64,000 nucleotides of DNA from a virus (lineage: Duplodnaviria; Caudoviricetes). Shown here one piece after another: positions 1 through 64,000 of the stretch; within the stretch, counting starts at the first letter, position 1, and each line of letters begins with the position of its first letter. Both the position numbers and the translations under genes were made by a program. The notes below the pieces were generated by a model that searched no databases, was not told where the DNA came from, and saw only the letters and a list, made by a program, of their open reading frames with translations. Where the stretch lies: IMG/VR virus record IMGVR_UViG_3300020195_000410, positions 1,972 through 65,971 of that record. One strand, written 5' to 3'.

Positions 1-311
1 CGATCTTTGTTGTAGAAGCCACGTGACACGACATAGCAAGCCTCGTGTGGATTCCAAGAAGCGACACAGACCCATTCTCCGTCATCCCAGTTGCGATTGG
101 ATACGAGGATGCGATAAGGTTCTTCCTCGAAGACCTGCTTGACGTGAAAGTCCGCCTTCTTGAGAGCGGCGGACGCATATCCCAGAGATACTTTGGCGGC
201 ATGGTTCAAAACCTCTTTTACAGTGGAGCGGTAATTCACCTCAACACTGTAACGAGTATCACTTTCCACCAAAGCTGATTTGGCTTTTAGCCAGCCTACG
301 AATGTTTCCAT
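1..311 (-). CDS. hypothetical protein, partial (runs off left edge), METFVGWLKAK...
   Basis: Hand-translated open frame from ATG at 311 to the window edge; TATATA motif 4 nt upstream. Confidence 0.75.
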   Translation of the reverse strand, partial: METFVGWLKAKSALVESDTRYSVEVNYRSTVKEVLNHAAKVSLGYASAALKKADFHVKQVFEEEPYRILVSNRNWDDGEWVCVASWNPHEACYVVSRGFYNKD

Positions 312-326
312 GCTTTATATAGCAAA

Positions 327-1265
327 TCAGTCCATTGTTATGGCAGGGATGTCGCCAAACTTATAGATCAGATCTTCTTTCCATTTATCGAATAACTCTC
401 GACCTGTAGTCCTCATGTACTCACCGTCAAGCTGCATACCGCCACCGGGTCCGGGAGGAGATGAGTATTTTCCTCTAATGTTTCCCAATATGATCATAGA
501 ATACGCCACAGCACCTTCGATCATCGCCTGATTGACTTCTTTCCAGTCCTTGCATTTTTGGAGGTAGTGGACCATGGCAGTGTTACAACCACATGGGGCG
601 GGATACAACTTGATATATCCAAGATCAGAAACCCATTCCCAGCCGCCAATCTGACTTGAAGTTCTGGCGTACATGTTCTCATATTGCTTGAACAACACCC
701 ATTCGCCCATGTTGCCCCACATTGGCTGAACTGGGTTGATCATGCCAGTCGATCCACCGGCAGATCCGGGATAGAAGTATTCCAACGGAAGCACTCCACC
801 AAGATCCTGAGAGTTGAATGCAAAATTTGCACCTTGTTCACGGTAGAAGACATTCCTAATAATTCCAACATCATCTGGCATCTTGTAGACGCTCTTGCCG
901 GGGACTGTGCGAAACGTGTAATAGTCGAAGAATTCACGACCTGCATATTCCTCGAAAATTTTCAAGATGTAGTTCACAACAAAGTCTAACTGTTGTGTGT
1001 CTAGCTCTATTTTAATGACTGGTGCTCCTAGAGTTAAAAGCACAGCATCCTTGATATCTTCTCGAACTTTCTCTCTATGCTTCCTTGGACCGATTGTTCT
1101 GTCGTGAGCGGATACATACTTACAAGCGTCTGAGTCGCATGTAGCGGCCATCGACTTGGTGGTTGTTCCACAAGAATGATTGAATTGAGCTTGTGATGGT
1201 CTGTTAATTGCCAGTGTTTGATTTCCGCAAGACATTTTTGATACTCCAGATTGATTCGCCAACAA
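327..1265 (-). CDS. neck / head-tail adaptor protein (T4 gp13-like)
   Basis: LGAPVIKIELDTQQLD motif and C-terminal LGNIRGKY..P.PGG..LDG typical of gp13-like proteins; in a morphogenesis cluster. Confidence 0.75.
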   Translation of the reverse strand: MLANQSGVSKMSCGNQTLAINRPSQAQFNHSCGTTTKSMAATCDSDACKYVSAHDRTIGPRKHREKVREDIKDAVLLTLGAPVIKIELDTQQLDFVVNYILKIFEEYAGREFFDYYTFRTVPGKSVYKMPDDVGIIRNVFYREQGANFAFNSQDLGGVLPLEYFYPGSAGGSTGMINPVQPMWGNMGEWVLFKQYENMYARTSSQIGGWEWVSDLGYIKLYPAPCGCNTAMVHYLQKCKDWKEVNQAMIEGAVAYSMIILGNIRGKYSSPPGPGGGMQLDGEYMRTTGRELFDKWKEDLIYKFGDIPAITMD

Positions 1266-1276
1266 TATATATGACT

Positions 1277-4200
1277 ATGAGTAGAAACATGAGGAACATA
1301 ATGAGATTCAGGGACCATTGCAAAAACGTACCAGTGGTATTGATGGAATCAAAAAAATTCATGGCACAGAACGCCACGTTAAGACGTGAGAACACGCCTC
1401 TTCCCGGACCAATGGATTTCAGTAGTGGGAGAATGCCAGAGAATCTTAAGGTTTGTGTGGCGAACGTATTGAATAAAGTTCCTACAACAAAAAGAGCGGC
1501 TGTATTGCAATGGATCATGGGATCTGCTGCCGTTCATGCGTCGTCTGCCAGAGTTAAAATCGCCAATTGGGTCAGACAAGAATTGTGGAATAGATTTCAA
1601 TTCAATCCAAATTGGAGCGATGAAACATGGGAAGAAGCTGTTTTCAACAAGCAAGCATACAAAGAAGTTCCACAGCTTGGACAAATGGCTGATGAGATTG
1701 AAGAAAAATGGTTTTCTGATCCAGAAAACGAACCCGATATCATTCCGATCAGAGATTCAAAAAATTCTACAAGCGAACGAGGAGCCATTAGTCTGCATCA
1801 TATCAACGCCATGCTTCTCAGAGATGGCATGACTCCGTTGGTTTTTGGTGGTCCAGACGGATATCTTTCGTACATGGAGAAAGGACACTGGAACGACAAG
1901 AAAATAAGCAGAGGGACTAATTTCGGCAATCAGGGGCATGACATGAGCCTTCGTAGATCACGAGATTATCAGGGATACAAAACAGACCCGCTTACTAACA
2001 CTCAATTTCCTAGTTTGGGGAATGCGAAAAAAATATTCGATCCAAAAGATCTTGAGTTGACAGGAGAAAAACATCAAGGAGGTTATAACCCACTCAATAA
2101 TCTATCGACAATAGATTCTGCAATCTTTCGATCAGAAAGAAACACCAGAAGCATGTTGGATAAAATCGCTGGACAAATAGAATCTGGAGTTAAAGTTAAA
2201 GAACTTGATCATCCAGACATGGCTTTTTTGAAGTCAATGATCAGAGATGGGAAACTTAACCCAGAAGTTGTCAATGATGAAGAAGAGTTGCTTGCTCAAA
2301 TTGCCGGTATCTCAAATAAAGATGCTGTCAAGGAAATCGACGATGAGACAGGTAAAAATGTTCCTTGGGTTCGTGTTGGTGGCAATGACGAACAATACAC
2401 CATGATGAAGGCATCAGCTAAAGCTTCTCTGGAATATCTCTTGCAATTACCTCCGGGTGAAAAAAACCCCGGAAACGGACTTGGAAATGACCATAGTGCA
2501 AATCCATGGCCATGGGCTTCAATAAGAATTTCAGGCCAGACACCAATTGATCTGAATCCAGAGAATCCGAACACAGATGTTGACAAACCAGAGGTTCGAA
2601 AAAATGTAGTCGATAAATTGATGAATTTGATTTTCAATGATTCAGAAAGAACATGTCTAAAAACCATTGCGTCTATAAGAAACGGCGAACGTGGGATCAA
2701 GAGATACTCAAAAGTTCAGAAATACAACACTAGAATTCCTGTTTCAAGTCTTATGATTGGCAAAAATGGAACGGGACATGAAGCATTGCGTTTCAGGAAA
2801 GACGTGCCTGTTTCTGTGTCAATTGATGGCAAGAATGTGGAAATTGATCCAAAAGAAATTCTCGGCAATGATAAAGGGGCAAGAAAATTCATAAATCGAA
2901 AATTCAAATTCGGCGGAGAGTTCGCTCCTACATTTCAACAATCTGAATTGGACAAATCTTACACACGAGAGCAAGTGCAGAAGTTAATTGATGACAACAA
3001 TTATAAAGTAGGTGGAAACGGAACAACTTTCATTACATTGTGGTTCAATGGATCTTCTGATATTAGAAAATTTGTAAAACTCGCTGATGGAAATTGGGGA
3101 GAAATTGTGACATCTCCCGGACAGCCAATAAATCCATCAACAAGCTTGAAGCCTCTTGACAAGCACAACACTGTGGCATTGGCAATGTTGAATGGCAAAG
3201 AAATTCTCGTAAGAAAGATAAAGACGCCTGATGGACATGACCAATGGGTGCAAATGCCACCGGGAGTTAAAACAGATGACATCCGACCAATTCTTGGATC
3301 AATTAGACCAAGCTTCAACGTCGCTGGTGGTGTTCGTGATAAAATGGAGTTTGATCCAGAGAGACAAACAAAGGAATGGGATTATTTCATGAATAATCTG
3401 GAAAAATTCAATGACATCTACAACAAAGAATTCAATACAGCACAGAGCATTGTTCATGGAGTTAAATCAGCCAATCAAGTTGGAAGAAAAGGATTTGATG
3501 CTAGTAAGTACATTGGCGATGCAATAATGGATGTTCAGGCACACATTGCGAATCAATCATTCAGATATGGCACTCCAGAAATTCTTAAAATGGAGCTTGC
3601 AAAAAGATCTAAATCTGTAGATCCAACATCAATTGAAAGACCAGATGTCGGGAGCACACATGGCACACAATCATTGGGGCAAGATTCAGATCCAACATCA
3701 ATTGAAAGACCAAATGTCGGGAGCACACATGGCACTGACGATGCTGATGCTGCAAAACTTGCAAGAATCAAAGCTCAACGTGATTTGTTAAGATCTTCAC
3801 TTGGACAACCAGTTGATGAGACAGATCCCGACGCCGCAAAAAAACTTGCAAGAATCAAAGCTCAACGTGATTTGTTAAGATCACTTGGAGAATCCGTAAG
3901 AGTCCATGAATCAAATGAAGATGGCGACGAACAAAGTTCAATAATCAAATTTTACAAGCATGTGGTTTTTGACCTAGCTGGAGATGTAGAAGCACATGAT
4001 GGCCCACCAAAAATCGTCAACAAAACGCTTTATGTAAACCCAGAAATGTTAGACGCTATTTTGCAAAGTGGATATATTTGGAGAAAAAGAAAAGCTGCAA
4101 ACGCAGCGGTCAATTCTTACAAAGCAGATCCTAAAGCTCAATCCACAGGCACTGGAGGCGGAGGTGGCGGAGACGATGAAATGGATCATTGGGCCAACGT

Positions 4201-4834
4201 CGCCGACAACGATGAAGATGATGAACTAGAAAAACAAGCGGCAATTGACTCTGGAGAAGCCGATTATGATGACAACAACAGAGGAAGACACTCTAGGGGA
4301 AGTTATGATTCAGACACCTCTGATTTTTCTTCTTTTGACATCGGACAAGGAGAAACAGATAGTGTAGATGATGAAATCGCCAGACTGGAAGCTGAAAAAG
4401 CCAAAGCCAAGAAAGGTGAATTTACACAATCATCTCCTCAACAACAGTTTGGTCAAGCGGCAACAACAAGATCGTCTCTCGCAAGAGGATATTCCTCTAG
4501 CCCAAATTTGCCGATGAAACAAGCAACAGATAGAAGATCGGCAAACCTTGATTCTCTAAGGGCGGCAGGTAATTCGGGACCAGTTGATACGAATAAATTG
4601 AATAACATTTTCGGTACGCAAGAAAATGCTTCTCTCAAAGGATATGCACAGTGGCTTATTGAAAATGAAGCAATTCATGATCCTAAAGTCAAAATCAAAG
4701 ATGGATGTGGATTCAATTGGTGGGGGGCCGCTGGCGATCCATTAGGCGTTTCTATCTCCGGCAAGGCAGACTCATCAAAGTCTGATCCTACAGGAAAGGG
4801 AAAAGTTGGAAAATCAAGAACACCAAGAAAATAA
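1277..4834 (+). CDS. large hypothetical virion-associated protein with internal repeats and acidic C-terminal region
   Basis: About 1185-codon ORF; start moved to the ATG downstream of TATATA (1266-1271). Confidence 0.7.
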   Translation: MSRNMRNIMRFRDHCKNVPVVLMESKKFMAQNATLRRENTPLPGPMDFSSGRMPENLKVCVANVLNKVPTTKRAAVLQWIMGSAAVHASSARVKIANWVRQELWNRFQFNPNWSDETWEEAVFNKQAYKEVPQLGQMADEIEEKWFSDPENEPDIIPIRDSKNSTSERGAISLHHINAMLLRDGMTPLVFGGPDGYLSYMEKGHWNDKKISRGTNFGNQGHDMSLRRSRDYQGYKTDPLTNTQFPSLGNAKKIFDPKDLELTGEKHQGGYNPLNNLSTIDSAIFRSERNTRSMLDKIAGQIESGVKVKELDHPDMAFLKSMIRDGKLNPEVVNDEEELLAQIAGISNKDAVKEIDDETGKNVPWVRVGGNDEQYTMMKASAKASLEYLLQLPPGEKNPGNGLGNDHSANPWPWASIRISGQTPIDLNPENPNTDVDKPEVRKNVVDKLMNLIFNDSERTCLKTIASIRNGERGIKRYSKVQKYNTRIPVSSLMIGKNGTGHEALRFRKDVPVSVSIDGKNVEIDPKEILGNDKGARKFINRKFKFGGEFAPTFQQSELDKSYTREQVQKLIDDNNYKVGGNGTTFITLWFNGSSDIRKFVKLADGNWGEIVTSPGQPINPSTSLKPLDKHNTVALAMLNGKEILVRKIKTPDGHDQWVQMPPGVKTDDIRPILGSIRPSFNVAGGVRDKMEFDPERQTKEWDYFMNNLEKFNDIYNKEFNTAQSIVHGVKSANQVGRKGFDASKYIGDAIMDVQAHIANQSFRYGTPEILKMELAKRSKSVDPTSIERPDVGSTHGTQSLGQDSDPTSIERPNVGSTHGTDDADAAKLARIKAQRDLLRSSLGQPVDETDPDAAKKLARIKAQRDLLRSLGESVRVHESNEDGDEQSSIIKFYKHVVFDLAGDVEAHDGPPKIVNKTLYVNPEMLDAILQSGYIWRKRKAANAAVNSYKADPKAQSTGTGGGGGGDDEMDHWANVADNDEDDELEKQAAIDSGEADYDDNNRGRHSRGSYDSDTSDFSSFDIGQGETDSVDDEIARLEAEKAKAKKGEFTQSSPQQQFGQAATTRSSLARGYSSSPNLPMKQATDRRSANLDSLRAAGNSGPVDTNKLNNIFGTQENASLKGYAQWLIENEAIHDPKVKIKDGCGFNWWGAAGDPLGVSISGKADSSKSDPTGKGKVGKSRTPRK
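3620..3882 (+). repeat. two intragenic direct repeat pairs (DPTSIERP[D/N]VGSTHGT x2; AKLARIKAQRDLLRS x2)
   Basis: Near-identical ~47 nt copies at ~3620 and ~3690; ~40 nt copies at ~3754 and ~3842. Confidence 0.9.
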
Positions 4835-5102
4835 AAGCAACTTCGTAAAGTACATGTCGAACCCACGATGCTTCACATTGAAGAAGTGGTTCTCAGAGTT
4901 GCTTAATGCAGACTATGCACAACACGATGAGATTGTCGAACGAATCTCCACGTCTATGTTAACAGACGCAGACGTGGCGAAGTTCGGCAAACTCATTATG
5001 AACATCTATGAGACTGCTTACAAAAAAGCAGTCGCAGACTACAAAACGGAATTTGAAAAAATGGGAGTCAAAATTTCCATTGGGACTCAAGAGCTTAGCT
5101 AA
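4806..5102 (+). CDS. hypothetical protein
   Basis: 98 aa ORF overlapping the upstream stop. Confidence 0.7.
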   Translation: MENQEHQENKSNFVKYMSNPRCFTLKKWFSELLNADYAQHDEIVERISTSMLTDADVAKFGKLIMNIYETAYKKAVADYKTEFEKMGVKISIGTQELS

Positions 5103-5757
5103 AATCAGGATTGGAGTCTGAGGTAATCGCCTTGGCCAACCAGCCACCAGTCTTTTGTTCTACGTCTTTGATTCTCCACCATCTTTCACCGCCCTGCTTT
5201 ACTTTCCTGTAAACGACAGATTGGGCTGTGACTGGCTTGATGCACCAGAATTGTAGCTCAAGATCCGATTGGTCTATGATCACAGCATCAAACACAAACT
5301 TCTCCCCGTATTCGATAGTGTCGTATGTGCTTCCGTAGAAGTCATCTGTGAATGTCTTACGTCCTATGGCCGGAGCACAGTAATACTCGACGCCTCGTTC
5401 TTTGAGAATTCGAGCCATCTTTGGATCGACGTTTAACACAGGTGTTTCCGGTTCTGGCATTCTGAAGATTTGTGGAGGCTCTTCTTTGGGCATCTCCCGA
5501 ATCTCTTCAATGAACTTCCTCGGTTCAATTGTTTTGGCCCTCTTCTCTTTGGCCTTCAATTTAAGATCTTGTCCGATGTCAACCACTGTGGCATTGAAAG
5601 CTTCTACAGGATTCCTCAAATCTGTTACAACTTCTTCGTGTCGAACTCTCATGTTGAATAGTTTGATTCTGCTTTTGTCCCACTCTTGTTGAGTCTTCAT
5701 CAGAGGGTTTGGACCTCGGAGAGTGTAAACCTTCCCGTCTTTGTCCTTAATTGCCAT
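5095..5757 (-). CDS. hypothetical, probable virion structural protein
   Basis: 220 aa ORF; N-terminus MAIKDKDGKVY resembles MAIKNPDGSTY of the 7194 neck protein. Confidence 0.65.
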   Translation of the reverse strand: MAIKDKDGKVYTLRGPNPLMKTQQEWDKSRIKLFNMRVRHEEVVTDLRNPVEAFNATVVDIGQDLKLKAKEKRAKTIEPRKFIEEIREMPKEEPPQIFRMPEPETPVLNVDPKMARILKERGVEYYCAPAIGRKTFTDDFYGSTYDTIEYGEKFVFDAVIIDQSDLELQFWCIKPVTAQSVVYRKVKQGGERWWRIKDVEQKTGGWLAKAITSDSNPDFS

Positions 5758-5968
5758 GCTTGTACCCTATCCTTACCTCGGCTTCGCCAGAAAATTTGAT
5801 GCTACTGTATCTATGGATGTAGTTGTTTATGATCTTACAGATTGTGGACTGGCTCAACTCGAATCTCTTCGCAAGTTCTTGCTGTGTAAGATCTCCTTCA
5901 GAGTACATCGTTCTGATTTGTTCAACAAGCTGTTTGTCAACCTGTTTGGGTCGAGCCATATTATTCAC
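5747..5968 (-). CDS. small helix-turn-helix DNA-binding protein
   Basis: TQQELAKRFELSQSTICKII HTH pattern. Confidence 0.75.
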   Translation of the reverse strand: MNNMARPKQVDKQLVEQIRTMYSEGDLTQQELAKRFELSQSTICKIINNYIHRYSSIKFSGEAEVRIGYKHGN

Positions 5969-6026
5969 TCCAATTGTTCGTATTCACTCTATATAAGGTA
6001 GCCCACTTAATAAAGGAATCAAAAAT

Positions 6027-6428
6027 ATGGCCCTCGTAGTCCCAGATCAAAAAGGCGAAATTCTTCTTCTTCAATACATTGTTGGAATGGTAAATGCCGA
6101 CAACCCTGTGTTGCATCTGTTCCGCAATGACGTAACGCCCTCTGACTCAACAGTTATTGGCGATCTAACAGAAGTTGGCGGATCGACAGGATACAACGCA
6201 ATCACGTTGGTTTCAGCGAATTGGACAACAACACAATCTGCCGGTGTCACAACTGCTGTATATTCAGAACAGACATTTGCGTTTGGTACAGATGCAGTAG
6301 CTTACGGATACTATGTCACAAATGAAACAGGATCTCTGCTTTGGCTGGAAAGATTCAGCGGTGCTCCGTTTGATATTCCAGATGGCGGCGGAACAATCTC
6401 GATTACAGCGAAGATCACGTTGTCCTAA
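6027..6428 (+). CDS. probable virion structural protein
   Basis: 133 aa, Thr/Gly-rich beta-type composition, RBS AAGGAA. Confidence 0.6.
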   Translation: MALVVPDQKGEILLLQYIVGMVNADNPVLHLFRNDVTPSDSTVIGDLTEVGGSTGYNAITLVSANWTTTQSAGVTTAVYSEQTFAFGTDAVAYGYYVTNETGSLLWLERFSGAPFDIPDGGGTISITAKITLS

Positions 6429-6697
6429 CAGGAAGTAAAAATCCCGTCAGTCAGATAGCCGTGCCAATTACAACCACCCACAAAGCGAATGCTTGGGGTG
6501 GTTGTTGGTTTTTCCAGATCTCCGTTCCAGCCCCAAGCGTGTTCTCCTTTGACAAGCACGCCTCCAAAAGCACCACAACCGCAAGGACAAGCAAATGTCA
6601 TGCGGTCTGGTATTCCTTCGTTGAAGTGCCACATGAAATCTCCGGGAGACTTCATGTTTTCAAACGCTTCTACTTTAGTTGCTTTAACTTCGCTCAT
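6425..6697 (-). CDS. DUF6527-like small Cys/His protein
   Basis: CPCGCG...WGWNG...PTTTPSI...CNWHGYLTDG. Confidence 0.6.
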   Translation of the reverse strand: MSEVKATKVEAFENMKSPGDFMWHFNEGIPDRMTFACPCGCGAFGGVLVKGEHAWGWNGDLEKPTTTPSIRFVGGCNWHGYLTDGIFTSC

Positions 6698-6699
6698 GA

Positions 6700-7161
6700 T
6701 TAAGAAGGGCGATGATCGCCCGGAACTCCAAACAATTGTGCAACAACTTCTGGATCTTTTTTGTTCCAGCTACCTTCCCGGTATTTTGTAACAAAGAAGT
6801 CAATTGCCGCTGGAATAATTTGGCCAATAACAATGGTTCTGATAAGCGGCGAAAAAGGCTTCAACCAAATTGGCATTGCTTGATAAATGATCTTATCATA
6901 GATGCGAGTGAGAGCATCTAAAACTGTAGCCTTTTTGTCGATGCCGCTTGCAACCAAGCTGTCAACATAAGACACCAAATCATCCATTCTTGACAACAAG
7001 AAATTAGTGATGGCCACGAAGCTTACTTTCTTCCAAACCTGCCACCACTTAGAAGCAGTTTTGCTTTCATCCCACTTAACTGCCATTGTTTCGATATAAT
7101 TTTCGATCCCTGAATCAGCAACAGCTTTGCCGACCGGACCAGTAACATGAATGTCGCTCAT
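6700..7161 (-). CDS. hypothetical protein
   Basis: GGAGG RBS before MSDIHV. Confidence 0.7.
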   Translation of the reverse strand: MSDIHVTGPVGKAVADSGIENYIETMAVKWDESKTASKWWQVWKKVSFVAITNFLLSRMDDLVSYVDSLVASGIDKKATVLDALTRIYDKIIYQAMPIWLKPFSPLIRTIVIGQIIPAAIDFFVTKYREGSWNKKDPEVVAQLFGVPGDHRPS

Positions 7162-7193
7162 ATTTTTCCTCCATGGATAACGATATATATGGT

Positions 7194-7790
7194 ATGGCAA
7201 TCAAGAATCCAGATGGCAGCACTTACAACGTATCAGGCTCAATGCAGCAGTTTGATCCAGATAATCCAGAGTTTGATTTGTTCAACGTCTGGGATCAAGA
7301 GGTCATTCAGATCGGCGGCACGCCGTTGTACTACTATGAGCTTTTCATCAATGTAAACAACATTGATCAGCTTTACGTTGAAGCCAGAGACAAATTGTGG
7401 TCTCAACAACCAATTTGTCTGTATGGATACTATGATCCTATACCTTCACAAAACGCTTTAGGCACATTCGGAATTGATTCTCCAGACGAGATGATGTTCG
7501 AATTTAACTACAGAAGCGTGTTGGCGACTCTTGGCCATGCTCCCAAGATTGGTGCTCGCATTTTCACACCTCATAAGCGAGAGAACTGGGTCGTCAAACA
7601 AAGAAATGTAGAGGTCTTCAAGTTGTGGGGCGAGCTTCGTCTTCAAGTCATGTGCGATAGATTCCAAGAATCTCTCACGACAGGTGAAGGCAAGGTCACT
7701 CAACGACAGCCAGACTTCAAAGTCAACAGTGTTAAAGACCTTGGCCAGAACAAGATGAATCTGGCTGGTGGTCAATCCGGTCCTCAATAA
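7194..7790 (+). CDS. neck / head-closure protein (T4 gp14-like)
   Basis: EVIQIGG.PLYY, DQLYVE, FGIDSPDEM motifs; position upstream of gp15/gp18. Confidence 0.65.
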   Translation: MAIKNPDGSTYNVSGSMQQFDPDNPEFDLFNVWDQEVIQIGGTPLYYYELFINVNNIDQLYVEARDKLWSQQPICLYGYYDPIPSQNALGTFGIDSPDEMMFEFNYRSVLATLGHAPKIGARIFTPHKRENWVVKQRNVEVFKLWGELRLQVMCDRFQESLTTGEGKVTQRQPDFKVNSVKDLGQNKMNLAGGQSGPQ

Positions 7791-7935
7791 TTTTCCAAAC
7801 CAACTCAACCCTCATCGGAGGGTGAATCATTTTGAAAAACCTCAATGGTACTTTAGGCTCTTTGAGTTCTGAGACTATTCTGAGTTTTTTCTGCAATGGG
7901 TTGCTGTTGTTCTTAAAGATTTTGTAGGGCTTCAT
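7732..7935 (-). CDS. small hypothetical protein
   Basis: 67 aa ORF filling the gap. Confidence 0.4.
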   Translation of the reverse strand: MKPYKIFKNNSNPLQKKLRIVSELKEPKVPLRFFKMIHPPMRVELVWKIIEDRIDHQPDSSCSGQGL

Positions 7936-7959
7936 AACTTATACAATAGGGATCTCGAA

Positions 7960-9033
7960 ATGAAAAATTACTGGCTTGCCAGAAACGGTTATAAACACAT
8001 AGATAAAGAAAGAGGCATAATGTCAGAACCAACTTTAGTCCCATGTAATGAACCCGGTTTTATCCAAGACCTAAACATCGACGGACCTCCTCCGTATTGT
8101 CGAGTTGGGGAATCTGATAAATCATCTGGCACGATTGACCACAAAGATTTTCTTGATAATCAAAAAGACGTTGCAGGTCGTGACATCTCGTGGCTCGAAG
8201 ATGCGACTCAAAGAAAGATGGGACAAGGAGCATCTGCTCTCTGCGATCCTCAGCAGACCGGGCACATCATTAACGAACAAGGCATGAGTCCTCCAAACAG
8301 GAACGCCGTCTATCGTTATTCTAAATCAATTCGTGGAACAGATGAAGCTTGCATGGATTTGTTCAAAGACATCATTGTCTTAGATGAATCTGGAAAAGCT
8401 CATCAAATTCCAATTATTTGGGCCACACAAGAAAAGGCAGTTGCCTACATACTTCAAGAGAATGTAAGAAAAGATGAGAGTCTTGTAGTTGATAGAATTC
8501 GATTGCCTATGTTGGCGATCCATGCTTCCAACTACAACTATAATCAAGGTCGATACACGTATCACAAAGCAATTGATTATTTGCGGGACTTCAAAGATAA
8601 GAGACCGGGATTCACAACAAGTGAACGATATCAAAGAGACACAGTGTTTGGGGTGAGCCGTGGCATTCCAATTGATATCAGCTACACATTGTACGCTTGG
8701 ACATTGTACGAAGAAGATATGAATCAGATTCTGACTCAGATCGTTACAAAATTCAGTCCGATGGCATACATACGAGTAAGAGGAATCTCGTGGGAGATAG
8801 GTGTCAAGCTCGACTCAATCGCTAATAACGTAAATGTTGAGCCGGGAGACAAGCAGGTCAGAGTCTTTAAGTATCAGTTTACTTTCACAGCCGAGTCATT
8901 CGTGTCTCAGCCAATTGTTAGGAAGAAAGCCGTGTTGAAGACGAGGATAGAGGTCACTGACTCGACCATAGAAGATGACGTAACCGAAGTCTTGAGTAGG
9001 TTGGAACAAGCAGTAAAGGAATTGGAAGAATGA
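7960..9033 (+). CDS. tail terminator / sheath stabiliser (T4 gp15-like); start may be 8020
   Basis: IPIIWATQEK, RLPMLAI, DMNQILTQIVTKFSP motifs; directly upstream of sheath. Confidence 0.7.
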   Translation: MKNYWLARNGYKHIDKERGIMSEPTLVPCNEPGFIQDLNIDGPPPYCRVGESDKSSGTIDHKDFLDNQKDVAGRDISWLEDATQRKMGQGASALCDPQQTGHIINEQGMSPPNRNAVYRYSKSIRGTDEACMDLFKDIIVLDESGKAHQIPIIWATQEKAVAYILQENVRKDESLVVDRIRLPMLAIHASNYNYNQGRYTYHKAIDYLRDFKDKRPGFTTSERYQRDTVFGVSRGIPIDISYTLYAWTLYEEDMNQILTQIVTKFSPMAYIRVRGISWEIGVKLDSIANNVNVEPGDKQVRVFKYQFTFTAESFVSQPIVRKKAVLKTRIEVTDSTIEDDVTEVLSRLEQAVKELEE

Positions 9034-9254
9034 TTGAGATCAAAAACAAACAGAAAAGTCCAGTACAACTTATTGTGAGATCGAGGACGGCTCCTCGTGC
9101 TTTCACCACCCTAATCATTCCGGGCATCGGCAAGGGTAAGAACATCAGGCTTATAGAAGACGAACAAACAACAGATATTATCGAACGTGTGGAGAAGATG
9201 GGCCTGATCTCCACTAGATACATTCCAAACTCTGAGATTCGCAAGGGAGATTAA
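9030..9254 (+). CDS. small hypothetical protein
   Basis: ATGA overlap with the upstream gene. Confidence 0.7.
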   Translation: MIEIKNKQKSPVQLIVRSRTAPRAFTTLIIPGIGKGKNIRLIEDEQTTDIIERVEKMGLISTRYIPNSEIRKGD

Positions 9255-9257
9255 GAC

Positions 9258-11606
9258 ATGGCTATTCTAAGGGGATTTCCACCATCTAACACGATTTCGC
9301 CGAGCGTAAGGATCACCGAAAAGGATCTGAGCTTTGTGGCTCCACAACAATCCTTTCACCGGGCTGGACTCATTGGGTTTGCGAGCAAAGGTCCGATCAA
9401 TGTGCCGACTCTGGTCTCTAGCCAGAATCAGTTGACCACACTGTTCGGCTATCCGCACCCAGAATCCGGCGATCCTTACCTCATCTACGCTGCACAGGCA
9501 TATTTGACAGTTGCTAATGAACTGTACATTGTCCGTGTTGCTGACGACGACGCTGTTAGCGATGAAGCTGCTTTGACAGCAGAAGTTGACATTCCATCCG
9601 CAGGTGGACAGATCCAGATTCTGTCTGACACGGCTGGAGACTACGTTTTCGGAACAGACATGTTCTTCCGATGGAAACTCAATGGAGTTCTTCATTCCAA
9701 GACATTGGTTGTTCTCGCAGGAACATACACAGCCGCACAACTTGCTGAAGACTTGAATCTCCAGTTGGTTGGCGACATCGACGGCATTGAATTCATTACA
9801 CATACGAGCGATACAAAAGTCGGACTCCAGACCACATTCTCCTACGGCCCAGATGCCGAATTGGAATTGGTTTCAATCCAAGACTCAATGTACGGTGGTC
9901 CGGTTGGAGTAACCAATCCATGCGGCCTCGGACTCGATATGACTCAGGCCAGCATCACAGGATCGCTTGATCGTTATCCAGCAACATACCAGACAGCCGG
10001 TGAATATGACTTCACTGCCCTGACCGACATGAACCTTCAGGTTGTTGTCGATGGAACTGACAACGTGTTGATCGACAATGTGGTTCAGGTCATCGACCTC
10101 GCCGCCTTGGAAGGTGCCGAATACACAACAGCAGAATGCGTTGATGAAATCAACTTGCAAATTGAATCTCTTCCGGGTGGATTTGAAGCTTTCGCAGACG
10201 GCGATAACATCGCACTGAGAACGCTGCACTTCGGACGTGATGCAAGATTGCTCGTTAAGCCAGACAGCACAGCAGACGGAATCTTCGGACTCGCCAACGT
10301 AACAGTTGTCGGTGCCAGCCCAATCGGTACATCCGGCGACGGATCGACATACGATTATGGCCGTGTCAACGGAGATGCCAACAGCACTGGTGCAGTCACA
10401 TTCACGATCACGGCTGATAGTGCCGGTATCGACGGAAACGCAACACAAGTTGTGATCCAGAATAACGTCCGTGAAGGAAACTTTGTTGTTCAGGTTTACA
10501 ACGGCGGAGCACAAGTAGAAAGCTGGGGTGGTCTGACAAAAGACGAAACCAGCACCTTCTATGTGGAAACATTCTTGTCCTTGGTATCTGATTGGATTCG
10601 AGTCTCAGACAACTTGGACAATGCAGCATCTCCGCTTGATGGAACATACACACTGGTTGGCGGATCTGATGGAATTCCATCTGACCCAGACCTACAAGAC
10701 GCCCTGATCGTTGGAAACCAGCTTGCCTACACAGGCATGTATGGACTCAGCGAGCCAGAACAGATTGACATCGACTTGGTTGCCGTTCCGGGCCACGCCA
10801 GCACGACTGTAGTAACAGCCTTGTTGGACCTCTGCCAGAACATTCGTATGGATTGCTTGGCAATCATCGACGCACCATTCGGACTCACAGTGCGTGAAAT
10901 CGTGGAATGGCAGAATGGTAGCCATCCTCTCAACACCACGAGATTCGACTCTGACTTCGGTGCTCTCTACTGGCCATGGGTTAAGATTCGAGACAATTAC
11001 AACAGAGTTGACATTTGGGCACCGCCATCCGGTTCGGTTATGGCAACCATCGCTCAGAGCGATAACTTGTCGGCACCTTGGTTTGCACCAGCCGGTACAA
11101 ACCGTGGTATCGTCCACAACATCACAGACGTTTTCTCCAGACCAACTCTGGAAGAAAGAGACCTGATGTATGGATATCGCAATGCGATCAACCCAATTGT
11201 GCAATTCGTGGACTTCCAAGGATTCGTAATCTGGGGTCAGAAGACACTACAAAGACTGCCAACGGCTTTGGACCGTGTGAACGTCAGACGATTGATGTTC
11301 GTGCTGGAAAAACAAATCCGAGTCGCAGCCCGTCAGTTGCTGTTCGATCCACATGATTCAATCCTCGAAGCCAAGTTTGTGAGAATCGCTACGGCAATTC
11401 TCTCACAAGTACAGGTTGGACGAGGTATTGAAGACTTCCGAGTTATCTGTGATGCCACATTGAACACACCCGATGTCATCGACAGAAACGAACTGCGAGC
11501 AAGAATCGGAGTCATTCCAGTTCGAGCAGCGGAATTCATCTTCATCGAATTCTCAATCCACAGAACGGGTTCAGACTTCTCTGATTCCGACACAACCACG
11601 TTCTAA
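9258..11606 (+). CDS. contractile tail sheath protein (gp18-like)
   Basis: SPSVRITEKDLS, YWPW, PPSG, WFAPAG..RG, WGQKTL, RVNVRRL, AEFIFIEF. Confidence 0.95.
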   Translation: MAILRGFPPSNTISPSVRITEKDLSFVAPQQSFHRAGLIGFASKGPINVPTLVSSQNQLTTLFGYPHPESGDPYLIYAAQAYLTVANELYIVRVADDDAVSDEAALTAEVDIPSAGGQIQILSDTAGDYVFGTDMFFRWKLNGVLHSKTLVVLAGTYTAAQLAEDLNLQLVGDIDGIEFITHTSDTKVGLQTTFSYGPDAELELVSIQDSMYGGPVGVTNPCGLGLDMTQASITGSLDRYPATYQTAGEYDFTALTDMNLQVVVDGTDNVLIDNVVQVIDLAALEGAEYTTAECVDEINLQIESLPGGFEAFADGDNIALRTLHFGRDARLLVKPDSTADGIFGLANVTVVGASPIGTSGDGSTYDYGRVNGDANSTGAVTFTITADSAGIDGNATQVVIQNNVREGNFVVQVYNGGAQVESWGGLTKDETSTFYVETFLSLVSDWIRVSDNLDNAASPLDGTYTLVGGSDGIPSDPDLQDALIVGNQLAYTGMYGLSEPEQIDIDLVAVPGHASTTVVTALLDLCQNIRMDCLAIIDAPFGLTVREIVEWQNGSHPLNTTRFDSDFGALYWPWVKIRDNYNRVDIWAPPSGSVMATIAQSDNLSAPWFAPAGTNRGIVHNITDVFSRPTLEERDLMYGYRNAINPIVQFVDFQGFVIWGQKTLQRLPTALDRVNVRRLMFVLEKQIRVAARQLLFDPHDSILEAKFVRIATAILSQVQVGRGIEDFRVICDATLNTPDVIDRNELRARIGVIPVRAAEFIFIEFSIHRTGSDFSDSDTTTF

Positions 11607-11615
11607 TTTTTATGG

Positions 11616-11653
11616 TTCTCAGGGCCGGGCCTTCCGGCCCTGAGAATTGTTTT
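11616..11653 (+). terminator. stem-loop / probable terminator after sheath
   Basis: 13-bp inverted repeat ttctcagggccgg/ccggccctgagaa followed by ttgtttt. Confidence 0.65.
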
Positions 11654-11669
11654 AGCAAGGGGTCTCAAT

Positions 11670-12236
11670 ATGGCTCAACCAATGGGCATCGGTCATGTGG
11701 GCTTGCCCGGAACAATCATCAAACGCAAATTTAGATATACCATTCAGTTCTCTGGCCCATGGGGTTTCGTTCCTGAACATTATGTCAAAGTAGCGGCACG
11801 TCCTCAATTAGAAATCGACGAACTTGAAGTTCAATTTCTGAATGCGAGCACATGGATTCCGGGAAAGGGTCGCTGGCAACCGCTTAATATCACATATATA
11901 GATGTAACCGGCAAAGAGATGCAAGATCTTTATGATTGGGCGGCTACGATATATGACTTCCAAGAATATGGCAAAAATGAAATTGATCTGAAACAATCTG
12001 AAAAACAAGGTTGGACAGGAGTAGGACTTCTTTCGCTTTATGATGGATGTGGAACTCCAGTAGAAAAATGGACACTGAAAGGTTGTTTTATTCAAGCAAT
12101 CAATTTCGGAGATCTGGATTATTCATCAAATGATGAATGTAATATCGAAGTAACAATCAGATATGACAAAGCAAACTTGGAAGACGTTGGTTCGTGTGGC
12201 ATCGTGCCAAAGGGATATCCTATATGTTGTCAATAA
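11670..12236 (+). CDS. tail tube protein (gp19-like), paralog 1
   Basis: KRKFRY, ARP.LEI, IPGK..W, YDGCG, FGDLDYSS. Confidence 0.85.
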   Translation: MAQPMGIGHVGLPGTIIKRKFRYTIQFSGPWGFVPEHYVKVAARPQLEIDELEVQFLNASTWIPGKGRWQPLNITYIDVTGKEMQDLYDWAATIYDFQEYGKNEIDLKQSEKQGWTGVGLLSLYDGCGTPVEKWTLKGCFIQAINFGDLDYSSNDECNIEVTIRYDKANLEDVGSCGIVPKGYPICCQ

Positions 12237-12251
12237 CAGGAGTAAATAAAA

Positions 12252-12824
12252 ATGGCTAGTCTAAAACCAATGGGCATCGGTGTCATTGGACAACCAGATG
12301 TTGTATTCAAAAGAAAGTTCCGCTGGACATTCGAAATTCAAGGATTTTGCAACAACCAGAAGAACGTAGTTCCAGAATACTTCGTCAAGTTGGCCTCTCG
12401 CCCGAACCTTGAAATCGAAGAAACAGAAATCAATCACTTGAACGCAAAGATGTGGATTCCGGGTAAGGCATCTTGGCAGACGATTTCTGTAACATACATG
12501 GACGTGGCACACACAGAGATGCAGAGTCTCTGGAACTGGCTCGCTACAGTCTATGACTTTACAGACCCGGTAAACCTCAAGATGGGAAACCGTCGTGACT
12601 GGGACGCCACAGGCGTTCTCAGCATGTATGACGGTTGCGGTGTACTGCTAGAACAATGGCAGCTTCAGCACTGCTGGCCAACAGGCATCAACTTTGGAGA
12701 ACTGGACTACTCTTCCTCAGAAGAAGCAACTATCGAACTGACGCTCCGTTATTGGGACGTTGTTTACAGAAGCTACTGCCCAGACTTTATCCCAACTGGT
12801 TGCTGCTCAGGTTGCGGAAACTAA
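12252..12824 (+). CDS. tail tube protein (gp19-like), paralog 2
   Basis: Same motifs as paralog 1. Confidence 0.85.
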   Translation: MASLKPMGIGVIGQPDVVFKRKFRWTFEIQGFCNNQKNVVPEYFVKLASRPNLEIEETEINHLNAKMWIPGKASWQTISVTYMDVAHTEMQSLWNWLATVYDFTDPVNLKMGNRRDWDATGVLSMYDGCGVLLEQWQLQHCWPTGINFGELDYSSSEEATIELTLRYWDVVYRSYCPDFIPTGCCSGCGN

Positions 12825-12842
12825 CCAGAATAGGAGAACAGT

Positions 12843-13424
12843 ATGGCACAACCAATGGGTATTGGAGCACTTGGCTTCAATAACACAATATTCAAGAGGA
12901 AGTTTAGATACACCTTCACAATTACCAATATCTGTGGTAATGCAAATAGGTCTGTACCTGAATCTTACGTCAAGACAGCGGCCCGTCCGAATCTTGCAAT
13001 CGAAGAAACAGAAATCAACTTCTTGAACGCAAAGATGTTTATTCCGGGAAAAGCTACTTGGGAAACAATTACAGTAAACTACATTGATGCAGTCAACGCA
13101 TCCAACATCGCCTCATTCAAACCGTTGTGGGATTGGATGGCATCATTGTACGACTTCAGAGATCCAATCAACCTAAAAATGGGATCAAGTCGTCGTGCCT
13201 ATTCGGCCACCGGAATTCTCAATCTGTATGATGGTTGCGGAACTCTTCTGGAAACATGGACAATGGACAACATGTGGCCAACTGCAATCGACTTCGGAGA
13301 ATTAGATTATTCTTCATCAGAAGAATGTACAATCGCACTGACATTACGATACCACGATGTCATCTACACTCCTGTATGTCCAGCATTCGCCATTGAACCT
13401 TGCTGCTTTCCTTGTGGTAGTTAA
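12843..13424 (+). CDS. tail tube protein (gp19-like), paralog 3
   Basis: Same motifs as paralog 1. Confidence 0.85.
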   Translation: MAQPMGIGALGFNNTIFKRKFRYTFTITNICGNANRSVPESYVKTAARPNLAIEETEINFLNAKMFIPGKATWETITVNYIDAVNASNIASFKPLWDWMASLYDFRDPINLKMGSSRRAYSATGILNLYDGCGTLLETWTMDNMWPTAIDFGELDYSSSEECTIALTLRYHDVIYTPVCPAFAIEPCCFPCGS

Positions 13425-13489
13425 GTTTGTAATGACTATGATAAGGGGGTGGGATTTAGATCCGCCCCCTTATTTTTTTGGAGAAGACT

Positions 13490-14050
13490 ATGGCAAAAAT
13501 GGGTATGCAAATGGGACTGGAAGGCGATGGCCGCTTCTGCAAAAGACAGTTCCGTTGGATGTTCACAGTTGATAACATAATTGGAGATCTAAGCTCTAGT
13601 GGCAGTATGCAATGTTTGCCGCCAGAAAAGAGTGCTAGACCAAATCTGTCATTCAAAGAAATGAATGTACAACACTTGATTGAAGAAGTATTTTATCCTG
13701 CCAAGCCAGATTGGAAGCCAATTACGGTGACATTATTTGACTTAAAGAAAAGTTCGCACCCAATTTGGAAGTGGCTAAACGAATTGTATTTTGTCGATGC
13801 ACAGACTGCTACATTCGTTGAACCCAACGCAAAGCCGGGTCCAACTGTAGGTTTCATCAGACAATGCACACTGCAATTATTCGACGGTTGCGGCGAAGTC
13901 GTCGAGACTTGGATCTACGACGACTGTTGGCCACAATCTGTGAATTTTCAACCACTTGATATGACTCAAGGTGGTCTTGTCATGTGTGAGGTTACGCTAC
14001 GATACGCAAGAGCTTATATCCAAGAAGATAGAGGAAGATCGCAACTTTAA
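13490..14050 (+). CDS. tail tube protein (gp19-like), paralog 4
   Basis: KRQFRW, SARPNL, FDGCG, CWPQSVNF, VTLRY. Confidence 0.8.
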   Translation: MAKMGMQMGLEGDGRFCKRQFRWMFTVDNIIGDLSSSGSMQCLPPEKSARPNLSFKEMNVQHLIEEVFYPAKPDWKPITVTLFDLKKSSHPIWKWLNELYFVDAQTATFVEPNAKPGPTVGFIRQCTLQLFDGCGEVVETWIYDDCWPQSVNFQPLDMTQGGLVMCEVTLRYARAYIQEDRGRSQL

Positions 14051-14346
14051 TCTTCGTCATCTTCTTCATCTTCGTCTATCTCAAACAATTGGAATTCTCC
14101 ATTAAGGATCTCTCTCATTCCTTCGAGAGCATCTTCCAGTTGCTTGCTTTTCCAGCCGAGCTTACGAATGGTGGCACTCTTATTAAGCCGCCCTCGCTTG
14201 GTGTAACACTCGTTGTCATCATCTAAGAGACATTCGAGCAATTCACCATACCCGTTCTTACGAAGCTTGTCTATGATTTCTTGCATTTCGATAGCGTAAA
14301 CAGGATTGGTTACACTAGCTTTGTTCATATAATTACAATCTACCAT
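14047..14346 (-). CDS. hypothetical protein
   Basis: 99 aa ORF, acidic tail. Confidence 0.65.
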   Translation of the reverse strand: MVDCNYMNKASVTNPVYAIEMQEIIDKLRKNGYGELLECLLDDDNECYTKRGRLNKSATIRKLGWKSKQLEDALEGMREILNGEFQLFEIDEDEEDDED

Positions 14347-14900
14347 GAAGTTGAATCCCTGTCAAGATAGCTTCTGCTATTTTGTGATCTTTCTTTGCCA
14401 TTTCTCATAACAACACTGTCAAATTTGTCTGACAGGTACACCATGTATTTCTTTTTCAGTTCATTATAGTTTCTGGCACTTCTGTAAAGTTGTCTGTAAT
14501 GATTCAAAATGCAAGTTGTCATGTAATTGAACGCTTTGCCTTTTCTTGGATCGAACCTGTCAATCTTTTCGAAGCAGATCAACACACCTTCTTGAATGGC
14601 GTCATCCACGTCGATCCCGCTAAACTTGGCATAATTCGTAATGTTCTGTGCAAGAATGTAGAAAGCGTATGCCAGTTGATTCTGAAAATCCTTGAAGTTC
14701 ACACAGGACTCGTTGTACTTGCCGACAACGGCGTCCAAACGGTCTTTTTTAACTTCATCTTTGTACTTGATCAATCTGCGATTGTAAGTTTCTTGACAAT
14801 CACTAACCATCATGTGGTATCGTTCTTTTTCTCTTTTATGGAATTGGAATGATTGAATGATGGATTCAAACGTCTTGTTGTTAAGGTATTCGTTGGCCAT
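14340..14900 (-). CDS. late-transcription sigma factor (gp55-like)
   Basis: YLNNK N-terminus; DDAIQEGVLICFEKIDRFDP.KGKAFNYMTTCI sigma region 2 motif. Confidence 0.8.
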   Translation of the reverse strand: MANEYLNNKTFESIIQSFQFHKREKERYHMMVSDCQETYNRRLIKYKDEVKKDRLDAVVGKYNESCVNFKDFQNQLAYAFYILAQNITNYAKFSGIDVDDAIQEGVLICFEKIDRFDPRKGKAFNYMTTCILNHYRQLYRSARNYNELKKKYMVYLSDKFDSVVMRNGKERSQNSRSYLDRDSTSW

Positions 14901-14997
14901 TTTCCTCCGACCGAGCATTTAAGGGTATCTATATATCTGCATCACGGCTCACAATCTGCAAGGAAAATTCCCTTTTTCCACTATCATTAAGAGTAGT

Positions 14998-15198
14998 ATG
15001 GAAATAATAAAGTTGTATGCTGAATTGCTGTCTAATCCCAGAAGTTTGGTGGCATATCATGCCTTGCTGACCAAATACAAAAATTGCAATATGAGCAATG
15101 AAGCCAAGGCAATTGAGGATCTAATCCGAAGGAAGTTCGATGCTGACTGTCCACATATTGACCAAGAACAACGCCAAAACAATCCAGAAGGCTCTTGA
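14998..15198 (+). CDS. small hypothetical protein
   Basis: 66 aa ORF. Confidence 0.5.
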   Translation: MEIIKLYAELLSNPRSLVAYHALLTKYKNCNMSNEAKAIEDLIRRKFDADCPHIDQEQRQNNPEGS

Positions 15199-16060
15199 CT
15201 CAGTTCAATGGGCAGATCGGATCATGGTGGCAGATCTGGGAAGCACAGACGGCACGATCCAGATTGCGGAACAATCGGCGGAGGTCTACAGAATGGATTG
15301 TCTCAGGAATGACGCCAGAAACAAGCTGATTGAGATGACTACAGGGCCAACATTGTCATTGGAGCCTTGGGAAGCTGTCGCTCAAGGACATCACACACTA
15401 AGCAACGTGTCCAAACAAACCTATGCCACAATACTACAGAACAAGACATTGACAAAGGATATTAGGGCTTGGTGCGGCAAACCAAAGTTCATTAACCCTG
15501 TCTATGAGATGATTGAAGGAGATGGATCTGAATCAGACATATTGATCTATTCAACAGGTCGTACAGATCATTCGGAATTGTTGAGTGCAATCAACGATTG
15601 GAAGTTGGAAGCCCCGACAGCCATAGCCCCATACTATTACGAAGCCTGTACGTTGCTTTCTTTGGGAAAATGGAAAGAGTTCCTTGCAGTGTCTGAACAT
15701 TACATGTTCTTAGATAAAACGAAATCAATTTCGTCTGTAATGAACCACTATTACTTCTCAATGGTTCAATTGGTATACATGAAGAAAGTTGTTCCTACAT
15801 TGCAGAATCTGTCTATATGCTTGGCCGCTAAGCCGTTGATGGCTGAATTCTGGTGTCTTGCAGGAGACGTTCACTACCATCTAACGAAGAGATTCAATGT
15901 GGCCAAGGATCTCTATGAGAATGCGATTATGCTAGGCGGCAAAAGGCTTAAGAGCGACAAATGGCCAATGGATCTCGCAAAGTACAGATCTTACCCGATG
16001 AAGATGATTGAGAGTTGTGACAAACTCATGGAGAGCAAATCTCTGTATCTCAAATCCTAG
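15140..16060 (+). CDS. GT2-like glycosyltransferase with TPR-like C-terminus
   Basis: LTVHILTKN..TI...LDS, DLGSTDGT, ARN. Confidence 0.75.
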   Translation: MLTVHILTKNNAKTIQKALDSVQWADRIMVADLGSTDGTIQIAEQSAEVYRMDCLRNDARNKLIEMTTGPTLSLEPWEAVAQGHHTLSNVSKQTYATILQNKTLTKDIRAWCGKPKFINPVYEMIEGDGSESDILIYSTGRTDHSELLSAINDWKLEAPTAIAPYYYEACTLLSLGKWKEFLAVSEHYMFLDKTKSISSVMNHYYFSMVQLVYMKKVVPTLQNLSICLAAKPLMAEFWCLAGDVHYHLTKRFNVAKDLYENAIMLGGKRLKSDKWPMDLAKYRSYPMKMIESCDKLMESKSLYLKS

Positions 16061-16446
16061 AACACATCTTCAATGTGATTAACCACAACAGTCACTTGAT
16101 CTTCCCAGCGAGCCACATCCAATTGCTTCCGACCCGGTGGTAGCTTCCTGAGTTCGGCTGTGAGTTCGTGGATGCTGCAATTGATCACTTGCCACTCGTT
16201 CTTGGCGAATCTCTCTAGGCTCTTCTCCATCTCCTCGGCAGGCGGCGTGTCCTTCATTGGGAAATAGTTGGCGATTTCCTTGCCAGCCTTACGCATGACG
16301 CTCATGTAAATTGGATGGTTGCAAGCACATCCGGGATTCTTCAAAAACTTTTGAACATCTTCTGTAAGTGTGTCTGGCAGAGACGATCTAAATCGTTCAT
16401 CAAGTAATGCTTGCTTGATGTCATGAATGTTTACTTTTTTCTTCAT
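16057..16446 (-). CDS. hypothetical protein
   Basis: 129 aa ORF. Confidence 0.7.
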   Translation of the reverse strand: MKKKVNIHDIKQALLDERFRSSLPDTLTEDVQKFLKNPGCACNHPIYMSVMRKAGKEIANYFPMKDTPPAEEMEKSLERFAKNEWQVINCSIHELTAELRKLPPGRKQLDVARWEDQVTVVVNHIEDVF

Positions 16447-16447
16447 C

Positions 16448-16963
16448 TTATCCTAAGAATTCAGGTGGTTTATATTTGATCGGGGTTCCATCCTCGATCC
16501 TCTTTTTCTTTTCCATGTCTTCCTTTGCTTTTTGCTCTCTCTTGTCGATCTCGTCATACGACTTAGAGTAAACATCAGGAAGAGATTTGACAACAACGCC
16601 TCTGCCACAGTCTGGGCATTTCACCTTGGACTTCTGTTGAACAACAGGGATGTTGATTACAGATTCTTTCCACTCATTGCTTTGAAAGACTAGAGTTTTA
16701 GTCTGACCGTTCAATTCAAAGATCAGACTTCTCTTTCCGTCTCCATCTACTTTTTTCCAGCCTTGAGCGGTAAGCGTGTCGATATCGACTACACCTGTTG
16801 TTTTGATGCTGGGATTGTTTAGTGTTGGGATTTTTGTGGGCACAGCAGACACTTTGATTTGAGTTAGGCCATCTGGCTTATCTGTATCAAAGATCTTCTT
16901 GTACGAGCAAATCTCGCAATACACTAAAAAACGCTTAATCTTCTCTGGTTGTCGGTTCATCAT
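16448..16963 (-). CDS. hypothetical zinc-ribbon protein
   Basis: CEIC and CPDC pairs. Confidence 0.65.
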   Translation of the reverse strand: MMNRQPEKIKRFLVYCEICSYKKIFDTDKPDGLTQIKVSAVPTKIPTLNNPSIKTTGVVDIDTLTAQGWKKVDGDGKRSLIFELNGQTKTLVFQSNEWKESVINIPVVQQKSKVKCPDCGRGVVVKSLPDVYSKSYDEIDKREQKAKEDMEKKKRIEDGTPIKYKPPEFLG

Positions 16964-17285
16964 GATCTGCCTCATCTACCTCGAATTCAATTTTGCTCCT
17001 AAGTAGATATGTCAAATCTGTGAATGTTTGGGCAATTACACTTCCTGCGAACCCGCATGTCAGAATAAGCCACCATTGATTAGAGACAATCAACCAGCCA
17101 CAAATTAGACCGGCCCAGAACCCAGTGCATTCATAGCACTCAAACAATTGCTTTGACCAATCTGCTGATTGCATCCACTCTCGAATGCTCTTGCCAGAGA
17201 TCTTGATCAAATCAAAGATCCTGCCATGCACAACAATGTTGGTCAGGCCAATCGTGGCCAACGCAAAAAACACTAATGTAATCAT
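16935..17285 (-). CDS. membrane protein (DUF1360-like)
   Basis: Hydrophobic helices and CYECTGFW motif. Confidence 0.65.
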   Translation of the reverse strand: MITLVFFALATIGLTNIVVHGRIFDLIKISGKSIREWMQSADWSKQLFECYECTGFWAGLICGWLIVSNQWWLILTCGFAGSVIAQTFTDLTYLLRSKIEFEVDEADHDEPTTRED

Positions 17286-17554
17286 TACTCTCTCTTCTTT
17301 CTCTTAATGTCGTTTTCTTCATCATCTTGATCTTTTTCTTCTGCCTTCGTGTCGTTGATGAAATTTCTTTTCTCAACACGACAAGCTTCGTCAAAGCATG
17401 GCACAAACACGCACAGATATCCTTCTTCGGCCATCGCATCAACCGCAACTTGATTCTGAGCTTTGACCAAGTTGACGTATTCATCCACGCCTAGATGTTT
17501 GTTTTGCTCACAGACGTTGAGGAAAAATGTCACAAATCCTTTTTTAGCTGTCAT
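17285..17554 (-). CDS. hypothetical protein
   Basis: AAGGAG RBS, 89 aa. Confidence 0.7.
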   Translation of the reverse strand: MTAKKGFVTFFLNVCEQNKHLGVDEYVNLVKAQNQVAVDAMAEEGYLCVFVPCFDEACRVEKRNFINDTKAEEKDQDDEENDIKRKKRE

Positions 17555-17568
17555 AATGCTCCTTAAAT

Positions 17569-17979
17569 TTATCGCCAGAAACTAATATAGAGGAACTCTT
17601 TGTCCCGCCAAGTGCTGAAGTAATTGAAGTCTGTCACACGACAAAGCTCGTCACAGACCTCAGTTGAGTTGGCAAGCGGAACTTTAAGATTGTGATTGAC
17701 ACTGTAATTTAGTCTTTCGACTATGATCTTGTCGCCAAAATATGTTTCCAGCATCCGCACTTCATCTTCTGTCAAAGCATTCAGTAAATCTAAGACAGCT
17801 TGTTTGCCGATACTGCCAAGCATCGGCAACCTCTTGGCAATACGCCACTGCTCGAAAAGACTAAAGTAACTTGGCGGAAGCATTTTTTGTGCTTCTTTGT
17901 CGTGAAATACAAGTTCTTCGATGTTGGAGAAATTAAGATCAATCATACTCTTATACCACACTGAGTCCAAATTCATCAT
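17569..17979 (-). CDS. hypothetical protein
   Basis: 136 aa ORF. Confidence 0.65.
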   Translation of the reverse strand: MMNLDSVWYKSMIDLNFSNIEELVFHDKEAQKMLPPSYFSLFEQWRIAKRLPMLGSIGKQAVLDLLNALTEDEVRMLETYFGDKIIVERLNYSVNHNLKVPLANSTEVCDELCRVTDFNYFSTWRDKEFLYISFWR

Positions 17980-17982
17980 AGT

Positions 17983-19164
17983 ATGAAGGAGATGATTATG
18001 ACAGATGATGTTTACCGCCCAAGGAAGAAAATCAGTTCACAAGACTTGCAAGATGATCTCGTAGATGAATCTCCGACGAGCGATGATAATGATCCTTTGG
18101 CTGCTATTCGAAAAATTCAACAAGCAGCAGGAAATGAAGTCGGCAGAGATGTGTCCGATCAGCCGCTCGCCAAGAAGGACATGCCATTTGAGGTTAGTGG
18201 CCAGATGCCATCAGCTTTCAAGGAAGCAATGGCACGAAAGGCTGCTGCCAGCGGCAACCCAGCCCCGGCCCCAGCAGATGAAGAGGACGATCTGCCTCCA
18301 TTCATCAGGGAGACCAGACAGGCCGCTCCCAAGAAGCCAAAAGCAACTTCAGATTCTAAGATCAGAGTCACGGGGAGTGACAGCTTTGAAGCGGCTTTGG
18401 CAAAGTTGTCAGACCCAAATCAATGGGAAGAGTTTGAGTTCCCGTCCAAGGGTCGCTTCTACAGCGAGATCCCTCCAGTAATCCATGTTCGCCCCATGAC
18501 TGGAGAAGAAGAGCAGATCTTGGCAACTCCAAGATTCGTCAAGAAGGGCAAGGCCATTGATATGATCTTCGACAGATGTATCCGTGAGAAGATTAACACA
18601 GAAGATCTTCTGTCAGTTGACAGAACTCACTTGTTGATTTACTTGCGTGGTATTTCATACACGCCAGAGTATGACGTAGAAATCAAGTGCCCAGAATGCG
18701 GCATCAAGTTCCAGACAGTCATCGACTTGAACGGATTGGAAGTTGAAGACTGCCCTGTGGACTTTGGCCCGGATGATTTGGAAGGCACATTGCCAATGAG
18801 CGGGTTCAAGTATCGTTACCGACTATCGTTGGGCAAAGACGAACAACAAATCTCTCAGTACAGAGACAAGAAGATTCAAGACTGGGGCGACCAGAGCGAA
18901 GACGACACTCTTCTGTATAGAACAGCTTTGTTGTTGGAAGAACTTGAAGGCGTGAGGATGTTGAAGGAAATCCAGTTCTTGTTAAAGAAACTGCCGATTG
19001 CCGACGTGGCTTATCTCAGAAATGAGATCAACCAGCCACCATTTGGGGTGAAGACTGAAGTTCCAATGCTGTGCCCATCTTGCACTGAAGAGTTCAAGAT
19101 CGACTTGCCGCTAGAAACAAGTTTTTTCTTCCCAAGGAAGAAGGAGGAAAATCGCCAAGCGTAG
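17983..19164 (+). CDS. baseplate hub / tail assembly chaperone (T4 gp26-like)
   Basis: PSKG.FY, VRPMTGEEEQIL, L.S.DR..LL..LR.ISY, CPEC...CPSC, ends FFFP. Confidence 0.75.
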   Translation: MKEMIMTDDVYRPRKKISSQDLQDDLVDESPTSDDNDPLAAIRKIQQAAGNEVGRDVSDQPLAKKDMPFEVSGQMPSAFKEAMARKAAASGNPAPAPADEEDDLPPFIRETRQAAPKKPKATSDSKIRVTGSDSFEAALAKLSDPNQWEEFEFPSKGRFYSEIPPVIHVRPMTGEEEQILATPRFVKKGKAIDMIFDRCIREKINTEDLLSVDRTHLLIYLRGISYTPEYDVEIKCPECGIKFQTVIDLNGLEVEDCPVDFGPDDLEGTLPMSGFKYRYRLSLGKDEQQISQYRDKKIQDWGDQSEDDTLLYRTALLLEELEGVRMLKEIQFLLKKLPIADVAYLRNEINQPPFGVKTEVPMLCPSCTEEFKIDLPLETSFFFPRKKEENRQA

Positions 19165-19340
19165 AGCTATGGCGTAACCTCATGGAAGAACTCTTCTTCT
19201 TCCAATATCACATGCACATGTCAAAACAAGATTGCATGACAATTCCTATTCACGAAAGAAAATGGTTGATCCAAAGGTTCATCGAGCAAAAAAAGAAGGA
19301 ATCTGAAGCAATTGAAAGAATGAAGAAACAAAAGAAGTGA
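19122..19340 (+). CDS. -1 frame extension of the chaperone (gp51-like / GT-type); internal ATG at 19182
   Basis: T TTT TTC heptamer at 19122-19128; -1 frame open to TGA at 19340 (EELFFFQYHM...ERKWLIQRF). Confidence 0.7.
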   Translation, partial: FFLPKEEGGKSPSVELWRNLMEELFFFQYHMHMSKQDCMTIPIHERKWLIQRFIEQKKKESEAIERMKKQKK

Positions 19341-19424
19341 TCTTCAGCCTAAAAATCACAATTTCCTTTCTAAAATTACTAAATTACACTAGATAGAAAG
19401 TAGTTCATTATTTTAGGAGGACAA

Positions 19425-20111
19425 ATGGATGAGAAGAAATATTGCCAATGTGGATGCGGTGGCGAAGTAAAGGTCTGGAAAAATGGAAGATACAGTCCTT
19501 TTTTACGTGGACACCACATGCGTAAAAAAGGATACGATCCAGCAATCACAGAAACAAAATATTGTGAATGTGGTTGCGGAACTGAATTGAAAAGACTCAA
19601 AAATGGCTGTATCCCAAGATACATCAAAGGACATCATCTAAAAGGCACAACTCTTAGTCTTGAGTACAGATTAGAGAGAACAAGAAATAGATGGGGCAGA
19701 GAACCGGATTTAAGCCCTTATCTTGAAGAAACATTTATATCATTTGATAAAAAAATGAAAAGATGGATAGCGTGTGTTAAAGATTCAAATGGAAAATCCA
19801 AAGGAGCCATGCACGCAAATGCTGTTTACAAAAAGCATTTTGGCAACATCCCAGAAGGATATGTGGTTCATCATAAAAATGGGAAACACGAAAAAGTTGA
19901 AGATGACAAACCAAGTAATCTTATGTTGCTTCCAGACAAATGGAATTTGAGATTCTTTCCTGTATTAGCAAACGGATTCGGAGTGGATGAAAACATTGTC
20001 ACAGACATTTATCTAAACATATTTGATAATCATAAGTCTGAGAGACAATTGTTTTGTGAGTTGTGCGAACAACTCGGAAGTTTAGTAAATCTAAAAAATC
20101 ATAATGGATGA
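19425..20111 (+). CDS. HNH homing endonuclease with CxCGCG repeats
   Basis: CQCGCG/CECGCG repeats; IPEGYVVHHKNG...D.PSNL; AT-rich. Confidence 0.8.
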   Translation: MDEKKYCQCGCGGEVKVWKNGRYSPFLRGHHMRKKGYDPAITETKYCECGCGTELKRLKNGCIPRYIKGHHLKGTTLSLEYRLERTRNRWGREPDLSPYLEETFISFDKKMKRWIACVKDSNGKSKGAMHANAVYKKHFGNIPEGYVVHHKNGKHEKVEDDKPSNLMLLPDKWNLRFFPVLANGFGVDENIVTDIYLNIFDNHKSERQLFCELCEQLGSLVNLKNHNG

Positions 20112-20149
20112 ATTTGCGGAGCTTTGTTTAGTATCACATAGATAAATTT

Positions 20150-20293
20150 ATGAAGAATTTTTGGATTGATAGACACAACAAAAAAGAAACAGAAAAACGA
20201 CGAAAGGCTGTCGCAGATGTTGTTGATGCGGTCAAAGCAGCCGTGCGTAAAAAGCTGTTCGCTAAGTATTTCAACCCATACAGAAAACCATAA
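20150..20293 (+). CDS. small basic protein MKNFWIDRHN...
   Basis: 47-codon ORF 5 nt after TAGATA; stop overlaps the next ATG. Confidence 0.5.
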   Translation: MKNFWIDRHNKKETEKRRKAVADVVDAVKAAVRKKLFAKYFNPYRKP

Positions 20294-21033
20294 TGGCACT
20301 CAAAGAACGCTATCAAAATCCGGCCATAGGCGACTCAATCAATTTGAGATTGTTCACCTACAACAGCAACAACCTTGCTGATCTATCAAGCATCACCAAG
20401 GTTGACATCTATTATCTGGACAGAGAAGAAGTTTCTGACACTAATCCAGATGGCCGGAGATTGGTTGAATCGTATGATGGGTCGGCTGTAACCATTGAGG
20501 ATACAGGCACGCATTCGCTTGAGATTGACGCACAGGAAGCTCTGTACGTGATCGGCAGATATCTTGACATCTGGACTGTGAGAGTGTCAGACTCGCAGCC
20601 AGCAGAAAGCATTGAACAGGTTTTTGAGATTTACCCAAATCTCTGGTACACAACACCAATCCCGGTGGTGTACGACTTTAGTTTTCACTTCCAACCAAAC
20701 AAGTTTCGTAAAGGATCAAAGCAATTTCTAATCATTGAGATTGTTCCCAATGTGCCAACGGCGGGAGACCTTAGAAAATACTACGAAAACTTGGCGATTG
20801 TATCTGACCTTAAGATATCAATCTCTCAAAACTGCGGCAATTGCGTGCCAGCGGAAGAAGATCTACGTCTGATCGTTGATGAAGTTTCTGTAGACTACCG
20901 TGAGAAACGGTACGCATATTACAGAATCGACACAACAGACATGGATTGCGGCATCTACGATGTCTGGTTCCGTCTTGACTTCGGTGGCAACACGTACATA
21001 AGCGACCGCTACAACATTCAGATCTATGACTAG
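20293..21033 (+). CDS. hypothetical, probable virion structural protein
   Basis: 246 aa beta-rich ORF in the tail cluster. Confidence 0.65.
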   Translation: MALKERYQNPAIGDSINLRLFTYNSNNLADLSSITKVDIYYLDREEVSDTNPDGRRLVESYDGSAVTIEDTGTHSLEIDAQEALYVIGRYLDIWTVRVSDSQPAESIEQVFEIYPNLWYTTPIPVVYDFSFHFQPNKFRKGSKQFLIIEIVPNVPTAGDLRKYYENLAIVSDLKISISQNCGNCVPAEEDLRLIVDEVSVDYREKRYAYYRIDTTDMDCGIYDVWFRLDFGGNTYISDRYNIQIYD

Positions 21034-21050
21034 CCGTCATAAGGAGTAAT

Positions 21051-21917
21051 ATGGACGACATTCAAGAATCCCTACTAGGGGACACGCAACCGGTGTCTCG
21101 TCACTCAATGGGAATGGGCAAGCTTTCTGATCCGTCAATTGTTTTTGTCAGACAATTTAGATGGACTCTGGGCAGCAAGGTTTTAGATGAACACTTCGTA
21201 AAGAACGTGAAGTTTGATTTCAAGTCACAGACATTACATCTGGAAGCTTATGAGGTCGTCTGTAATGACACGATCAACATTCATGATTGGCTTGAAAGTG
21301 ATCTTAGCAAAGAGACATTGTTCTTCACAACTTATGATGGTTGTGGCCACCCAATTTACACATACGAAATTTCAGACATCGCTCTTGAATCAGACACTGC
21401 TGTCTATGATTATGCGGCCTCTGATGAAGTCACAAGAAAATTGTCTTTAACATATGGAAACATCAAAAGGATATTTCACTCCAAAGGAAACAAAGATGTA
21501 ATTTACAAGAAAAAATTTGATTGGACAATGAGTGTCGATAATGGAGTTGCCAAGAAAGTAAAGCTTGTAAGCAGACCAAATTTGACGATTGAAGAAACAG
21601 AAATCAACTTCCTCAACGCCAAAACGTGGATTCCGGGCAAGGCCAATTGGCAAGATCTATGCGTAGAACTAGATCGACAGTCTCGATGCCTTCTTCAACC
21701 GCTGATGAATGGCAAAGACCGCTCCGTTCAATTGAACTTGTTAGATGGATGTGGTGATGTTTTGGAAACTTGGCACTTGAAAAATGTCCGAGTATCAAAA
21801 ATGAAAGATGAAGAAGAAAAAGTTCACCTCACACTCAAATATGATGAGGTCCGATACGAATCAGCGAGCAAGCCGGAAGTATCTACCGTAATAAACACAG
21901 AGGTTCCACATGTCTAA
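21051..21917 (+). CDS. tandem two-domain tail-tube-like protein
   Basis: Two copies of tube motifs (RQFRW...YDGCG; KKFDW...RPNLTIEETEINFLNAKTWIPGK...LDGCG). Confidence 0.75.
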   Translation: MDDIQESLLGDTQPVSRHSMGMGKLSDPSIVFVRQFRWTLGSKVLDEHFVKNVKFDFKSQTLHLEAYEVVCNDTINIHDWLESDLSKETLFFTTYDGCGHPIYTYEISDIALESDTAVYDYAASDEVTRKLSLTYGNIKRIFHSKGNKDVIYKKKFDWTMSVDNGVAKKVKLVSRPNLTIEETEINFLNAKTWIPGKANWQDLCVELDRQSRCLLQPLMNGKDRSVQLNLLDGCGDVLETWHLKNVRVSKMKDEEEKVHLTLKYDEVRYESASKPEVSTVINTEVPHV

Positions 21918-22509
21918 AGTAGAAAAAGTTAGAATTGATTTGCCGAACAGAAATCCACCTGTAAAGCAGTGCAAGGTTCAGAACCAGAGGCCAGTGTCTG
22001 GGAACTTCAAGCTCGTGCCCAAATATATGCCTTTTTTGACGCAGTTTGTTTCGGATGTATCTTGGAATTGCCAAGCAAGAACATTGGAATTCAACATCAC
22101 AGAAACAGCTAGATTTGATGCCTTCAACTGGTTTGGCGGCATCAACAAGAGAGTTGCAGAATCACAGAAGAGTTCCTTTGTGGATCTGGAGCAAGATAGC
22201 TTGCTTTTGGTATTGATGGATGAGTGCGACAAAGAAGTTGTAACAATCAAGTTCCGTGGTCTGGGTCTGATAGATCATCATTGTTTCTTCGCCAGAGACA
22301 CACTTGGGAGTTTCGGCGTCGATTCGCCCAACGATCCTTTGGCACACTTCGTGCGTCTCATGTATTCCGATAGTGAAACAATCGCTCCGGCTCATGTTGA
22401 AGACGAATTTGAACTCAAGATCATGTCGCCAGAACAAAAGAATGAATTTGTTGATGAGGAGTGGCAAGAAGCTTCTTGTCACTGCGATGAAGATGTCGCT
22501 GTAAGCTAA
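21910..22509 (+). CDS. hypothetical protein (possibly a degenerate tube fold)
   Basis: 199 aa ORF. Confidence 0.6.
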   Translation: MSKVEKVRIDLPNRNPPVKQCKVQNQRPVSGNFKLVPKYMPFLTQFVSDVSWNCQARTLEFNITETARFDAFNWFGGINKRVAESQKSSFVDLEQDSLLLVLMDECDKEVVTIKFRGLGLIDHHCFFARDTLGSFGVDSPNDPLAHFVRLMYSDSETIAPAHVEDEFELKIMSPEQKNEFVDEEWQEASCHCDEDVAVS

Positions 22510-22511
22510 AC

Positions 22512-22546
22512 AAAACCCCGCACTGCAATGTAGTGCGGGGTTTTTC
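22512..22546 (+). terminator. rho-independent terminator
   Basis: aaaaccccgcact/agtgcggggttttt. Confidence 0.85.
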
Positions 22547-22558
22547 TGTAAAATGCTC

Positions 22559-22588
22559 TTGCAAAATTCTTACAGACATGATACTATA
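22559..22588 (+). promoter_or_regulatory. sigma70-type promoter TTGCAA-N18-TACTAT
   Basis: Nearly identical to the promoter at 48171. Confidence 0.65.
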
Positions 22589-22689
22589 CATTAAGACTGG
22601 AAACATTCCTTGGGAGTATGACTTAGCTCCCGAAGCAAATTTGCAATGCCCAATTGAGGATGAGGGTTTCCCAGTGATAGGAGGATAAG

Positions 22690-23694
22690 TTGGTGTACTC
22701 AAATCATTTCGTGATGTGCGTCCTCGTAGATGGACAGCCCACACAAGAACTCGCCAATGGCGTAGTTACTCTGCCCTTTGGAACCGAATATGCTTTACGG
22801 TTCCGCAACAAGAACAACCGTCGAGCAGTCGTCAAGATTTACATTGACGGTGAAAATGTCTCAGGAGACGGATACATCGTTCGGGCCAACGACCATATCG
22901 ACATCAAGCGTCATCATGACGTTGATAGATCGTTCAAGTTCGTGTCGCTGGACAGCCCTGACGCCGTGGATCACGGCAAAAACGGCCCTAACGCCGACAA
23001 GGTGAAAGGCACAATCGAAGCCAGATTCTATCTGGAAAAAGAAGTGCCGCCAGCACCTGTGATCGTGGATCATCACCACCATCACCATCATGACCATCAC
23101 CACGATTGGTATCGTCCACGTCCGTTGCCATTTCCATACAGGCCATACTATACCTGTACCGGGAATATGTCTGCACCGCCATCTGGAGGTGCTACATTCA
23201 GCACTCTTGCGTCCAAACGGTCCAGTGGTCCGGGAGGATCATCTGTTCGTGGCATGTCCATGAAGTCCATGAACTGTTCTGCTGCTCCAGAAGCCACATT
23301 GGGATTCTCTGAAGAATCCAGTTACACTGCTGCACCAAGCACTCCAGATCCAATCCTGAAGGATGGTTGTACTGTCGAAGGCAATGTCACAGGACAGAGC
23401 TTCCACACAGTCTACATTGATCTGGAAGAGACTTACACGAGCCTCAAGTTGTTCCTGCAAGGACACGAGGCAGAAATTCAAACAGCAGCCCCAAAGAAGA
23501 CACGGAAGACAAATAAAGACAACCGTGTAGAAGATTTGGAGTCGGAGAACGAAGAACTCAGACGTAAGCTCGCAGAACTTGAGAATGCAGAACTCAAGGC
23601 GAAGTTGACAGCTTCTCAAAAGCCGGTAACTGGCGGAAAAACAAAGCCAAAGGCAAAAGCAAAGCCTAAAGCGAAAGCCAAGCCAGCCGAATAA
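22690..23694 (+). CDS. hypothetical protein with poly-His tract and C-terminal coiled coil / KAK repeats
   Basis: 334 aa ORF; HHHHHHHDHHH. Confidence 0.75.
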   Translation: MVYSNHFVMCVLVDGQPTQELANGVVTLPFGTEYALRFRNKNNRRAVVKIYIDGENVSGDGYIVRANDHIDIKRHHDVDRSFKFVSLDSPDAVDHGKNGPNADKVKGTIEARFYLEKEVPPAPVIVDHHHHHHHDHHHDWYRPRPLPFPYRPYYTCTGNMSAPPSGGATFSTLASKRSSGPGGSSVRGMSMKSMNCSAAPEATLGFSEESSYTAAPSTPDPILKDGCTVEGNVTGQSFHTVYIDLEETYTSLKLFLQGHEAEIQTAAPKKTRKTNKDNRVEDLESENEELRRKLAELENAELKAKLTASQKPVTGGKTKPKAKAKPKAKAKPAE

Positions 23695-23696
23695 AC

Positions 23697-23734
23697 AAAA
23701 AGGCCCGGCAGGATCACTCCTGCCGGGCCTTTTC
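23697..23734. terminator. bidirectional terminator
   Basis: aaaaaggcccggcagga/tcctgccgggccttttt between convergent genes. Confidence 0.9.
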
Positions 23735-23746
23735 TATTGAATCCGA

Positions 23747-25267
23747 TCAGTTGTTGCTGAACGGGCTATCTGGCCGTTGCCGACGCTTGGACTGCTTGAC
23801 GATGATCTTTTCCAGCGTCTTCGGGTTGGCGATCTTGTTGATCAGATGGAACGCAAACTGGTCCATCAGCAAGTCGCCAGCCAACTTCATCGGATCGAGG
23901 ACTTGATCACCTTCTTCGATCTCCATGCCAGCTTCTGGGCAGACCATCTTGATGTGCGTCTGCATCGAAGCCACTGCCACAGAGATGTCTTCGGGACGAA
24001 TAACCATCTTGTCTTCGGAATTCCCGATGGCACTCAACTTGGCCCGTTCAACCGCTTCCTGAACGAAAGCTGCATTGGAACCTTTCAGTCCCTTGACGGC
24101 GGTAATGATTTCGGCATCAGTGCCTTCGACGATTGCAACGCCGTCTTTGGTCTTGCCGTAGTGACGGACCAATCGCAGCATTGCTCCATCATCAGGAGCC
24201 AAAATCGGAATCACGGTGTCGATTCGACCGGGACGCAAGAACCCAGAATGAATGCCGCCGACATGATTGGTCGTCAGAACGGTCATCACTTCCAGATGCT
24301 TGCTTTCCACGCCGTCGAGCGTGTTGAGAATCTTGTCGATCTCCGGTGTACGAGGCCCGTTCGGCATCGTGCGATCCACGTCTTCAGCGAACAGCACGCA
24401 TGGTTGATAGAGCTTGGCGAAAGCCACAGCCATATCAAGGTCACGCACATCTTCGACGTACAGGAACGTCCACCCGTGTTGCACACAGATCTGAGCCAGC
24501 CGATGAGCGGTCAGAGTCTTGCCAGTGCCGTAACGGCCTTCGAGGAGAATACCACGTTTCAGAGGCACGCCGTTCTTCCGGCAGCGATCCGTGAATCGCA
24601 CAGGGTTGAACAAGTTCGTCTCGATCATCCGCTCGGTGTCGGCGGCATAGACGATCTGTTGGTTGGCGTACTTCTTGAGGTCGATAAACCGTGGTGCAAA
24701 AGTTGGACTGAAGGAACTTTGACGATCACCATCGGTGTCACGGAAATTGAGCTTCACCGCTTGTCCACGATAGATGGATTCAGAGGCGACGATCTCCCGC
24801 ACACGTTTGGCGATTTCAGCCACGGTCTTTTCATGTCGGCGTTTGACGGTCGCCGTCAGATTGAAGATGGGCATCCCATTGTCTTCTTTCCAACCGGTTG
24901 CCAAATGTCCGTTGACCTTGGGAACAATGCAACGTCCCCAAGGGATTTGCAATGTCTGGCCGAAGGCGATCTCGACGCCGATCATTTGCGGCGGCGATGG
25001 GCCGAAGAAGCCCGGCGTGGGAATCAGATTCGCCCAGCCGTACTTTTCTTTCAGAGCCTTCTGGAAGGCGACAGCACCATCCAGCGGGAAGGCGTTGACG
25101 GCCTCCTGCACGGAAACATCCGTGTTCTCTTCATCACGTTGACGGACCAATGCGTCGATGGCCTCATCATAGTCCATGTCCATCGGGATCACGAACTTGT
25201 CACCGTGGAACTCCACGTCAATTTTACGTGGTGGTTCCTTCTCTTCCGTTTTTGCTGCCGCAGTCAT
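23747..25267 (-). CDS. AAA+ ATPase
   Basis: Walker A GRYGTGKT, Walker B LFAEDVD, TTNH, RPGRID; AAGGAG RBS before 25267. Confidence 0.9.
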   Translation of the reverse strand: MTAAAKTEEKEPPRKIDVEFHGDKFVIPMDMDYDEAIDALVRQRDEENTDVSVQEAVNAFPLDGAVAFQKALKEKYGWANLIPTPGFFGPSPPQMIGVEIAFGQTLQIPWGRCIVPKVNGHLATGWKEDNGMPIFNLTATVKRRHEKTVAEIAKRVREIVASESIYRGQAVKLNFRDTDGDRQSSFSPTFAPRFIDLKKYANQQIVYAADTERMIETNLFNPVRFTDRCRKNGVPLKRGILLEGRYGTGKTLTAHRLAQICVQHGWTFLYVEDVRDLDMAVAFAKLYQPCVLFAEDVDRTMPNGPRTPEIDKILNTLDGVESKHLEVMTVLTTNHVGGIHSGFLRPGRIDTVIPILAPDDGAMLRLVRHYGKTKDGVAIVEGTDAEIITAVKGLKGSNAAFVQEAVERAKLSAIGNSEDKMVIRPEDISVAVASMQTHIKMVCPEAGMEIEEGDQVLDPMKLAGDLLMDQFAFHLINKIANPKTLEKIIVKQSKRRQRPDSPFSNN

Positions 25268-25442
25268 GCTTGTCTCCTTGATTTTGGCACGTCTTATAAG
25301 CCTAGCAAAGTCTTCTTTGGTCGGCACAGGCAAGTTCCCGCCGATCATTGTAAGGACTGGTTTTGTGGTTGTAAAGGTGACGCTGCCTTTTTCCTTGTCG
25401 CTGTCGAAAGTCAGACCCATAATTTCTGTTCCAAATTTTGGA

Positions 25443-26195
25443 CTACAAGTCGAATCCGTCTTTTTTGTGGATGAACCCTCCGAATCCATCATCCCCCGGT
25501 TCTTGTGGCGGATTTGGCTGGTAGTGATAGAGCCACATCTTGTATTTCACATCAGCTTCTAAGGTTCTGAGATCATCGTAATGGGCATGGACCCCGCTGC
25601 GATAAGGAGCGGTCTCGCAATCTTGGAAAATGAGGTCGGCTTTGCGGTAGAATTTTTCGATCTGCCGAGGACAAAATTGCGTGTCTGTTGTCAGGAAGGT
25701 GTTGCGAGCACCTCTCTCGATCATCAGCCCGTAGCTGTGAACGATCTCGTATCCGTTCATAACATGCACGGTTTGAACAGGATAGAACTTTGCATCTCCG
25801 AATGCAAACGAATTGTTGATTTTGATTGGAACCACATCAAAAAATGACTCCAGAGTCAGCACCAGACCTTCATGGGATTGCATCCCAGCTTTGAGACTTC
25901 CCCACAAGTCATCAATGAGTTCTTCGACAATAAACATCTTCGGTCGTGGACATTCTGGGTCGAAGTAAGTGCAGAACCCCAGCCATTCCAAGCCGCCAAT
26001 GTGGTCGGCATGGAGATGCGATATGTAAACAGCGTTGATGTTCTTGTGTGTCAGTCCGAGTTCTCTGAGAGAAAATCTTGCGTCTCCGCCGCAGTCAATC
26101 AATAGACGTTGATCTCCCGCCGTGACGACCATGTTGGACTGCCAGTAATCTTGTGTGGTGAATGCACTTCCCACGCCTGCGAATTGAATGTTCAT
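25443..26195 (-). CDS. MBL-fold metallohydrolase, Apyc1-like cyclic nucleotide phosphodiesterase
   Basis: GVGSAF, LLIDCG, SHLHADHIGGLE, DTQF, QDC, GVHA, LYHY. Confidence 0.8.
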   Translation of the reverse strand: MNIQFAGVGSAFTTQDYWQSNMVVTAGDQRLLIDCGGDARFSLRELGLTHKNINAVYISHLHADHIGGLEWLGFCTYFDPECPRPKMFIVEELIDDLWGSLKAGMQSHEGLVLTLESFFDVVPIKINNSFAFGDAKFYPVQTVHVMNGYEIVHSYGLMIERGARNTFLTTDTQFCPRQIEKFYRKADLIFQDCETAPYRSGVHAHYDDLRTLEADVKYKMWLYHYQPNPPQEPGDDGFGGFIHKKDGFDL

Positions 26196-26314
26196 GTTTT
26201 CCTCCGAACCACTTTATGGCACATCTTGTGCCAAATAGAATTACCTGAAAAACGCACAGTCCGATGTCGTCAGACTGACTTCGCAGACATCAATTTGACC
26301 AGCATAAATAAAGC

Positions 26315-27127
26315 ATGGAACATTTGGTAGATCATTTGCGAAAGAAATCCGTCCACATCGTCATCACGAACGTCTGCAATTTATCTTGCGGCGGATGCAC
26401 GCAACACTGCGGATTGTTCTCGAAAGAAAAATTATTCTTCATCACCAAGGAGCAATTTCTCATCAATGTCAATGTGGCCTCAAAAATGAATAAATTGGTT
26501 CATTTGTTTGGAGGTGAAGCGTGTTTGCATCCAGACATTGAAGACTTTTTATCTGTGTCTTGCGAATATCCAGATCATACATTTTTTCTATGGACTAATG
26601 GACGATACAAAAATCACACAGATGAAATCGTAAAAACTCGTAACATAGGAATCAGTTATAAACACACTGTATACAAAAATGTGATCATACAAGTTGACTA
26701 CCCAAAAGAAGGCAGAAGATTTATTCCAACTCTGGTCGCTCCACAAGATGTTTATCCACTTCCTGAGAAAGAACAGTATTTCACACAATATGCTTACAAT
26801 AACTGTCCACAATGGAAGTCTTGTCAAATTTTGTTCTATGACCATTATGCGTATGCTTGTGAGTGTGCTGGATCATTCGACAAGATCGCCAACTTCAATA
26901 ATGGCTGGGAAATTAAAGAAAATTTCCTAGACGAACTAACAGATAAGGATGTGATCAAACAATTGACCAACTTCTGTTATCGGTGTGCCTTATGCTTGCC
27001 GAAAGACATTCGGGACAACTTTGTCCAGAAAACTGAAGATCCGCCATTGTATTCGCTGACCAACCTCGAACTCTTGCCAAAGCACAAAATTGTCGGAAAC
27101 CCACAGGGCACAACGAAATTTTTGTAG
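26315..27127 (+). CDS. radical SAM protein
   Basis: CNLSCGGC, FGGEACLHP, WTNG. Confidence 0.85.
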   Translation: MEHLVDHLRKKSVHIVITNVCNLSCGGCTQHCGLFSKEKLFFITKEQFLINVNVASKMNKLVHLFGGEACLHPDIEDFLSVSCEYPDHTFFLWTNGRYKNHTDEIVKTRNIGISYKHTVYKNVIIQVDYPKEGRRFIPTLVAPQDVYPLPEKEQYFTQYAYNNCPQWKSCQILFYDHYAYACECAGSFDKIANFNNGWEIKENFLDELTDKDVIKQLTNFCYRCALCLPKDIRDNFVQKTEDPPLYSLTNLELLPKHKIVGNPQGTTKFL

Positions 27128-27203
27128 CGAACCTGTCTGCGAAAAATGTGTCTTCCCCATAGATACCAATTCTGATAATCTGATTTCCGTCAAGGAAGAC
27201 ACA

Positions 27204-27848
27204 ATGAAAACCTATTTAGAAATCCCCGGCCCAGCCGGTGGACACCACAAACCATGTTATGCTTTCGTCAAATACGACGGGAGCAATATGCGTTTTGAAT
27301 GGAGCCGTAAGCGTGGCTGGTACAAGTTCGGCACACGCAAAACAATGATCGACGAGAACACTCCAATTTTTGGAACGGCGATCCCGATGTTCCTCCAGAA
27401 ATACGGGGACGATCTGGCCAAAGTGTTCAAGACAGAAAAGCACTTTCACGGTGTTCAGAATGTCGTTGTGTTCGCAGAATGGTACGGGAAGCTCTCCTTT
27501 GCCGGACAGCACTACCCATGGGACACAGATTATGATATCGTATTGTTCGATGTCAATCCCATGAAAAAGGGAATGCTGGGTCCAAAACAATTTTTGGACA
27601 TGTTTGGTCATTTGAATGTTGCCGAACTTGTTTACACCGGAAACTTTGGCGACTGGCTAGTCGAATCAGTTCGTAAAGAAACAATCGACATCACATCCAA
27701 ATACAAAGTTCAGGTCGATTTCCCCGAAGGCGTTATCTGCAAAGGTGGAACTGGGCACGACCTTTGGATGTGCAAAATCAAAACCGAGCGTTACAAAGAA
27801 GCTTTGAAGGCTCTGTATGAAGGCAATTGGGAAAAACACTGGGAGTAA
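27204..27848 (+). CDS. ATP-dependent RNA ligase-like nucleotidyltransferase
   Basis: Motifs KYDGSN, FAEW, LFDV, EGVI, CKIK. Confidence 0.75.
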   Translation: MKTYLEIPGPAGGHHKPCYAFVKYDGSNMRFEWSRKRGWYKFGTRKTMIDENTPIFGTAIPMFLQKYGDDLAKVFKTEKHFHGVQNVVVFAEWYGKLSFAGQHYPWDTDYDIVLFDVNPMKKGMLGPKQFLDMFGHLNVAELVYTGNFGDWLVESVRKETIDITSKYKVQVDFPEGVICKGGTGHDLWMCKIKTERYKEALKALYEGNWEKHWE

Positions 27849-27850
27849 CT

Positions 27851-28177
27851 ATGAAATGTTTCGGATGCAGTGCAGAGAAGGATATGGCTGTTTTGGAGCC
27901 GTACCCTTATCCAGAAGATGAAAGACTGTGCGAAGGCCCAATCGAACCACTGTTCGTCTTAGAGGTTCAGCCTGACGGTGATGGAGAATGGAAAGTGGCT
28001 GTTGTTTGCCACGAGTGTTTCAAGAAGCTTGACCCAGATATGTGGATCGGCGAACGCTGCTGGATCAACATCAATCCTGTGATCCCATTTGATAAGTTGC
28101 CGCTGAATGACCTTCCTCTTGAAACAGATGAAGATGCTGCGGCCAAGTGGAATCCAGAGAGCTACGTGCTTCCCTAA
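27851..28177 (+). CDS. hypothetical zinc-binding protein
   Basis: CFGC and CHEC; GGAG RBS. Confidence 0.65.
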   Translation: MKCFGCSAEKDMAVLEPYPYPEDERLCEGPIEPLFVLEVQPDGDGEWKVAVVCHECFKKLDPDMWIGERCWININPVIPFDKLPLNDLPLETDEDAAAKWNPESYVLP

Positions 28178-28611
28178 GAGTATTCTTTCAGCTTCTCTTC
28201 GAGATTGATTGCAACTTCTTTTAATTGACTCAGAATCAATTCTTGATCAAGCCCCACTCTCTGCAAAGCTATGAAATAGTCAGATTCAATCGACTCAATT
28301 GTGAGCCAGTTGATTCTGAACTCGCTTCCGTCTTTTTTGTAATTGACGGTGCCTCCTTCAAACTTCATGTTTGCCTTGAGATTCACCTTAAGTCTATCTA
28401 AGGTTTCTCGGCAACTGCTCGGCCCCTGCAATATTCTGGGCGTCTTCCCGATCACTTCTTCACTAGAATATCCGGTAAGATCTTGCCAATTCTTATTAAC
28501 ATAAAGAATGTGCGGACCCGGAAAATCTAACATTTTATCTGTGACAACAACACAGACATCTGGGTTGGCTATTTCAATCAACTCAAGGATTTTTATCAGT
28601 CTTTGTTCCAT
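28174..28611 (-). CDS. stand-alone PAS-domain protein
   Basis: ILYVN...LTGYSSEEVIGKTPRILQG, NYKKDGSEF. Confidence 0.8.
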   Translation of the reverse strand: MEQRLIKILELIEIANPDVCVVVTDKMLDFPGPHILYVNKNWQDLTGYSSEEVIGKTPRILQGPSSCRETLDRLKVNLKANMKFEGGTVNYKKDGSEFRINWLTIESIESDYFIALQRVGLDQELILSQLKEVAINLEEKLKEYS

Positions 28612-28654
28612 ACTCTTATATATCTCTCTAAATAGGAATAGAAAGGAAGAGCAA

Positions 28655-29302
28655 ATGCTAACACACAAAATTTCATATGATACAGAGCGGTTTGATTTCA
28701 AACGACTTGTACAAGACCACTATGGGGTAGAAGATCTAACTCAGTTAGACAAATGGCTCAATGAAGAAGTCCCATTCTTTGAGGACAAAACATTCGACCA
28801 AAGCACTGGCATCCACAAACACTTCTATAAGATCTACGACGATGACAAATTCTTGTCTGTTTACAGATCATTCTTGAAAGAAGTGATTCAACCGGGATAT
28901 GGAGAGCCACTGGTCTATCAGGCCAAGCCGACATTCAGAGTTCATTTGCCAAACAACGTCGCTGTTGGTGAATGGCACAAAGATGGTGATTACAATCATC
29001 AACGATCTGAGGTCAACTACTGGATGCCATTCACAAAGGCGTTCGGCAACAATAGCATCTGGATTGAATCAGAAGAAGATAAGGGAGATTACCAGCCATA
29101 CGATGTTGAGTGTGGCGAGGTGCTGATCTTCAATGGTGCTTTCTTGAAGCACGGCAACAAACCAAACGATACCGGAGTGTGTCGAGTGAGTGTTGACTTC
29201 AGAATCATCCCGTATTCTCAGTATCAGGCTCTTCAGGCCCAATCATCTCACTTGAAGCTAAAGTTTGAAATTGGCGGTTACTACAATTTGCTAGAGGTAT
29301 AA
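28655..29302 (+). CDS. 2OG-Fe(II) oxygenase (StrG/PhyH-like)
   Basis: YQAKPTFRVHLP, WHKD, HGN..N, RVSVDFR. Confidence 0.75.
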   Translation: MLTHKISYDTERFDFKRLVQDHYGVEDLTQLDKWLNEEVPFFEDKTFDQSTGIHKHFYKIYDDDKFLSVYRSFLKEVIQPGYGEPLVYQAKPTFRVHLPNNVAVGEWHKDGDYNHQRSEVNYWMPFTKAFGNNSIWIESEEDKGDYQPYDVECGEVLIFNGAFLKHGNKPNDTGVCRVSVDFRIIPYSQYQALQAQSSHLKLKFEIGGYYNLLEV

Positions 29303-30111
29303 TGTCGCCATCTGTTTTGTACACAATAGCTTCTTGGAGCGGATCAAGATCTGGTGTAAATTTCGACGACACCTATCTTGAGAAACACATCGAGCAACTC
29401 AAGAAAGTCAAATGCAATCTGACACAGATCTCGATTGGCAATCCAGAAAATCCTTCTAAAAGAGCCGAGTTTGAAGAGTACCTCGAATCTCTAACAGATG
29501 TGAATGGCGTGCCTGTTGTAGTTCATGATATGCCAAATATTGGCAGGTCATACGGACAATGGGCACGCATTTATGAAGAGTATAGAACAAAATTCGACTA
29601 CTACATTTTCATAGAAGATGACTACCAGCCAGTGTTGGACAATTTCGATTCAACACTAATCAAAATGTATCAAGAAAAAGATTGCGGGTTTTTGTGCGGC
29701 ATGATCCTGAATAAAACAGGTCGTTATGGAATTCGATGCCAAGAAGAGCACGCCGGAGTAACAAATGGCATTGCTTCTTCTGATGCACTAGAAGAAGTCA
29801 GAGAACGCTTTTGCTGTCTGCCGCATGACATGGGCGAATACAACAATGGCCAGATTTTGTTCTCCAAGGGGTTTCTTGATGTTGGCTTAACCCTTGGAGA
29901 ATACATTGACACTGGAGAGTACAGATGTTTGTACTACCAACACGATGAGTCAATCAGAATATATGGGCCTAACAAGGACGCCAAAGACATCTTCTCTCCC
30001 AAACAAGTTGTCGGGAGAGAAGACCAATTCGATTACGTCCATTACAAAGAATCAGACAGACCAAAAACATCAAGAAAGGTTGGCAAATCAAGAGTCATTG
30101 GCAGACGTTAA
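29302..30111 (+). CDS. glycosyltransferase-like protein
   Basis: NIGRSYGQW, FDYYIFIEDDY (DxD-like). Confidence 0.6.
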   Translation: MSPSVLYTIASWSGSRSGVNFDDTYLEKHIEQLKKVKCNLTQISIGNPENPSKRAEFEEYLESLTDVNGVPVVVHDMPNIGRSYGQWARIYEEYRTKFDYYIFIEDDYQPVLDNFDSTLIKMYQEKDCGFLCGMILNKTGRYGIRCQEEHAGVTNGIASSDALEEVRERFCCLPHDMGEYNNGQILFSKGFLDVGLTLGEYIDTGEYRCLYYQHDESIRIYGPNKDAKDIFSPKQVVGREDQFDYVHYKESDRPKTSRKVGKSRVIGRR

Positions 30112-30711
30112 TGTCCATGTACGTTGATCTGTGATCACAGTGCCATTGATGACTCTTCCGCTGGTGCCATCAGTTGACATCATGTATTCAGGTCTGCTCA
30201 TCATATAGTTGTTGAGAAGCACCAAAAATTCATCCATGTGTTCACGCAGTTCGTCCGGCTGCATCTTGTCGAGATCCTTGCCTTTCGTGGTCCGCACATT
30301 GGCATGAGCGTTTTCCCACGGATCTCCATTGACCATAATCGTGTAGGTTCGCTCCAGAGGCTGGACGGTGTGCCATGTGCGACGGTCAACAATCTCATAA
30401 GTTGAGTACGGTCGCACAATCTCTCTGAAGTGAAAGACAGGCTCTGATTGGAGATCTTGCGAGAAGCCAATTCGATGGACGTAAGACCCTTTGAGCATCA
30501 GGAATGCTCCGGGCCACGGATGAGGATGAGCAAATGACTCTTCCGTCGAGCATGGATCAAAAGCGTGCAAGCAAACTCGGAAATCTCCAAATTTGCGAAA
30601 CACACGATAGGTCCACGGCTTTCGACGATTGACGATCAAGCTGTCCCAATCGTCGCCACGATTGAGACTAGCGAAAATTTCCGGGATCAATTTTTGTAAT
30701 GTTTCGATCAT
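30088..30711 (-). CDS. hypothetical cupin-like protein
   Basis: CLH.F, HPHPW, WHTV. Confidence 0.6.
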   Translation of the reverse strand: MIETLQKLIPEIFASLNRGDDWDSLIVNRRKPWTYRVFRKFGDFRVCLHAFDPCSTEESFAHPHPWPGAFLMLKGSYVHRIGFSQDLQSEPVFHFREIVRPYSTYEIVDRRTWHTVQPLERTYTIMVNGDPWENAHANVRTTKGKDLDKMQPDELREHMDEFLVLLNNYMMSRPEYMMSTDGTSGRVINGTVITDQRTWTLTSANDS

Positions 30712-31271
30712 TTTGCTGCCTCGTACCAGAAGCCCTTGTCGGTGATTGCAAGGAGTTTCTCCAAGCAAATCAGAACCCATTCACCGTAAATTATACGGCA
30801 TGGGAACTCTTTATCAAGGTCTACGCCAGCCAGATCTGTTAGCTTTATGCCAGCCACCCACGGCTTACGGTTTCGCTTCCAACAAAGAAGAGGCTTACGT
30901 TTGGTGAACTCTGCGTCACGACTGACCTGATCAATGAACTTGTCGAGTTGTGTTAGCTGGCCATCGACAATGTTCCAAGCATCCATGTCATCTTCATATC
31001 CGCCCTTGCATTCGATGATCCACTTGAAGAACTCAGGCACACAAATGTCGCCAGATAAAGCCTTCTTGGCATGATCTGGAAGATTCACTTGTTTGTCACG
31101 ACTTCCAGACCCTAGTGCTCGACTGAACGCTTCTCCAAAGTGACCTTCCAGAAGTTTGCAAAGATGCAACTCCGTTCTATCGCCTTTGGACTTGCCATCA
31201 ACTTTTTTCTTCTTTTTCTTACTGTTTTGAGACAGATCATCTACTTGCATATCATCTTCAAAGTCATCCAT
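30708..31271 (-). CDS. Holliday junction resolvase-like PD-(D/E)XK nuclease
   Basis: KSKG.R.E, SGDI, IECK. Confidence 0.75.
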   Translation of the reverse strand: MDDFEDDMQVDDLSQNSKKKKKKVDGKSKGDRTELHLCKLLEGHFGEAFSRALGSGSRDKQVNLPDHAKKALSGDICVPEFFKWIIECKGGYEDDMDAWNIVDGQLTQLDKFIDQVSRDAEFTKRKPLLCWKRNRKPWVAGIKLTDLAGVDLDKEFPCRIIYGEWVLICLEKLLAITDKGFWYEAAK

Positions 31272-31279
31272 ATTCCTCC

Positions 31280-32503
31280 TTAGTCAACCAAATGCAGTGT
31301 TCCCTGCAAATCAGCTTTTGTACCCTGTAATGATTCAATGGCACTTTGGTATAAGTGTGATTGAATCGTGCCTTCGAGACAAGAATTTGTCGCTGTTGTT
31401 TTAATGTTTTGAACAAGTTTGATGATTTCATCACACAAAACTTCATGCTCTGTTCCGCCATGATCATAGTCCATGTTGAATGGTTCATCATAACGATCTG
31501 TTTGATCTTTGCGTTGTTTGTGATGAGGCTTCGGCGGCAAATTAGGAGCTATGATGAGAGCATTTTGCGGTTTCAACTCTTCATCTTGAAGCATTTCTGT
31601 AACAACAGAAATTTTAGATTTTGGAGCCTGCATGTGGAAGAATTCATCTTCATCCCAGTTCTTGCCAGTATTCTTGACTTCCATCTCGAATCTGTAGAAC
31701 TGTCCTTGATGGCCAATACTTGGATTCGTGTCATCAACATGCAGCACCCAAACTTCGCTCGGAGGAATCTCAATCAACTTCTGATCTTTGACCAGAGCCT
31801 TCACTCCTTCGGCACAAGCTCCCATTGCACGATACCAAATATCTGGCGATGAGAAGAAAAAGACCTGACCAAGACTGTCTCTTAGATCAGCCAACCACAA
31901 CGGTCGTTGATCATTCCTGAACAAGAACAGGTTCCTTTGAGAGTCGTCTTCACGCTCTCCAAGAGCGACAGCCATAGCACCTTCTGTAATCGTGGCCCAA
32001 ACATCCTTGATGCCGCCCAAGCGATGAGAGATGCGATCTGGAATCTCTTCCAGTTCCATCTTGTCTTCCATCCCCTTCTCAAAAATCCTCAAGATCACTT
32101 CCGAATCAGTTTCGGAGAAACATTGATACTTCTTGCTCAGGAATGTGGCTTCATCAATTGTGCCATTGTGGACCATGCCAATTCGCTTGTCTAAACTCAC
32201 GAATGGATGGTTGTTGCTGTTTGTGCTGGCGTGGCCATTGCCTTTAGACGTGGCTCTAGCATGGGCCAAAAGCAGATTGATCTTTGGCCGACGAATCTTT
32301 TTCCAAAATTCTTTCTTAATAAACTCACTCGATTTGATCGGTTCTTTGTGATAGAAGACTCGACCATTCTTGCCAGCTTCTGTAGCCCAAACACCGCTTG
32401 CGTCGGTTCCCCTGAATTCAAGGAAATCGAACAAGTTGGTCATGATTTCATGAGTTGCTTTCGGTTTTTTAGACAAACCGATAAAACCTGCAATGCCGCA
32501 CAT
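31280..32503 (-). CDS. class II glutamine amidotransferase
   Basis: MCGIAG, RGTDASG, HARAT, NHPF, HNG, TDSE. Confidence 0.9.
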   Translation of the reverse strand: MCGIAGFIGLSKKPKATHEIMTNLFDFLEFRGTDASGVWATEAGKNGRVFYHKEPIKSSEFIKKEFWKKIRRPKINLLLAHARATSKGNGHASTNSNNHPFVSLDKRIGMVHNGTIDEATFLSKKYQCFSETDSEVILRIFEKGMEDKMELEEIPDRISHRLGGIKDVWATITEGAMAVALGEREDDSQRNLFLFRNDQRPLWLADLRDSLGQVFFFSSPDIWYRAMGACAEGVKALVKDQKLIEIPPSEVWVLHVDDTNPSIGHQGQFYRFEMEVKNTGKNWDEDEFFHMQAPKSKISVVTEMLQDEELKPQNALIIAPNLPPKPHHKQRKDQTDRYDEPFNMDYDHGGTEHEVLCDEIIKLVQNIKTTATNSCLEGTIQSHLYQSAIESLQGTKADLQGTLHLVD

Positions 32504-32586
32504 ATATGATTACTCCACTCCTACATTATAACAGTAAGACAAATTATGATCAAGGTCTCCTAAATACAGCAAACAGAGGTATTCGC

Positions 32587-33261
32587 ATGGCATTGGCAGA
32601 TTTCAATAGATGGATCGACAACAAAAGGCTTATTCAAGAAGCTACAGACAACCCGTTGCTTGATATGACGCAGCAAGTGGGTGACAAAGTGTACTTTGGG
32701 ATTCACGATCTGGACCGTTATTACAAAACACATGGCGGCATTCCATCACTAGAATTTGCTGACATTATGGATAAGTCAGGTGAAATAACTGACACAGATT
32801 CTGTAGAATCCGATGTTTATGTTTCTGTAGCCAAAGATCCATTCCATTTTGGATACCATGCTTTGGAAAACAAGTCACAAAGAGACAAAAGAAAAAAGCG
32901 TGGAGAGAATGTCAAAATCCCGGCGAGTTCTCTGATTGACATCTCTCATTTGATTGATGGAGAACACAAAGTCTGGCTGGTTGTGGATGGTAAGACCAAA
33001 TACCAATCTGGTCTAATGAAACAGATACGCAAGAAAGAGATGAAGTCTTACATGGACAAGGAAATCGCCGATACAAATTTTGTACTAGACGATGAAGACA
33101 ACCCTCTGGATCTGGGCATCGAGGTTGGGTACAAATTTATGAACAGAGAAGTTGAACCATTCTATCAGTTCAAATCTAGTTTCGACCCAAGTATTCAGAA
33201 ACACGAGAGTAGCTGGAAATATCACCTTGACAGCAAGAAATACGACTACTACCCTGAGTAG
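32587..33261 (+). CDS. hypothetical protein
   Basis: GAGG RBS before MALADFNRW. Confidence 0.65.
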   Translation: MALADFNRWIDNKRLIQEATDNPLLDMTQQVGDKVYFGIHDLDRYYKTHGGIPSLEFADIMDKSGEITDTDSVESDVYVSVAKDPFHFGYHALENKSQRDKRKKRGENVKIPASSLIDISHLIDGEHKVWLVVDGKTKYQSGLMKQIRKKEMKSYMDKEIADTNFVLDDEDNPLDLGIEVGYKFMNREVEPFYQFKSSFDPSIQKHESSWKYHLDSKKYDYYPE

Positions 33262-33964
33262 TCTTGACGATGAAATGGACGCCGCCCTCTCCAATTACGT
33301 CAATTTGATTTCTGTGAATACACAAAGCTGTTGATTCGTCGATGCCGATTCCCTTGAACAAGCCCTTATCTCTGCCTTTATCAAGGAACACATGCAGCCT
33401 GCCTTCTCGTTCTCTTTCAGAGTAATGAGAATCAACCAATGTGTTCCTCAACACTCGTATCTTTAGAAAATCAGATCCGATACAAACACGTTGTTCATTT
33501 GGGTTGGCTTCTGCTTCTTCTGATGTTATGCCACCATGCTCGGCAGAGAAATAGAATTCTCCAAGGATCATGGCACCAGCACTTGTGCCCAAAATGAGAA
33601 CACCGCTCTCGTGAGCGGTTTGAAGAACTTGTGGATTGAATCGAGAGAGATAGTTGTATTGATTGCCGCCATCTATAAAAATGGCACTGATTCCAAGTAG
33701 TGAAGCTTCTGTAAGTTGTTCTGGTTGTATTACGCCAACTCGTTCGCCCAAGGCAAACAAATCTTTCCACTTTTTGCCAATCTTGTCGTCAGAAGAAACA
33801 AGAACAAACTTCCCATCTGGTTTTATGTCAGCGATCCACTGAATCAAGCCAACAGGCATTGGGCCTCCGCCTACCAATATGATGTCTCCAGCTTCATATT
33901 TACGGGTGAATAGTCCCGTAGAAAGCAAAGACAATAAAAGTAAAGCACATAAAATCTTCTTCAA
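33176..33964 (-). CDS. cyanophycinase / peptidase S51 family protein with signal-like N-terminus
   Basis: GGNQ, GTSAGA, DSHY..R.R.GRL, GIDEST. Confidence 0.85.
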   Translation of the reverse strand: MKKILCALLLLSLLSTGLFTRKYEAGDIILVGGGPMPVGLIQWIADIKPDGKFVLVSSDDKIGKKWKDLFALGERVGVIQPEQLTEASLLGISAIFIDGGNQYNYLSRFNPQVLQTAHESGVLILGTSAGAMILGEFYFSAEHGGITSEEAEANPNEQRVCIGSDFLKIRVLRNTLVDSHYSEREREGRLHVFLDKGRDKGLFKGIGIDESTALCIHRNQIDVIGEGGVHFIVKTTQGSSRISCCQGDISSYSRVSEYLGRN

Positions 33965-33975
33965 TAAAGACCTGT

Positions 33976-34461
33976 TTATTGCAGAGGTGGCATCCCTTGC
34001 CCCATTGGTTGTGGTTGGGGCATTGCACCGGGTGGTTGTTGAGGCTGTGCTGGTCCATCTCCGGTCTCTTCAAAATCATCTTGAGAGACTGGCTCGCCAG
34101 CTTGCATCTCTGGCCCTTGAAGGTTATTGACCTTAACCCCAAGTTTTCCAGAAAGAGTTTGCAAAGATTGAGTGGCGGAAGGAATGATCTCACGCAGATC
34201 TCCTTTCTCATCTATCGTCTTTTGGATTGCAACACCGATCTTCTGAAGTTCTTTCAGATGCTTTTGTTGCTGTTGCTCCCAATGACCATGCAGAATCTTG
34301 CGGATATCATTGACAAGCTTCTCCGCAGTGCGGATGAGATGCCTAGCCCCCATGTTCTGCATATCGTCTTGAAGCTCCTGCATGGGAGTCAAAACGCCAG
34401 CTACCTTTCTTCCAAGGTAGCTTTTCTCTTCATTAAACAAAAATACTTTGAACTTATCCAT
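33976..34461 (-). CDS. hypothetical protein
   Basis: 161 aa; TAAATA 6 nt upstream. Confidence 0.7.
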   Translation of the reverse strand: MDKFKVFLFNEEKSYLGRKVAGVLTPMQELQDDMQNMGARHLIRTAEKLVNDIRKILHGHWEQQQQKHLKELQKIGVAIQKTIDEKGDLREIIPSATQSLQTLSGKLGVKVNNLQGPEMQAGEPVSQDDFEETGDGPAQPQQPPGAMPQPQPMGQGMPPLQ

Positions 34462-36070
34462 TGTCTTTATTTAGCTGCTCCGCCGCAGCTTTTATCAACC
34501 CATTGAATAATGGGGCTGGATCTCCCAGACGACTCTTAAATTCTGGATGTGCTTGCGTCCCCACAAAGTACGGGTGGATATCACGCTTAAGCTCCATCAT
34601 CTCGACCAGTTGTGTTTGTGGGTTCCTCCCAGACACAACAAAACCCTTCTCGGCATAACCGGCGATGAATTTATCATTCACTTCCAGTCGATGCCTGTGA
34701 CGCTCACTGATCAACTTCTTTTTGTAAAGCTCACGAACGAGCGAATCCTTTTCCAATTCGCAGTCATAAGCCCCAAGACGCATAGTAGCAGACTTCTTGA
34801 TGTTCGCTGTTTGGCCTTGGACGAAATGAATGACTGGGATTTCACATTTTCCATCGAATTCCTGACTTGTTGCACCGTTAAGGTCCATGACATTTCTGGC
34901 GAATTCAATCACAGCACATTGTAGGCCGAGACAAATGCCAAGGAATGGCACCTTATTCTCTCTACAATAGCGAATGGCTTGAATTTTTCCTTCAACTCCA
35001 CGAGAGTCGAATCCGCCCGGAACAATTACTCCAGAGACATCTTCCAGATGTTTTGTGCCTTCCGCTTCGATGTCTTTGACAGACACCCATTTGATGGATA
35101 ACTTGACGTTGTTCTCTACAGCGGCGTGCGTGAGAGCTTCCTTAAGAGAGATGTATGCCTCATCACAGTTCTCATATTTGCCAACGATCCCAATCGTTAC
35201 GTGCGGCAAATCATGCCCATTGACGTACTTCTCAACAAGATCACGGAACTTGTGGATTCGCACGCCTCGACGGACTAGATGGAACCGGTCGGCGACCAGA
35301 TCGTCAATGTGCCTTTCATAGAATTCGATGGGCACTTGATAGATTGTTTGTACGTCAGGGGCCTCAAATACAGCAGCCCTTGGAACTCCACACATCTTAG
35401 AAACTTTGTCCAAGATGTGGTTGGGGATCTCTCTGTCACATCGACAGAGCAACATTTCTGGGGTCAACCCATCATGTCTTAAACAACGGATCGCATTTTG
35501 CAGAGGCTTTGTCTTGAATTCTTTAACAGTGTTGTTCCAGATGACGGGAGCCACCATCACGATCATCACGTCATCTGGACAACGATGTTTGAATTGGCTA
35601 ATTGCTTCATAGAAGCAACCGCTTTCAAAGTCTCCGACTGTACCGCCAATTTCGGCGATCACGATATCAACGTCTTTGCCGATCTCATCCAGACGGGCTT
35701 GAATTTTGTCTGTAACATGAGGAACGATTTGAACCGTGTCCCCAAGGAACTTGCCTTGTTCTTCTTCCTGAAGAATCTCTTTGTAGAGAGTTCCACTTGT
35801 GAAGATGTTCATTTTGGAGACGGTGATTCCGGCCAGACGTTCATAATGGCCAAGATCGAGATCTGTTTCCGAACCATCATCACACAGAAACACTTCTCCG
35901 TGTTGACGGGGGTTCATGGTCCCTGCATTTACATTGAGGTACGGATCACACTTGATTAAAGTGACGTTCGCCCCTCGCATTTTCAAGAGAAGCCCCAGAG
36001 AAGCGGCACTGATTCCCTTGCCGGTTCCGCTGTAAACGCCGCCCACTACCACAATATACTTGCAAGACAT
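34454..36070 (-). CDS. pyrG: CTP synthase
   Basis: GG..SG.GKG, DPYLN..AGTM.P..HGEVF, KTKP.Q, GICLG.Q, ERHRHR, HPEF. Confidence 0.97.
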   Translation of the reverse strand: MSCKYIVVVGGVYSGTGKGISAASLGLLLKMRGANVTLIKCDPYLNVNAGTMNPRQHGEVFLCDDGSETDLDLGHYERLAGITVSKMNIFTSGTLYKEILQEEEQGKFLGDTVQIVPHVTDKIQARLDEIGKDVDIVIAEIGGTVGDFESGCFYEAISQFKHRCPDDVMIVMVAPVIWNNTVKEFKTKPLQNAIRCLRHDGLTPEMLLCRCDREIPNHILDKVSKMCGVPRAAVFEAPDVQTIYQVPIEFYERHIDDLVADRFHLVRRGVRIHKFRDLVEKYVNGHDLPHVTIGIVGKYENCDEAYISLKEALTHAAVENNVKLSIKWVSVKDIEAEGTKHLEDVSGVIVPGGFDSRGVEGKIQAIRYCRENKVPFLGICLGLQCAVIEFARNVMDLNGATSQEFDGKCEIPVIHFVQGQTANIKKSATMRLGAYDCELEKDSLVRELYKKKLISERHRHRLEVNDKFIAGYAEKGFVVSGRNPQTQLVEMMELKRDIHPYFVGTQAHPEFKSRLGDPAPLFNGLIKAAAEQLNKDNG

Positions 36071-36110
36071 TTCTAGTCCTTTCGATGGAATTATTTATCC
36101 ATCTCAAGCA

Positions 36111-36311
36111 TTAGTTCTTCTTGATTTGGAACCTAATTCCGTGAAACACTGTCATTAACCAAATTACCGCAGCCCATGTCTGAAAATTGATTGGAATTTG
36201 CATTCCAAAAAGTGTATTCAGACTCCAGATCGTGAACATTGGCCCCAGAAAAATCAATGCCACCAGCAGCAGCAAGAGCACTAAGACAACAATAATTTTG
36301 GTTGAGTCCAT
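36111..36311 (-). CDS. small membrane protein
   Basis: Two hydrophobic stretches. Confidence 0.6.
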   Translation of the reverse strand: MDSTKIIVVLVLLLLLVALIFLGPMFTIWSLNTLFGMQIPINFQTWAAVIWLMTVFHGIRFQIKKN

Positions 36312-36366
36312 CGAGGTCCATCTCCGTTAAGAACATCCTAACGGAGATGGAATCGAATGGTCAAGA

Positions 36367-37404
36367 TCAAGCGTAACTCAGGTGACACGAACCACCGGCA
36401 CATGCGGATTCGAGAGTTGCGTTCTTGGTGTTATCTTCTTCTTCAATCATCGTCGTGAAATCGACATCCACGTATTCTCTCTTGAGATCACACCAGTATT
36501 TCCAGTTGTTCACATCCTTCAGACAGTATGTCATCTTGCGAACATCGTCCTCGAAATACCGCTCGGCAAACTGCTTGGCCCGACGCACCCAGTCAGCTTT
36601 CTGACTGTATTCAACAAGATCACGATCATACTTCTGAGATTCTTGAAGATTGATCATGCCTGTTGTCTTAGGAGGCACAGGCTCAACGACTGGTTCCCCT
36701 TGTCCGAGAGCCGCATCACAAGCCTTCCAGAGATTATCTCCAAAAGCGTGAAGACCATCAACGATCAATCCAGACGCCATGACCGAACCATCCCCATACA
36801 TGGAGACAAGTTCCTTTGGTGTGTAGATGGCCGTGAACGGAGCCTGCGGATAATCCTTGTCGCCAGAGATCGGTAACAAGCTGATTCCACAGAACCATTG
36901 ACGATTCTCGTAGATGTAATCTGTGACAGCATCCCATTCATCGTCACGTACAGAGATTGTGTTAGACACATTGTGAACCAACCAATCATGAACGCAACGA
37001 TCTTTACGTGTGCCAGCCGCCACCCAGTTTTGTTGTGTAAGCTTTACACAATCCAACAAAGTGATGGCGTCGATATCGTTCTTTGTCTTCGCTCCCTTTG
37101 GAACGTCGATACAGAAGGCAATGACTTCATCTGTCCCATTGACATTCCAAACAGATTTCTCGACAGCGAGTGGATTGAACCGCTTGAAGTGTCGCATTGG
37201 TGGCTCAAGATGATTGGCTTGAGACCGTCGAATGTACCGCATGGCGTGATGAGGATGAATTCCAGACGCTGTACCGAGAATACATGATGTTGTGTTGTGA
37301 GATATCACACCATTTGCCAACTGATAAGTATGTGTTTTTTCGGTTTCTATATCTAAAGTTAAACATTTGTCTTTGGATAAAATCGGCTTATTTGTTACTT
37401 TAAT
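36367..37404 (-). CDS. nrdJ: class II (B12) ribonucleotide reductase, C-terminal part, preceded by split-intein C-fragment (37294-37404)
   Basis: ...TLDIETEKTHTYQLANGVISHN|TTSCILGTASGIH...; HNVSNT; C-terminal ACAGGSC; proposed ATT start. Confidence 0.85.
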   Translation of the reverse strand: MKVTNKPILSKDKCLTLDIETEKTHTYQLANGVISHNTTSCILGTASGIHPHHAMRYIRRSQANHLEPPMRHFKRFNPLAVEKSVWNVNGTDEVIAFCIDVPKGAKTKNDIDAITLLDCVKLTQQNWVAAGTRKDRCVHDWLVHNVSNTISVRDDEWDAVTDYIYENRQWFCGISLLPISGDKDYPQAPFTAIYTPKELVSMYGDGSVMASGLIVDGLHAFGDNLWKACDAALGQGEPVVEPVPPKTTGMINLQESQKYDRDLVEYSQKADWVRRAKQFAERYFEDDVRKMTYCLKDVNNWKYWCDLKREYVDVDFTTMIEEEDNTKNATLESACAGGSCHLSYA

Positions 37405-38446
37405 TTAATGCCTCCTTGATGTTAAAATTATTTTTTTTAATTTCGTTTTCCCACAACACAACCACATTGTAGCCTTGAGATTGTATGTTCTCTGTACGAA
37501 TCTTGTCTTTTTCCCATTTTTCTTGAGCTGTCATGTGCAGTGTTTTGTTATATTCTGTTGAACTCCAGTTGATCGGATTGCAATGCCAATAGTCTCCAAA
37601 AACTTCTATAACTAAATTTTCGCTAGGAACAAAAATATCCACCACATATCTTCCCAAAGTATGGGCACTTTGAGAATCTTTGTATATTTTTAAAACACTG
37701 GAAAATATTTGGTTTTCTAATTTAGAGACATTTGTTCCTCTAGTTGCAGAAATTCTTTTTGAGTTAAAGTTTCTGTAGCGATCATTGCCTTCTTTGTCGC
37801 CGTATTTTTTTATAAAATAATTCAAGTCTCTTGTTTGTAATCCAGAAATTATTTTTTTTGATTCATCTTCAGAAAATCCTTTCTTAATCCAATAAGAAGA
37901 TTTCCAATGAGTAACTCGATTTTCTATCATTTCATTATATTTTTTATTGCCTAAATTTTCTCCATATTTACTTATGCAGTTGTCCAATGTTAGAGCAGAT
38001 TTTTTTGAATGAGTGTTCCTGATTTCATTTATTTCTTTTTCAGAGAACCCGTTCATAGCAAGACTTTCAACTGACACCGATAGTTTTTTATTCTTTTCAA
38101 AATACTTCGCACTACCGTCAGTTTCTCCGTATCGCTCTATAAATCCTGCTAATGTGTTCTTGCGACGATCATTTTCTAATCTTTGTTCATATCTCTGACG
38201 ACCATTTTCCTCTCCGTATTTTCTTATAAGAAAATTCAAACCACGATCTTTGTTTGGTTTTATGTCATCTACACTGTATGATTCACTAAGAAATTGTAAA
38301 TAAAATTCCCAGCACGGGCCACGATCTTGTCTGCCAAAAACTTCTTCTTTAAATGTCTTTCTAGCTTTTTGCATTTCTCGTTTGGACTTAAATGGAAGGT
38401 CCAATTCAAATTCATTTACTGTGTCTTTTGCCAATACAACCTTCAT
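37400..38446 (-). CDS. free-standing endonuclease (Vsr/DUF559-like PD-(D/E)XK) inserted in the split intein
   Basis: Repeated KYG motifs; SKLE, VDIF, IEVFGDYWH, D..R, GYNVVVLWE; AT-rich. Confidence 0.8.
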   Translation of the reverse strand: MKVVLAKDTVNEFELDLPFKSKREMQKARKTFKEEVFGRQDRGPCWEFYLQFLSESYSVDDIKPNKDRGLNFLIRKYGEENGRQRYEQRLENDRRKNTLAGFIERYGETDGSAKYFEKNKKLSVSVESLAMNGFSEKEINEIRNTHSKKSALTLDNCISKYGENLGNKKYNEMIENRVTHWKSSYWIKKGFSEDESKKIISGLQTRDLNYFIKKYGDKEGNDRYRNFNSKRISATRGTNVSKLENQIFSSVLKIYKDSQSAHTLGRYVVDIFVPSENLVIEVFGDYWHCNPINWSSTEYNKTLHMTAQEKWEKDKIRTENIQSQGYNVVVLWENEIKKNNFNIKEALN

Positions 38447-38508
38447 ATAACCACCTGTGTTAAACCATATACGATATATATGGTTTAACACAGGTTTTTC
38501 AAATAAAT

Positions 38509-41500
38509 CTAATAAGAGAGGATATCATCACCTTCGCTTAGTTCGTCTGCTCTTTTCCAAGTTTCATCAGTTAATTTAAACTTGTGCCAAGGTGTGCATT
38601 TGACAACAGATCCATCATCCAATGGTATTTCATAAGTTTGAATTTCTCCATTTACATACAATCTTGTAACATTTTCTATTTCATTGTTTTCGTTTAAAAT
38701 CAAAAGAGGTTTTTTTAATTCCAGCCATTCTTTATTCATGTTTTTAATTTCATCAAACGAATATCCTTGGTCTTCAAATATTTCCAAAAGTGTAAATGAG
38801 CCTTCAGATGTTTTTATTTTTGTGTTGAATTCAAGACATCCTGCTGGCTTAACACATGTGGCACGGGCCGTTGGATTGATGCCGATCTTCAGGGCAATCT
38901 CTTCATTGACATCCAAGATCAGTTTGGCCATCTTCTGTTGAAGATGTGAATCAAACAGAACGCCGGGATTATCCATCATCCCCGTGATGGAGACGCCTAA
39001 CAATGCTTCACGGCAGAGAATCTTTCTGGTTGTTGGTCCGAGATAATCCAGATCAACATATCCAGCTTGACATGTACCAATGATCGCAGCAGCCTTGGAT
39101 GCAACTGCGTAATCTTCTTCGCTCTTGCAGTAACGCCCATTGATCTCACAGAGATTGCACGCTTCCCAGCCTGTGGCTCCAGTCTCAATATCGACAGGAT
39201 ACAAACCGATTTCAACGCAATTATGTGCATACACGCCATTTGCATCAAACGCATGAACTTCATCAATTGTGCAATCGTAAACTGGCAAACGACCTATCAG
39301 TTTTTTGTTGATTATCTTGTCTGTGAATTTGGATCGGTTTGGAGTTCTAGCATATCCATCAACAATTTGTTGAATTTTTTGTATCTTATCTTTGTTTCGA
39401 ATTGGAATCATTTTTTGAAATTCTTGGATATTATCACAAGAAATACACAATTCATGAGTTGCTTGACAATGATACAACTTCATTCCACCTTGACCATCAG
39501 GCATAAGGCGATCACCTTCTGGATAACGATCATTATAAATTTTGGAAAACACTCCAAAACTATTAAGAATGATTTGTAGGTTTTTAAGGTTGTTTTTGTT
39601 TATTGATGTTATTCTTAAAGAACAGCCTTTTTGATGATTTACACAGACTGTGCCATCGGCATCGAAATAGCCTGCCACCAATCCGGCCAAATACCGCCAA
39701 TCACCAGCCAGTGCTTTTACGTCAAGATGTTTGCCGTCTTTAAGGCAATTTTTAGACTCAGCAAATTTACTTAACTGTGTAGATTGTAAACAACTATAAA
39801 CAGAAGAATTTTCTTGTGCGTCCTTATGGTGTGGCGATCTCCATCCTGCGTTTTCCAACAAAGACAAAGCATCAGACCGATATTCTTCTCTGTTTTCTCC
39901 CCACCACTTCATCTCAGATGTGTTATCGACTAGATTTCCATCAGAAAGTAAATGCCCTAAACAATAGCCCCTTGCAAAGCTCTCTCGATCTGCTTCAAGC
40001 CATTTAACCTTTCGCTCTGTACTTGCACGCCATTCACCAGAACGATGGTTATGAATCACCACGTCGTCTTCAAATGTAATATCTCCAGATTCCTTCCACC
40101 CATCAGTTGTTAACAACTTGTGGTTTGTCGTCAATTTAAGAGTTCTTCCTGAATCAAACTCTAATTCAATTACATCTTTTACATCAGTTTTCCAAAAACC
40201 ATTTATTGATGATTTGTGTGGTTTTCCATCTACTAAAGCAATGAATTGTTTAGAAATCAAATTCTCTACTAATTGAAGTCCGTCGTGAGTTGATACAACT
40301 GTATCAGCCGTAACGCATGGATTTACCACGAGTTCTGTGCTATCTGACCAGACGAATCCGGGTTCTCCGAACTCACGAACGTAGCCCATCAACTTCTGGA
40401 AATCTTCCTTGCTGGTCTTGCCACGCAATAGAAGTGCTGAGTTGTTTGAACGACCACGCTGTGGGTTCTCAATGAACCAATTGCCGATCTTGGCTGTAGC
40501 CATCTCTTCATCATCTGGAGAGAACAAGCAGATTGTGGCCGAACGACGGACGCCGCCAGACAACACGGCATCTGAAGCGTGCATCACGATGTCGTATGCG
40601 TCAATTGGACGCAGGGCCTTCTGGCCATTCATGACACACTTGTTGAGTACATCACGAATCTTCTCCAATGCTCTCATCAACGGTTTTGGGCCGGGAGCCT
40701 TGCCAGATGATGAACCCAATGGAGCACCTTCCGGTCGGATCAAACTGTAATCGAACACAACTTCTGTGCCTTGGTATTCTGGAAACTCTCCGTCCTCAAA
40801 ATACGCACTCAACAGGACGCCGAGAGAATCAGACCAACCCTCAATGGAGTCTGGAATGATGTATACCTTCTTTGTTGTTTGAGATGTTTCTTTTGCCCAA
40901 ATAGAATCAAATTTTGGCAATTTTGCAATGTGATGCTTCTGTACAGAGAAGCCAGTCCCGCAACCGCACAACAATAACCAAAAACACTCTTGAAAGAATC
41001 TCGATCGATCACAATATGATGCAATACAATTTCCAGTCGGTAATCCAAACGGCAACATGAATGATTGATCATCTTCAACTTCAAGACACCAAACAGAATC
41101 AACACGAGAATGTTCGATACTTTCAACACGGAATGACTTTGCTGTCTTGCCAAATGCCGTGACGATATTGAATTTAATTGTTATATCTGATCGGAAGCCA
41201 AAGTTTGTTTCTTGTCCTGTCAGATCTGTTTCGGAAACGATATAAACTCCAGCAATTGGAAAACATTTCCTGATGAAATCTACAGATTTCTGCCCAGTAG
41301 CTTGGATTGAATCATAAGGCGACAATTTGCCATGTGATGCACCAACTTTATAACTACGACTCTTTGTCCCATCTGCGGTTAAATAACCACTCACAAACGC
41401 TCGTATCATCTCTGGAGAGTCAACGCTTGGATCAGGCAAAGTCTTTAGATATTTGCCAGTGTAGGCGATAACATCTCCTTCTAATGAAGCAGAAGAGCTG

Positions 41501-42216
41501 CTAATAAAACCATGTTCCAAAAATCTGTCTTCGTATTTTTCTTCTGCACCACACAATCTAACCCCAGACCAACGATGTTCTCCGTTCTGGTCTTTGTAGA
41601 GAGTTCCATCGCCATAAGTGTAGCCATAACACCAATACAATCTCTCCATTGGATTGGCATTTTCATAAACAAAATCAGAAAATACTGTTGGCCCAAAAGT
41701 AAGCTGGTCTTCTTCTTGCAAATTATCAGTAATTTCTTGATTTTTCAAAATCCAACGATGATTTTTCGTGGCATAAATATCATAAGGATCTCCGCCACGA
41801 ACAACAGATATCTTATAAAGACAATCTTCCCCATAACATCTTACAATCGCTTTTTTCCAATTCCCTAAATGAGACATGACAGTGACTTTATCACCATCTT
41901 GGAAATCACAAAAACTTTTCACACCTTCAGATGTAATAAACTCTGTTTCCCTACCCAAACAATTGTAGATTCTGGCATTCTTCTTGAGGATCGGATCACC
42001 GCCAAATTGTAAGGCTCTCTGCGAACCAAGAACCTTGCGTTGTTTCACTTGTTCAAAAGCCCAAGTGATGTCCCGCTCGATTTGCGGATACCTTTTGATG
42101 TGCATATCTCGCACACGATCAACAGCCTCTGCCCACGTTTCTCTTCTTTTCTGTTCCGGCAAGTAGCGGGCGTACTTACTGGCAAATGTGTAATCTTGTA
42201 ATGCTTTAACCGACAT
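38509..42216 (-). CDS. nrdJ: class II ribonucleotide reductase, N-terminal part, with two inteins and a split-intein N-fragment
   Basis: RRETW, SQRALQFGG, LL.G.G.GFSV, GGVRRSA, GEPG, NP|C, KPAG|C. Confidence 0.92.
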   Translation of the reverse strand: MSVKALQDYTFASKYARYLPEQKRRETWAEAVDRVRDMHIKRYPQIERDITWAFEQVKQRKVLGSQRALQFGGDPILKKNARIYNCLGRETEFITSEGVKSFCDFQDGDKVTVMSHLGNWKKAIVRCYGEDCLYKISVVRGGDPYDIYATKNHRWILKNQEITDNLQEEDQLTFGPTVFSDFVYENANPMERLYWCYGYTYGDGTLYKDQNGEHRWSGVRLCGAEEKYEDRFLEHGFISSSSASLEGDVIAYTGKYLKTLPDPSVDSPEMIRAFVSGYLTADGTKSRSYKVGASHGKLSPYDSIQATGQKSVDFIRKCFPIAGVYIVSETDLTGQETNFGFRSDITIKFNIVTAFGKTAKSFRVESIEHSRVDSVWCLEVEDDQSFMLPFGLPTGNCIASYCDRSRFFQECFWLLLCGCGTGFSVQKHHIAKLPKFDSIWAKETSQTTKKVYIIPDSIEGWSDSLGVLLSAYFEDGEFPEYQGTEVVFDYSLIRPEGAPLGSSSGKAPGPKPLMRALEKIRDVLNKCVMNGQKALRPIDAYDIVMHASDAVLSGGVRRSATICLFSPDDEEMATAKIGNWFIENPQRGRSNNSALLLRGKTSKEDFQKLMGYVREFGEPGFVWSDSTELVVNPCVTADTVVSTHDGLQLVENLISKQFIALVDGKPHKSSINGFWKTDVKDVIELEFDSGRTLKLTTNHKLLTTDGWKESGDITFEDDVVIHNHRSGEWRASTERKVKWLEADRESFARGYCLGHLLSDGNLVDNTSEMKWWGENREEYRSDALSLLENAGWRSPHHKDAQENSSVYSCLQSTQLSKFAESKNCLKDGKHLDVKALAGDWRYLAGLVAGYFDADGTVCVNHQKGCSLRITSINKNNLKNLQIILNSFGVFSKIYNDRYPEGDRLMPDGQGGMKLYHCQATHELCISCDNIQEFQKMIPIRNKDKIQKIQQIVDGYARTPNRSKFTDKIINKKLIGRLPVYDCTIDEVHAFDANGVYAHNCVEIGLYPVDIETGATGWEACNLCEINGRYCKSEEDYAVASKAAAIIGTCQAGYVDLDYLGPTTRKILCREALLGVSITGMMDNPGVLFDSHLQQKMAKLILDVNEEIALKIGINPTARATCVKPAGCLEFNTKIKTSEGSFTLLEIFEDQGYSFDEIKNMNKEWLELKKPLLILNENNEIENVTRLYVNGEIQTYEIPLDDGSVVKCTPWHKFKLTDETWKRADELSEGDDILSY
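38512..38838 (-). mobile_element. split intein N-fragment (109 aa)
   Basis: KPAG|CLEFNTKI...CTPWHKF...WKRADELSEGDDIL then stop. Confidence 0.85.
39220..40317 (-). mobile_element. intein 2 with LAGLIDADG endonuclease (366 aa)
   Basis: NP|CVTADT...HLLSDG...GYFDADG...VYAHN|CVEI. Confidence 0.92.
41029..41961 (-). mobile_element. intein 1 with LAGLIDADG endonuclease (311 aa)
   Basis: IYN|CLGRET...T.NH.W...YGDG...YLTADG...LPTGN|CIAS. Confidence 0.9.
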
Positions 42217-42320
42217 GGTTTGTTCTAGTCCTTTCTTATAGGTGGAAGGTAGCTAAGCTTAACAGCTACAAAAAAATCCACCTCAATTGATTGAAAATCA
42301 GTATTAACTACTGCGATGGA

Positions 42321-44339
42321 TTATGAGGAAAGAACAGTGACATCGTTGTGTTTTTTCAATGTCAAAGTCTCACATCCATGCAGCATTGACATCAGATTTT
42401 CGTTGTGTGTGGTAACGAAAACTTGCCGTTCTTTAGCAAGTTCAAATATCATGTTGAAGATGCCAACAACACCAGCTTTGTCGATGCCCCCGCCAGTGAT
42501 TTCATCAAGAAACACCAAGCTTGGGCAACAGCCAGAGTTAAGCATCATCACATACGCAAAAGCTTGTGACACAGCCAGATTGATCCTTCTTCTCTCTCCA
42601 TTCGACATGGAGTAATAGAAAGCAGGATTCCCGCTGCGAGTGATTGTTTCTTCAAGCTCGTTGTTGAATTTGAGTTCGATCTTACTGTCAATCAAATATG
42701 ACAGCCAATAAGCGATACGGGCGTTGAGAGCGGGGATGATTCCATCTACCACATATCTACGAATGCCTTTGTCGCCGAACGCTTCAACCCAAAATTGATA
42801 ATAAGGAAGCCGCTCCTCTGCCTGATACATCTCTTCGGCTTTCTTATCAGACCGTTCTTTGGTGTCGGTCTTCTCAGCTTGTGCTTCAACAATGATTTCT
42901 GCGTATGGCGTTTTGCCAGTCAATTCTTCTTTAAGAACTGCACCCTGCTTACGCAACTCAGTAATCTCTGCTTCAAGCACTTGCTCTCTGGAGCTACCTT
43001 CAGGCTTGCTAATTGCAGCCAGCTTGGTGATCTCCTTACGATATTCACGGATTTCACCTTCAAACAAAGCGATTGAACCTTCAGCAGTGCTGATGCTCTT
43101 TTGACTTGCCGCAACAGCCTGAACCCTCTTGTCCAATTCGATTGAATGTTGATCAATCGCAGCCTTCTCTTTATGGATTGTGCTGCGTTGTTCTTCCGCT
43201 GTCGTATGGCTATGCAGAAGAACTTTACCGTAACTATCCTTCTTAATAGTCCCCAAACACACTGGGCATTGGGCACCATCTTCGAGTTTGTCCAACTTCT
43301 CGATCTGCTTGAGTTGCTTATCCAACTCAAGTTGTGCTGATTTGATGGACATGTTGTGTTGTTGGATCACAGATGTAATCGCATCTCTGTGTTCCTTAGA
43401 AGATTCAAGTGTTTCACGAGCCGCAGCCAATGGCCCTTTGACATTCTTGATCTTCTGTTCTTTGTCTTCGATCTTAGCGGTCAGTTCTGTGATTCGATCC
43501 TGACCTTTCTGCCAGTTCGTCAACTGCTCGCCAGCATCGGTGTTTTGCAACGCCGCTTGCTTCTCTTTGACACGGGCCACAAGACTCAAGAAGTCATCCT
43601 TCTTTTTCTTCTTCCACGTAGCTTCCTGCTGTTCCAAAGTTTGTATTCTTCGATCACACGCTTCCAAGTTGTTGAGCAACAGTTCGTATTCGCTGCCCAA
43701 TGATTCAATCACCTTCTTGCGATCCTTCAACAACGACTTGGCATTGTCGTGATACTTCCGATACTGATCCAAACCCAACAAGTTCTCAACGAACTCTCGC
43801 TTTGTTGGCGTGTCAGATTCAAGGAAGGAATAGAAACTGGAATCATCGAAGATCACGATGTTGCAGAATGCGTGATGATTCATGCCCAGCTTTTCATCAA
43901 TCCAATGCTGGGTCACAGTAGGCGTTCCGCCCTTGGTGACTTCAGAACTTTCATCCCAGATGTGGTCTTTGCTCTCCCACACCTGAATCTTGCCAGCAAT
44001 TGATCCAGTCGATGACTTCTTGTATGTCCTCAAGACACGATAGTCATCCCACTGAATCTCAATTGTGCCTTTGTTCGCAAGAGTGTTAAGAAACTCTTTG
44101 CCTTTAAGTTTGGTCGGGCTTTTGACAGCTTTTCCGAACAAACCAATGGACAAAATTTCTTGAACAGAACTCTTCCCAGAGCCATTGCTGGCGGGGCAGT
44201 CTTTTGTGCCGGGATTGTCAAGATTGACGCCCCTGACCTGAATCACTTGACCGTAATCGGAGAAGTGAAAATGCACCCCTTCAGGGCCAAAGCACAGGAT
44301 ATTTTCTGCGTGTGCAGAGTGAAATTTCAGGTTTCTCAT
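42321..44339 (-). CDS. sbcC: SbcC/Rad50-like recombination ATPase (gp46)
   Basis: NGSGKSS, CPVC zinc hook, MSNGE, FLDE, TTH. Confidence 0.93.
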   Translation of the reverse strand: MRNLKFHSAHAENILCFGPEGVHFHFSDYGQVIQVRGVNLDNPGTKDCPASNGSGKSSVQEILSIGLFGKAVKSPTKLKGKEFLNTLANKGTIEIQWDDYRVLRTYKKSSTGSIAGKIQVWESKDHIWDESSEVTKGGTPTVTQHWIDEKLGMNHHAFCNIVIFDDSSFYSFLESDTPTKREFVENLLGLDQYRKYHDNAKSLLKDRKKVIESLGSEYELLLNNLEACDRRIQTLEQQEATWKKKKKDDFLSLVARVKEKQAALQNTDAGEQLTNWQKGQDRITELTAKIEDKEQKIKNVKGPLAAARETLESSKEHRDAITSVIQQHNMSIKSAQLELDKQLKQIEKLDKLEDGAQCPVCLGTIKKDSYGKVLLHSHTTAEEQRSTIHKEKAAIDQHSIELDKRVQAVAASQKSISTAEGSIALFEGEIREYRKEITKLAAISKPEGSSREQVLEAEITELRKQGAVLKEELTGKTPYAEIIVEAQAEKTDTKERSDKKAEEMYQAEERLPYYQFWVEAFGDKGIRRYVVDGIIPALNARIAYWLSYLIDSKIELKFNNELEETITRSGNPAFYYSMSNGERRRINLAVSQAFAYVMMLNSGCCPSLVFLDEITGGGIDKAGVVGIFNMIFELAKERQVFVTTHNENLMSMLHGCETLTLKKHNDVTVLSS

Positions 44340-44373
44340 GCCAACTCCATTCTAGGACAGCCATCTTAAAGCA

Positions 44374-45216
44374 TCAGTCGAGATGCGACAAGAGAGATTG
44401 TCTTAAAGAATCATCCAGCCTATCCCATTGGTGAATTACAGCATACGGTTGTCCTTGAGGATTCTTTAAGACACCATCTTCATGCTGCGGCTGAACAACG
44501 CCTTCTTTGACGCCTTCTCCAGTTAAACAAAGCCAATCGTGTTGCGGATAGGAAACAGAGTACGAAGCGTCTTCATTCAGAATTGTCATAAGATAATTGA
44601 TGGCAGATTGATCTGTGCATCGACCACGAGTCTTTAACATTGTGGCCCAAATCAAAAGGTGGAAATTCATAAGAGCTTGAGGAGTTCCTAAAGAAACACC
44701 TCCATTAACAACCCGTTTATCTTTGATGTCTTTAAGATGCACTGCTGGAACATCACTTTGGAACTCAAAGTTATCAATACAGGCAAATCCACTTTGTGAA
44801 ACCTTGAATCCTTCTGATGTTAGAACAACAAAATGATCCAAGAAGTCCTTGTTGCCATGAACGCTGCCAAACCTTGCTTTCCAAGCATCAACCCATTCAA
44901 AAGGACTTTGTTGAAACAGCACATCTCGGCAATCTGTAATAATGGCACAACGATACTTATGGCCATGATCATTCAGATAGTTCCAATAAGCAAGATGCCT
45001 GTCACGGAATAGATTCGTTAACTCCGTGACAGGCACATAAGCAATCTCATAGAAGTCCAATTTGTCGAGAACTTCTTCGGAAAGGTTGTCGTCTGTAAGA
45101 AGTACAACATCTGCTTCTGGAACTCGTTTGGTTGATTGGATATACGACCAAAAGCATGGATCGTTTAGGACCGGACCATTACCAAAGGTTAAGATGAGAT
45201 TAGGTCTTCTAAGCAT
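44374..45216 (-). CDS. glycosyltransferase-like protein
   Basis: TDCRDVLFQ..PF, NGGV..G, DQ..INY, HQWDR. Confidence 0.7.
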   Translation of the reverse strand: MLRRPNLILTFGNGPVLNDPCFWSYIQSTKRVPEADVVLLTDDNLSEEVLDKLDFYEIAYVPVTELTNLFRDRHLAYWNYLNDHGHKYRCAIITDCRDVLFQQSPFEWVDAWKARFGSVHGNKDFLDHFVVLTSEGFKVSQSGFACIDNFEFQSDVPAVHLKDIKDKRVVNGGVSLGTPQALMNFHLLIWATMLKTRGRCTDQSAINYLMTILNEDASYSVSYPQHDWLCLTGEGVKEGVVQPQHEDGVLKNPQGQPYAVIHQWDRLDDSLRQSLLSHLD

Positions 45217-46277
45217 TCTTCTCCGGCAGCAAGCAGCAGTTTTTCGTCCAGCCCATCTGGAACGCCCTTGTCTTTGATGTACTTTTCCAGCATCTGCTTG
45301 GTATCCATCAAGATTGATCGTGCTTCTTCTATAACAGAAGAGTCCTGATCCTCGATTTTCTTGTCGTTCTGTTTCACATCGACCGTCAGAGGCTTATATT
45401 CACGGGCAATTTTTCTTTGAAGATCAATCAGATCTTTCTTGCCCATATCGTCGGATGTGATCCTTACGAATTGATTAGTCAGATTGTAAGCCTCATTTTC
45501 AACATCTTGTTCTGAAACAATCAGATGTTTGGGGCTGAAATCATTGACAACGTATTCCTTCTCCATCGTCTCCAGATCGAGGATGATCAGATGTTTCTTC
45601 TGGAATGCTTCACCATAAGTCAATTGAAGTGGTGAACCAACATATTCAGCCTTTGCCGTAAGCGGCTGTGCTCCATGATAGTGGCCAAGCATGGTCATTT
45701 CCCATGGCTCAAACAGCGATGCGTCCACATGGATCATCTCTCTGTCATGTTCCACGATCACATCAGACCTGACTCCATAGAATGTGTTGGTCTGTGCTCC
45801 GCTGACAGCCATGTGGCCGAGCAAAATGTCTCCCACGCCATTCTTCTTGAAGTTGTTCAAGTCGCCAATGGGGTTCTCGCTGTATGGAAGCCAGTCGATC
45901 TTCCTGCCTCCGAGTTCCATTGAAGTTGGACTTTGGACAATCGAGATTCTTGGAATCGCCGACAATGGTTTCACAGAGTTGATGTCACAACTCTCTTTGT
46001 GGTACATGTCATGATTTCCAACCAACAGAAACATCTGTCTGGTGGATGCGTCATTCAACATGTGCTTCATGAAGACATCGAATGTCATCAAGTAGTTCTT
46101 GGTGTCGATCTTGGATCGTTCGTGGAACAGATCGCCAAGGAAGAAGATGTAATCAACATTCCTTTCTCCGGCAGTCTGGAAGATCCACTCCAGAACGTCG
46201 AGACAATCCTTGAGACGTTCAACCCTGTCCTTGTGGTCGTGAAGATGCAGGTCACTAAAAACAAGTGCTTTAGCCAT
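45189..46277 (-). CDS. sbcD: SbcD/Mre11-like nuclease (gp47)
   Basis: SDLH, LGDLF, GNHD, GH, GHYH, GSP.Q. Confidence 0.92.
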   Translation of the reverse strand: MAKALVFSDLHLHDHKDRVERLKDCLDVLEWIFQTAGERNVDYIFFLGDLFHERSKIDTKNYLMTFDVFMKHMLNDASTRQMFLLVGNHDMYHKESCDINSVKPLSAIPRISIVQSPTSMELGGRKIDWLPYSENPIGDLNNFKKNGVGDILLGHMAVSGAQTNTFYGVRSDVIVEHDREMIHVDASLFEPWEMTMLGHYHGAQPLTAKAEYVGSPLQLTYGEAFQKKHLIILDLETMEKEYVVNDFSPKHLIVSEQDVENEAYNLTNQFVRITSDDMGKKDLIDLQRKIAREYKPLTVDVKQNDKKIEDQDSSVIEEARSILMDTKQMLEKYIKDKGVPDGLDEKLLLAAGEECLEDLISS

Positions 46278-46665
46278 GTGGTTTCCTTTGAATTTCTTTC
46301 CTGCCCCAAGTCAGAGTACGAATATATTGATCGTTCTCTTCTGTCCAAGTTTTGGACCAAGGCCCTGTAAAGAGAATAGAGAGCGTGTTCGGCTTTGATT
46401 TCAAAAGCCGATGGTTGTAGGCACGAGGAATGAAGCGAATGCTGGGACCGATCCATTTTCTGTAAGTTTCGGACCCTTCTTTAACTTCTTCTTCGTAGCC
46501 GCCAGAAAGCAAGATGGCGATACCATCAAAGGCGTGCGTGTGGAACCGGTCTTGCTCGACCGTATTGAAGATGTGGAAGTAGATGCTGAAAAACCGCTTC
46601 CACTCAAAAATGGTGTAGCGTTCCAGAAAACCTTCGCCGAGAGCTATCCTTGCTTTCTTAAACAT
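46270..46665 (-). CDS. cupin-like protein
   Basis: FHTHAF, GGYEEE, HRL, TGP. Confidence 0.7.
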   Translation of the reverse strand: MFKKARIALGEGFLERYTIFEWKRFFSIYFHIFNTVEQDRFHTHAFDGIAILLSGGYEEEVKEGSETYRKWIGPSIRFIPRAYNHRLLKSKPNTLSILFTGPWSKTWTEENDQYIRTLTWGRKEIQRKPHG

Positions 46666-46705
46666 CGAGGCATTCTAACAGAACACCTTTCTGTAAGTAA
46701 AGGCA

Positions 46706-47098
46706 TCAACTCAATAAAGCACCGTCTGATGGAGGACCACCAGATCCCATTCCCGGAGGAGGTCCGCCACCCGGAGGACCGCCCGGTGGTGGGTTTTGGG
46801 CAGAAAGTTCTGCCTTCTGAGACTTATACTTCTTCAGTTGCTTCTCTTGTTCTATGGGTTGATGTCCCAAGATTGAGTCCAAAACATCCCAGACATCCGC
46901 ATGTTGTGGGATTGGCTGCGGCTCTGGTGGAGTTGGTGCTGCACCGCCCGGAGGAGGTCCGCCCATACCGCCACCCATAGGATCGCCACCCGGAGGTCCG
47001 CCCATTCCACCGGCCATTGGGTCCATCGGCGGTGCCCCCGGTGGGCCACCGCCCATACCCGGATCTTGCTCTAATAAGATGAAGTGTCTGAAACGCAT
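46706..47098 (-). CDS. Pro/Gly/Met-rich low-complexity protein
   Basis: MRFRHFILLEQ start 5 nt after TAAATA. Confidence 0.65.
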   Translation of the reverse strand: MRFRHFILLEQDPGMGGGPPGAPPMDPMAGGMGGPPGGDPMGGGMGGPPPGGAAPTPPEPQPIPQHADVWDVLDSILGHQPIEQEKQLKKYKSQKAELSAQNPPPGGPPGGGPPPGMGSGGPPSDGALLS

Positions 47099-47150
47099 AC
47101 ATCTATTTAGAACTTTGCAGTGCAAAAATTGGGTTGAAAACAAATTGGAC

Positions 47151-47179
47151 TTGGCAAACTCAATTCCAGCCATTACAAT
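47151..47179 (+). promoter_or_regulatory. sigma70-type promoter TTGGCA-N17-TACAAT
   Basis: Consensus spacing, upstream of the 47254 gene. Confidence 0.6.
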
Positions 47180-47253
47180 TGGGTCCGCACTGGCAGCAAT
47201 GTGGCTGCAAAACGCATGAGAATCCCGTTGGAACCCGTTTCAAGGAGTGAAAG

Positions 47254-47928
47254 ATGAATCAGATTGGCGAATTTCTAGGGCAGTACGCCACCAAGGAAGT
47301 GCTCACCGTAATGGGAGCACTCGTCACCGCTTGGCTGGGATGGAAAGCTGCAAAGGGCAGTTACGGCATGGTCGCCAGCATCGCCAAAAAGGCGAGCTTC
47401 ATGGGTCTGGCTTCTGCTGCAATGCTCGCTGTTGGCCTCGGTGCGGCAGGACTTGGGATCGGCGAACTCAACAGCCGCCCACCGGTGAAAGAAGAGACCA
47501 ATGTTGTTGGTCTCAGCAATCACGATCTTCTGAAGATCGTTGGAAACGAGAAGGCTTCGCCAGAACTCGTGAAGGCAATTCTGGAATACGCCAAGGCTCG
47601 TGACAAGAGCGACAACAAGCCTGCACCGAAGATCGAGCAGGCCAGCACGAAGGTTGCCTACAGGATCGAAGACAACAAGTTGATCCCTGTCTCACTGGAA
47701 GAGCCTGTTCTCAAAACTCCCTACGAAGAGATCACTATCGACCCTGTGAAGGAGTCTGTCGCTTCGGCGGAAGAGTCCATTGTGTCGCTGCCAATGGCAT
47801 GGGCACTCATCGGAATGGGCATCGCTACCTCGATCTCCGGCATCGCCGTGTTTGCCAACCGGCACAACAAACGCAACACTGATGACCCGAACCACCCGAA
47901 CTTCGAGTCTCAGTTCAAGCGTGCTTGA
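47254..47928 (+). CDS. membrane protein
   Basis: Three hydrophobic segments; AAGGAG RBS. Confidence 0.75.
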   Translation: MNQIGEFLGQYATKEVLTVMGALVTAWLGWKAAKGSYGMVASIAKKASFMGLASAAMLAVGLGAAGLGIGELNSRPPVKEETNVVGLSNHDLLKIVGNEKASPELVKAILEYAKARDKSDNKPAPKIEQASTKVAYRIEDNKLIPVSLEEPVLKTPYEEITIDPVKESVASAEESIVSLPMAWALIGMGIATSISGIAVFANRHNKRNTDDPNHPNFESQFKRA

Positions 47929-47931
47929 AAA

Positions 47932-48034
47932 CTGATCCGAAGCTGGGTGTAGGATCAGCAAGGAAGGTGTGTGAGGGTGGAACCCAGCAACCACCGCACT
48001 CAAAGTAGATCTGGAAAATGATCTCGCCTGCTTT
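47932..48034 (+). ncRNA. candidate structured RNA with kissing loops
   Basis: Hairpins ctgatcc/ggatcag and ggtgg/ccacc have complementary loops gctgggt and acccagc. Confidence 0.5.
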
Positions 48035-48038
48035 ACCA

Positions 48039-48078
48039 GCCCCGGACGACTTTGCAGTCGTCCGGGGTTTTTTCTTTT
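48039..48078 (+). terminator. rho-independent terminator
   Basis: ccccggacgac/gtcgtccgggg followed by a T-tract. Confidence 0.9.
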
Positions 48079-48170
48079 GAAAAGATTCAGAATCCTGTGA
48101 ACCTTTCCTGAACCAACTGCGTCTATTATTCTGTGCGAGCAACGATCTCAAAAATTTTTGAGAATAGGGC

Positions 48171-48199
48171 TTGCAAAATTTGTTCGAGACGACTACTAT
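48171..48199 (+). promoter_or_regulatory. sigma70-type promoter TTGCAA-N17-TACTAT for the tRNA operon
   Basis: Consensus spacing. Confidence 0.75.
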
Positions 48200-48250
48200 A
48201 TCATTACACGTGAGCGAAGTGCTCACACAACGAGAGAAAAAGAGTTCATC

Positions 48251-48307
48251 ATGCGATCCTTGCTAAGTTCATTGTCGAGTCTGTTTTATTCCCTTACAAG
48301 GGGATAA
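48251..48307 (+). CDS. attenuator leader peptide MRSLLSSLSSLFYSLTRG
   Basis: Between promoter and terminator; 13 consecutive Ser/Leu/Phe/Tyr codons matching downstream tRNAs. Confidence 0.8.
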   Translation: MRSLLSSLSSLFYSLTRG

Positions 48308-48334
48308 CGCAACCGCTATGGACTATGCTCAGGG

Positions 48335-48379
48335 AAAAAAGCCCGGCAACCCAAGTGGTTGCCGGGCTTTTTTGTTTTT
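48335..48379 (+). terminator. attenuator terminator
   Basis: gcccggcaacc/ggttgccgggc + ttttttgttttt. Confidence 0.9.
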
Positions 48380-48413
48380 GTCGCTAATGTGAAAGAAGGA
48401 AAAGAACGAAGAC

Positions 48414-48487
48414 GGTGATGTAGACCAATGGCAGGAGTCGCCAGCATGAGAGGCTGGACAGTGTGGGTTCGAATCCCACCATCACCA
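48414..48487 (+). tRNA. tRNA-Leu(GAG), short variable loop
   Basis: ggtgatg/catcacc; ccagc-atGAGag-gctgg; ttcgaat. Confidence 0.85.
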
Positions 48488-48493
48488 CTAGAT

Positions 48494-48567
48494 GCCCAAG
48501 TAGACCAACGGCAGGAGTCGTCAGTTTCAAAAACTGAACAGTGTGAGTTCGAGTCTCACCTTGGGTA
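48494..48567 (+). tRNA. tRNA-Leu(CAA), short variable loop
   Basis: tcagt-ttCAAaa-actga. Confidence 0.85.
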
Positions 48568-48570
48568 TAT

Positions 48571-48644
48571 GGCACCGTAGACCAACGGCAGGAGTCGCCA
48601 GCATCAGAGGCTGGATAGTGTGGGTTCGAATCCCACCGGTGCTA
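48571..48644 (+). tRNA. tRNA-Leu(CAG), short variable loop
   Basis: ccagc-atCAGag-gctgg. Confidence 0.85.
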
Positions 48645-48655
48645 CTACAAATTTT

Positions 48656-48735
48656 GGAAGTGCTGCTGTGTGGGAACAGGCCGTCGCTGTAACCGACGTG
48701 TCTCTGACTAGGGGGTTCGATTCCTCACACTTCCA
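48656..48735 (+). tRNA. tRNA-Tyr(GTA), atypical D-arm
   Basis: cgtcg-ctGTAac-cgacg; ggaagtg/cacttcc. Confidence 0.75.
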
Positions 48736-48744
48736 CTGATGATT

Positions 48745-48828
48745 GCCCATGTGGTGAAACAGGTAAACGCACATGTTTCAAAAACATGCCTCTTAAGTGA
48801 GTTGCAGGTTCGATTCCTGCCATGGGCA
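48745..48828 (+). tRNA. tRNA-Leu(CAA), long arm
   Basis: catgt-ttCAAaa-acatg. Confidence 0.9.
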
Positions 48829-48832
48829 CTAT

Positions 48833-48920
48833 GGATTAGTAACTCGACCGGCGTCGGGCACTGTTTTGAAAACAGTTGGAGCTATGAGAATAGCTTGGGG
48901 ATCGACACCTCACTTCTCCG
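48833..48920 (+). tRNA. tRNA-Ser(TGA), atypical (6-bp D stem, two acceptor mismatches)
   Basis: actgt-ttTGAaa-acagt; ctcgac-cggc-gtcggg. Confidence 0.7.
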
Positions 48921-48952
48921 CTTGTTGATCTTTGACAACTTGGATATGATAC

Positions 48953-49026
48953 GGCACTGTGATGCAATTGGCAGACATCTTCGACTTAAAATCGGGGTTC
49001 TGTGGGTTCGATGCCCACCGGTGCTA
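48953..49026 (+). tRNA. tRNA-Leu(TAA), short variable loop
   Basis: ttcga-ctTAAaa-tcggg. Confidence 0.8.
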
Positions 49027-49030
49027 CTTT

Positions 49031-49115
49031 GGAAGATAAACTGGCTAGGTCGGCCAGCACGGTTTGCTAAACCGTTGGTCCCTTCGGGGATGAGAATCGT
49101 GTTCTCTGTCTTCCG
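49031..49115 (+). tRNA. tRNA-Ser(GCT), 8/4 fold
   Basis: ggaagata/tgtcttcc 8 bp; T stem gaga/tctc 4 bp; acggt-ttGCTaa-accgt. Confidence 0.8.
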
Positions 49116-49122
49116 CTTGATT

Positions 49123-49207
49123 GGAGGAATAACCTGACAGGCGTCAGGCACCGTTTCGAAAACGGTTGGAGCTATAATGGCTTGGGGTTCGAGACCTCAT
49201 TCCTCCG
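49123..49207 (+). tRNA. tRNA-Ser(CGA), 6-bp D stem
   Basis: accgt-ttCGAaa-acggt; cctgac-aggc-gtcagg. Confidence 0.8.
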
Positions 49208-49213
49208 CTTAAT

Positions 49214-49297
49214 GTCCAAGTGGCGTAATTGGTAGCCGCAACAGGTTGAGAGCCTGTCGCCGTCATAGGCGTGGAGGTTCGACTCCTCTCTTGGACA
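49214..49297 (+). tRNA. tRNA-Leu(GAG), long arm
   Basis: acagg-ttGAGag-cctgt. Confidence 0.9.
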
Positions 49298-49300
49298 CTT

Positions 49301-49387
49301 GGAAGATGAACTGGCTAGGTCGGCCAGCACTGCTTGGAAAGCAGTTGGTGCCCTGTGTGGCATGGGAATCGTGTTCTCCGTCTTCCG
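49301..49387 (+). tRNA. tRNA-Ser(GGA), 8/4 fold
   Basis: ggaagatg/cgtcttcc; actgc-ttGGAaa-gcagt. Confidence 0.8.
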
Positions 49388-49388
49388 C

Positions 49389-49496
49389 TTGCAACTTGTT
49401 CTCCCTAACAACTATGGGACCGGGGGAGCGTGAATACAGGTTCGAAGTCTGGCCTGCGGCTGCACAAGCTAATGGCGAGTCCCAGACAAGTTGCAA
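49389..49496 (+). ncRNA. candidate pseudoknotted ncRNA between tRNAs
   Basis: 11-bp closing stem ttgcaacttgt/acaagttgcaa; loop tgggac complementary to gtccca. Confidence 0.55.
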
Positions 49497-49500
49497 AATT

Positions 49501-49587
49501 GGAACAATGGCAGAGTGGCTTAATGCACCGGTCTTGAAAACCGGAGATCTCGCAAGGGGTCCGTGGGTTCAAATCCTACTTGTTCCG
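49501..49587 (+). tRNA. tRNA-Ser(TGA), canonical
   Basis: ccggt-ctTGAaa-accgg. Confidence 0.92.
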
Positions 49588-49597
49588 CTGAAAAATT

Positions 49598-49684
49598 GGA
49601 GTGATGGCAGAGCGGCTTATTGCACTCGCTTGGAAAGCGAGAGTCCCCGAAAGGGGACCGGGGATTCGAATTCCTCTCACTCCG
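49598..49684 (+). tRNA. tRNA-Ser(GGA), canonical
   Basis: ctcgc-ttGGAaa-gcgag. Confidence 0.9.
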
Positions 49685-49688
49685 CTTG

Positions 49689-49979
49689 ATGGAATATAAC
49701 TTTGACAACTTTTTCATAGAAACTGTTGCCAACTTTACTCGATGCGAATTACCAGATCGAGACCCAGACTTCTTTTCGTTCAGCGGATCGACATACTGGG
49801 ACTGCGGTGATAAAGTAATACGCTGGAGTAATCACTGGGGAAAGAACATCAGCACTTGTTGCTGGTATCTGGACTTCAAAGAATTGAAGTTACAGAACTC
49901 CTTGGCTGGCTGCTGTTACTACGAAGATTTTCGACACAAAAGGAATTTACTAGATGGATACGAAAGTAGTTCAGATTGA
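49689..49979 (+). CDS. hypothetical protein
   Basis: MEYNFDNFF..., SGSTYW...RWSNHWG. Confidence 0.65.
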   Translation: MEYNFDNFFIETVANFTRCELPDRDPDFFSFSGSTYWDCGDKVIRWSNHWGKNISTCCWYLDFKELKLQNSLAGCCYYEDFRHKRNLLDGYESSSD

Positions 49980-50094
49980 GCTTACAGAAAGCGACATCAA
50001 ACGAATTCGTGCGAACCTTGTAGTAGATTGTTTTGTCACTCTGGACAATGGCCAAAAGGTACTTGTCAGGATGACTAAAGAGGACAAGAAGTAA
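49954..50094 (+). CDS. small hypothetical protein (46 aa)
   Basis: Hand-translated MDTKVVQIEL...; AAGGA RBS. Confidence 0.5.
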   Translation: MDTKVVQIELTESDIKRIRANLVVDCFVTLDNGQKVLVRMTKEDKK

Positions 50095-50151
50095 TGATGA
50101 ACTGGATTTTGATTCGTGATGGTCCGTGGACCTCCTATTCGGAGGTATTTC

Positions 50152-50427
50152 ATGGACATCACAAAGATCTGGTTGTCGCAGAGGAATCTGCGTCGTGCTG
50201 GGCAGATCCCGGCAATGATTGAAACTTTGTGTGAAGGCGGCGTACTGCCACCAATCACACTGGCTCGATGCGAGGATGGAGAAATCCAAGTCGAGGACGG
50301 CCACCACCGCTTGACTGCCATTTGGCTGTCAGGCAGAACTGATCTGGACGATCACGAGTATTTCGTGGTAGAAAAAGATCAGTGGAAGCCAAGAGTCGGA
50401 AGACTCTCAGTACAAAAATTGGAATGA
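50152..50427 (+). CDS. ParB/Srx-like N-terminal domain protein
   Basis: LPPI...EDGHHRL; GGAGG RBS. Confidence 0.7.
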   Translation: MDITKIWLSQRNLRRAGQIPAMIETLCEGGVLPPITLARCEDGEIQVEDGHHRLTAIWLSGRTDLDDHEYFVVEKDQWKPRVGRLSVQKLE

Positions 50428-50428
50428 C

Positions 50429-50501
50429 GGGTCGTAAGCTAATCTGGTGAAAGCGATTGCCTGAAGAGCAATAGAGGTTGGCTCGAAACCAACACGACCC
50501 A
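50429..50501 (+). tRNA. tRNA-Phe(GAA), atypical
   Basis: attgc-ctGAAga-gcaat; T loop ctcgaaa. Confidence 0.8.
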
Positions 50502-50503
50502 CT

Positions 50504-50582
50504 GGTTGCTCGATAATAGCTAAGTATCCCTACTGTCGATTGGTGATGGGGTGAAAACGGCTACCAATCTTGTCGAGCAACC
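50504..50582 (+). ncRNA. candidate pseudoknotted ncRNA between tRNAs
   Basis: ggttgctcgataa/ttgtcgagcaacc stem; gattggt complementary to accaatc. Confidence 0.55.
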
Positions 50583-50587
50583 TTTAT

Positions 50588-50662
50588 GGTCAGTGAGCTA
50601 GTACGGTTATTCAGCGTATGCCTGAAGAGCATAAGAACTCGGTTCGACTCCGAGACTGACCA
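50588..50662 (+). tRNA. tRNA-Phe(GAA)
   Basis: tatgc-ctGAAga-gcata. Confidence 0.85.
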
Positions 50663-50878
50663 CTGTGGCTAAATGCCACAAACTTTTCTCGTTCATTTGG
50701 AATCACGGTGATTCCTTTTGTCCGCTTCGGCGGAATGCAAAATGCGAAGTGTGGAACCTTGTAGGGGAAGCATGGGAGAGGAAATACATCATGATTCTTT
50801 TCAGACATGAGGAGCGATAATGAAATATCGACCGCAATTCTTTCCGTAACGCAATAGTGCGTTTTTGGAGAGAACAAC

Positions 50879-51211
50879 ATGGGAAGGTATCGTCAACATC
50901 GACGCCCAAGAACAACTCAAGAGCGTCGTGAGAACGGGAAACGCAACTCCATCGACTTCGATGGATACAAGGTGAAGATCAGAGCAAGCCGCAACATGAG
51001 CAATCTTGTTGAAGCTTGGGATGACATCAACAGGAGCAGTTCTGAGGATCGCTCTTGGAAGAAGTTCAGGAAAGAACAGTACAGACCAAGAGATGTTCTC
51101 GAAGGGAAGACTGTTGGTCAATTGCTGATTGAAGGTCTTGAAGAATTCCTTAAAGATCTGAAGTCTGGAATTGATTTGGACACAAAGTATCGAATCACGA
51201 GATTCGAGTAG
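50879..51211 (+). CDS. basic hypothetical protein
   Basis: 110 aa; GGAG RBS. Confidence 0.65.
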   Translation: MGRYRQHRRPRTTQERRENGKRNSIDFDGYKVKIRASRNMSNLVEAWDDINRSSSEDRSWKKFRKEQYRPRDVLEGKTVGQLLIEGLEEFLKDLKSGIDLDTKYRITRFE

Positions 51212-51233
51212 GCAGGGGCCGAAAGGCCCAAAT

Positions 51234-51306
51234 CGGGCGTAAGCAACTGTGGTCAATGCGTCGGTCTGAAAAACCGAAGAATCTGGTTCGATCCCAGAAC
51301 GTCCGG
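51234..51306 (+). tRNA. tRNA-Phe(GAA), G73 discriminator
   Basis: tcggt-ctGAAaa-accga; cgggcgt/acgtccg. Confidence 0.8.
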
Positions 51307-51307
51307 C

Positions 51308-51437
51308 TTGTGAGAATGTAGAACGGATTACATCTGGATAAAGCGACTTTTCCGAAAGGATTGGTTTCGAGGCAGGTTCAAATCCCGCCAATCAGGAGCA
51401 ATCCTGAAAACGTATCTGTTCAATTCTTGTCTCACAA
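51308..51437 (+). ncRNA. candidate T-loop-containing ncRNA (Y-RNA-like?)
   Basis: ttgtgaga/tctcacaa and gaacggat/atctgttc stems; ggttcaaatcc T-loop; GNRA hairpins. Confidence 0.55.
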
Positions 51438-51441
51438 AATT

Positions 51442-51530
51442 GGAAGCGAGTAGAAGAGGCTATCTTACCCGGTTTGCTAAACCGGCAGGCGGTGAATGCC
51501 GCCTTGCGAGTTCGACGCTCGCCGCTTCCG
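51442..51530 (+). tRNA. tRNA-Ser(GCT)
   Basis: ccggt-ttGCTaa-accgg; long arm. Confidence 0.8.
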
Positions 51531-51542
51531 CTAGGTGATATT

Positions 51543-51794
51543 ATGAGCAAGAAAACTTTTTACAGACAGTGCCGTCTTCAAAGACACAACACCGAAACAG
51601 TCAGTTGGATTCCCTCTGAATTCGCCAAAGTTGGTTGGGTGTTGAGTTTGAAGGACAAAGAAGATTGGACACACGATTGGAAAGTCCTTTCTGCTGGTTC
51701 TGAACATGAAGGTAAGCTTGTAGAAAACCAAGCTCATAATTCAGGAAACATCTGGGAGCCGAGTGCCTTACTTACTACCAGAGGAAACAAGTAA
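51543..51794 (+). CDS. hypothetical protein
   Basis: MSKKTFYRQC...; AGGTG RBS. Confidence 0.65.
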   Translation: MSKKTFYRQCRLQRHNTETVSWIPSEFAKVGWVLSLKDKEDWTHDWKVLSAGSEHEGKLVENQAHNSGNIWEPSALLTTRGNK

Positions 51795-51977
51795 CTTGGA
51801 ACAAGAAATCAAATGTCCTTTTTGTGGTCGAAAGAAAGCTGTCGTGAAGCAAGATGACTATGTTTATCTCTGCACTCATTGTGACAAGCTGTTCGATCCC
51901 AGAGAGGATTAACAAGGAGGATATCATGCGATACGAACACGAAGAACAACCGAACGAACAGTCCTGCTTTCGAAACG

Positions 51978-52145
51978 ATGAGTAAGAGACGTAAAGGTTT
52001 CCCATCAGAAACGAAGGTCAAACGTGGCGTGAGAATCGTTCACGGAACAAAAGAACTATACGAGAAGCTCGGACGTAATGATTTGTGTCCGTGCGGAAGC
52101 AACAAGATCTACAAGAAGTGCTGTCTACAGTCAGGCCGGTTTTGA
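51978..52145 (+). CDS. SEC-C motif zinc-binding protein
   Basis: [20 protein letters not shown] (below the ORF-track cutoff). Confidence 0.85.
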
Positions 52146-52207
52146 TGGCGTACTCAGACATGACTTTTTTTAGGGAATAAACTTCCAGAGGGTTTCGGCC
52201 CTCAAAT

Positions 52208-52291
52208 GCCGTCGTGGTGTAACTGGTAGCCACGCTAGACTCAGAATCTGGTGCCCGTAAGGGCGTGGAGGTTCGACTCCTCTCGACGGCA
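52208..52291 (+). tRNA. tRNA-Leu(CAG), long arm
   Basis: ctaga-ctCAGaa-tctgg. Confidence 0.92.
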
Positions 52292-52306
52292 CTTGGAGAC
52301 AATGTA

Positions 52307-52567
52307 ATGAATGATGTTGAATTCATGGATCGAGTTCAGCTAAAAGCCGAAGTTAGAAGACTTCGGCAAGAGCAAACAGAAGTTCGTCAGATAACGCAAG
52401 AATGGTTGAATCAGCAAGGACACAATCGTTGCTGGTATTACCCAGAACTATTTGCTAAACTGGCGGAGACTTTGGGACTTCAAATTACGGTCGATCCGGC
52501 TTTGCCGCCGAGACCAGAATTTGAAGAAGGTTGTCGGAAATTCCAGAACGAGGAATTCGGATCATGA
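52307..52567 (+). CDS. hypothetical protein
   Basis: QGHNRCW...LPPRPEFEEGC. Confidence 0.65.
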   Translation: MNDVEFMDRVQLKAEVRRLRQEQTEVRQITQEWLNQQGHNRCWYYPELFAKLAETLGLQITVDPALPPRPEFEEGCRKFQNEEFGS

Positions 52568-52666
52568 GAAAGAAATATCGGGACTACTGCATCAGTTGTA
52601 GCCCATCGCAGTGTCGGCCTTGCATGGTCGCTGCGGTGGGAGCAACTTACCATGCAGGAGTCCAAG

Positions 52667-52954
52667 ATGAAACGATGGCACGAAGAGTATTCTCGCACTC
52701 ACCGAGAATGGAAGAAGCACTACCTTGTTCATGTTGAAAGCAACATCAACTACAATCGTGATCCCTTCAAGATCGACTGTATTTGTGATCAACAAAAAGG
52801 TCGCTTCAGGAAGATCAAGAATTTAGACTGTGGCGTTCCTCAATGTTGGTTGTGTCACAGCGACAAATTCCCTGTGAGAGAAAAGACAAGAAAAGAACTG
52901 ATTGCTGATCTCAAGTTGGAAGAAGGAATCTCAGAACTGAAGGGAATCGAGTGA
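52667..52954 (+). CDS. hypothetical Cys-rich protein
   Basis: CIC...GRFRK...DCG.PQCWLCH; AGGAG RBS. Confidence 0.65.
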   Translation: MKRWHEEYSRTHREWKKHYLVHVESNINYNRDPFKIDCICDQQKGRFRKIKNLDCGVPQCWLCHSDKFPVREKTRKELIADLKLEEGISELKGIE

Positions 52955-53118
52955 TGTCAATCAAATACGTTGTGATGAAGGTGAAAGTATCTGGCGACTT
53001 TGAGGTCGCCAGATTTGACACCGAAGAGAAGGCTGAGGAAAAAGCCAAGAGTCTGGCGTCAGCCGATGTGTCTGGAACTGTTGAGTTCTACATTCGGAAG
53101 ACATGGACAAACAAATAA
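52954..53118 (+). CDS. small hypothetical protein (54 aa)
   Basis: TGATG overlap; hand-translated. Confidence 0.5.
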   Translation: MSIKYVVMKVKVSGDFEVARFDTEEKAEEKAKSLASADVSGTVEFYIRKTWTNK

Positions 53119-53123
53119 CAAAC

Positions 53124-53205
53124 GGGTCGGTATGCAAGTGGCTAAAGCAGCCAGACTGTAAATCTGGTCTCTCCGAGTTCGGGGGTTCGAATCCCTCCCG
53201 GCCCA
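53124..53205 (+). tRNA. tRNA-Tyr(GTA), canonical
   Basis: ccaga-ctGTAaa-tctgg. Confidence 0.92.
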
Positions 53206-53215
53206 CTGTTTGTAA

Positions 53216-53305
53216 GGGGAAGTCTGCTGAGTGGGATCAGCACCTTGGGTCGTAACCCAAGGCGTCATTGATCAAGACTAGGAGGTTCAATTCCTCGCTG
53301 CCCCA
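53216..53305 (+). tRNA. Tyr-like tRNA with 8-nt anticodon loop
   Basis: ccttgg-gtcgtaac-ccaagg; body resembles the 48656 tRNA-Tyr. Confidence 0.6.
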
Positions 53306-53320
53306 TTTGAAAGACATGAA

Positions 53321-53548
53321 ATGAGCAAAGCATCTGACCTTCTTGACGACTATGTTCTTTTCATTCCTGATTGCTACAAAGCACCATGGACTAAAGTTGG
53401 TCCGGGAGGAATGATTGAAAAGATGTCTCCTGAAAAAAGAGAGATCTTGAAGACTTTGAAGTCAGAAGATTTGCAAAATGTGCGGCCTGATTCGACGTGG
53501 ATTTATCAAAAGCCACAAGGAAAAGGTCGCTGGGGAACTAGAAGATAA
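53321..53548 (+). CDS. hypothetical protein
   Basis: 75 aa ORF. Confidence 0.55.
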   Translation: MSKASDLLDDYVLFIPDCYKAPWTKVGPGGMIEKMSPEKREILKTLKSEDLQNVRPDSTWIYQKPQGKGRWGTRR

Positions 53549-53571
53549 TTGAAGATGTGTAGTCTTCAAAT

Positions 53572-53652
53572 GCTCGTGTGGTGAAACGGCAGACACGCCA
53601 GACTTAGGATCTGGTGCCGAAAGGCGTGTGGGTTCAAGTCCCTCCATGAGCA
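53572..53652 (+). tRNA. tRNA-Leu(TAG), long arm
   Basis: ccaga-ctTAGga-tctgg. Confidence 0.92.
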
Positions 53653-53729
53653 CTAAGGATTGAACGGCTCCAAAAATTGTACCAACCTTCTTTGTCACAG
53701 CAAGGAGGTACAACCAAAAGGATAGTGAG

Positions 53730-54926
<1,197 letters not shown>

Positions 54927-55021
54927 ACCAATCGAACAAAGACGTTAAAAAGTTGACGATAATTTCAGAGGCGTCATCTACGTTGGCCGAAGTACAAGGC
55001 GTCATCTTTGTTCGATTTCAT

Positions 55022-55094
55022 GGCTCGGTAGGCAAAGGCAGACCACAAACATTTAGAATGTTTGATGCTGTGGGTTCGAGTCCCACCTGAGCTA
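55022..55094 (+). tRNA. tRNA-Leu(TAG), short variable loop
   Basis: aaaca-ttTAGaa-tgttt; ggctcgg/ctgagct. Confidence 0.8.
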
Positions 55095-55108
55095 CTTTGG
55101 AGAAAAAC

Positions 55109-55354
55109 GTGAACTATTTCAACACGATGATGTCGCTCAACAACTTGCAAATTTTGTTGAACACATTTCAATTGGGGTTCTTGTACAACGCTCTTGTGCG
55201 AAGATTGAGTGTTGTTCCACATCCACCGGATACAATTTATCCAGTGATATTGGCGTGTATCGGCATTGTTCTTTACATTCCGCTATTTGTAACAAGACAA
55301 CAATTGTTGCGTCGAAAGAACAAAGATGATACATCACAGATTGGCCACAAATAA
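55109..55354 (+). CDS. small membrane protein
   Basis: Hydrophobic segments; GGAG RBS before GTG. Confidence 0.5.
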   Translation: MNYFNTMMSLNNLQILLNTFQLGFLYNALVRRLSVVPHPPDTIYPVILACIGIVLYIPLFVTRQQLLRRKNKDDTSQIGHK

Positions 55355-55535
55355 CGAACAACATTTTGGGGTCAATGTGAACCATGAAAAGACTCGTGTT
55401 TTGCTTCAGCTAGGAGACGGGATGGAGCAAGTGCGAGTGCAGTTGACGGCAGATGAGGTTGATCAAGTCATCACTCATCTGCAACAACGAAGAGAAGAGA
55501 TTAGGCCCAGCGAACAGCTTGGCCAAGAAGATTGA
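55326..55535 (+). CDS. hypothetical protein
   Basis: 69 aa ORF. Confidence 0.5.
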   Translation: MIHHRLATNNEQHFGVNVNHEKTRVLLQLGDGMEQVRVQLTADEVDQVITHLQQRREEIRPSEQLGQED

Positions 55536-55537
55536 TT

Positions 55538-55618
55538 GTCCAAGTGGTGAAATGGCAGACACGCCAGCTTGAGGGGCTGGTGCCGCAAGGTGTGGAGGTT
55601 CGAGTCCTCTCTTGGACA
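55538..55618 (+). tRNA. tRNA-Leu(GAG), long arm
   Basis: ccagc-ttGAGgg-gctgg. Confidence 0.92.
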
Positions 55619-55669
55619 CTATGTTGACGAGTGTGTTGGTACAAGTGGCAGCAAGCCTCATTGGAGTAA

Positions 55670-56062
55670 TTGCATTATATGTCTACCACAACTGGAAGAG
55701 ATAATGGATTGCTTCCATGCGGACATGAAAAGAAGTATTCCTATTTTCATCCAGCTTTGGTAGGATCTTCTAGGTTTCGCTGTGGCAAGTGCGATGATCC
55801 AAACAGGAATACAAGAGCAATGCAAGAACTAGAACCAGAACAACAGCAATTGCCAAAGAAACCGTGTGTGATATGCGGAACAGAGTTGGAGTGTGCGGTT
55901 CAAGATTGGACCACTTACCAGCCATACAAGGGTGGTGAAATTCAGTTGTTGTTTGGATATGGCTCTTGCAAGTTTGATCTGAACTTGCATGGCACGGTGT
56001 TCCGTGGAATCATCTGTGATGATTGTTCAGAGAAGTTGGTCCAGAAGATGGACCCAAAATAA
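55670..56062 (+). CDS. Cys-rich hypothetical protein (start uncertain)
   Basis: CVIC and CDDC pairs. Confidence 0.5.
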   Translation: MHYMSTTTGRDNGLLPCGHEKKYSYFHPALVGSSRFRCGKCDDPNRNTRAMQELEPEQQQLPKKPCVICGTELECAVQDWTTYQPYKGGEIQLLFGYGSCKFDLNLHGTVFRGIICDDCSEKLVQKMDPK

Positions 56063-56065
56063 TCT

Positions 56066-56147
56066 GGCCTCGTGGTGAAACTGGCAGACACGCATGACTC
56101 AAAATCATGTGCCGCAAGGCGTGAGGGTTCGACTCCCTCCGAGGCCA
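56066..56147 (+). tRNA. tRNA-Leu(CAA), long arm
   Basis: catga-ctCAAaa-tcatg. Confidence 0.92.
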
Positions 56148-56150
56148 CCT

Positions 56151-56462
56151 ATGAGTAAAATCGAAATCCCCGGATTCTATCGCTTCCTCAGAAGGCGAAC
56201 AAGAACCAAAATTCTCAACAAGCAACGTCATGGTTATCGAGGCGTCAAGCAACGATATTCTGTTTGGCGAGCGGAATACAACCAGAAATGGGAAAAGTCC
56301 GACAAAGATCTTGTTGAGAGAATCTGCCGTGACAACGAACTGAATCTCTGTGATTACTTCGTTGGAGACGAAAACGAAAGAACTCCTTGGGAGAAGACAC
56401 TAAATAAACTCAGATCCGCTGGGTTCGGATTGTCCAAGTCACCGATCAAGGAGTTATCATGA
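56151..56462 (+). CDS. hypothetical protein
   Basis: MSKIEIPGFY... Confidence 0.6.
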   Translation: MSKIEIPGFYRFLRRRTRTKILNKQRHGYRGVKQRYSVWRAEYNQKWEKSDKDLVERICRDNELNLCDYFVGDENERTPWEKTLNKLRSAGFGLSKSPIKELS

Positions 56463-56557
56463 TGAAAGTTTTAGATGAATGTATGTGTGCGGTTTGTCAG
56501 GCAGAGCGTCAGTTAATCGAACTGATGAAACAGCTAGAAGCAACAAATAGCTAATAA

Positions 56558-56767
56558 ATGACAGAAGAATGTCCCAAAAGAGAATGTTTCCATTGGATTC
56601 CTCCCGGTGGAGCCGCAGACATGTCTAGGAAGACTCACAAATCCGTTCAGGATGCGTTCAAAGACGGCAAGTGGGTGAGTTTCCCAGAAGGCGGTTGTTC
56701 ATGCACATGGGGGTCATGCAATCGAATTGACCCAGCTAGTGAAGATGATTTTTTTGAACCATGCTAA
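56558..56767 (+). CDS. small Cys-rich protein
   Basis: 69 aa ORF. Confidence 0.5.
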   Translation: MTEECPKRECFHWIPPGGAADMSRKTHKSVQDAFKDGKWVSFPEGGCSCTWGSCNRIDPASEDDFFEPC

Positions 56768-56769
56768 AT

Positions 56770-56853
56770 GGCCTCGTGGCGTAATTGGTAGCCGCACAGA
56801 GCTTAAGCCTCTGTATCCTTGGTGATGTGAGGGTTCGACTCCCTCCGAGGCCA
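56770..56853 (+). tRNA. tRNA-Leu(TAA), long arm
   Basis: cagag-ctTAAgc-ctctg. Confidence 0.9.
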
Positions 56854-56904
56854 CCTTGAATAAAAGTCCACTTTCCATTATCATGGCTCCAACCTTTAGG
56901 AGAA

Positions 56905-57180
56905 ATGATCATGAGAAAGTGGACTTTTTTGTTGCTGGTGTTAGCACTCGCTGGATGCACAGAGTCAGCCAAACCGGTCGAGAAGATGAATTCCAAGAAC
57001 GGCTGGCTGGTCGAACTGTGCTTTGAGAAGGATGACTTCAAAGTCTATCGCTTCAGCGATGGCCATTCAGAATGGCGGTACTATGTTGTCCCAGTGGGGG
57101 AAATGATCGACCATGTGACGACTTCAGACGATGAAGGAAATGAGACGCATCATCCACGGAACACAAGAACTCTCAAGTAA
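56905..57180 (+). CDS. lipoprotein
   Basis: Signal peptide with LAGC lipobox. Confidence 0.75.
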   Translation: MIMRKWTFLLLVLALAGCTESAKPVEKMNSKNGWLVELCFEKDDFKVYRFSDGHSEWRYYVVPVGEMIDHVTTSDDEGNETHHPRNTRTLK

Positions 57181-57766
57181 GCACTAGAGGTTCTCTGTCT
57201 TTTCGTTCCTTGACGATCATCAAAGCTTCTCGCACCTGATTCAAATTGGTCCCATCATAGCGGATCACATTCGGGTGTGAGAAGCTTTGGTTATAATGAT
57301 GGGCTGGCATGATTGCCAATCCTCTGGGTCGATGCTTGAGCCATTCTTCGACATACGGCGGGTAGTCGTCGCACAGGAAGGCCCCGTAGTACCTCTTCTT
57401 CGTCTTTCCGACGATGTTCGGGACCACTTCCTCCCCGAAGTGCCGCATGATGCACTCAACCTTCTCAGCCCACGCCTGCGGCTTGCTACGTGGCCCCTTG
57501 GTCAAGATGTCGATGCAGAATCCAAGCTCTACAGCGATCTCGTAGACATCCCAGCCGAGCTTGAACTTGGGCAGTTCTCTCCACCAGCCGGGCTGAGATT
57601 TGATGAGGTGCATCCGTGCTTTGATCCACGGGATGCTCTCATCGAAAATGTTTTCTGGCATAACTTCGTTTGGAGACATCAACGTCTCCAGATCTCTGCG
57701 AAGTTGTCCGTCGTAATCGAACAGCGTTCCGTCCATGTCGAATAGACCGACCATTTCGGATGGCAT
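57173..57766 (-). CDS. HAD-family 5'(3')-nucleotidase
   Basis: FDMDGT, LT, EK, K...LCDD. Confidence 0.85.
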   Translation of the reverse strand: MPSEMVGLFDMDGTLFDYDGQLRRDLETLMSPNEVMPENIFDESIPWIKARMHLIKSQPGWWRELPKFKLGWDVYEIAVELGFCIDILTKGPRSKPQAWAEKVECIMRHFGEEVVPNIVGKTKKRYYGAFLCDDYPPYVEEWLKHRPRGLAIMPAHHYNQSFSHPNVIRYDGTNLNQVREALMIVKERKDREPLVLT

Positions 57767-57767
57767 G

Positions 57768-58073
57768 TTATCCCTTTGCTATGGCTCCCAGAGTTTCACC
57801 AAGATTTTTGAGAGCCTCGTCAATTGTTAAACCTGTGACCTCGCATGACTTTTGTCCCTTGGTGGCGACAACTTTCCATTTGAGGACTGTTCTCAGGGCT
57901 GGATCTGGATTGCTCCTTTTGATCGGAACCTCCAGTATCTTCCACCCCAGTCCTTGTATTCTAGCACGAATCGAGCTTGTGTCCACATTCCTCCTTATCC
58001 GATTGTGTGGATGTTCCAAAATTTGCACTTCTGGTTTGCGTGGCCTCCACAGATCGGTTATCCATTTCCACAT
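57768..58073 (-). CDS. hypothetical protein
   Basis: 101 aa ORF. Confidence 0.6.
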   Translation of the reverse strand: MWKWITDLWRPRKPEVQILEHPHNRIRRNVDTSSIRARIQGLGWKILEVPIKRSNPDPALRTVLKWKVVATKGQKSCEVTGLTIDEALKNLGETLGAIAKG

Positions 58074-58087
58074 TACCTATAAGAGTG

Positions 58088-58621
58088 TCACTTTCTGGGT
58101 TCGCCAATTAAAGTCTTTTTGTCGTACCACTTTGCGGAGAAGTTCATGATATCTTGCGGAGAACGGTTGCATGGGTTGTCCCGAATATCCATTCCGCCAG
58201 CAATCATGGCCCTTGTGGTCATTTCTGCACAGTGAATCCCTTTGACCGGTTTGCCAGACAAGTAACTGGAGATCCTGTACTTCCGGCCCATTTGTCGAAC
58301 GCAATAATCTTTCATCTTGTCTGCGTCGGACGCTTTGAGATCTTTGGGTTTTCTAATCCAAAGTTTCATCTGTTTCTTCTTTTTGGCGTTATCAGCCTCA
58401 ATCTCTTTGATGTAGTCTTCAAGCGACACCTTCCTGCAAACAGGGCGGACGGCCTCAAAGACGTGTGGTTTGCCATCTTCATTGAAGATGATTGCTACGT
58501 GCGAATAAGGGCTGTCGGTGTAATCCATGACAATCTCACTGCCGCCCTCGACGAATAACAGTGTGCCATCTGGGATCTGTGGCTCTGCAAAAAGAAAAGC
58601 CAACAACATAAATGCGTACAT
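58088..58621 (-). CDS. permuted papain-like NlpC/P60 (YiiX-like) amidase
   Basis: YSHVAI...EA...GRKY...HCAEM...SP.DI. Confidence 0.75.
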   Translation of the reverse strand: MYAFMLLAFLFAEPQIPDGTLLFVEGGSEIVMDYTDSPYSHVAIIFNEDGKPHVFEAVRPVCRKVSLEDYIKEIEADNAKKKKQMKLWIRKPKDLKASDADKMKDYCVRQMGRKYRISSYLSGKPVKGIHCAEMTTRAMIAGGMDIRDNPCNRSPQDIMNFSAKWYDKKTLIGEPRK

Positions 58622-58648
58622 GTTGTATTTATGTGTGGGTGCAAAAAA

Positions 58649-58676
58649 TAAGCCCGGCCTTTTCAGGCCGGGCTTA
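58649..58676 (-). terminator. rho-independent terminator
   Basis: taagcccggcct/aggccgggctta; T-tract on the minus strand. Confidence 0.8.
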
Positions 58677-58702
58677 AAGAGATCGGTTAGGGCTGCTCGT
58701 TT

Positions 58703-58993
58703 TCACGCCTGACCCGGTTCCCGACCCGGAACTTCAGTTTGAGGATTGCTCCCTACGCCGACAGTTCCTTTTCTTCGTTGCATCGCTTTAGAAATGTTTT
58801 CGGAGAAGTCGGTGTCTTGAATCACCTCCTTTAGACGGACTTCTACTTCCACGATACCGCACGAGCGGCAGCAAGGTTTGTACTTCCTAAGAGCTTCCAC
58901 TGATGGGAAAACTTTGTTCCCATCAATGGCTTCGCCCAACTCATGGTCGAAGTCAACCTTGTCCATGTAACCGATAACAGTTCTTTTTTTCAT
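58703..58993 (-). CDS. hypothetical protein
   Basis: MKKRTVIGYMD... Confidence 0.6.
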   Translation of the reverse strand: MKKRTVIGYMDKVDFDHELGEAIDGNKVFPSVEALRKYKPCCRSCGIVEVEVRLKEVIQDTDFSENISKAMQRRKGTVGVGSNPQTEVPGREPGQA

Positions 58994-59057
58994 CTTCTCT
59001 CGGCTTGTTTTACTTGGCATTTCGCCGGTTTCCAAGGGTTCTTCGGGTTGTGAAAAT

Positions 59058-59486
59058 TCACCTACCGCAGATAACCATTATAACGCCTGCGAAGATTATC
59101 ACAACCCCAAAAATGGACATCAAACTCATCGTCTGTCCAAACAGCAAGAAGGCAATGACCATGCACCAGAAGGGGTATGTGATCTCCAAAGATGCCGCCA
59201 GAGAAGCGTTTGATGTCTCGATGGCCATGATCGACATATATGTGCCGATGCAAGAAGCTGCCAAAGCGGCAACCAGCCAAATCGAGACATTGTTGGTGTT
59301 CTCTGTGATTTTTGGCAAATCCTCCAAGAACTTGTTTCGACCAACAATTCCACAGATCAACAATAGGATAATTGAAGAAATTGTGATGTAGGTCAATTTA
59401 TCAACAGTTTTGATGACTTGTTCTACTGATGTATAGCAGATAGCCCAGAGAATGGCCGTAAACACGGCGTAGAATATCCAGTTCAT
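59058..59486 (-). CDS. EamA/DMT-family small transporter
   Basis: About five TM helices; ASLAASLEITYP, FG. Confidence 0.75.
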   Translation of the reverse strand: MNWIFYAVFTAILWAICYTSVEQVIKTVDKLTYITISSIILLLICGIVGRNKFLEDLPKITENTNNVSIWLVAALAASCIGTYMSIMAIETSNASLAASLEITYPFWCMVIAFLLFGQTMSLMSIFGVVIIFAGVIMVICGR

Positions 59487-59547
59487 GGCCTTCTTTCTTA
59501 AATCGAGCTACATAACTAATATAACAGAGAAGAGCTAGGAGAACAAT

Positions 59548-60399
59548 ATGTCTTTCTTTCAAAACCCATTCACACAAGACTTTATCGCCCCATGGCTGTT
59601 GAGCGACCGTCAATACAACCCAGATTTCAAGTGCCCTCGGAATGCAGGCAGAGGCGATGAGATGGTTGCGTCTTTTGGCGTGGCCCCATTCAACTTGTCT
59701 GGGAACGATTCTGATGGCAATTCAAAAGCTGTTTTGACTATCAGCTTTGCGTTAAACGACACAAAGAACTGGGCAGATCTGGCTGTTACAATTACTGGAT
59801 CATCGCTGTCGGCGATCACTCTCAATGAAGTAGTGACTTCGTTACAAGCAAATGCTGTGTTTGGAGATTTCTTCACAGCCAGAGTCCGAACTGACAACAA
59901 GGTTGAAATCAAACAGATCAAGCCAATCACCAGCATGAAGTTCTTTATTAAGAACGGTCGTGCAGAATCGGTTCTGTTGTTCAACAAGTTGGCTGGCGTT
60001 GCAGAAATGCCATCATTCTTCGAGAGGCACTCAATTGCCAACAGATTCACTTACACAGATAGTCAGAACGCATTGATTGTTCTGAATACTGGATTGAATG
60101 TAGATTCTTCTGTTATCGACAATGCCGTGGATCACAAGGGAATTTCTCTTGGATTTGATCACACGTCTGTCAAAGCTGATTGGCAATTGATCAAAGGCAA
60201 ATCTGGAATCTTCAACTTCCAGAAAATCACTGTTGATGGAAGCGACAGAATCACTCAGATCATTGAGTATTCGGCAGGGTCCGTGGCTGGCGACTTGGCA
60301 AGAAAGATCGCCCACGCTTACACTGGAGCCAACAAAAACCCAAACCAAATTACAGAAATTCCTTATACGTTGCAAATCGTCGATATGATCAATCCGTAA
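59548..60399 (+). CDS. probable virion structural protein
   Basis: 283 aa; AGGAG RBS. Confidence 0.6.
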   Translation: MSFFQNPFTQDFIAPWLLSDRQYNPDFKCPRNAGRGDEMVASFGVAPFNLSGNDSDGNSKAVLTISFALNDTKNWADLAVTITGSSLSAITLNEVVTSLQANAVFGDFFTARVRTDNKVEIKQIKPITSMKFFIKNGRAESVLLFNKLAGVAEMPSFFERHSIANRFTYTDSQNALIVLNTGLNVDSSVIDNAVDHKGISLGFDHTSVKADWQLIKGKSGIFNFQKITVDGSDRITQIIEYSAGSVAGDLARKIAHAYTGANKNPNQITEIPYTLQIVDMINP

Positions 60400-61540
60400 C
60401 AAATTTCTCAACAAAATCAGTTAAATTTGATGTCCAATACGGAATTACTAACAATGGAATATTGTTTTGCGAGCAAAAATCGAATTTTATTTTATCTCGC
60501 ATTTTAGTTTTTTCAAGAATAATTTTAGAGTCAGTAAATCTCATTAGTTTATAATGTTGCTCTCCTTGGTATTCTATTAGTTTTAACAATGTATTGTTTT
60601 TCAGTATGGCAAAATCAAATGGCAAAGATCTTTTGTTTTTACATTCTTTAATCTTAAATTGTCTTTTAAAATCAATATTAAGCAATTTTAATGTATCACA
60701 AATAATTCTTTCACCTTTAGATTCGAAGTTACATTGCGGGCAACCGCTTTTTGTTTTCCCGGTTCTGTTGCTTATAATTGATTGCCACTCATGTCCTTGA
60801 TGACACGTCCACCAAACTTTTTTATGACTGTAATTTGTTACACTGGATGGAATTAAATTTTCATTTTTAGTTGGATGCCATTCTTTTGCAATATCTGGAC
60901 TAAGTTTATTTAAACAATTTGACTCGCACACTCTATGTCCAGAACAAAATGGACATCCGTAATTATTGACTCTATCTATAACTTTTGCCTGCCATTCATG
61001 ATTGCATTTTCCTATCCACCAAACTTTTTTAACGCTTTTAGCAACAATATCAGTAGGAGAAATTTTATTTTTGATTGGATGCCATTCTTTTGCAATATCT
61101 GGATATTTTGTCAACAAACAATTGGAAAAACAAGCTTTTTGATTTGCACAATAAGGACAATTTCTTTTATTTGAACCTGTTCTATTATTTATTGAGGATT
61201 CCCATTCATGTCCACACGCACCTAACCACCAAGCTTTTTTATTGCTATGTCCTGTAATCATTTGTGGCGAGATTGTATTTTTTGTCGGATGCCATTCTTT
61301 TGAAATATCTGGAAATTGTGTTAGCAAACAATTTTCTGAATTAACTCTTTTTCCTGAACAAAATGGACACCCATTATTTGCAAGAGTTCTTTCTTTTATA
61401 ACCATATCAAATTCATGTCCACATTCAGCAATCCACCACACACGTTTATGACTTCCACGTGAAACATCATTGGGATAAATATTATTAAGAGGGTGCCATT
61501 CTTTGACAAGACATGGATGAGTTTCAAGTAAAGTTTTCAT
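60389..61540 (-). CDS. homing-endonuclease-like protein: four zinc-ribbon repeats plus C-terminal PD-(D/E)XK nuclease
   Basis: (KEWHP.KN...WW...C.HEW...R....CP.C) x4; SKGE, LPFDF, IEYQGEQHY; AT-rich. Confidence 0.85.
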   Translation of the reverse strand: MKTLLETHPCLVKEWHPLNNIYPNDVSRGSHKRVWWIAECGHEFDMVIKERTLANNGCPFCSGKRVNSENCLLTQFPDISKEWHPTKNTISPQMITGHSNKKAWWLGACGHEWESSINNRTGSNKRNCPYCANQKACFSNCLLTKYPDIAKEWHPIKNKISPTDIVAKSVKKVWWIGKCNHEWQAKVIDRVNNYGCPFCSGHRVCESNCLNKLSPDIAKEWHPTKNENLIPSSVTNYSHKKVWWTCHQGHEWQSIISNRTGKTKSGCPQCNFESKGERIICDTLKLLNIDFKRQFKIKECKNKRSLPFDFAILKNNTLLKLIEYQGEQHYKLMRFTDSKIILEKTKMRDKIKFDFCSQNNIPLLVIPYWTSNLTDFVEKFVTD

Positions 61541-61583
61541 ATAAATTATATAGTGATTGCGTGGCTGATTTATATAATTAAAT

Positions 61584-61772
61584 TTACAGAATTACTTGCT
61601 CCTTAATCTTTGTACTCAAACATTTCTGGCTCAAACATTTCTGGCACAAACATTCTTTGTGATCATTATGTGAAACGACTGATGGCAAAGACATGCACCA
61701 ACAATGGCTTCGTCCTAGAGAAATCTCACAGACGAAGCCATTATTACATTGAGGACATATGTTTGTTTTACT
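61584..61772 (-). CDS. cysteine-rich CWC-type small protein
   Basis: CPQC..F.C...CWC...CLCQKCL. Confidence 0.6.
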   Translation of the reverse strand, partial: SKTNICPQCNNGFVCEISLGRSHCWCMSLPSVVSHNDHKECLCQKCLSQKCLSTKIKEQVIL

Positions 61773-62283
61773 CATCATCAGAGTCTTCAGAAGCATCAGA
61801 GTCTTCAGTATCTTTTGATTTGTTAGCAAAAGCATCAACAAGAGCCTTTGCTTCATCTCGCCACAACCCATGGCGACGTACAATGCAGGAGAATTCAACC
61901 AAATCTGGCGATTCAATGGAAATCTTCACTGGATCAGCTTCGTCATCATCTTCTTTCTGGTTCGCTTCGGCATAGGCGTAGCACAAATAGTGGTCTACGA
62001 GAGCCGTTCTACCATCAAGAGACAGAGCCTCCCAAATAGGTTCGGGGATCGTGATTACAAAAAATGGATCGCTCCCTTCCTGCTGGTTGGCGAGGAAGGC
62101 ATTCTGCCCAGAGATCTTTTTGCAGCTTCCCCAGACCTCTCTGCCCTTCGACTTGGGCGTCTTGTCAACAAATACATACTCAAGTTTGACATCAAAGTCA
62201 ATGAGATGTTGATGATATTTTGGAATTAGCTCGTCAGCAAGAGCTTTGACTTCTGGGGCAGGACTGTATTTTGCGGATGCCAT
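61768..62283 (-). CDS. phage metallopeptidase-like protein (HExxH degenerate: DHYLCY)
   Basis: W..L....R.ALVDH, DLVEF..IVRRHGLW. Confidence 0.65.
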   Translation of the reverse strand: MASAKYSPAPEVKALADELIPKYHQHLIDFDVKLEYVFVDKTPKSKGREVWGSCKKISGQNAFLANQQEGSDPFFVITIPEPIWEALSLDGRTALVDHYLCYAYAEANQKEDDDEADPVKISIESPDLVEFSCIVRRHGLWRDEAKALVDAFANKSKDTEDSDASEDSDDE

Positions 62284-62297
62284 CTTAGAACTCCTTG

Positions 62298-62447
62298 TGA
62301 ACTACCGCTACCCTAAAGGGTAGCGGCTTCTTGGCTCAACGACTCCAACTTGCTTACTTGAATGCCATTGATTTTACTCAAAGCCCCAAGAAAAGTAGAG
62401 GTTGAAATCTCCCCAATCGTATATTCCCTGCGTTCCACAGGTATTTG
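62298..62447 (-). mobile_element. orphan IS200/IS605-type right end / omegaRNA-like scaffold
   Basis: acctgtggaacgcaggga...ggggaga...tcgttgagccaagaagccgctaccctttagggtagcggtagttcac; no adjacent tnpB. Confidence 0.65.
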
Positions 62448-62567
62448 TTTCAATATCAGTGCAGATTCGAGTTGGTTTGTCCCATTATGACGTAATGATT
62501 TGCATCAAGTTTTTATTTCCGACTAATCGCTCTCCCCCAAGGTGGGCAGATTTCAAATCTGCGTCAC

Positions 62568-63033
62568 CTATGGAAGTTCCGCATCGGGAACTTCAATTTC
62601 GACAGTTGCGTTGTGAGCGTCGATTTTGGTCTGGTACTGGTCGATCTTATCTTGCAGTTCCTTGACCAACTTATCTCGCTCAGGCTTGCGAATTTCGGCC
62701 TCGTACTTGACTGTTGGATCGCCATACCGAGACTTTACAGTCCCATGTTCAGTGCCCAGTGCCCAGTCTCTGGTAGAACGAAATCTCGGCCTTGCATTCC
62801 GCCAACTCAAAAACAAGTCTCTGAATCGGCTTGGTAGCCTCCTGCAAAGACATCTTCAGAGCGACGAGATGTTTGACCCATGCGGCACGTTGCTTCAGAG
62901 CAAGCCGGACATCTGTGTCCCGTTCTTGTCCTTCAACAATGCTGTTGACTTCTTGGATATCCGACTCGAACTTTCGGATACTTTCGATAACTCTCTTCTT
63001 GTAACGGAGAGCACGAGCTAGTGTCATCTTCAT
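62568..63033 (-). pseudogene. DIP1984-like coiled-coil gene frameshifted by a 7-bp tandem duplication
   Basis: agtgccc x2 at 62751-62764 joins ORFs 62749-63033 and 62568-62816. Confidence 0.75.
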
Positions 63034-63101
63034 GGCGATCCTCCTTGATTCGTGAAGGGAGCCATTCTAACAGACGCCATTTCTTAATGCAAGCCCTTTT
63101 T

Positions 63102-63344
63102 TTACTTAAGAATGCTGGGGCCGATTTGACTCATGAGTCTGTGTCGTTCCATCATCTCTTTCTCCATGGCCTTCTGCCCCAAGAATCTGGCAATCAGCCA
63201 CTTGCGATAGTCGTCGCTAAGAGCTTCTGTTTCACTTGGCTGAAAACTCATGTGGTACATCAAGAAGAACCTTTCTTCATCTGCCTCTGTGGGTTCGTAC
63301 TTGATTTCTTCTTCTTTTTCTTCTGGTAGAATAATTTCTGACAT
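63102..63344 (-). CDS. paralog of the 19182-19340 chaperone extension
   Basis: EERFFLMYHM...RKWLIARFLGQK. Confidence 0.7.
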   Translation of the reverse strand: MSEIILPEEKEEEIKYEPTEADEERFFLMYHMSFQPSETEALSDDYRKWLIARFLGQKAMEKEMMERHRLMSQIGPSILK

Positions 63345-63363
63345 AAAGCCTCCTTTGCTCATA

Positions 63364-63586
63364 TCAGAGTAGTTTCACGACAAGTTTTGTAGGAGTTGTT
63401 GATTTAGAAAACACAAACTTCCTTTTGTAAGTTGGCTCAGTGAATTGCACAGGAACTATGATGTATTTGTAATCCATCAACGATTGGTCATTCACAGAAA
63501 TCCATATTTGTTGTTGGCCGTCTACAACTGTGTGAAATGGTGCTGTGTATCTCTCAGACATGTCTTCTAAAGTATATCCAACTTCT
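63364..63586 (-). CDS. hypothetical protein, possibly the 3' remnant of a gene interrupted by the TnpB element
   Basis: Frame runs directly into the IS right end. Confidence 0.45.
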
Positions 63587-64000
63587 GTCAATTACCCACG
63601 CCCCTAAAGGGGCGGGGCTTGGCATTCCAACTCTAAGCAACCTTTAACAGTTTCTTAGCGGACGCCAACAGGCTGATTGACAACAGCCCTTTCTCCCGAA
63701 TGTTCTTCGCACCATTACAGTCAGCATGATCTACATGTCCACACGACTTACAACAAAACTCTGCTTGACTATTTCGGTTCGCCTTCTCAGTATGACCACA
63801 CTTGTTGCATCTTTGCGAAGTGTAACGTGGATCAATCAAGACAACCGTAACACCAGCCAACCGAGCCTTATAAGTAATGAAACTGCGGAGTTGGTAGAAC
63901 GCCCAACTCAACCTCTCTGCTCGTTGCTTTTTCCGAACAACCGTTCTCTGGTTGATATGCGTTAGGTCTTCTAATGCTATCGCACAACCAGTGTCTTTGG
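63587..64000 (-). mobile_element. tnpB: IS200/IS605-family element: tnpB 3' part (63633-64000) and right-end hairpin
   Basis: ALEDL (RuvC-II), TSQRCNKCG, CKSCG, HADCNGAKNI; aagccccgcccctttaggggcgtgggtaattgac. Confidence 0.9.

What the first reader, a model, noticed from the sequence alone, without database searches (positions are those of the whole stretch)
51926..52180. SEC-C gene laid out across three successive +1 frames, each junction at a TTT Phe codon
Seen: a strong RBS (AAGGAGG) starts [15 protein letters not shown] at TTT CGA (51968). A +1 shift gives TTC GAA ACG ATG, the SEC-C frame. That frame ends TTT TGA (52140), whose +1 frame reads DGVLRHDFF and ends TTT TAG (52168), whose +1 frame reads RE-stop. 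Each site allows tRNA-Phe(GAA) to re-pair in +1 ahead of a slow codon (CGA, UGA, UAG), like the prfB CUU UGA site. The gene lies in an operon with three tRNA-Phe(GAA). Inference: product length reports translational stress or release-factor shortage. My recollection that homologs continue FDG..R..(Y/F)F is unverified.
Basis: partly seen in the sequence, partly recalled or inferred. Interest (0 to 1): 0.7.

Follow-up and report, generated by a model that had tools for sequence, protein, structure and literature searches.

The report
Zinc-knuckle gene needing three ribosome slips
A tiny zinc-binding protein gene, sitting among the tRNA genes of a large phage, can be read in full only if the ribosome slips forward one base at three UUU codons, and the same broken layout is kept in bacteria of many phyla, so the breaks look deliberate rather than errors.

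Summary
A Shine-Dalgarno-led 15-codon leader (ATG 51926) ends at TTT_CGA. The +1 frame holds the 55-codon SEC-C ORF, which ends at TTT_TGA. The next +1 frame reads nine codons to TTT_TAG, and the next reads R-E-stop (52180).

Comparison supports programmed +1 frameshifting. In 80 bacterial loci from many phyla, the frame changes fall at four fixed junctions and almost always at TTT followed by T or C. Segments reachable only by a slip still vary mainly at third codon positions. Natural in-frame versions of every junction exist. 43 of 81 copies have no ATG where the window's 55-codon ORF starts.

Reading every in-frame TTT-Y as four bases gives a full-length 71-91 aa homolog in 62 of 75 copies, 54 of them with exactly three slips. 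Contigs from independent runs carry the same T runs.

The gene is sporadic and recurs in tRNA arrays and next to RtcB/Hen1 RNA-repair genes.

Still open:
- What makes the slips efficient. TTT-Y is common in ordinary genes, and I found no conserved RNA structure.
- What the protein does.

Eight full-text searches found no description. This scan met the same family before on other DNA.

The parts
51914..51920 (+). Shine-Dalgarno sequence AAGGAGG, 5 nt before the leader ATG
   Evidence: A GGAGG-like element sits before the leader start in most homologs.
51926..51970 (+). Segment A: 15-codon leader, from ATG to the TTT at the first slip site
   Evidence: A leader with a start codon that ends in TTT-Y is present in 75 of 81 rows. 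The commonest length is 13 codons.
51968..51973 (+). Slip site J1: TTT_CGA. C 51971 is skipped.
   Evidence: F15 read as TTTC. In homologs the 0-frame codon here is TGA in 34 rows, CGA in 33 and another codon in 8.
51971..51985 (+). Unslipped continuation of the leader frame: four codons, then TAA, overlapping ATG 51978
   Evidence: ORF 51854..51985.
51972..52142 (+). Segments B+C: basic N-terminal part plus the SEC-C zinc knuckle (C-P-C ... C-C). Includes the ATG at 51978 of the annotated-type 55-codon ORF.
   Evidence: Pfam SEC-C E 9.9e-9. 1576 database relatives. Codon-position entropy 0.54/0.46/1.52.
52140..52145 (+). Slip site J3: TTT_TGA. T 52143 is skipped.
   Evidence: F72 read as TTTT. 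In homologs: TTT_TGA 18, TTT_CGA 7, in frame 53.
52144..52170 (+). Segment D: nine codons (D-G-x-x-R-x-x-F-F) in the second +1 frame
   Evidence: In the 27 rows where it can only be reached by a slip, entropy by codon position is 0.69/0.47/1.32.
52165..52173 (+). Slip site J4: a run of seven T then AG (TTT TTT_TAG). One T is skipped.
   Evidence: F80 read as TTTT. In homologs: TTT_TAG 34, TTT_CAG 13, TTT_TAA 1.
52172..52180 (+). Segment E: AGG GAA TAA (R-E-stop) in the third +1 frame, which is the same frame as the leader ATG
   Evidence: R82 is invariant in 44 aligned products. In 51 J4-slip rows entropy is 0.23/0.14/1.47, and a stop follows residue 83 directly in 38 of the 51.
51763..51912 (+). 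49-codon zinc-ribbon ORF whose stop lies 1 nt before the Shine-Dalgarno sequence. Neighbour; link unknown.
   Evidence: weak zinc-ribbon hits, all below the Pfam cut-offs.
50429..51307 (+). Three tRNA-Phe(GAA) genes (50429-50502, 50588-50663, 51234-51307). The first two have G at position 37, the third has A.
52208..52292 (+). tRNA-Leu(CAG), 27 nt after the final stop. The gene sits inside a co-oriented array of 21 tRNA genes (48414-56855).

Best explanation
This is a phage-borne member of a widespread, sporadically distributed bacterial gene family. It encodes a basic zinc-knuckle (SEC-C motif) protein of about 80 residues, and its full-length synthesis needs programmed +1 ribosomal frameshifting at several UUU_Y sites: three in this window.

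**Proposed decoding (inferred from sequence and comparison)**
1. Translation starts at the Shine-Dalgarno-led ATG at 51926.
2. At each site, peptidyl-tRNA-Phe (anticodon GAA) sits in the P site on UUU.
3. It slips one base forward onto UUC (site 1) or UUU (sites 2 and 3).
4. Decoding then resumes on a purine-rich codon: GAA, GAU, AGG.

Where the skipped base is U, the unslipped A-site codon is a stop, so slow termination gives time to slip. Where it is C, the slip improves G34 pairing from G:U to G:C.

Three slips bring the ribosome back to the frame of the start codon. Ribosomes that fail at any site make truncated products. In this clade, a 55-residue form could also start at ATG 51978.

**Proposed function (inferred)**
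The output depends steeply on slip frequency (roughly its cube), which would gate the protein by the state of translation. The family recurs in tRNA arrays and beside RtcB/Hen1 RNA-repair genes, so it probably acts on tRNA, RNA or the ribosome.

**Not shown:** the slips themselves, their efficiency, and the function.
For: 1. **Junctions are conserved and tied to TTT-Y.** A frameshift-aware alignment allowed +1 or -1 at any codon across 81 rows (the window plus 80 loci from many phyla, the best of 583 confirmed hits). It put +1 changes at four fixed junctions:
   - J2: 55 rows changed frame, 54 of them at TTT-Y.
   - J3: 27 rows, 25 at TTT-Y.
   - J4: 51 rows, all at TTT-Y.
   - J1: 75 of 81 rows have a start-bearing leader that ends in TTT-Y.
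2. **The shifted frames are coding.** Entropy at codon positions 1/2/3 in rows where the segment is reachable only by a slip:
   - Segment C: 0.88/0.74/1.42 (55 rows).
   - Segment D: 0.69/0.47/1.32 (27 rows).
   - Segment E: 0.23/0.14/1.47 (51 rows).
3. **Every junction has natural in-frame versions that give the same residues.** J2 is in frame in 26 rows and J3 in 53. J1 is in frame in L057. J3 and J4 are in frame in L007.
4. **The main frame often has no start.** The codon at the window's ATG position is ATG in only 38 of 81 rows. In 13 rows the open main frame holds no ATG, GTG or TTG upstream of the conserved S-K-R-R.
5. **One mechanical rule works.** Starting at the SD-led start and reading every in-frame TTT-Y as four bases yields a full-length homolog in 62 of 75 rows: three steps in 54, two in 7, four in 1. 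The 44 products aligned share invariant G74 and R82.
6. **The ordinary Phe before Pro is mostly TTC**: 44 TTC against 7 TTT.
7. **Independent contigs agree** on the T runs.
8. **The site type is known to be shift-prone.** The Atkins et al. [quoted passage not shown]
9. **Context.**
   - tRNA genes lie within 3 kb in 8 of 80 loci. Six of these hold co-oriented groups of 3 to 26 tRNAs.
   - RtcB starts 16, 16 and 49 nt downstream in L047, L054 and L021, and Hen1 lies downstream in L014.
   - A second viral record (L083, 532,729 bp) carries the gene among 7 tRNAs, with three slips at other positions.
Against: - **No direct evidence that the slipped product exists.** There are no RNA, ribosome-profiling or peptide data.
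- **TTT-Y is not intrinsically efficient.** It occurs 44 times in 16 ordinary long ORFs of this window. It is not avoided in 226 flanking ORFs of carrier genomes: 508 TTT-Y in all, including TTT_CAA 23 and TTT_CGA 17. At ordinary error rates, three successive slips would give almost no product.
- **I found no stimulator.** There is no SD-like element 3 nt upstream as in prfB (read). RNAalifold predicted no conserved RNA structure in 41 sequences: 4 pairs, -0.35 kcal/mol, 0 covarying pairs.
- **The 55-residue ORF could be made without any slip in this clade.** All planctomycete-type copies, including the window, keep an ATG at its start, and databases list it as a 55-aa protein.
- **The rule has exceptions.** It fails in 13 of 75 rows. 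In four of them an in-frame TTT_CCN would over-shift (L008, L021, L050, L077). L082 has an in-frame TTT_TTC that must not shift.
Confidence: 0.8

Rival explanations
1. In this phage and its planctomycete-type relatives, only the 55-residue ORF from ATG 51978 is made. It is translationally coupled to a short leader ORF whose stop overlaps it. The short +1 tails would then be relics kept by descent, not translated.
For: ATG is kept at that position in 38 of 81 rows, including all planctomycete-type loci. The leader stop TAA 51983-85 overlaps ATG 51978. 26 of 29 aligned database homologs end at the F before the stop. TTT-Y is common in ordinary genes.
Against: In the 27 rows where segment D lies behind a J3 break, it still shows third-position variation (0.69/0.47/1.32). 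R-E-stop follows in the next frame. D73, G74, R77 and R82 are at least 90% conserved or invariant. The overlap of leader stop and ATG depends on AGT versus AGC at one codon and is not conserved. 43 of 81 rows have no ATG at that position.
Confidence: 0.1
2. The frame is restored by a mechanism other than P-site slippage of ordinary tRNA-Phe. Options are four-base decoding by a special tRNA-Phe, transcriptional slippage on T runs, or removal of a U from the RNA.
For: Five of seven tRNA-Phe genes found in tRNA arrays of carriers have an unusual G at position 37. The third site in the window is a run of seven T.
Against: All three tRNA-Phe of the window have ordinary 7-nt anticodon loops. Most carrier loci have no tRNA nearby: 72 of 80. 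Many sites have only three T, as in TGC_TTT_CGA, which is too short for polymerase slippage. Base deletion from RNA is not known in bacteria (my knowledge).
Confidence: 0.06
3. The breaks are sequencing or assembly errors, or the gene is a decaying pseudogene.
For: Homopolymer runs are error-prone. The window comes from a metagenome assembly with low coverage (word depth 8.2 in X1 and about 3 in the others).
Against: The same breaks at the same junctions appear in 80 independent assemblies, including complete chromosomes. Contigs of other runs are identical. All segments show purifying selection.
Confidence: 0.02

Closest known systems
prfB (release factor 2) programmed +1 frameshift, CUU_UGA_C
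   Same: Both involve a +1 slip of the P-site tRNA onto an overlapping cognate codon, next to a 0-frame stop. The slip is needed for the full product. In-frame orthologs exist in some genomes. A regulatory reading is plausible.
   Different: prfB has one site with CUU and an SD-like stimulator 3 nt upstream. Its logic is known: RF2 reads the UGA. This gene has two to four sites per gene, always UUU, with all three stops or sense codons (CGA, CAA, CAG) in the A site. No SD-like element was seen, and there is no known feedback.
UUU_Y +1 frameshift-prone sites in bacteria, and the UCC_UUU_CGU / UUU_CGN motif of influenza A PA-X and amalgaviruses
   Same: The slip site is the same tetranucleotide. 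Site J1 reads (T/C)(G/C)C_TTT_CGA in many copies (TGC_TTT_CGA in the window), close to the influenza motif. Sources: the review PMC5009743, passages seen, and the listing and abstract of PMC5052127.
   Different: Those are single, low-efficiency sites that give a minor extra product. Here several sites in a row are obligatory for the only conserved product.
Euplotes and some mitochondrial genes with several +1 frameshifts per gene
   Same: More than one obligatory +1 shift in one coding sequence, often next to stop codons.
   Different: In those cases it is a genome-wide decoding habit. Here one small accessory gene in otherwise normally decoded bacteria and phages carries it.
SEC-C metal-binding motif proteins (SecA C-terminus, YecA, YchJ)
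   Same: The C-P-C ... C-C zinc knuckle matches Pfam SEC-C and the solved YchJ-C and SecA peptides: 9l6b_C at 1.5e-8 and 1sx0_A at 6.9e-7.
   Different: Only the motif of about 20 residues matches. The basic N-terminal part and the D-G..R..F-R-E tail match nothing. All NCBIfam hits fall far below their cut-offs.

Membership tests
Programmed +1 ribosomal frameshifting (recoding) | Shift site where the P-site tRNA can re-pair in the +1 frame | tested here: met
   All three window sites are TTT followed by C or T. In homologs, 54 of 55 (J2), 25 of 27 (J3) and 51 of 51 (J4) frame changes lie at TTT-Y.
Programmed +1 ribosomal frameshifting (recoding) | Conservation of the site and of the downstream frame as coding sequence across distant species | tested here: met
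   covering 80 loci of many phyla.
Programmed +1 ribosomal frameshifting (recoding) | Orthologs without the break that encode the same residues in frame | tested here: met
   In frame: J2 in 26 rows, J3 in 53 rows, J1 in L057, J3 and J4 in L007.
Programmed +1 ribosomal frameshifting (recoding) | Slow or stop codon in the 0-frame A site | tested here: inconclusive
   In the window the codons are CGA, TGA and TAG. Across the family stops are common but CAA, CGA and CAG are too. CGA is not rare in this phage.
Programmed +1 ribosomal frameshifting (recoding) | Cis stimulator (SD-like element or RNA structure) | tested here: not met
   No conserved structure. No SD-like element next to the sites in the alignment.
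Programmed +1 ribosomal frameshifting (recoding) | Slipped protein product observed | not testable with these tools
   No run on record as RNA holds the stretch. No proteomics is available.
SEC-C motif (Pfam PF02810) | Match to the motif model above the gathering score | tested here: met
   35.3 bits against a cut-off of 20.4, E 9.9e-9.
YecA / YchJ families (names given by one source to the 55-aa proteins) | Full-length match to the NCBIfam equivalog models | tested here: not met
   Best score is 33.2 bits against cut-offs of 140-158. Only the last 20 or so model positions match.
Leader ORF with termination-reinitiation coupling | Conserved start codon of the downstream ORF close to the leader stop | tested here: not met
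   ATG is present in 38 of 81 rows only. The position of the leader stop varies, with 0-frame tails of 0 to more than 30 codons.

The most novel reading that the evidence does not exclude
The gene is a built-in counter of ribosome slips. Selection keeps the number of obligatory UUU_Y slips at three, whichever positions carry them, so the protein appears only when tRNA-Phe slippage rises sharply.

Phages and tRNA-array islands may flip this switch themselves, by supplying a tRNA-Phe with G37 in place of the modified A37 that restrains slippage. If so, the zinc-knuckle protein would be made during infection or after tRNA damage, alongside the tRNA supply and RtcB/Hen1 repair modules.

**Leads behind this reading**
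- 55 of 63 readable genes have exactly three slips.
- Genes that gained an extra internal site have lost the last one: 6 of 7, against 6 of 55 of the others. Fisher p = 1e-4, not corrected for shared descent.
- 5 of 7 array tRNA-Phe genes have G37. In the arrays whose anticodon loops I listed, the tRNAs for the other codons that start with U (Tyr, Leu-UUR, Ser-UCN, Cys) mostly have A37, with one exception: Leu(TAA) at 56770 has G37. Trp loops were not listed.
Probability: 0.15. Interest if true: 0.9.

Novelty: new variant of a known kind. Interest (0 to 1): 0.8.

Why it matters
Only a few bacterial genes are known to need programmed +1 frameshifting, and prfB is the textbook case with a single site. 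This is a conserved accessory gene with two to four obligatory slips, usually three, all at UUU_Y, and it is kept across many phyla and in large phages.

- **Decoding.** It would be the first multi-site case in bacteria. It would also serve as a natural reporter of tRNA-Phe slippage, because it poses a sharp question: what makes UUU_Y efficient here but harmless elsewhere?
- **Annotation.** Databases list the gene as a 55-aa protein or miss it.
- **Biology.** It links decoding fidelity to tRNA arrays and RNA-repair operons, which are thought to counter tRNA-cleaving defence systems.

Tried and rejected
- **Viral collection, single protein.** No relative found. The alignment query then found two.
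- **Structure of the stitched product.** Not obtained. Instead I folded a natural in-frame homolog, L007:2870-3067, with 39 natural relatives. Mean pLDDT was 56.1 and pTM 0.37, too poor to interpret, so I ran no fold search.
- **PDB profile search.** Only the 20-residue SEC-C motif matches.
- **NCBIfam and PHROGs.** No family-level match. phrog_24700 matches the motif only, at 3.7e-6.
- **RNAalifold on 41 sequences.** No conserved structure.
- **Promoter scan, 50300-53800.** 0 sigma-70-like sites.
- **Expression.** No RNA holder is listed. The runs are held only as contigs, so I could check neither raw-read support nor transcripts.
- **BLAST of the window's tRNA-Phe against five carrier genomes.** Nothing found. 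The housekeeping tRNA-Phe of carriers was not found either, so I could not test whether G37 is peculiar to arrays.
- **Avoidance test.** It mixes genomes of different G+C content, so its odds ratios are rough. Only the raw presence of the site types is used.
- **Alternative genetic code.** Rejected. The SEC-C frame, read through TGA, runs into tRNA-Leu. The 16 long ORFs use all three stops.
- **Special tRNA-Phe with an 8-nt anticodon loop.** Rejected for the window.
- **Literature.** Eight full-text searches and passages of PMC5009743 and PMC3711429 gave no description of this gene. Supplements were closed. The cluster lists of the GeneTack study (PMC3711429) could hold it.
- Two search calls failed on a malformed term and were re-sent. 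One search started one base off, so I read the L083 layout and's shifted frame.

Full report
**What is in the window.**

The window is 64 kb of a 65,971-bp IMG/VR virus record that CheckV rates 13% complete. It carries phage-type genes: a class II ribonucleotide reductase with an intein, an SMC-like ATPase and a Metallophos nuclease. It also holds a co-oriented array of 21 tRNA genes at 48414-56855, interspersed with small ORFs and an EF-Tu gene.

The finding lies between tRNA-Ser(GCT) and tRNA-Leu(CAG).
- AAGGAGG at 51914-51920 and ATG at 51926.
- A 15-codon leader ending in TTT (51968-70), followed by CGA.
- In the +1 frame, GAA ACG ATG and the 55-codon SEC-C ORF (51978..52145; Pfam SEC-C, E 9.9e-9), ending in TTT_TGA.
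- In the next +1 frame, nine codons ending in TTT TTT_TAG.
- In the next, AGG GAA TAA, ending at 52180.

Ordinary coupling is therefore a formal alternative here.

Reading TTT-Y as a four-base step gives one 83-residue product with three steps.

**Relatives.**

The 55-residue part has 1576 database relatives at E <= 0.01. The best are 75-88% identical, many are exactly 55 residues long, and named ones come from Planctomycetota. Of 29 relatives aligned, 26 stop at the same final Phe.

The best 80 loci come from Planctomycetota, Acidobacteriota, Pseudomonadota, Chloroflexota, Verrucomicrobiota and other phyla.

Listing the flanks showed three things:
- The sequence upstream of the 55-codon ORF is conserved (..C TTT TGA/CGA G..).
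- The sequence downstream is also conserved (TTT TGA YGG ... TAC TTT TAG RGA RTG A).
- In many phyla there is no ATG at the 'start'.

**Frameshift-aware comparison.**

I aligned the 83-residue reading to each locus with a dynamic program that allowed +1 or -1 at any codon. I then asked where the frame changes fall (81 rows including the window).

| Junction | Position | +1 change | Where the change falls | Other rows |
|---|---|---|---|---|
| J1 | leader to main frame | 75 rows have a start-bearing leader ending in TTT-Y | 0-frame next codon: TGA 34, CGA 33, other 8 | 6 without; L057 is naturally in frame |
| J2 | inside the zinc knuckle, between C-P-C and C-C | 55 rows | 54 at TTT-Y: CAA 45, TAA 6, CAG 1, TAG 1, CCG 1 | 26 in frame, including the window |
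| J3 | before D-G | 27 rows | 25 at TTT-Y: TGA 18, CGA 7 | 53 in frame, 1 not alignable |
| J4 | before R-E-stop | 51 rows | all at TTT-Y: TAG 34, CAG 13, TAA 1, CCG 2, TCT 1 | 26 called in frame, 2 called -1 (by eye these are +1 with a shorter tail), 2 not alignable |

In several of the 26 'in frame' J4 rows, the residue is not Phe at all.

The DNA alignment shows the breaks as single-base indel columns against the in-frame relatives.

**Are the shifted frames translated?**

Codon-position entropy peaks at position 3 in every segment in its assigned frame. This also holds when only the rows that need a slip to reach the segment are used:
- Segment C: 0.88/0.74/1.42 (55 rows).
- Segment D: 0.69/0.47/1.32 (27 rows).
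- Segment E: 0.23/0.14/1.47 (51 rows), with a stop directly after residue 83 in 38 of the 51.

Other observations point the same way:
- In 44 products aligned, G74 and R82 are invariant, and D73 and R77 are at least 90% conserved.
- The main frame often cannot start on its own. ATG stands at the window's start position in only 38 of 81 rows. Thirteen rows have no ATG, GTG or TTG anywhere in the open main frame upstream.
- The leader has a GGAGG-type Shine-Dalgarno sequence in most rows. Its commonest length is 13 codons (19 of 75), and 45 of 75 leaders are 10-15 codons long.

**One rule.**

Starting at the SD-led start and reading every in-frame TTT-Y as four bases gives a full-length homolog in 62 of 75 rows. 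The failures are:
- four rows where an in-frame TTT_CCN would over-shift;
- L009, where the site is CTT_TGA;
- a few damaged or odd copies.

The ordinary Phe before Pro is TTC in 44 rows and TTT in 7.

**Errors excluded as far as possible.**

Contigs of three other runs cover J1 with no difference. One contig of a fourth study covers J3 and J4 with no difference or gap. Depth is low and only contigs were available.

**Mechanism.**

- Every skipped base is a pyrimidine, so tRNA-Phe(GAA) re-pairs with UUU or UUC.
- Every resumed codon starts with GA, AA or AG. So the unslipped codon is a stop when the skipped base is U, and CGA, CAA or CAG when it is C.
- This fits two known aids to +1 slippage: slow termination, and a better G:C third-position pair after the slip.
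- UUU_Ynn is described as especially +1-prone in bacteria, and UCC_UUU_CGU as the influenza A site (passages of PMC5009743). UUU_CGN is described for amalgaviruses (listing and abstract of PMC5052127).

What remains unexplained is efficiency:
- TTT-Y occurs 44 times in 16 ordinary ORFs here.
- It occurs 508 times in 226 flanking ORFs of carriers, including TTT_CAA 23 and TTT_CGA 17.
- CGA is not rare: 61 of 421 Arg codons.
- There is no conserved RNA structure, and I saw no SD-like element beside the sites.

One idea is that a strong Shine-Dalgarno sequence and a leader of fixed short length let a following ribosome collide with the paused one. This is my inference only.

**Pattern of three.**

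Among 63 readable genes, 55 need exactly three slips, in five different combinations:

| Combination | Genes |
|---|---|
| J1+J2+J4 | 35 |
| J1+J3+J4 | 14 |
| J1+J2+J3 | 4 |
| J1+F25+J2 | 1 |
| F25 + tandem J3 (the 532-kb viral record L083) | 1 |

Genes with an extra internal site lack J4 in 6 of 7 cases, against 6 of 55 of the others. Fisher p = 1e-4, uncorrected for shared descent. Three slips return the ribosome to the frame of the start codon. I have no tested explanation for this.

**Context and function.**

- **Distribution.** The gene is sporadic: 14 of 201 sampled genomes of the phylum of L009 have it.
- **tRNA genes.** They lie within 3 kb in 8 of 80 loci, always co-oriented. Six loci hold groups of 3 to 26. 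In L009 and L011 the gene sits between tRNA-Arg and tRNA-Cys of arrays with 24 and 26 tRNAs.
- **Downstream neighbours.** Of 32 co-oriented downstream neighbours, 3 are RtcB, 2 match RNA_ligase, 3 match AAA_33 and 1 matches Hen1. RtcB starts 16 nt after the stop in L047 and L054. L054 reads tRNA array, one ORF, this gene, RtcB.
- **Other viral records.** Two of them carry the gene. One is L083, which has 7 tRNAs within 8 kb.
- **The protein.** It matches known proteins only in the zinc knuckle of about 20 residues. A fold of a natural in-frame relative was of low confidence.

I therefore infer a small basic zinc-knuckle protein that acts on tRNA, RNA or the ribosome, with its synthesis gated by slippage. 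I have not shown this.

**Prior notes and literature.**

This scan met the same family before on other DNA: e1-5201118 and e1-5264229, plus an RNA-repair locus, e1-5016431. My tests here agree with those notes.

Eight full-text searches and passages of two papers gave no description. Supplements were closed.

Noticed in passing
window 48414-56855: The 21-gene tRNA array holds only Leu (12), Ser (4), Tyr (2) and Phe (3). That is the three long-variable-arm tRNA types of bacteria plus Phe. All are on the + strand, with small ORFs between them.
   Followed up: no
window 50429-50502, 50588-50663; L057 298-372; L087 987-1059; L089 1496-1567: tRNA-Phe(GAA) genes in tRNA arrays of carriers have G rather than A at position 37 in 5 of 7 cases. 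In the arrays whose loops I listed, tRNAs for Tyr, Leu-UUR, Ser-UCN and Cys mostly have A37; Leu(TAA) at 56770 has G37. I could not find the housekeeping tRNA-Phe of these genomes for comparison. Evasion of anticodon nucleases is a rival reason (recalled, not checked).
   Followed up: partly
window 53730-54926: A complete EF-Tu gene (398 aa, all three EF-Tu domains) lies inside the phage tRNA array.
   Followed up: no
63 readable genes of the family (window, L002-L083): The number of obligatory slips is three in 55 of 63 genes, across five different site combinations. Genes that gained an internal site tend to lack the last one.
   Followed up: partly
L054 1402-4408: A compact module in an Arenicellales MAG: eight tRNA genes, one ORF, the frameshift gene, then RtcB starting 16 nt after its stop.
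   Followed up: partly
L084, L083, L085 (first 48 kb of a 532,729-bp IMG/VR record classed as provirus): At least 35 tRNA genes (26 + 7 + 2) lie in the first 48 kb. The frameshift gene there uses a slip at the Phe before Pro and two tandem slips (TTTT TTTC), so frame 0 stays open across the whole gene.
   Followed up: partly
window 38509-42216 (- strand): A class II ribonucleotide reductase is interrupted by an intein with a LAGLIDADG endonuclease domain.
   Followed up: no
window 60389-61540 (- strand): A 382-aa protein with four DUF4379 treble-clef zinc-finger repeats (E 6e-72).
   Followed up: no
window 51763-51912: A 49-codon zinc-ribbon ORF ends 1 nt before the Shine-Dalgarno sequence of the frameshift gene. 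It has only weak Lar-like and other zinc-ribbon hits, all below the cut-offs.
   Followed up: no
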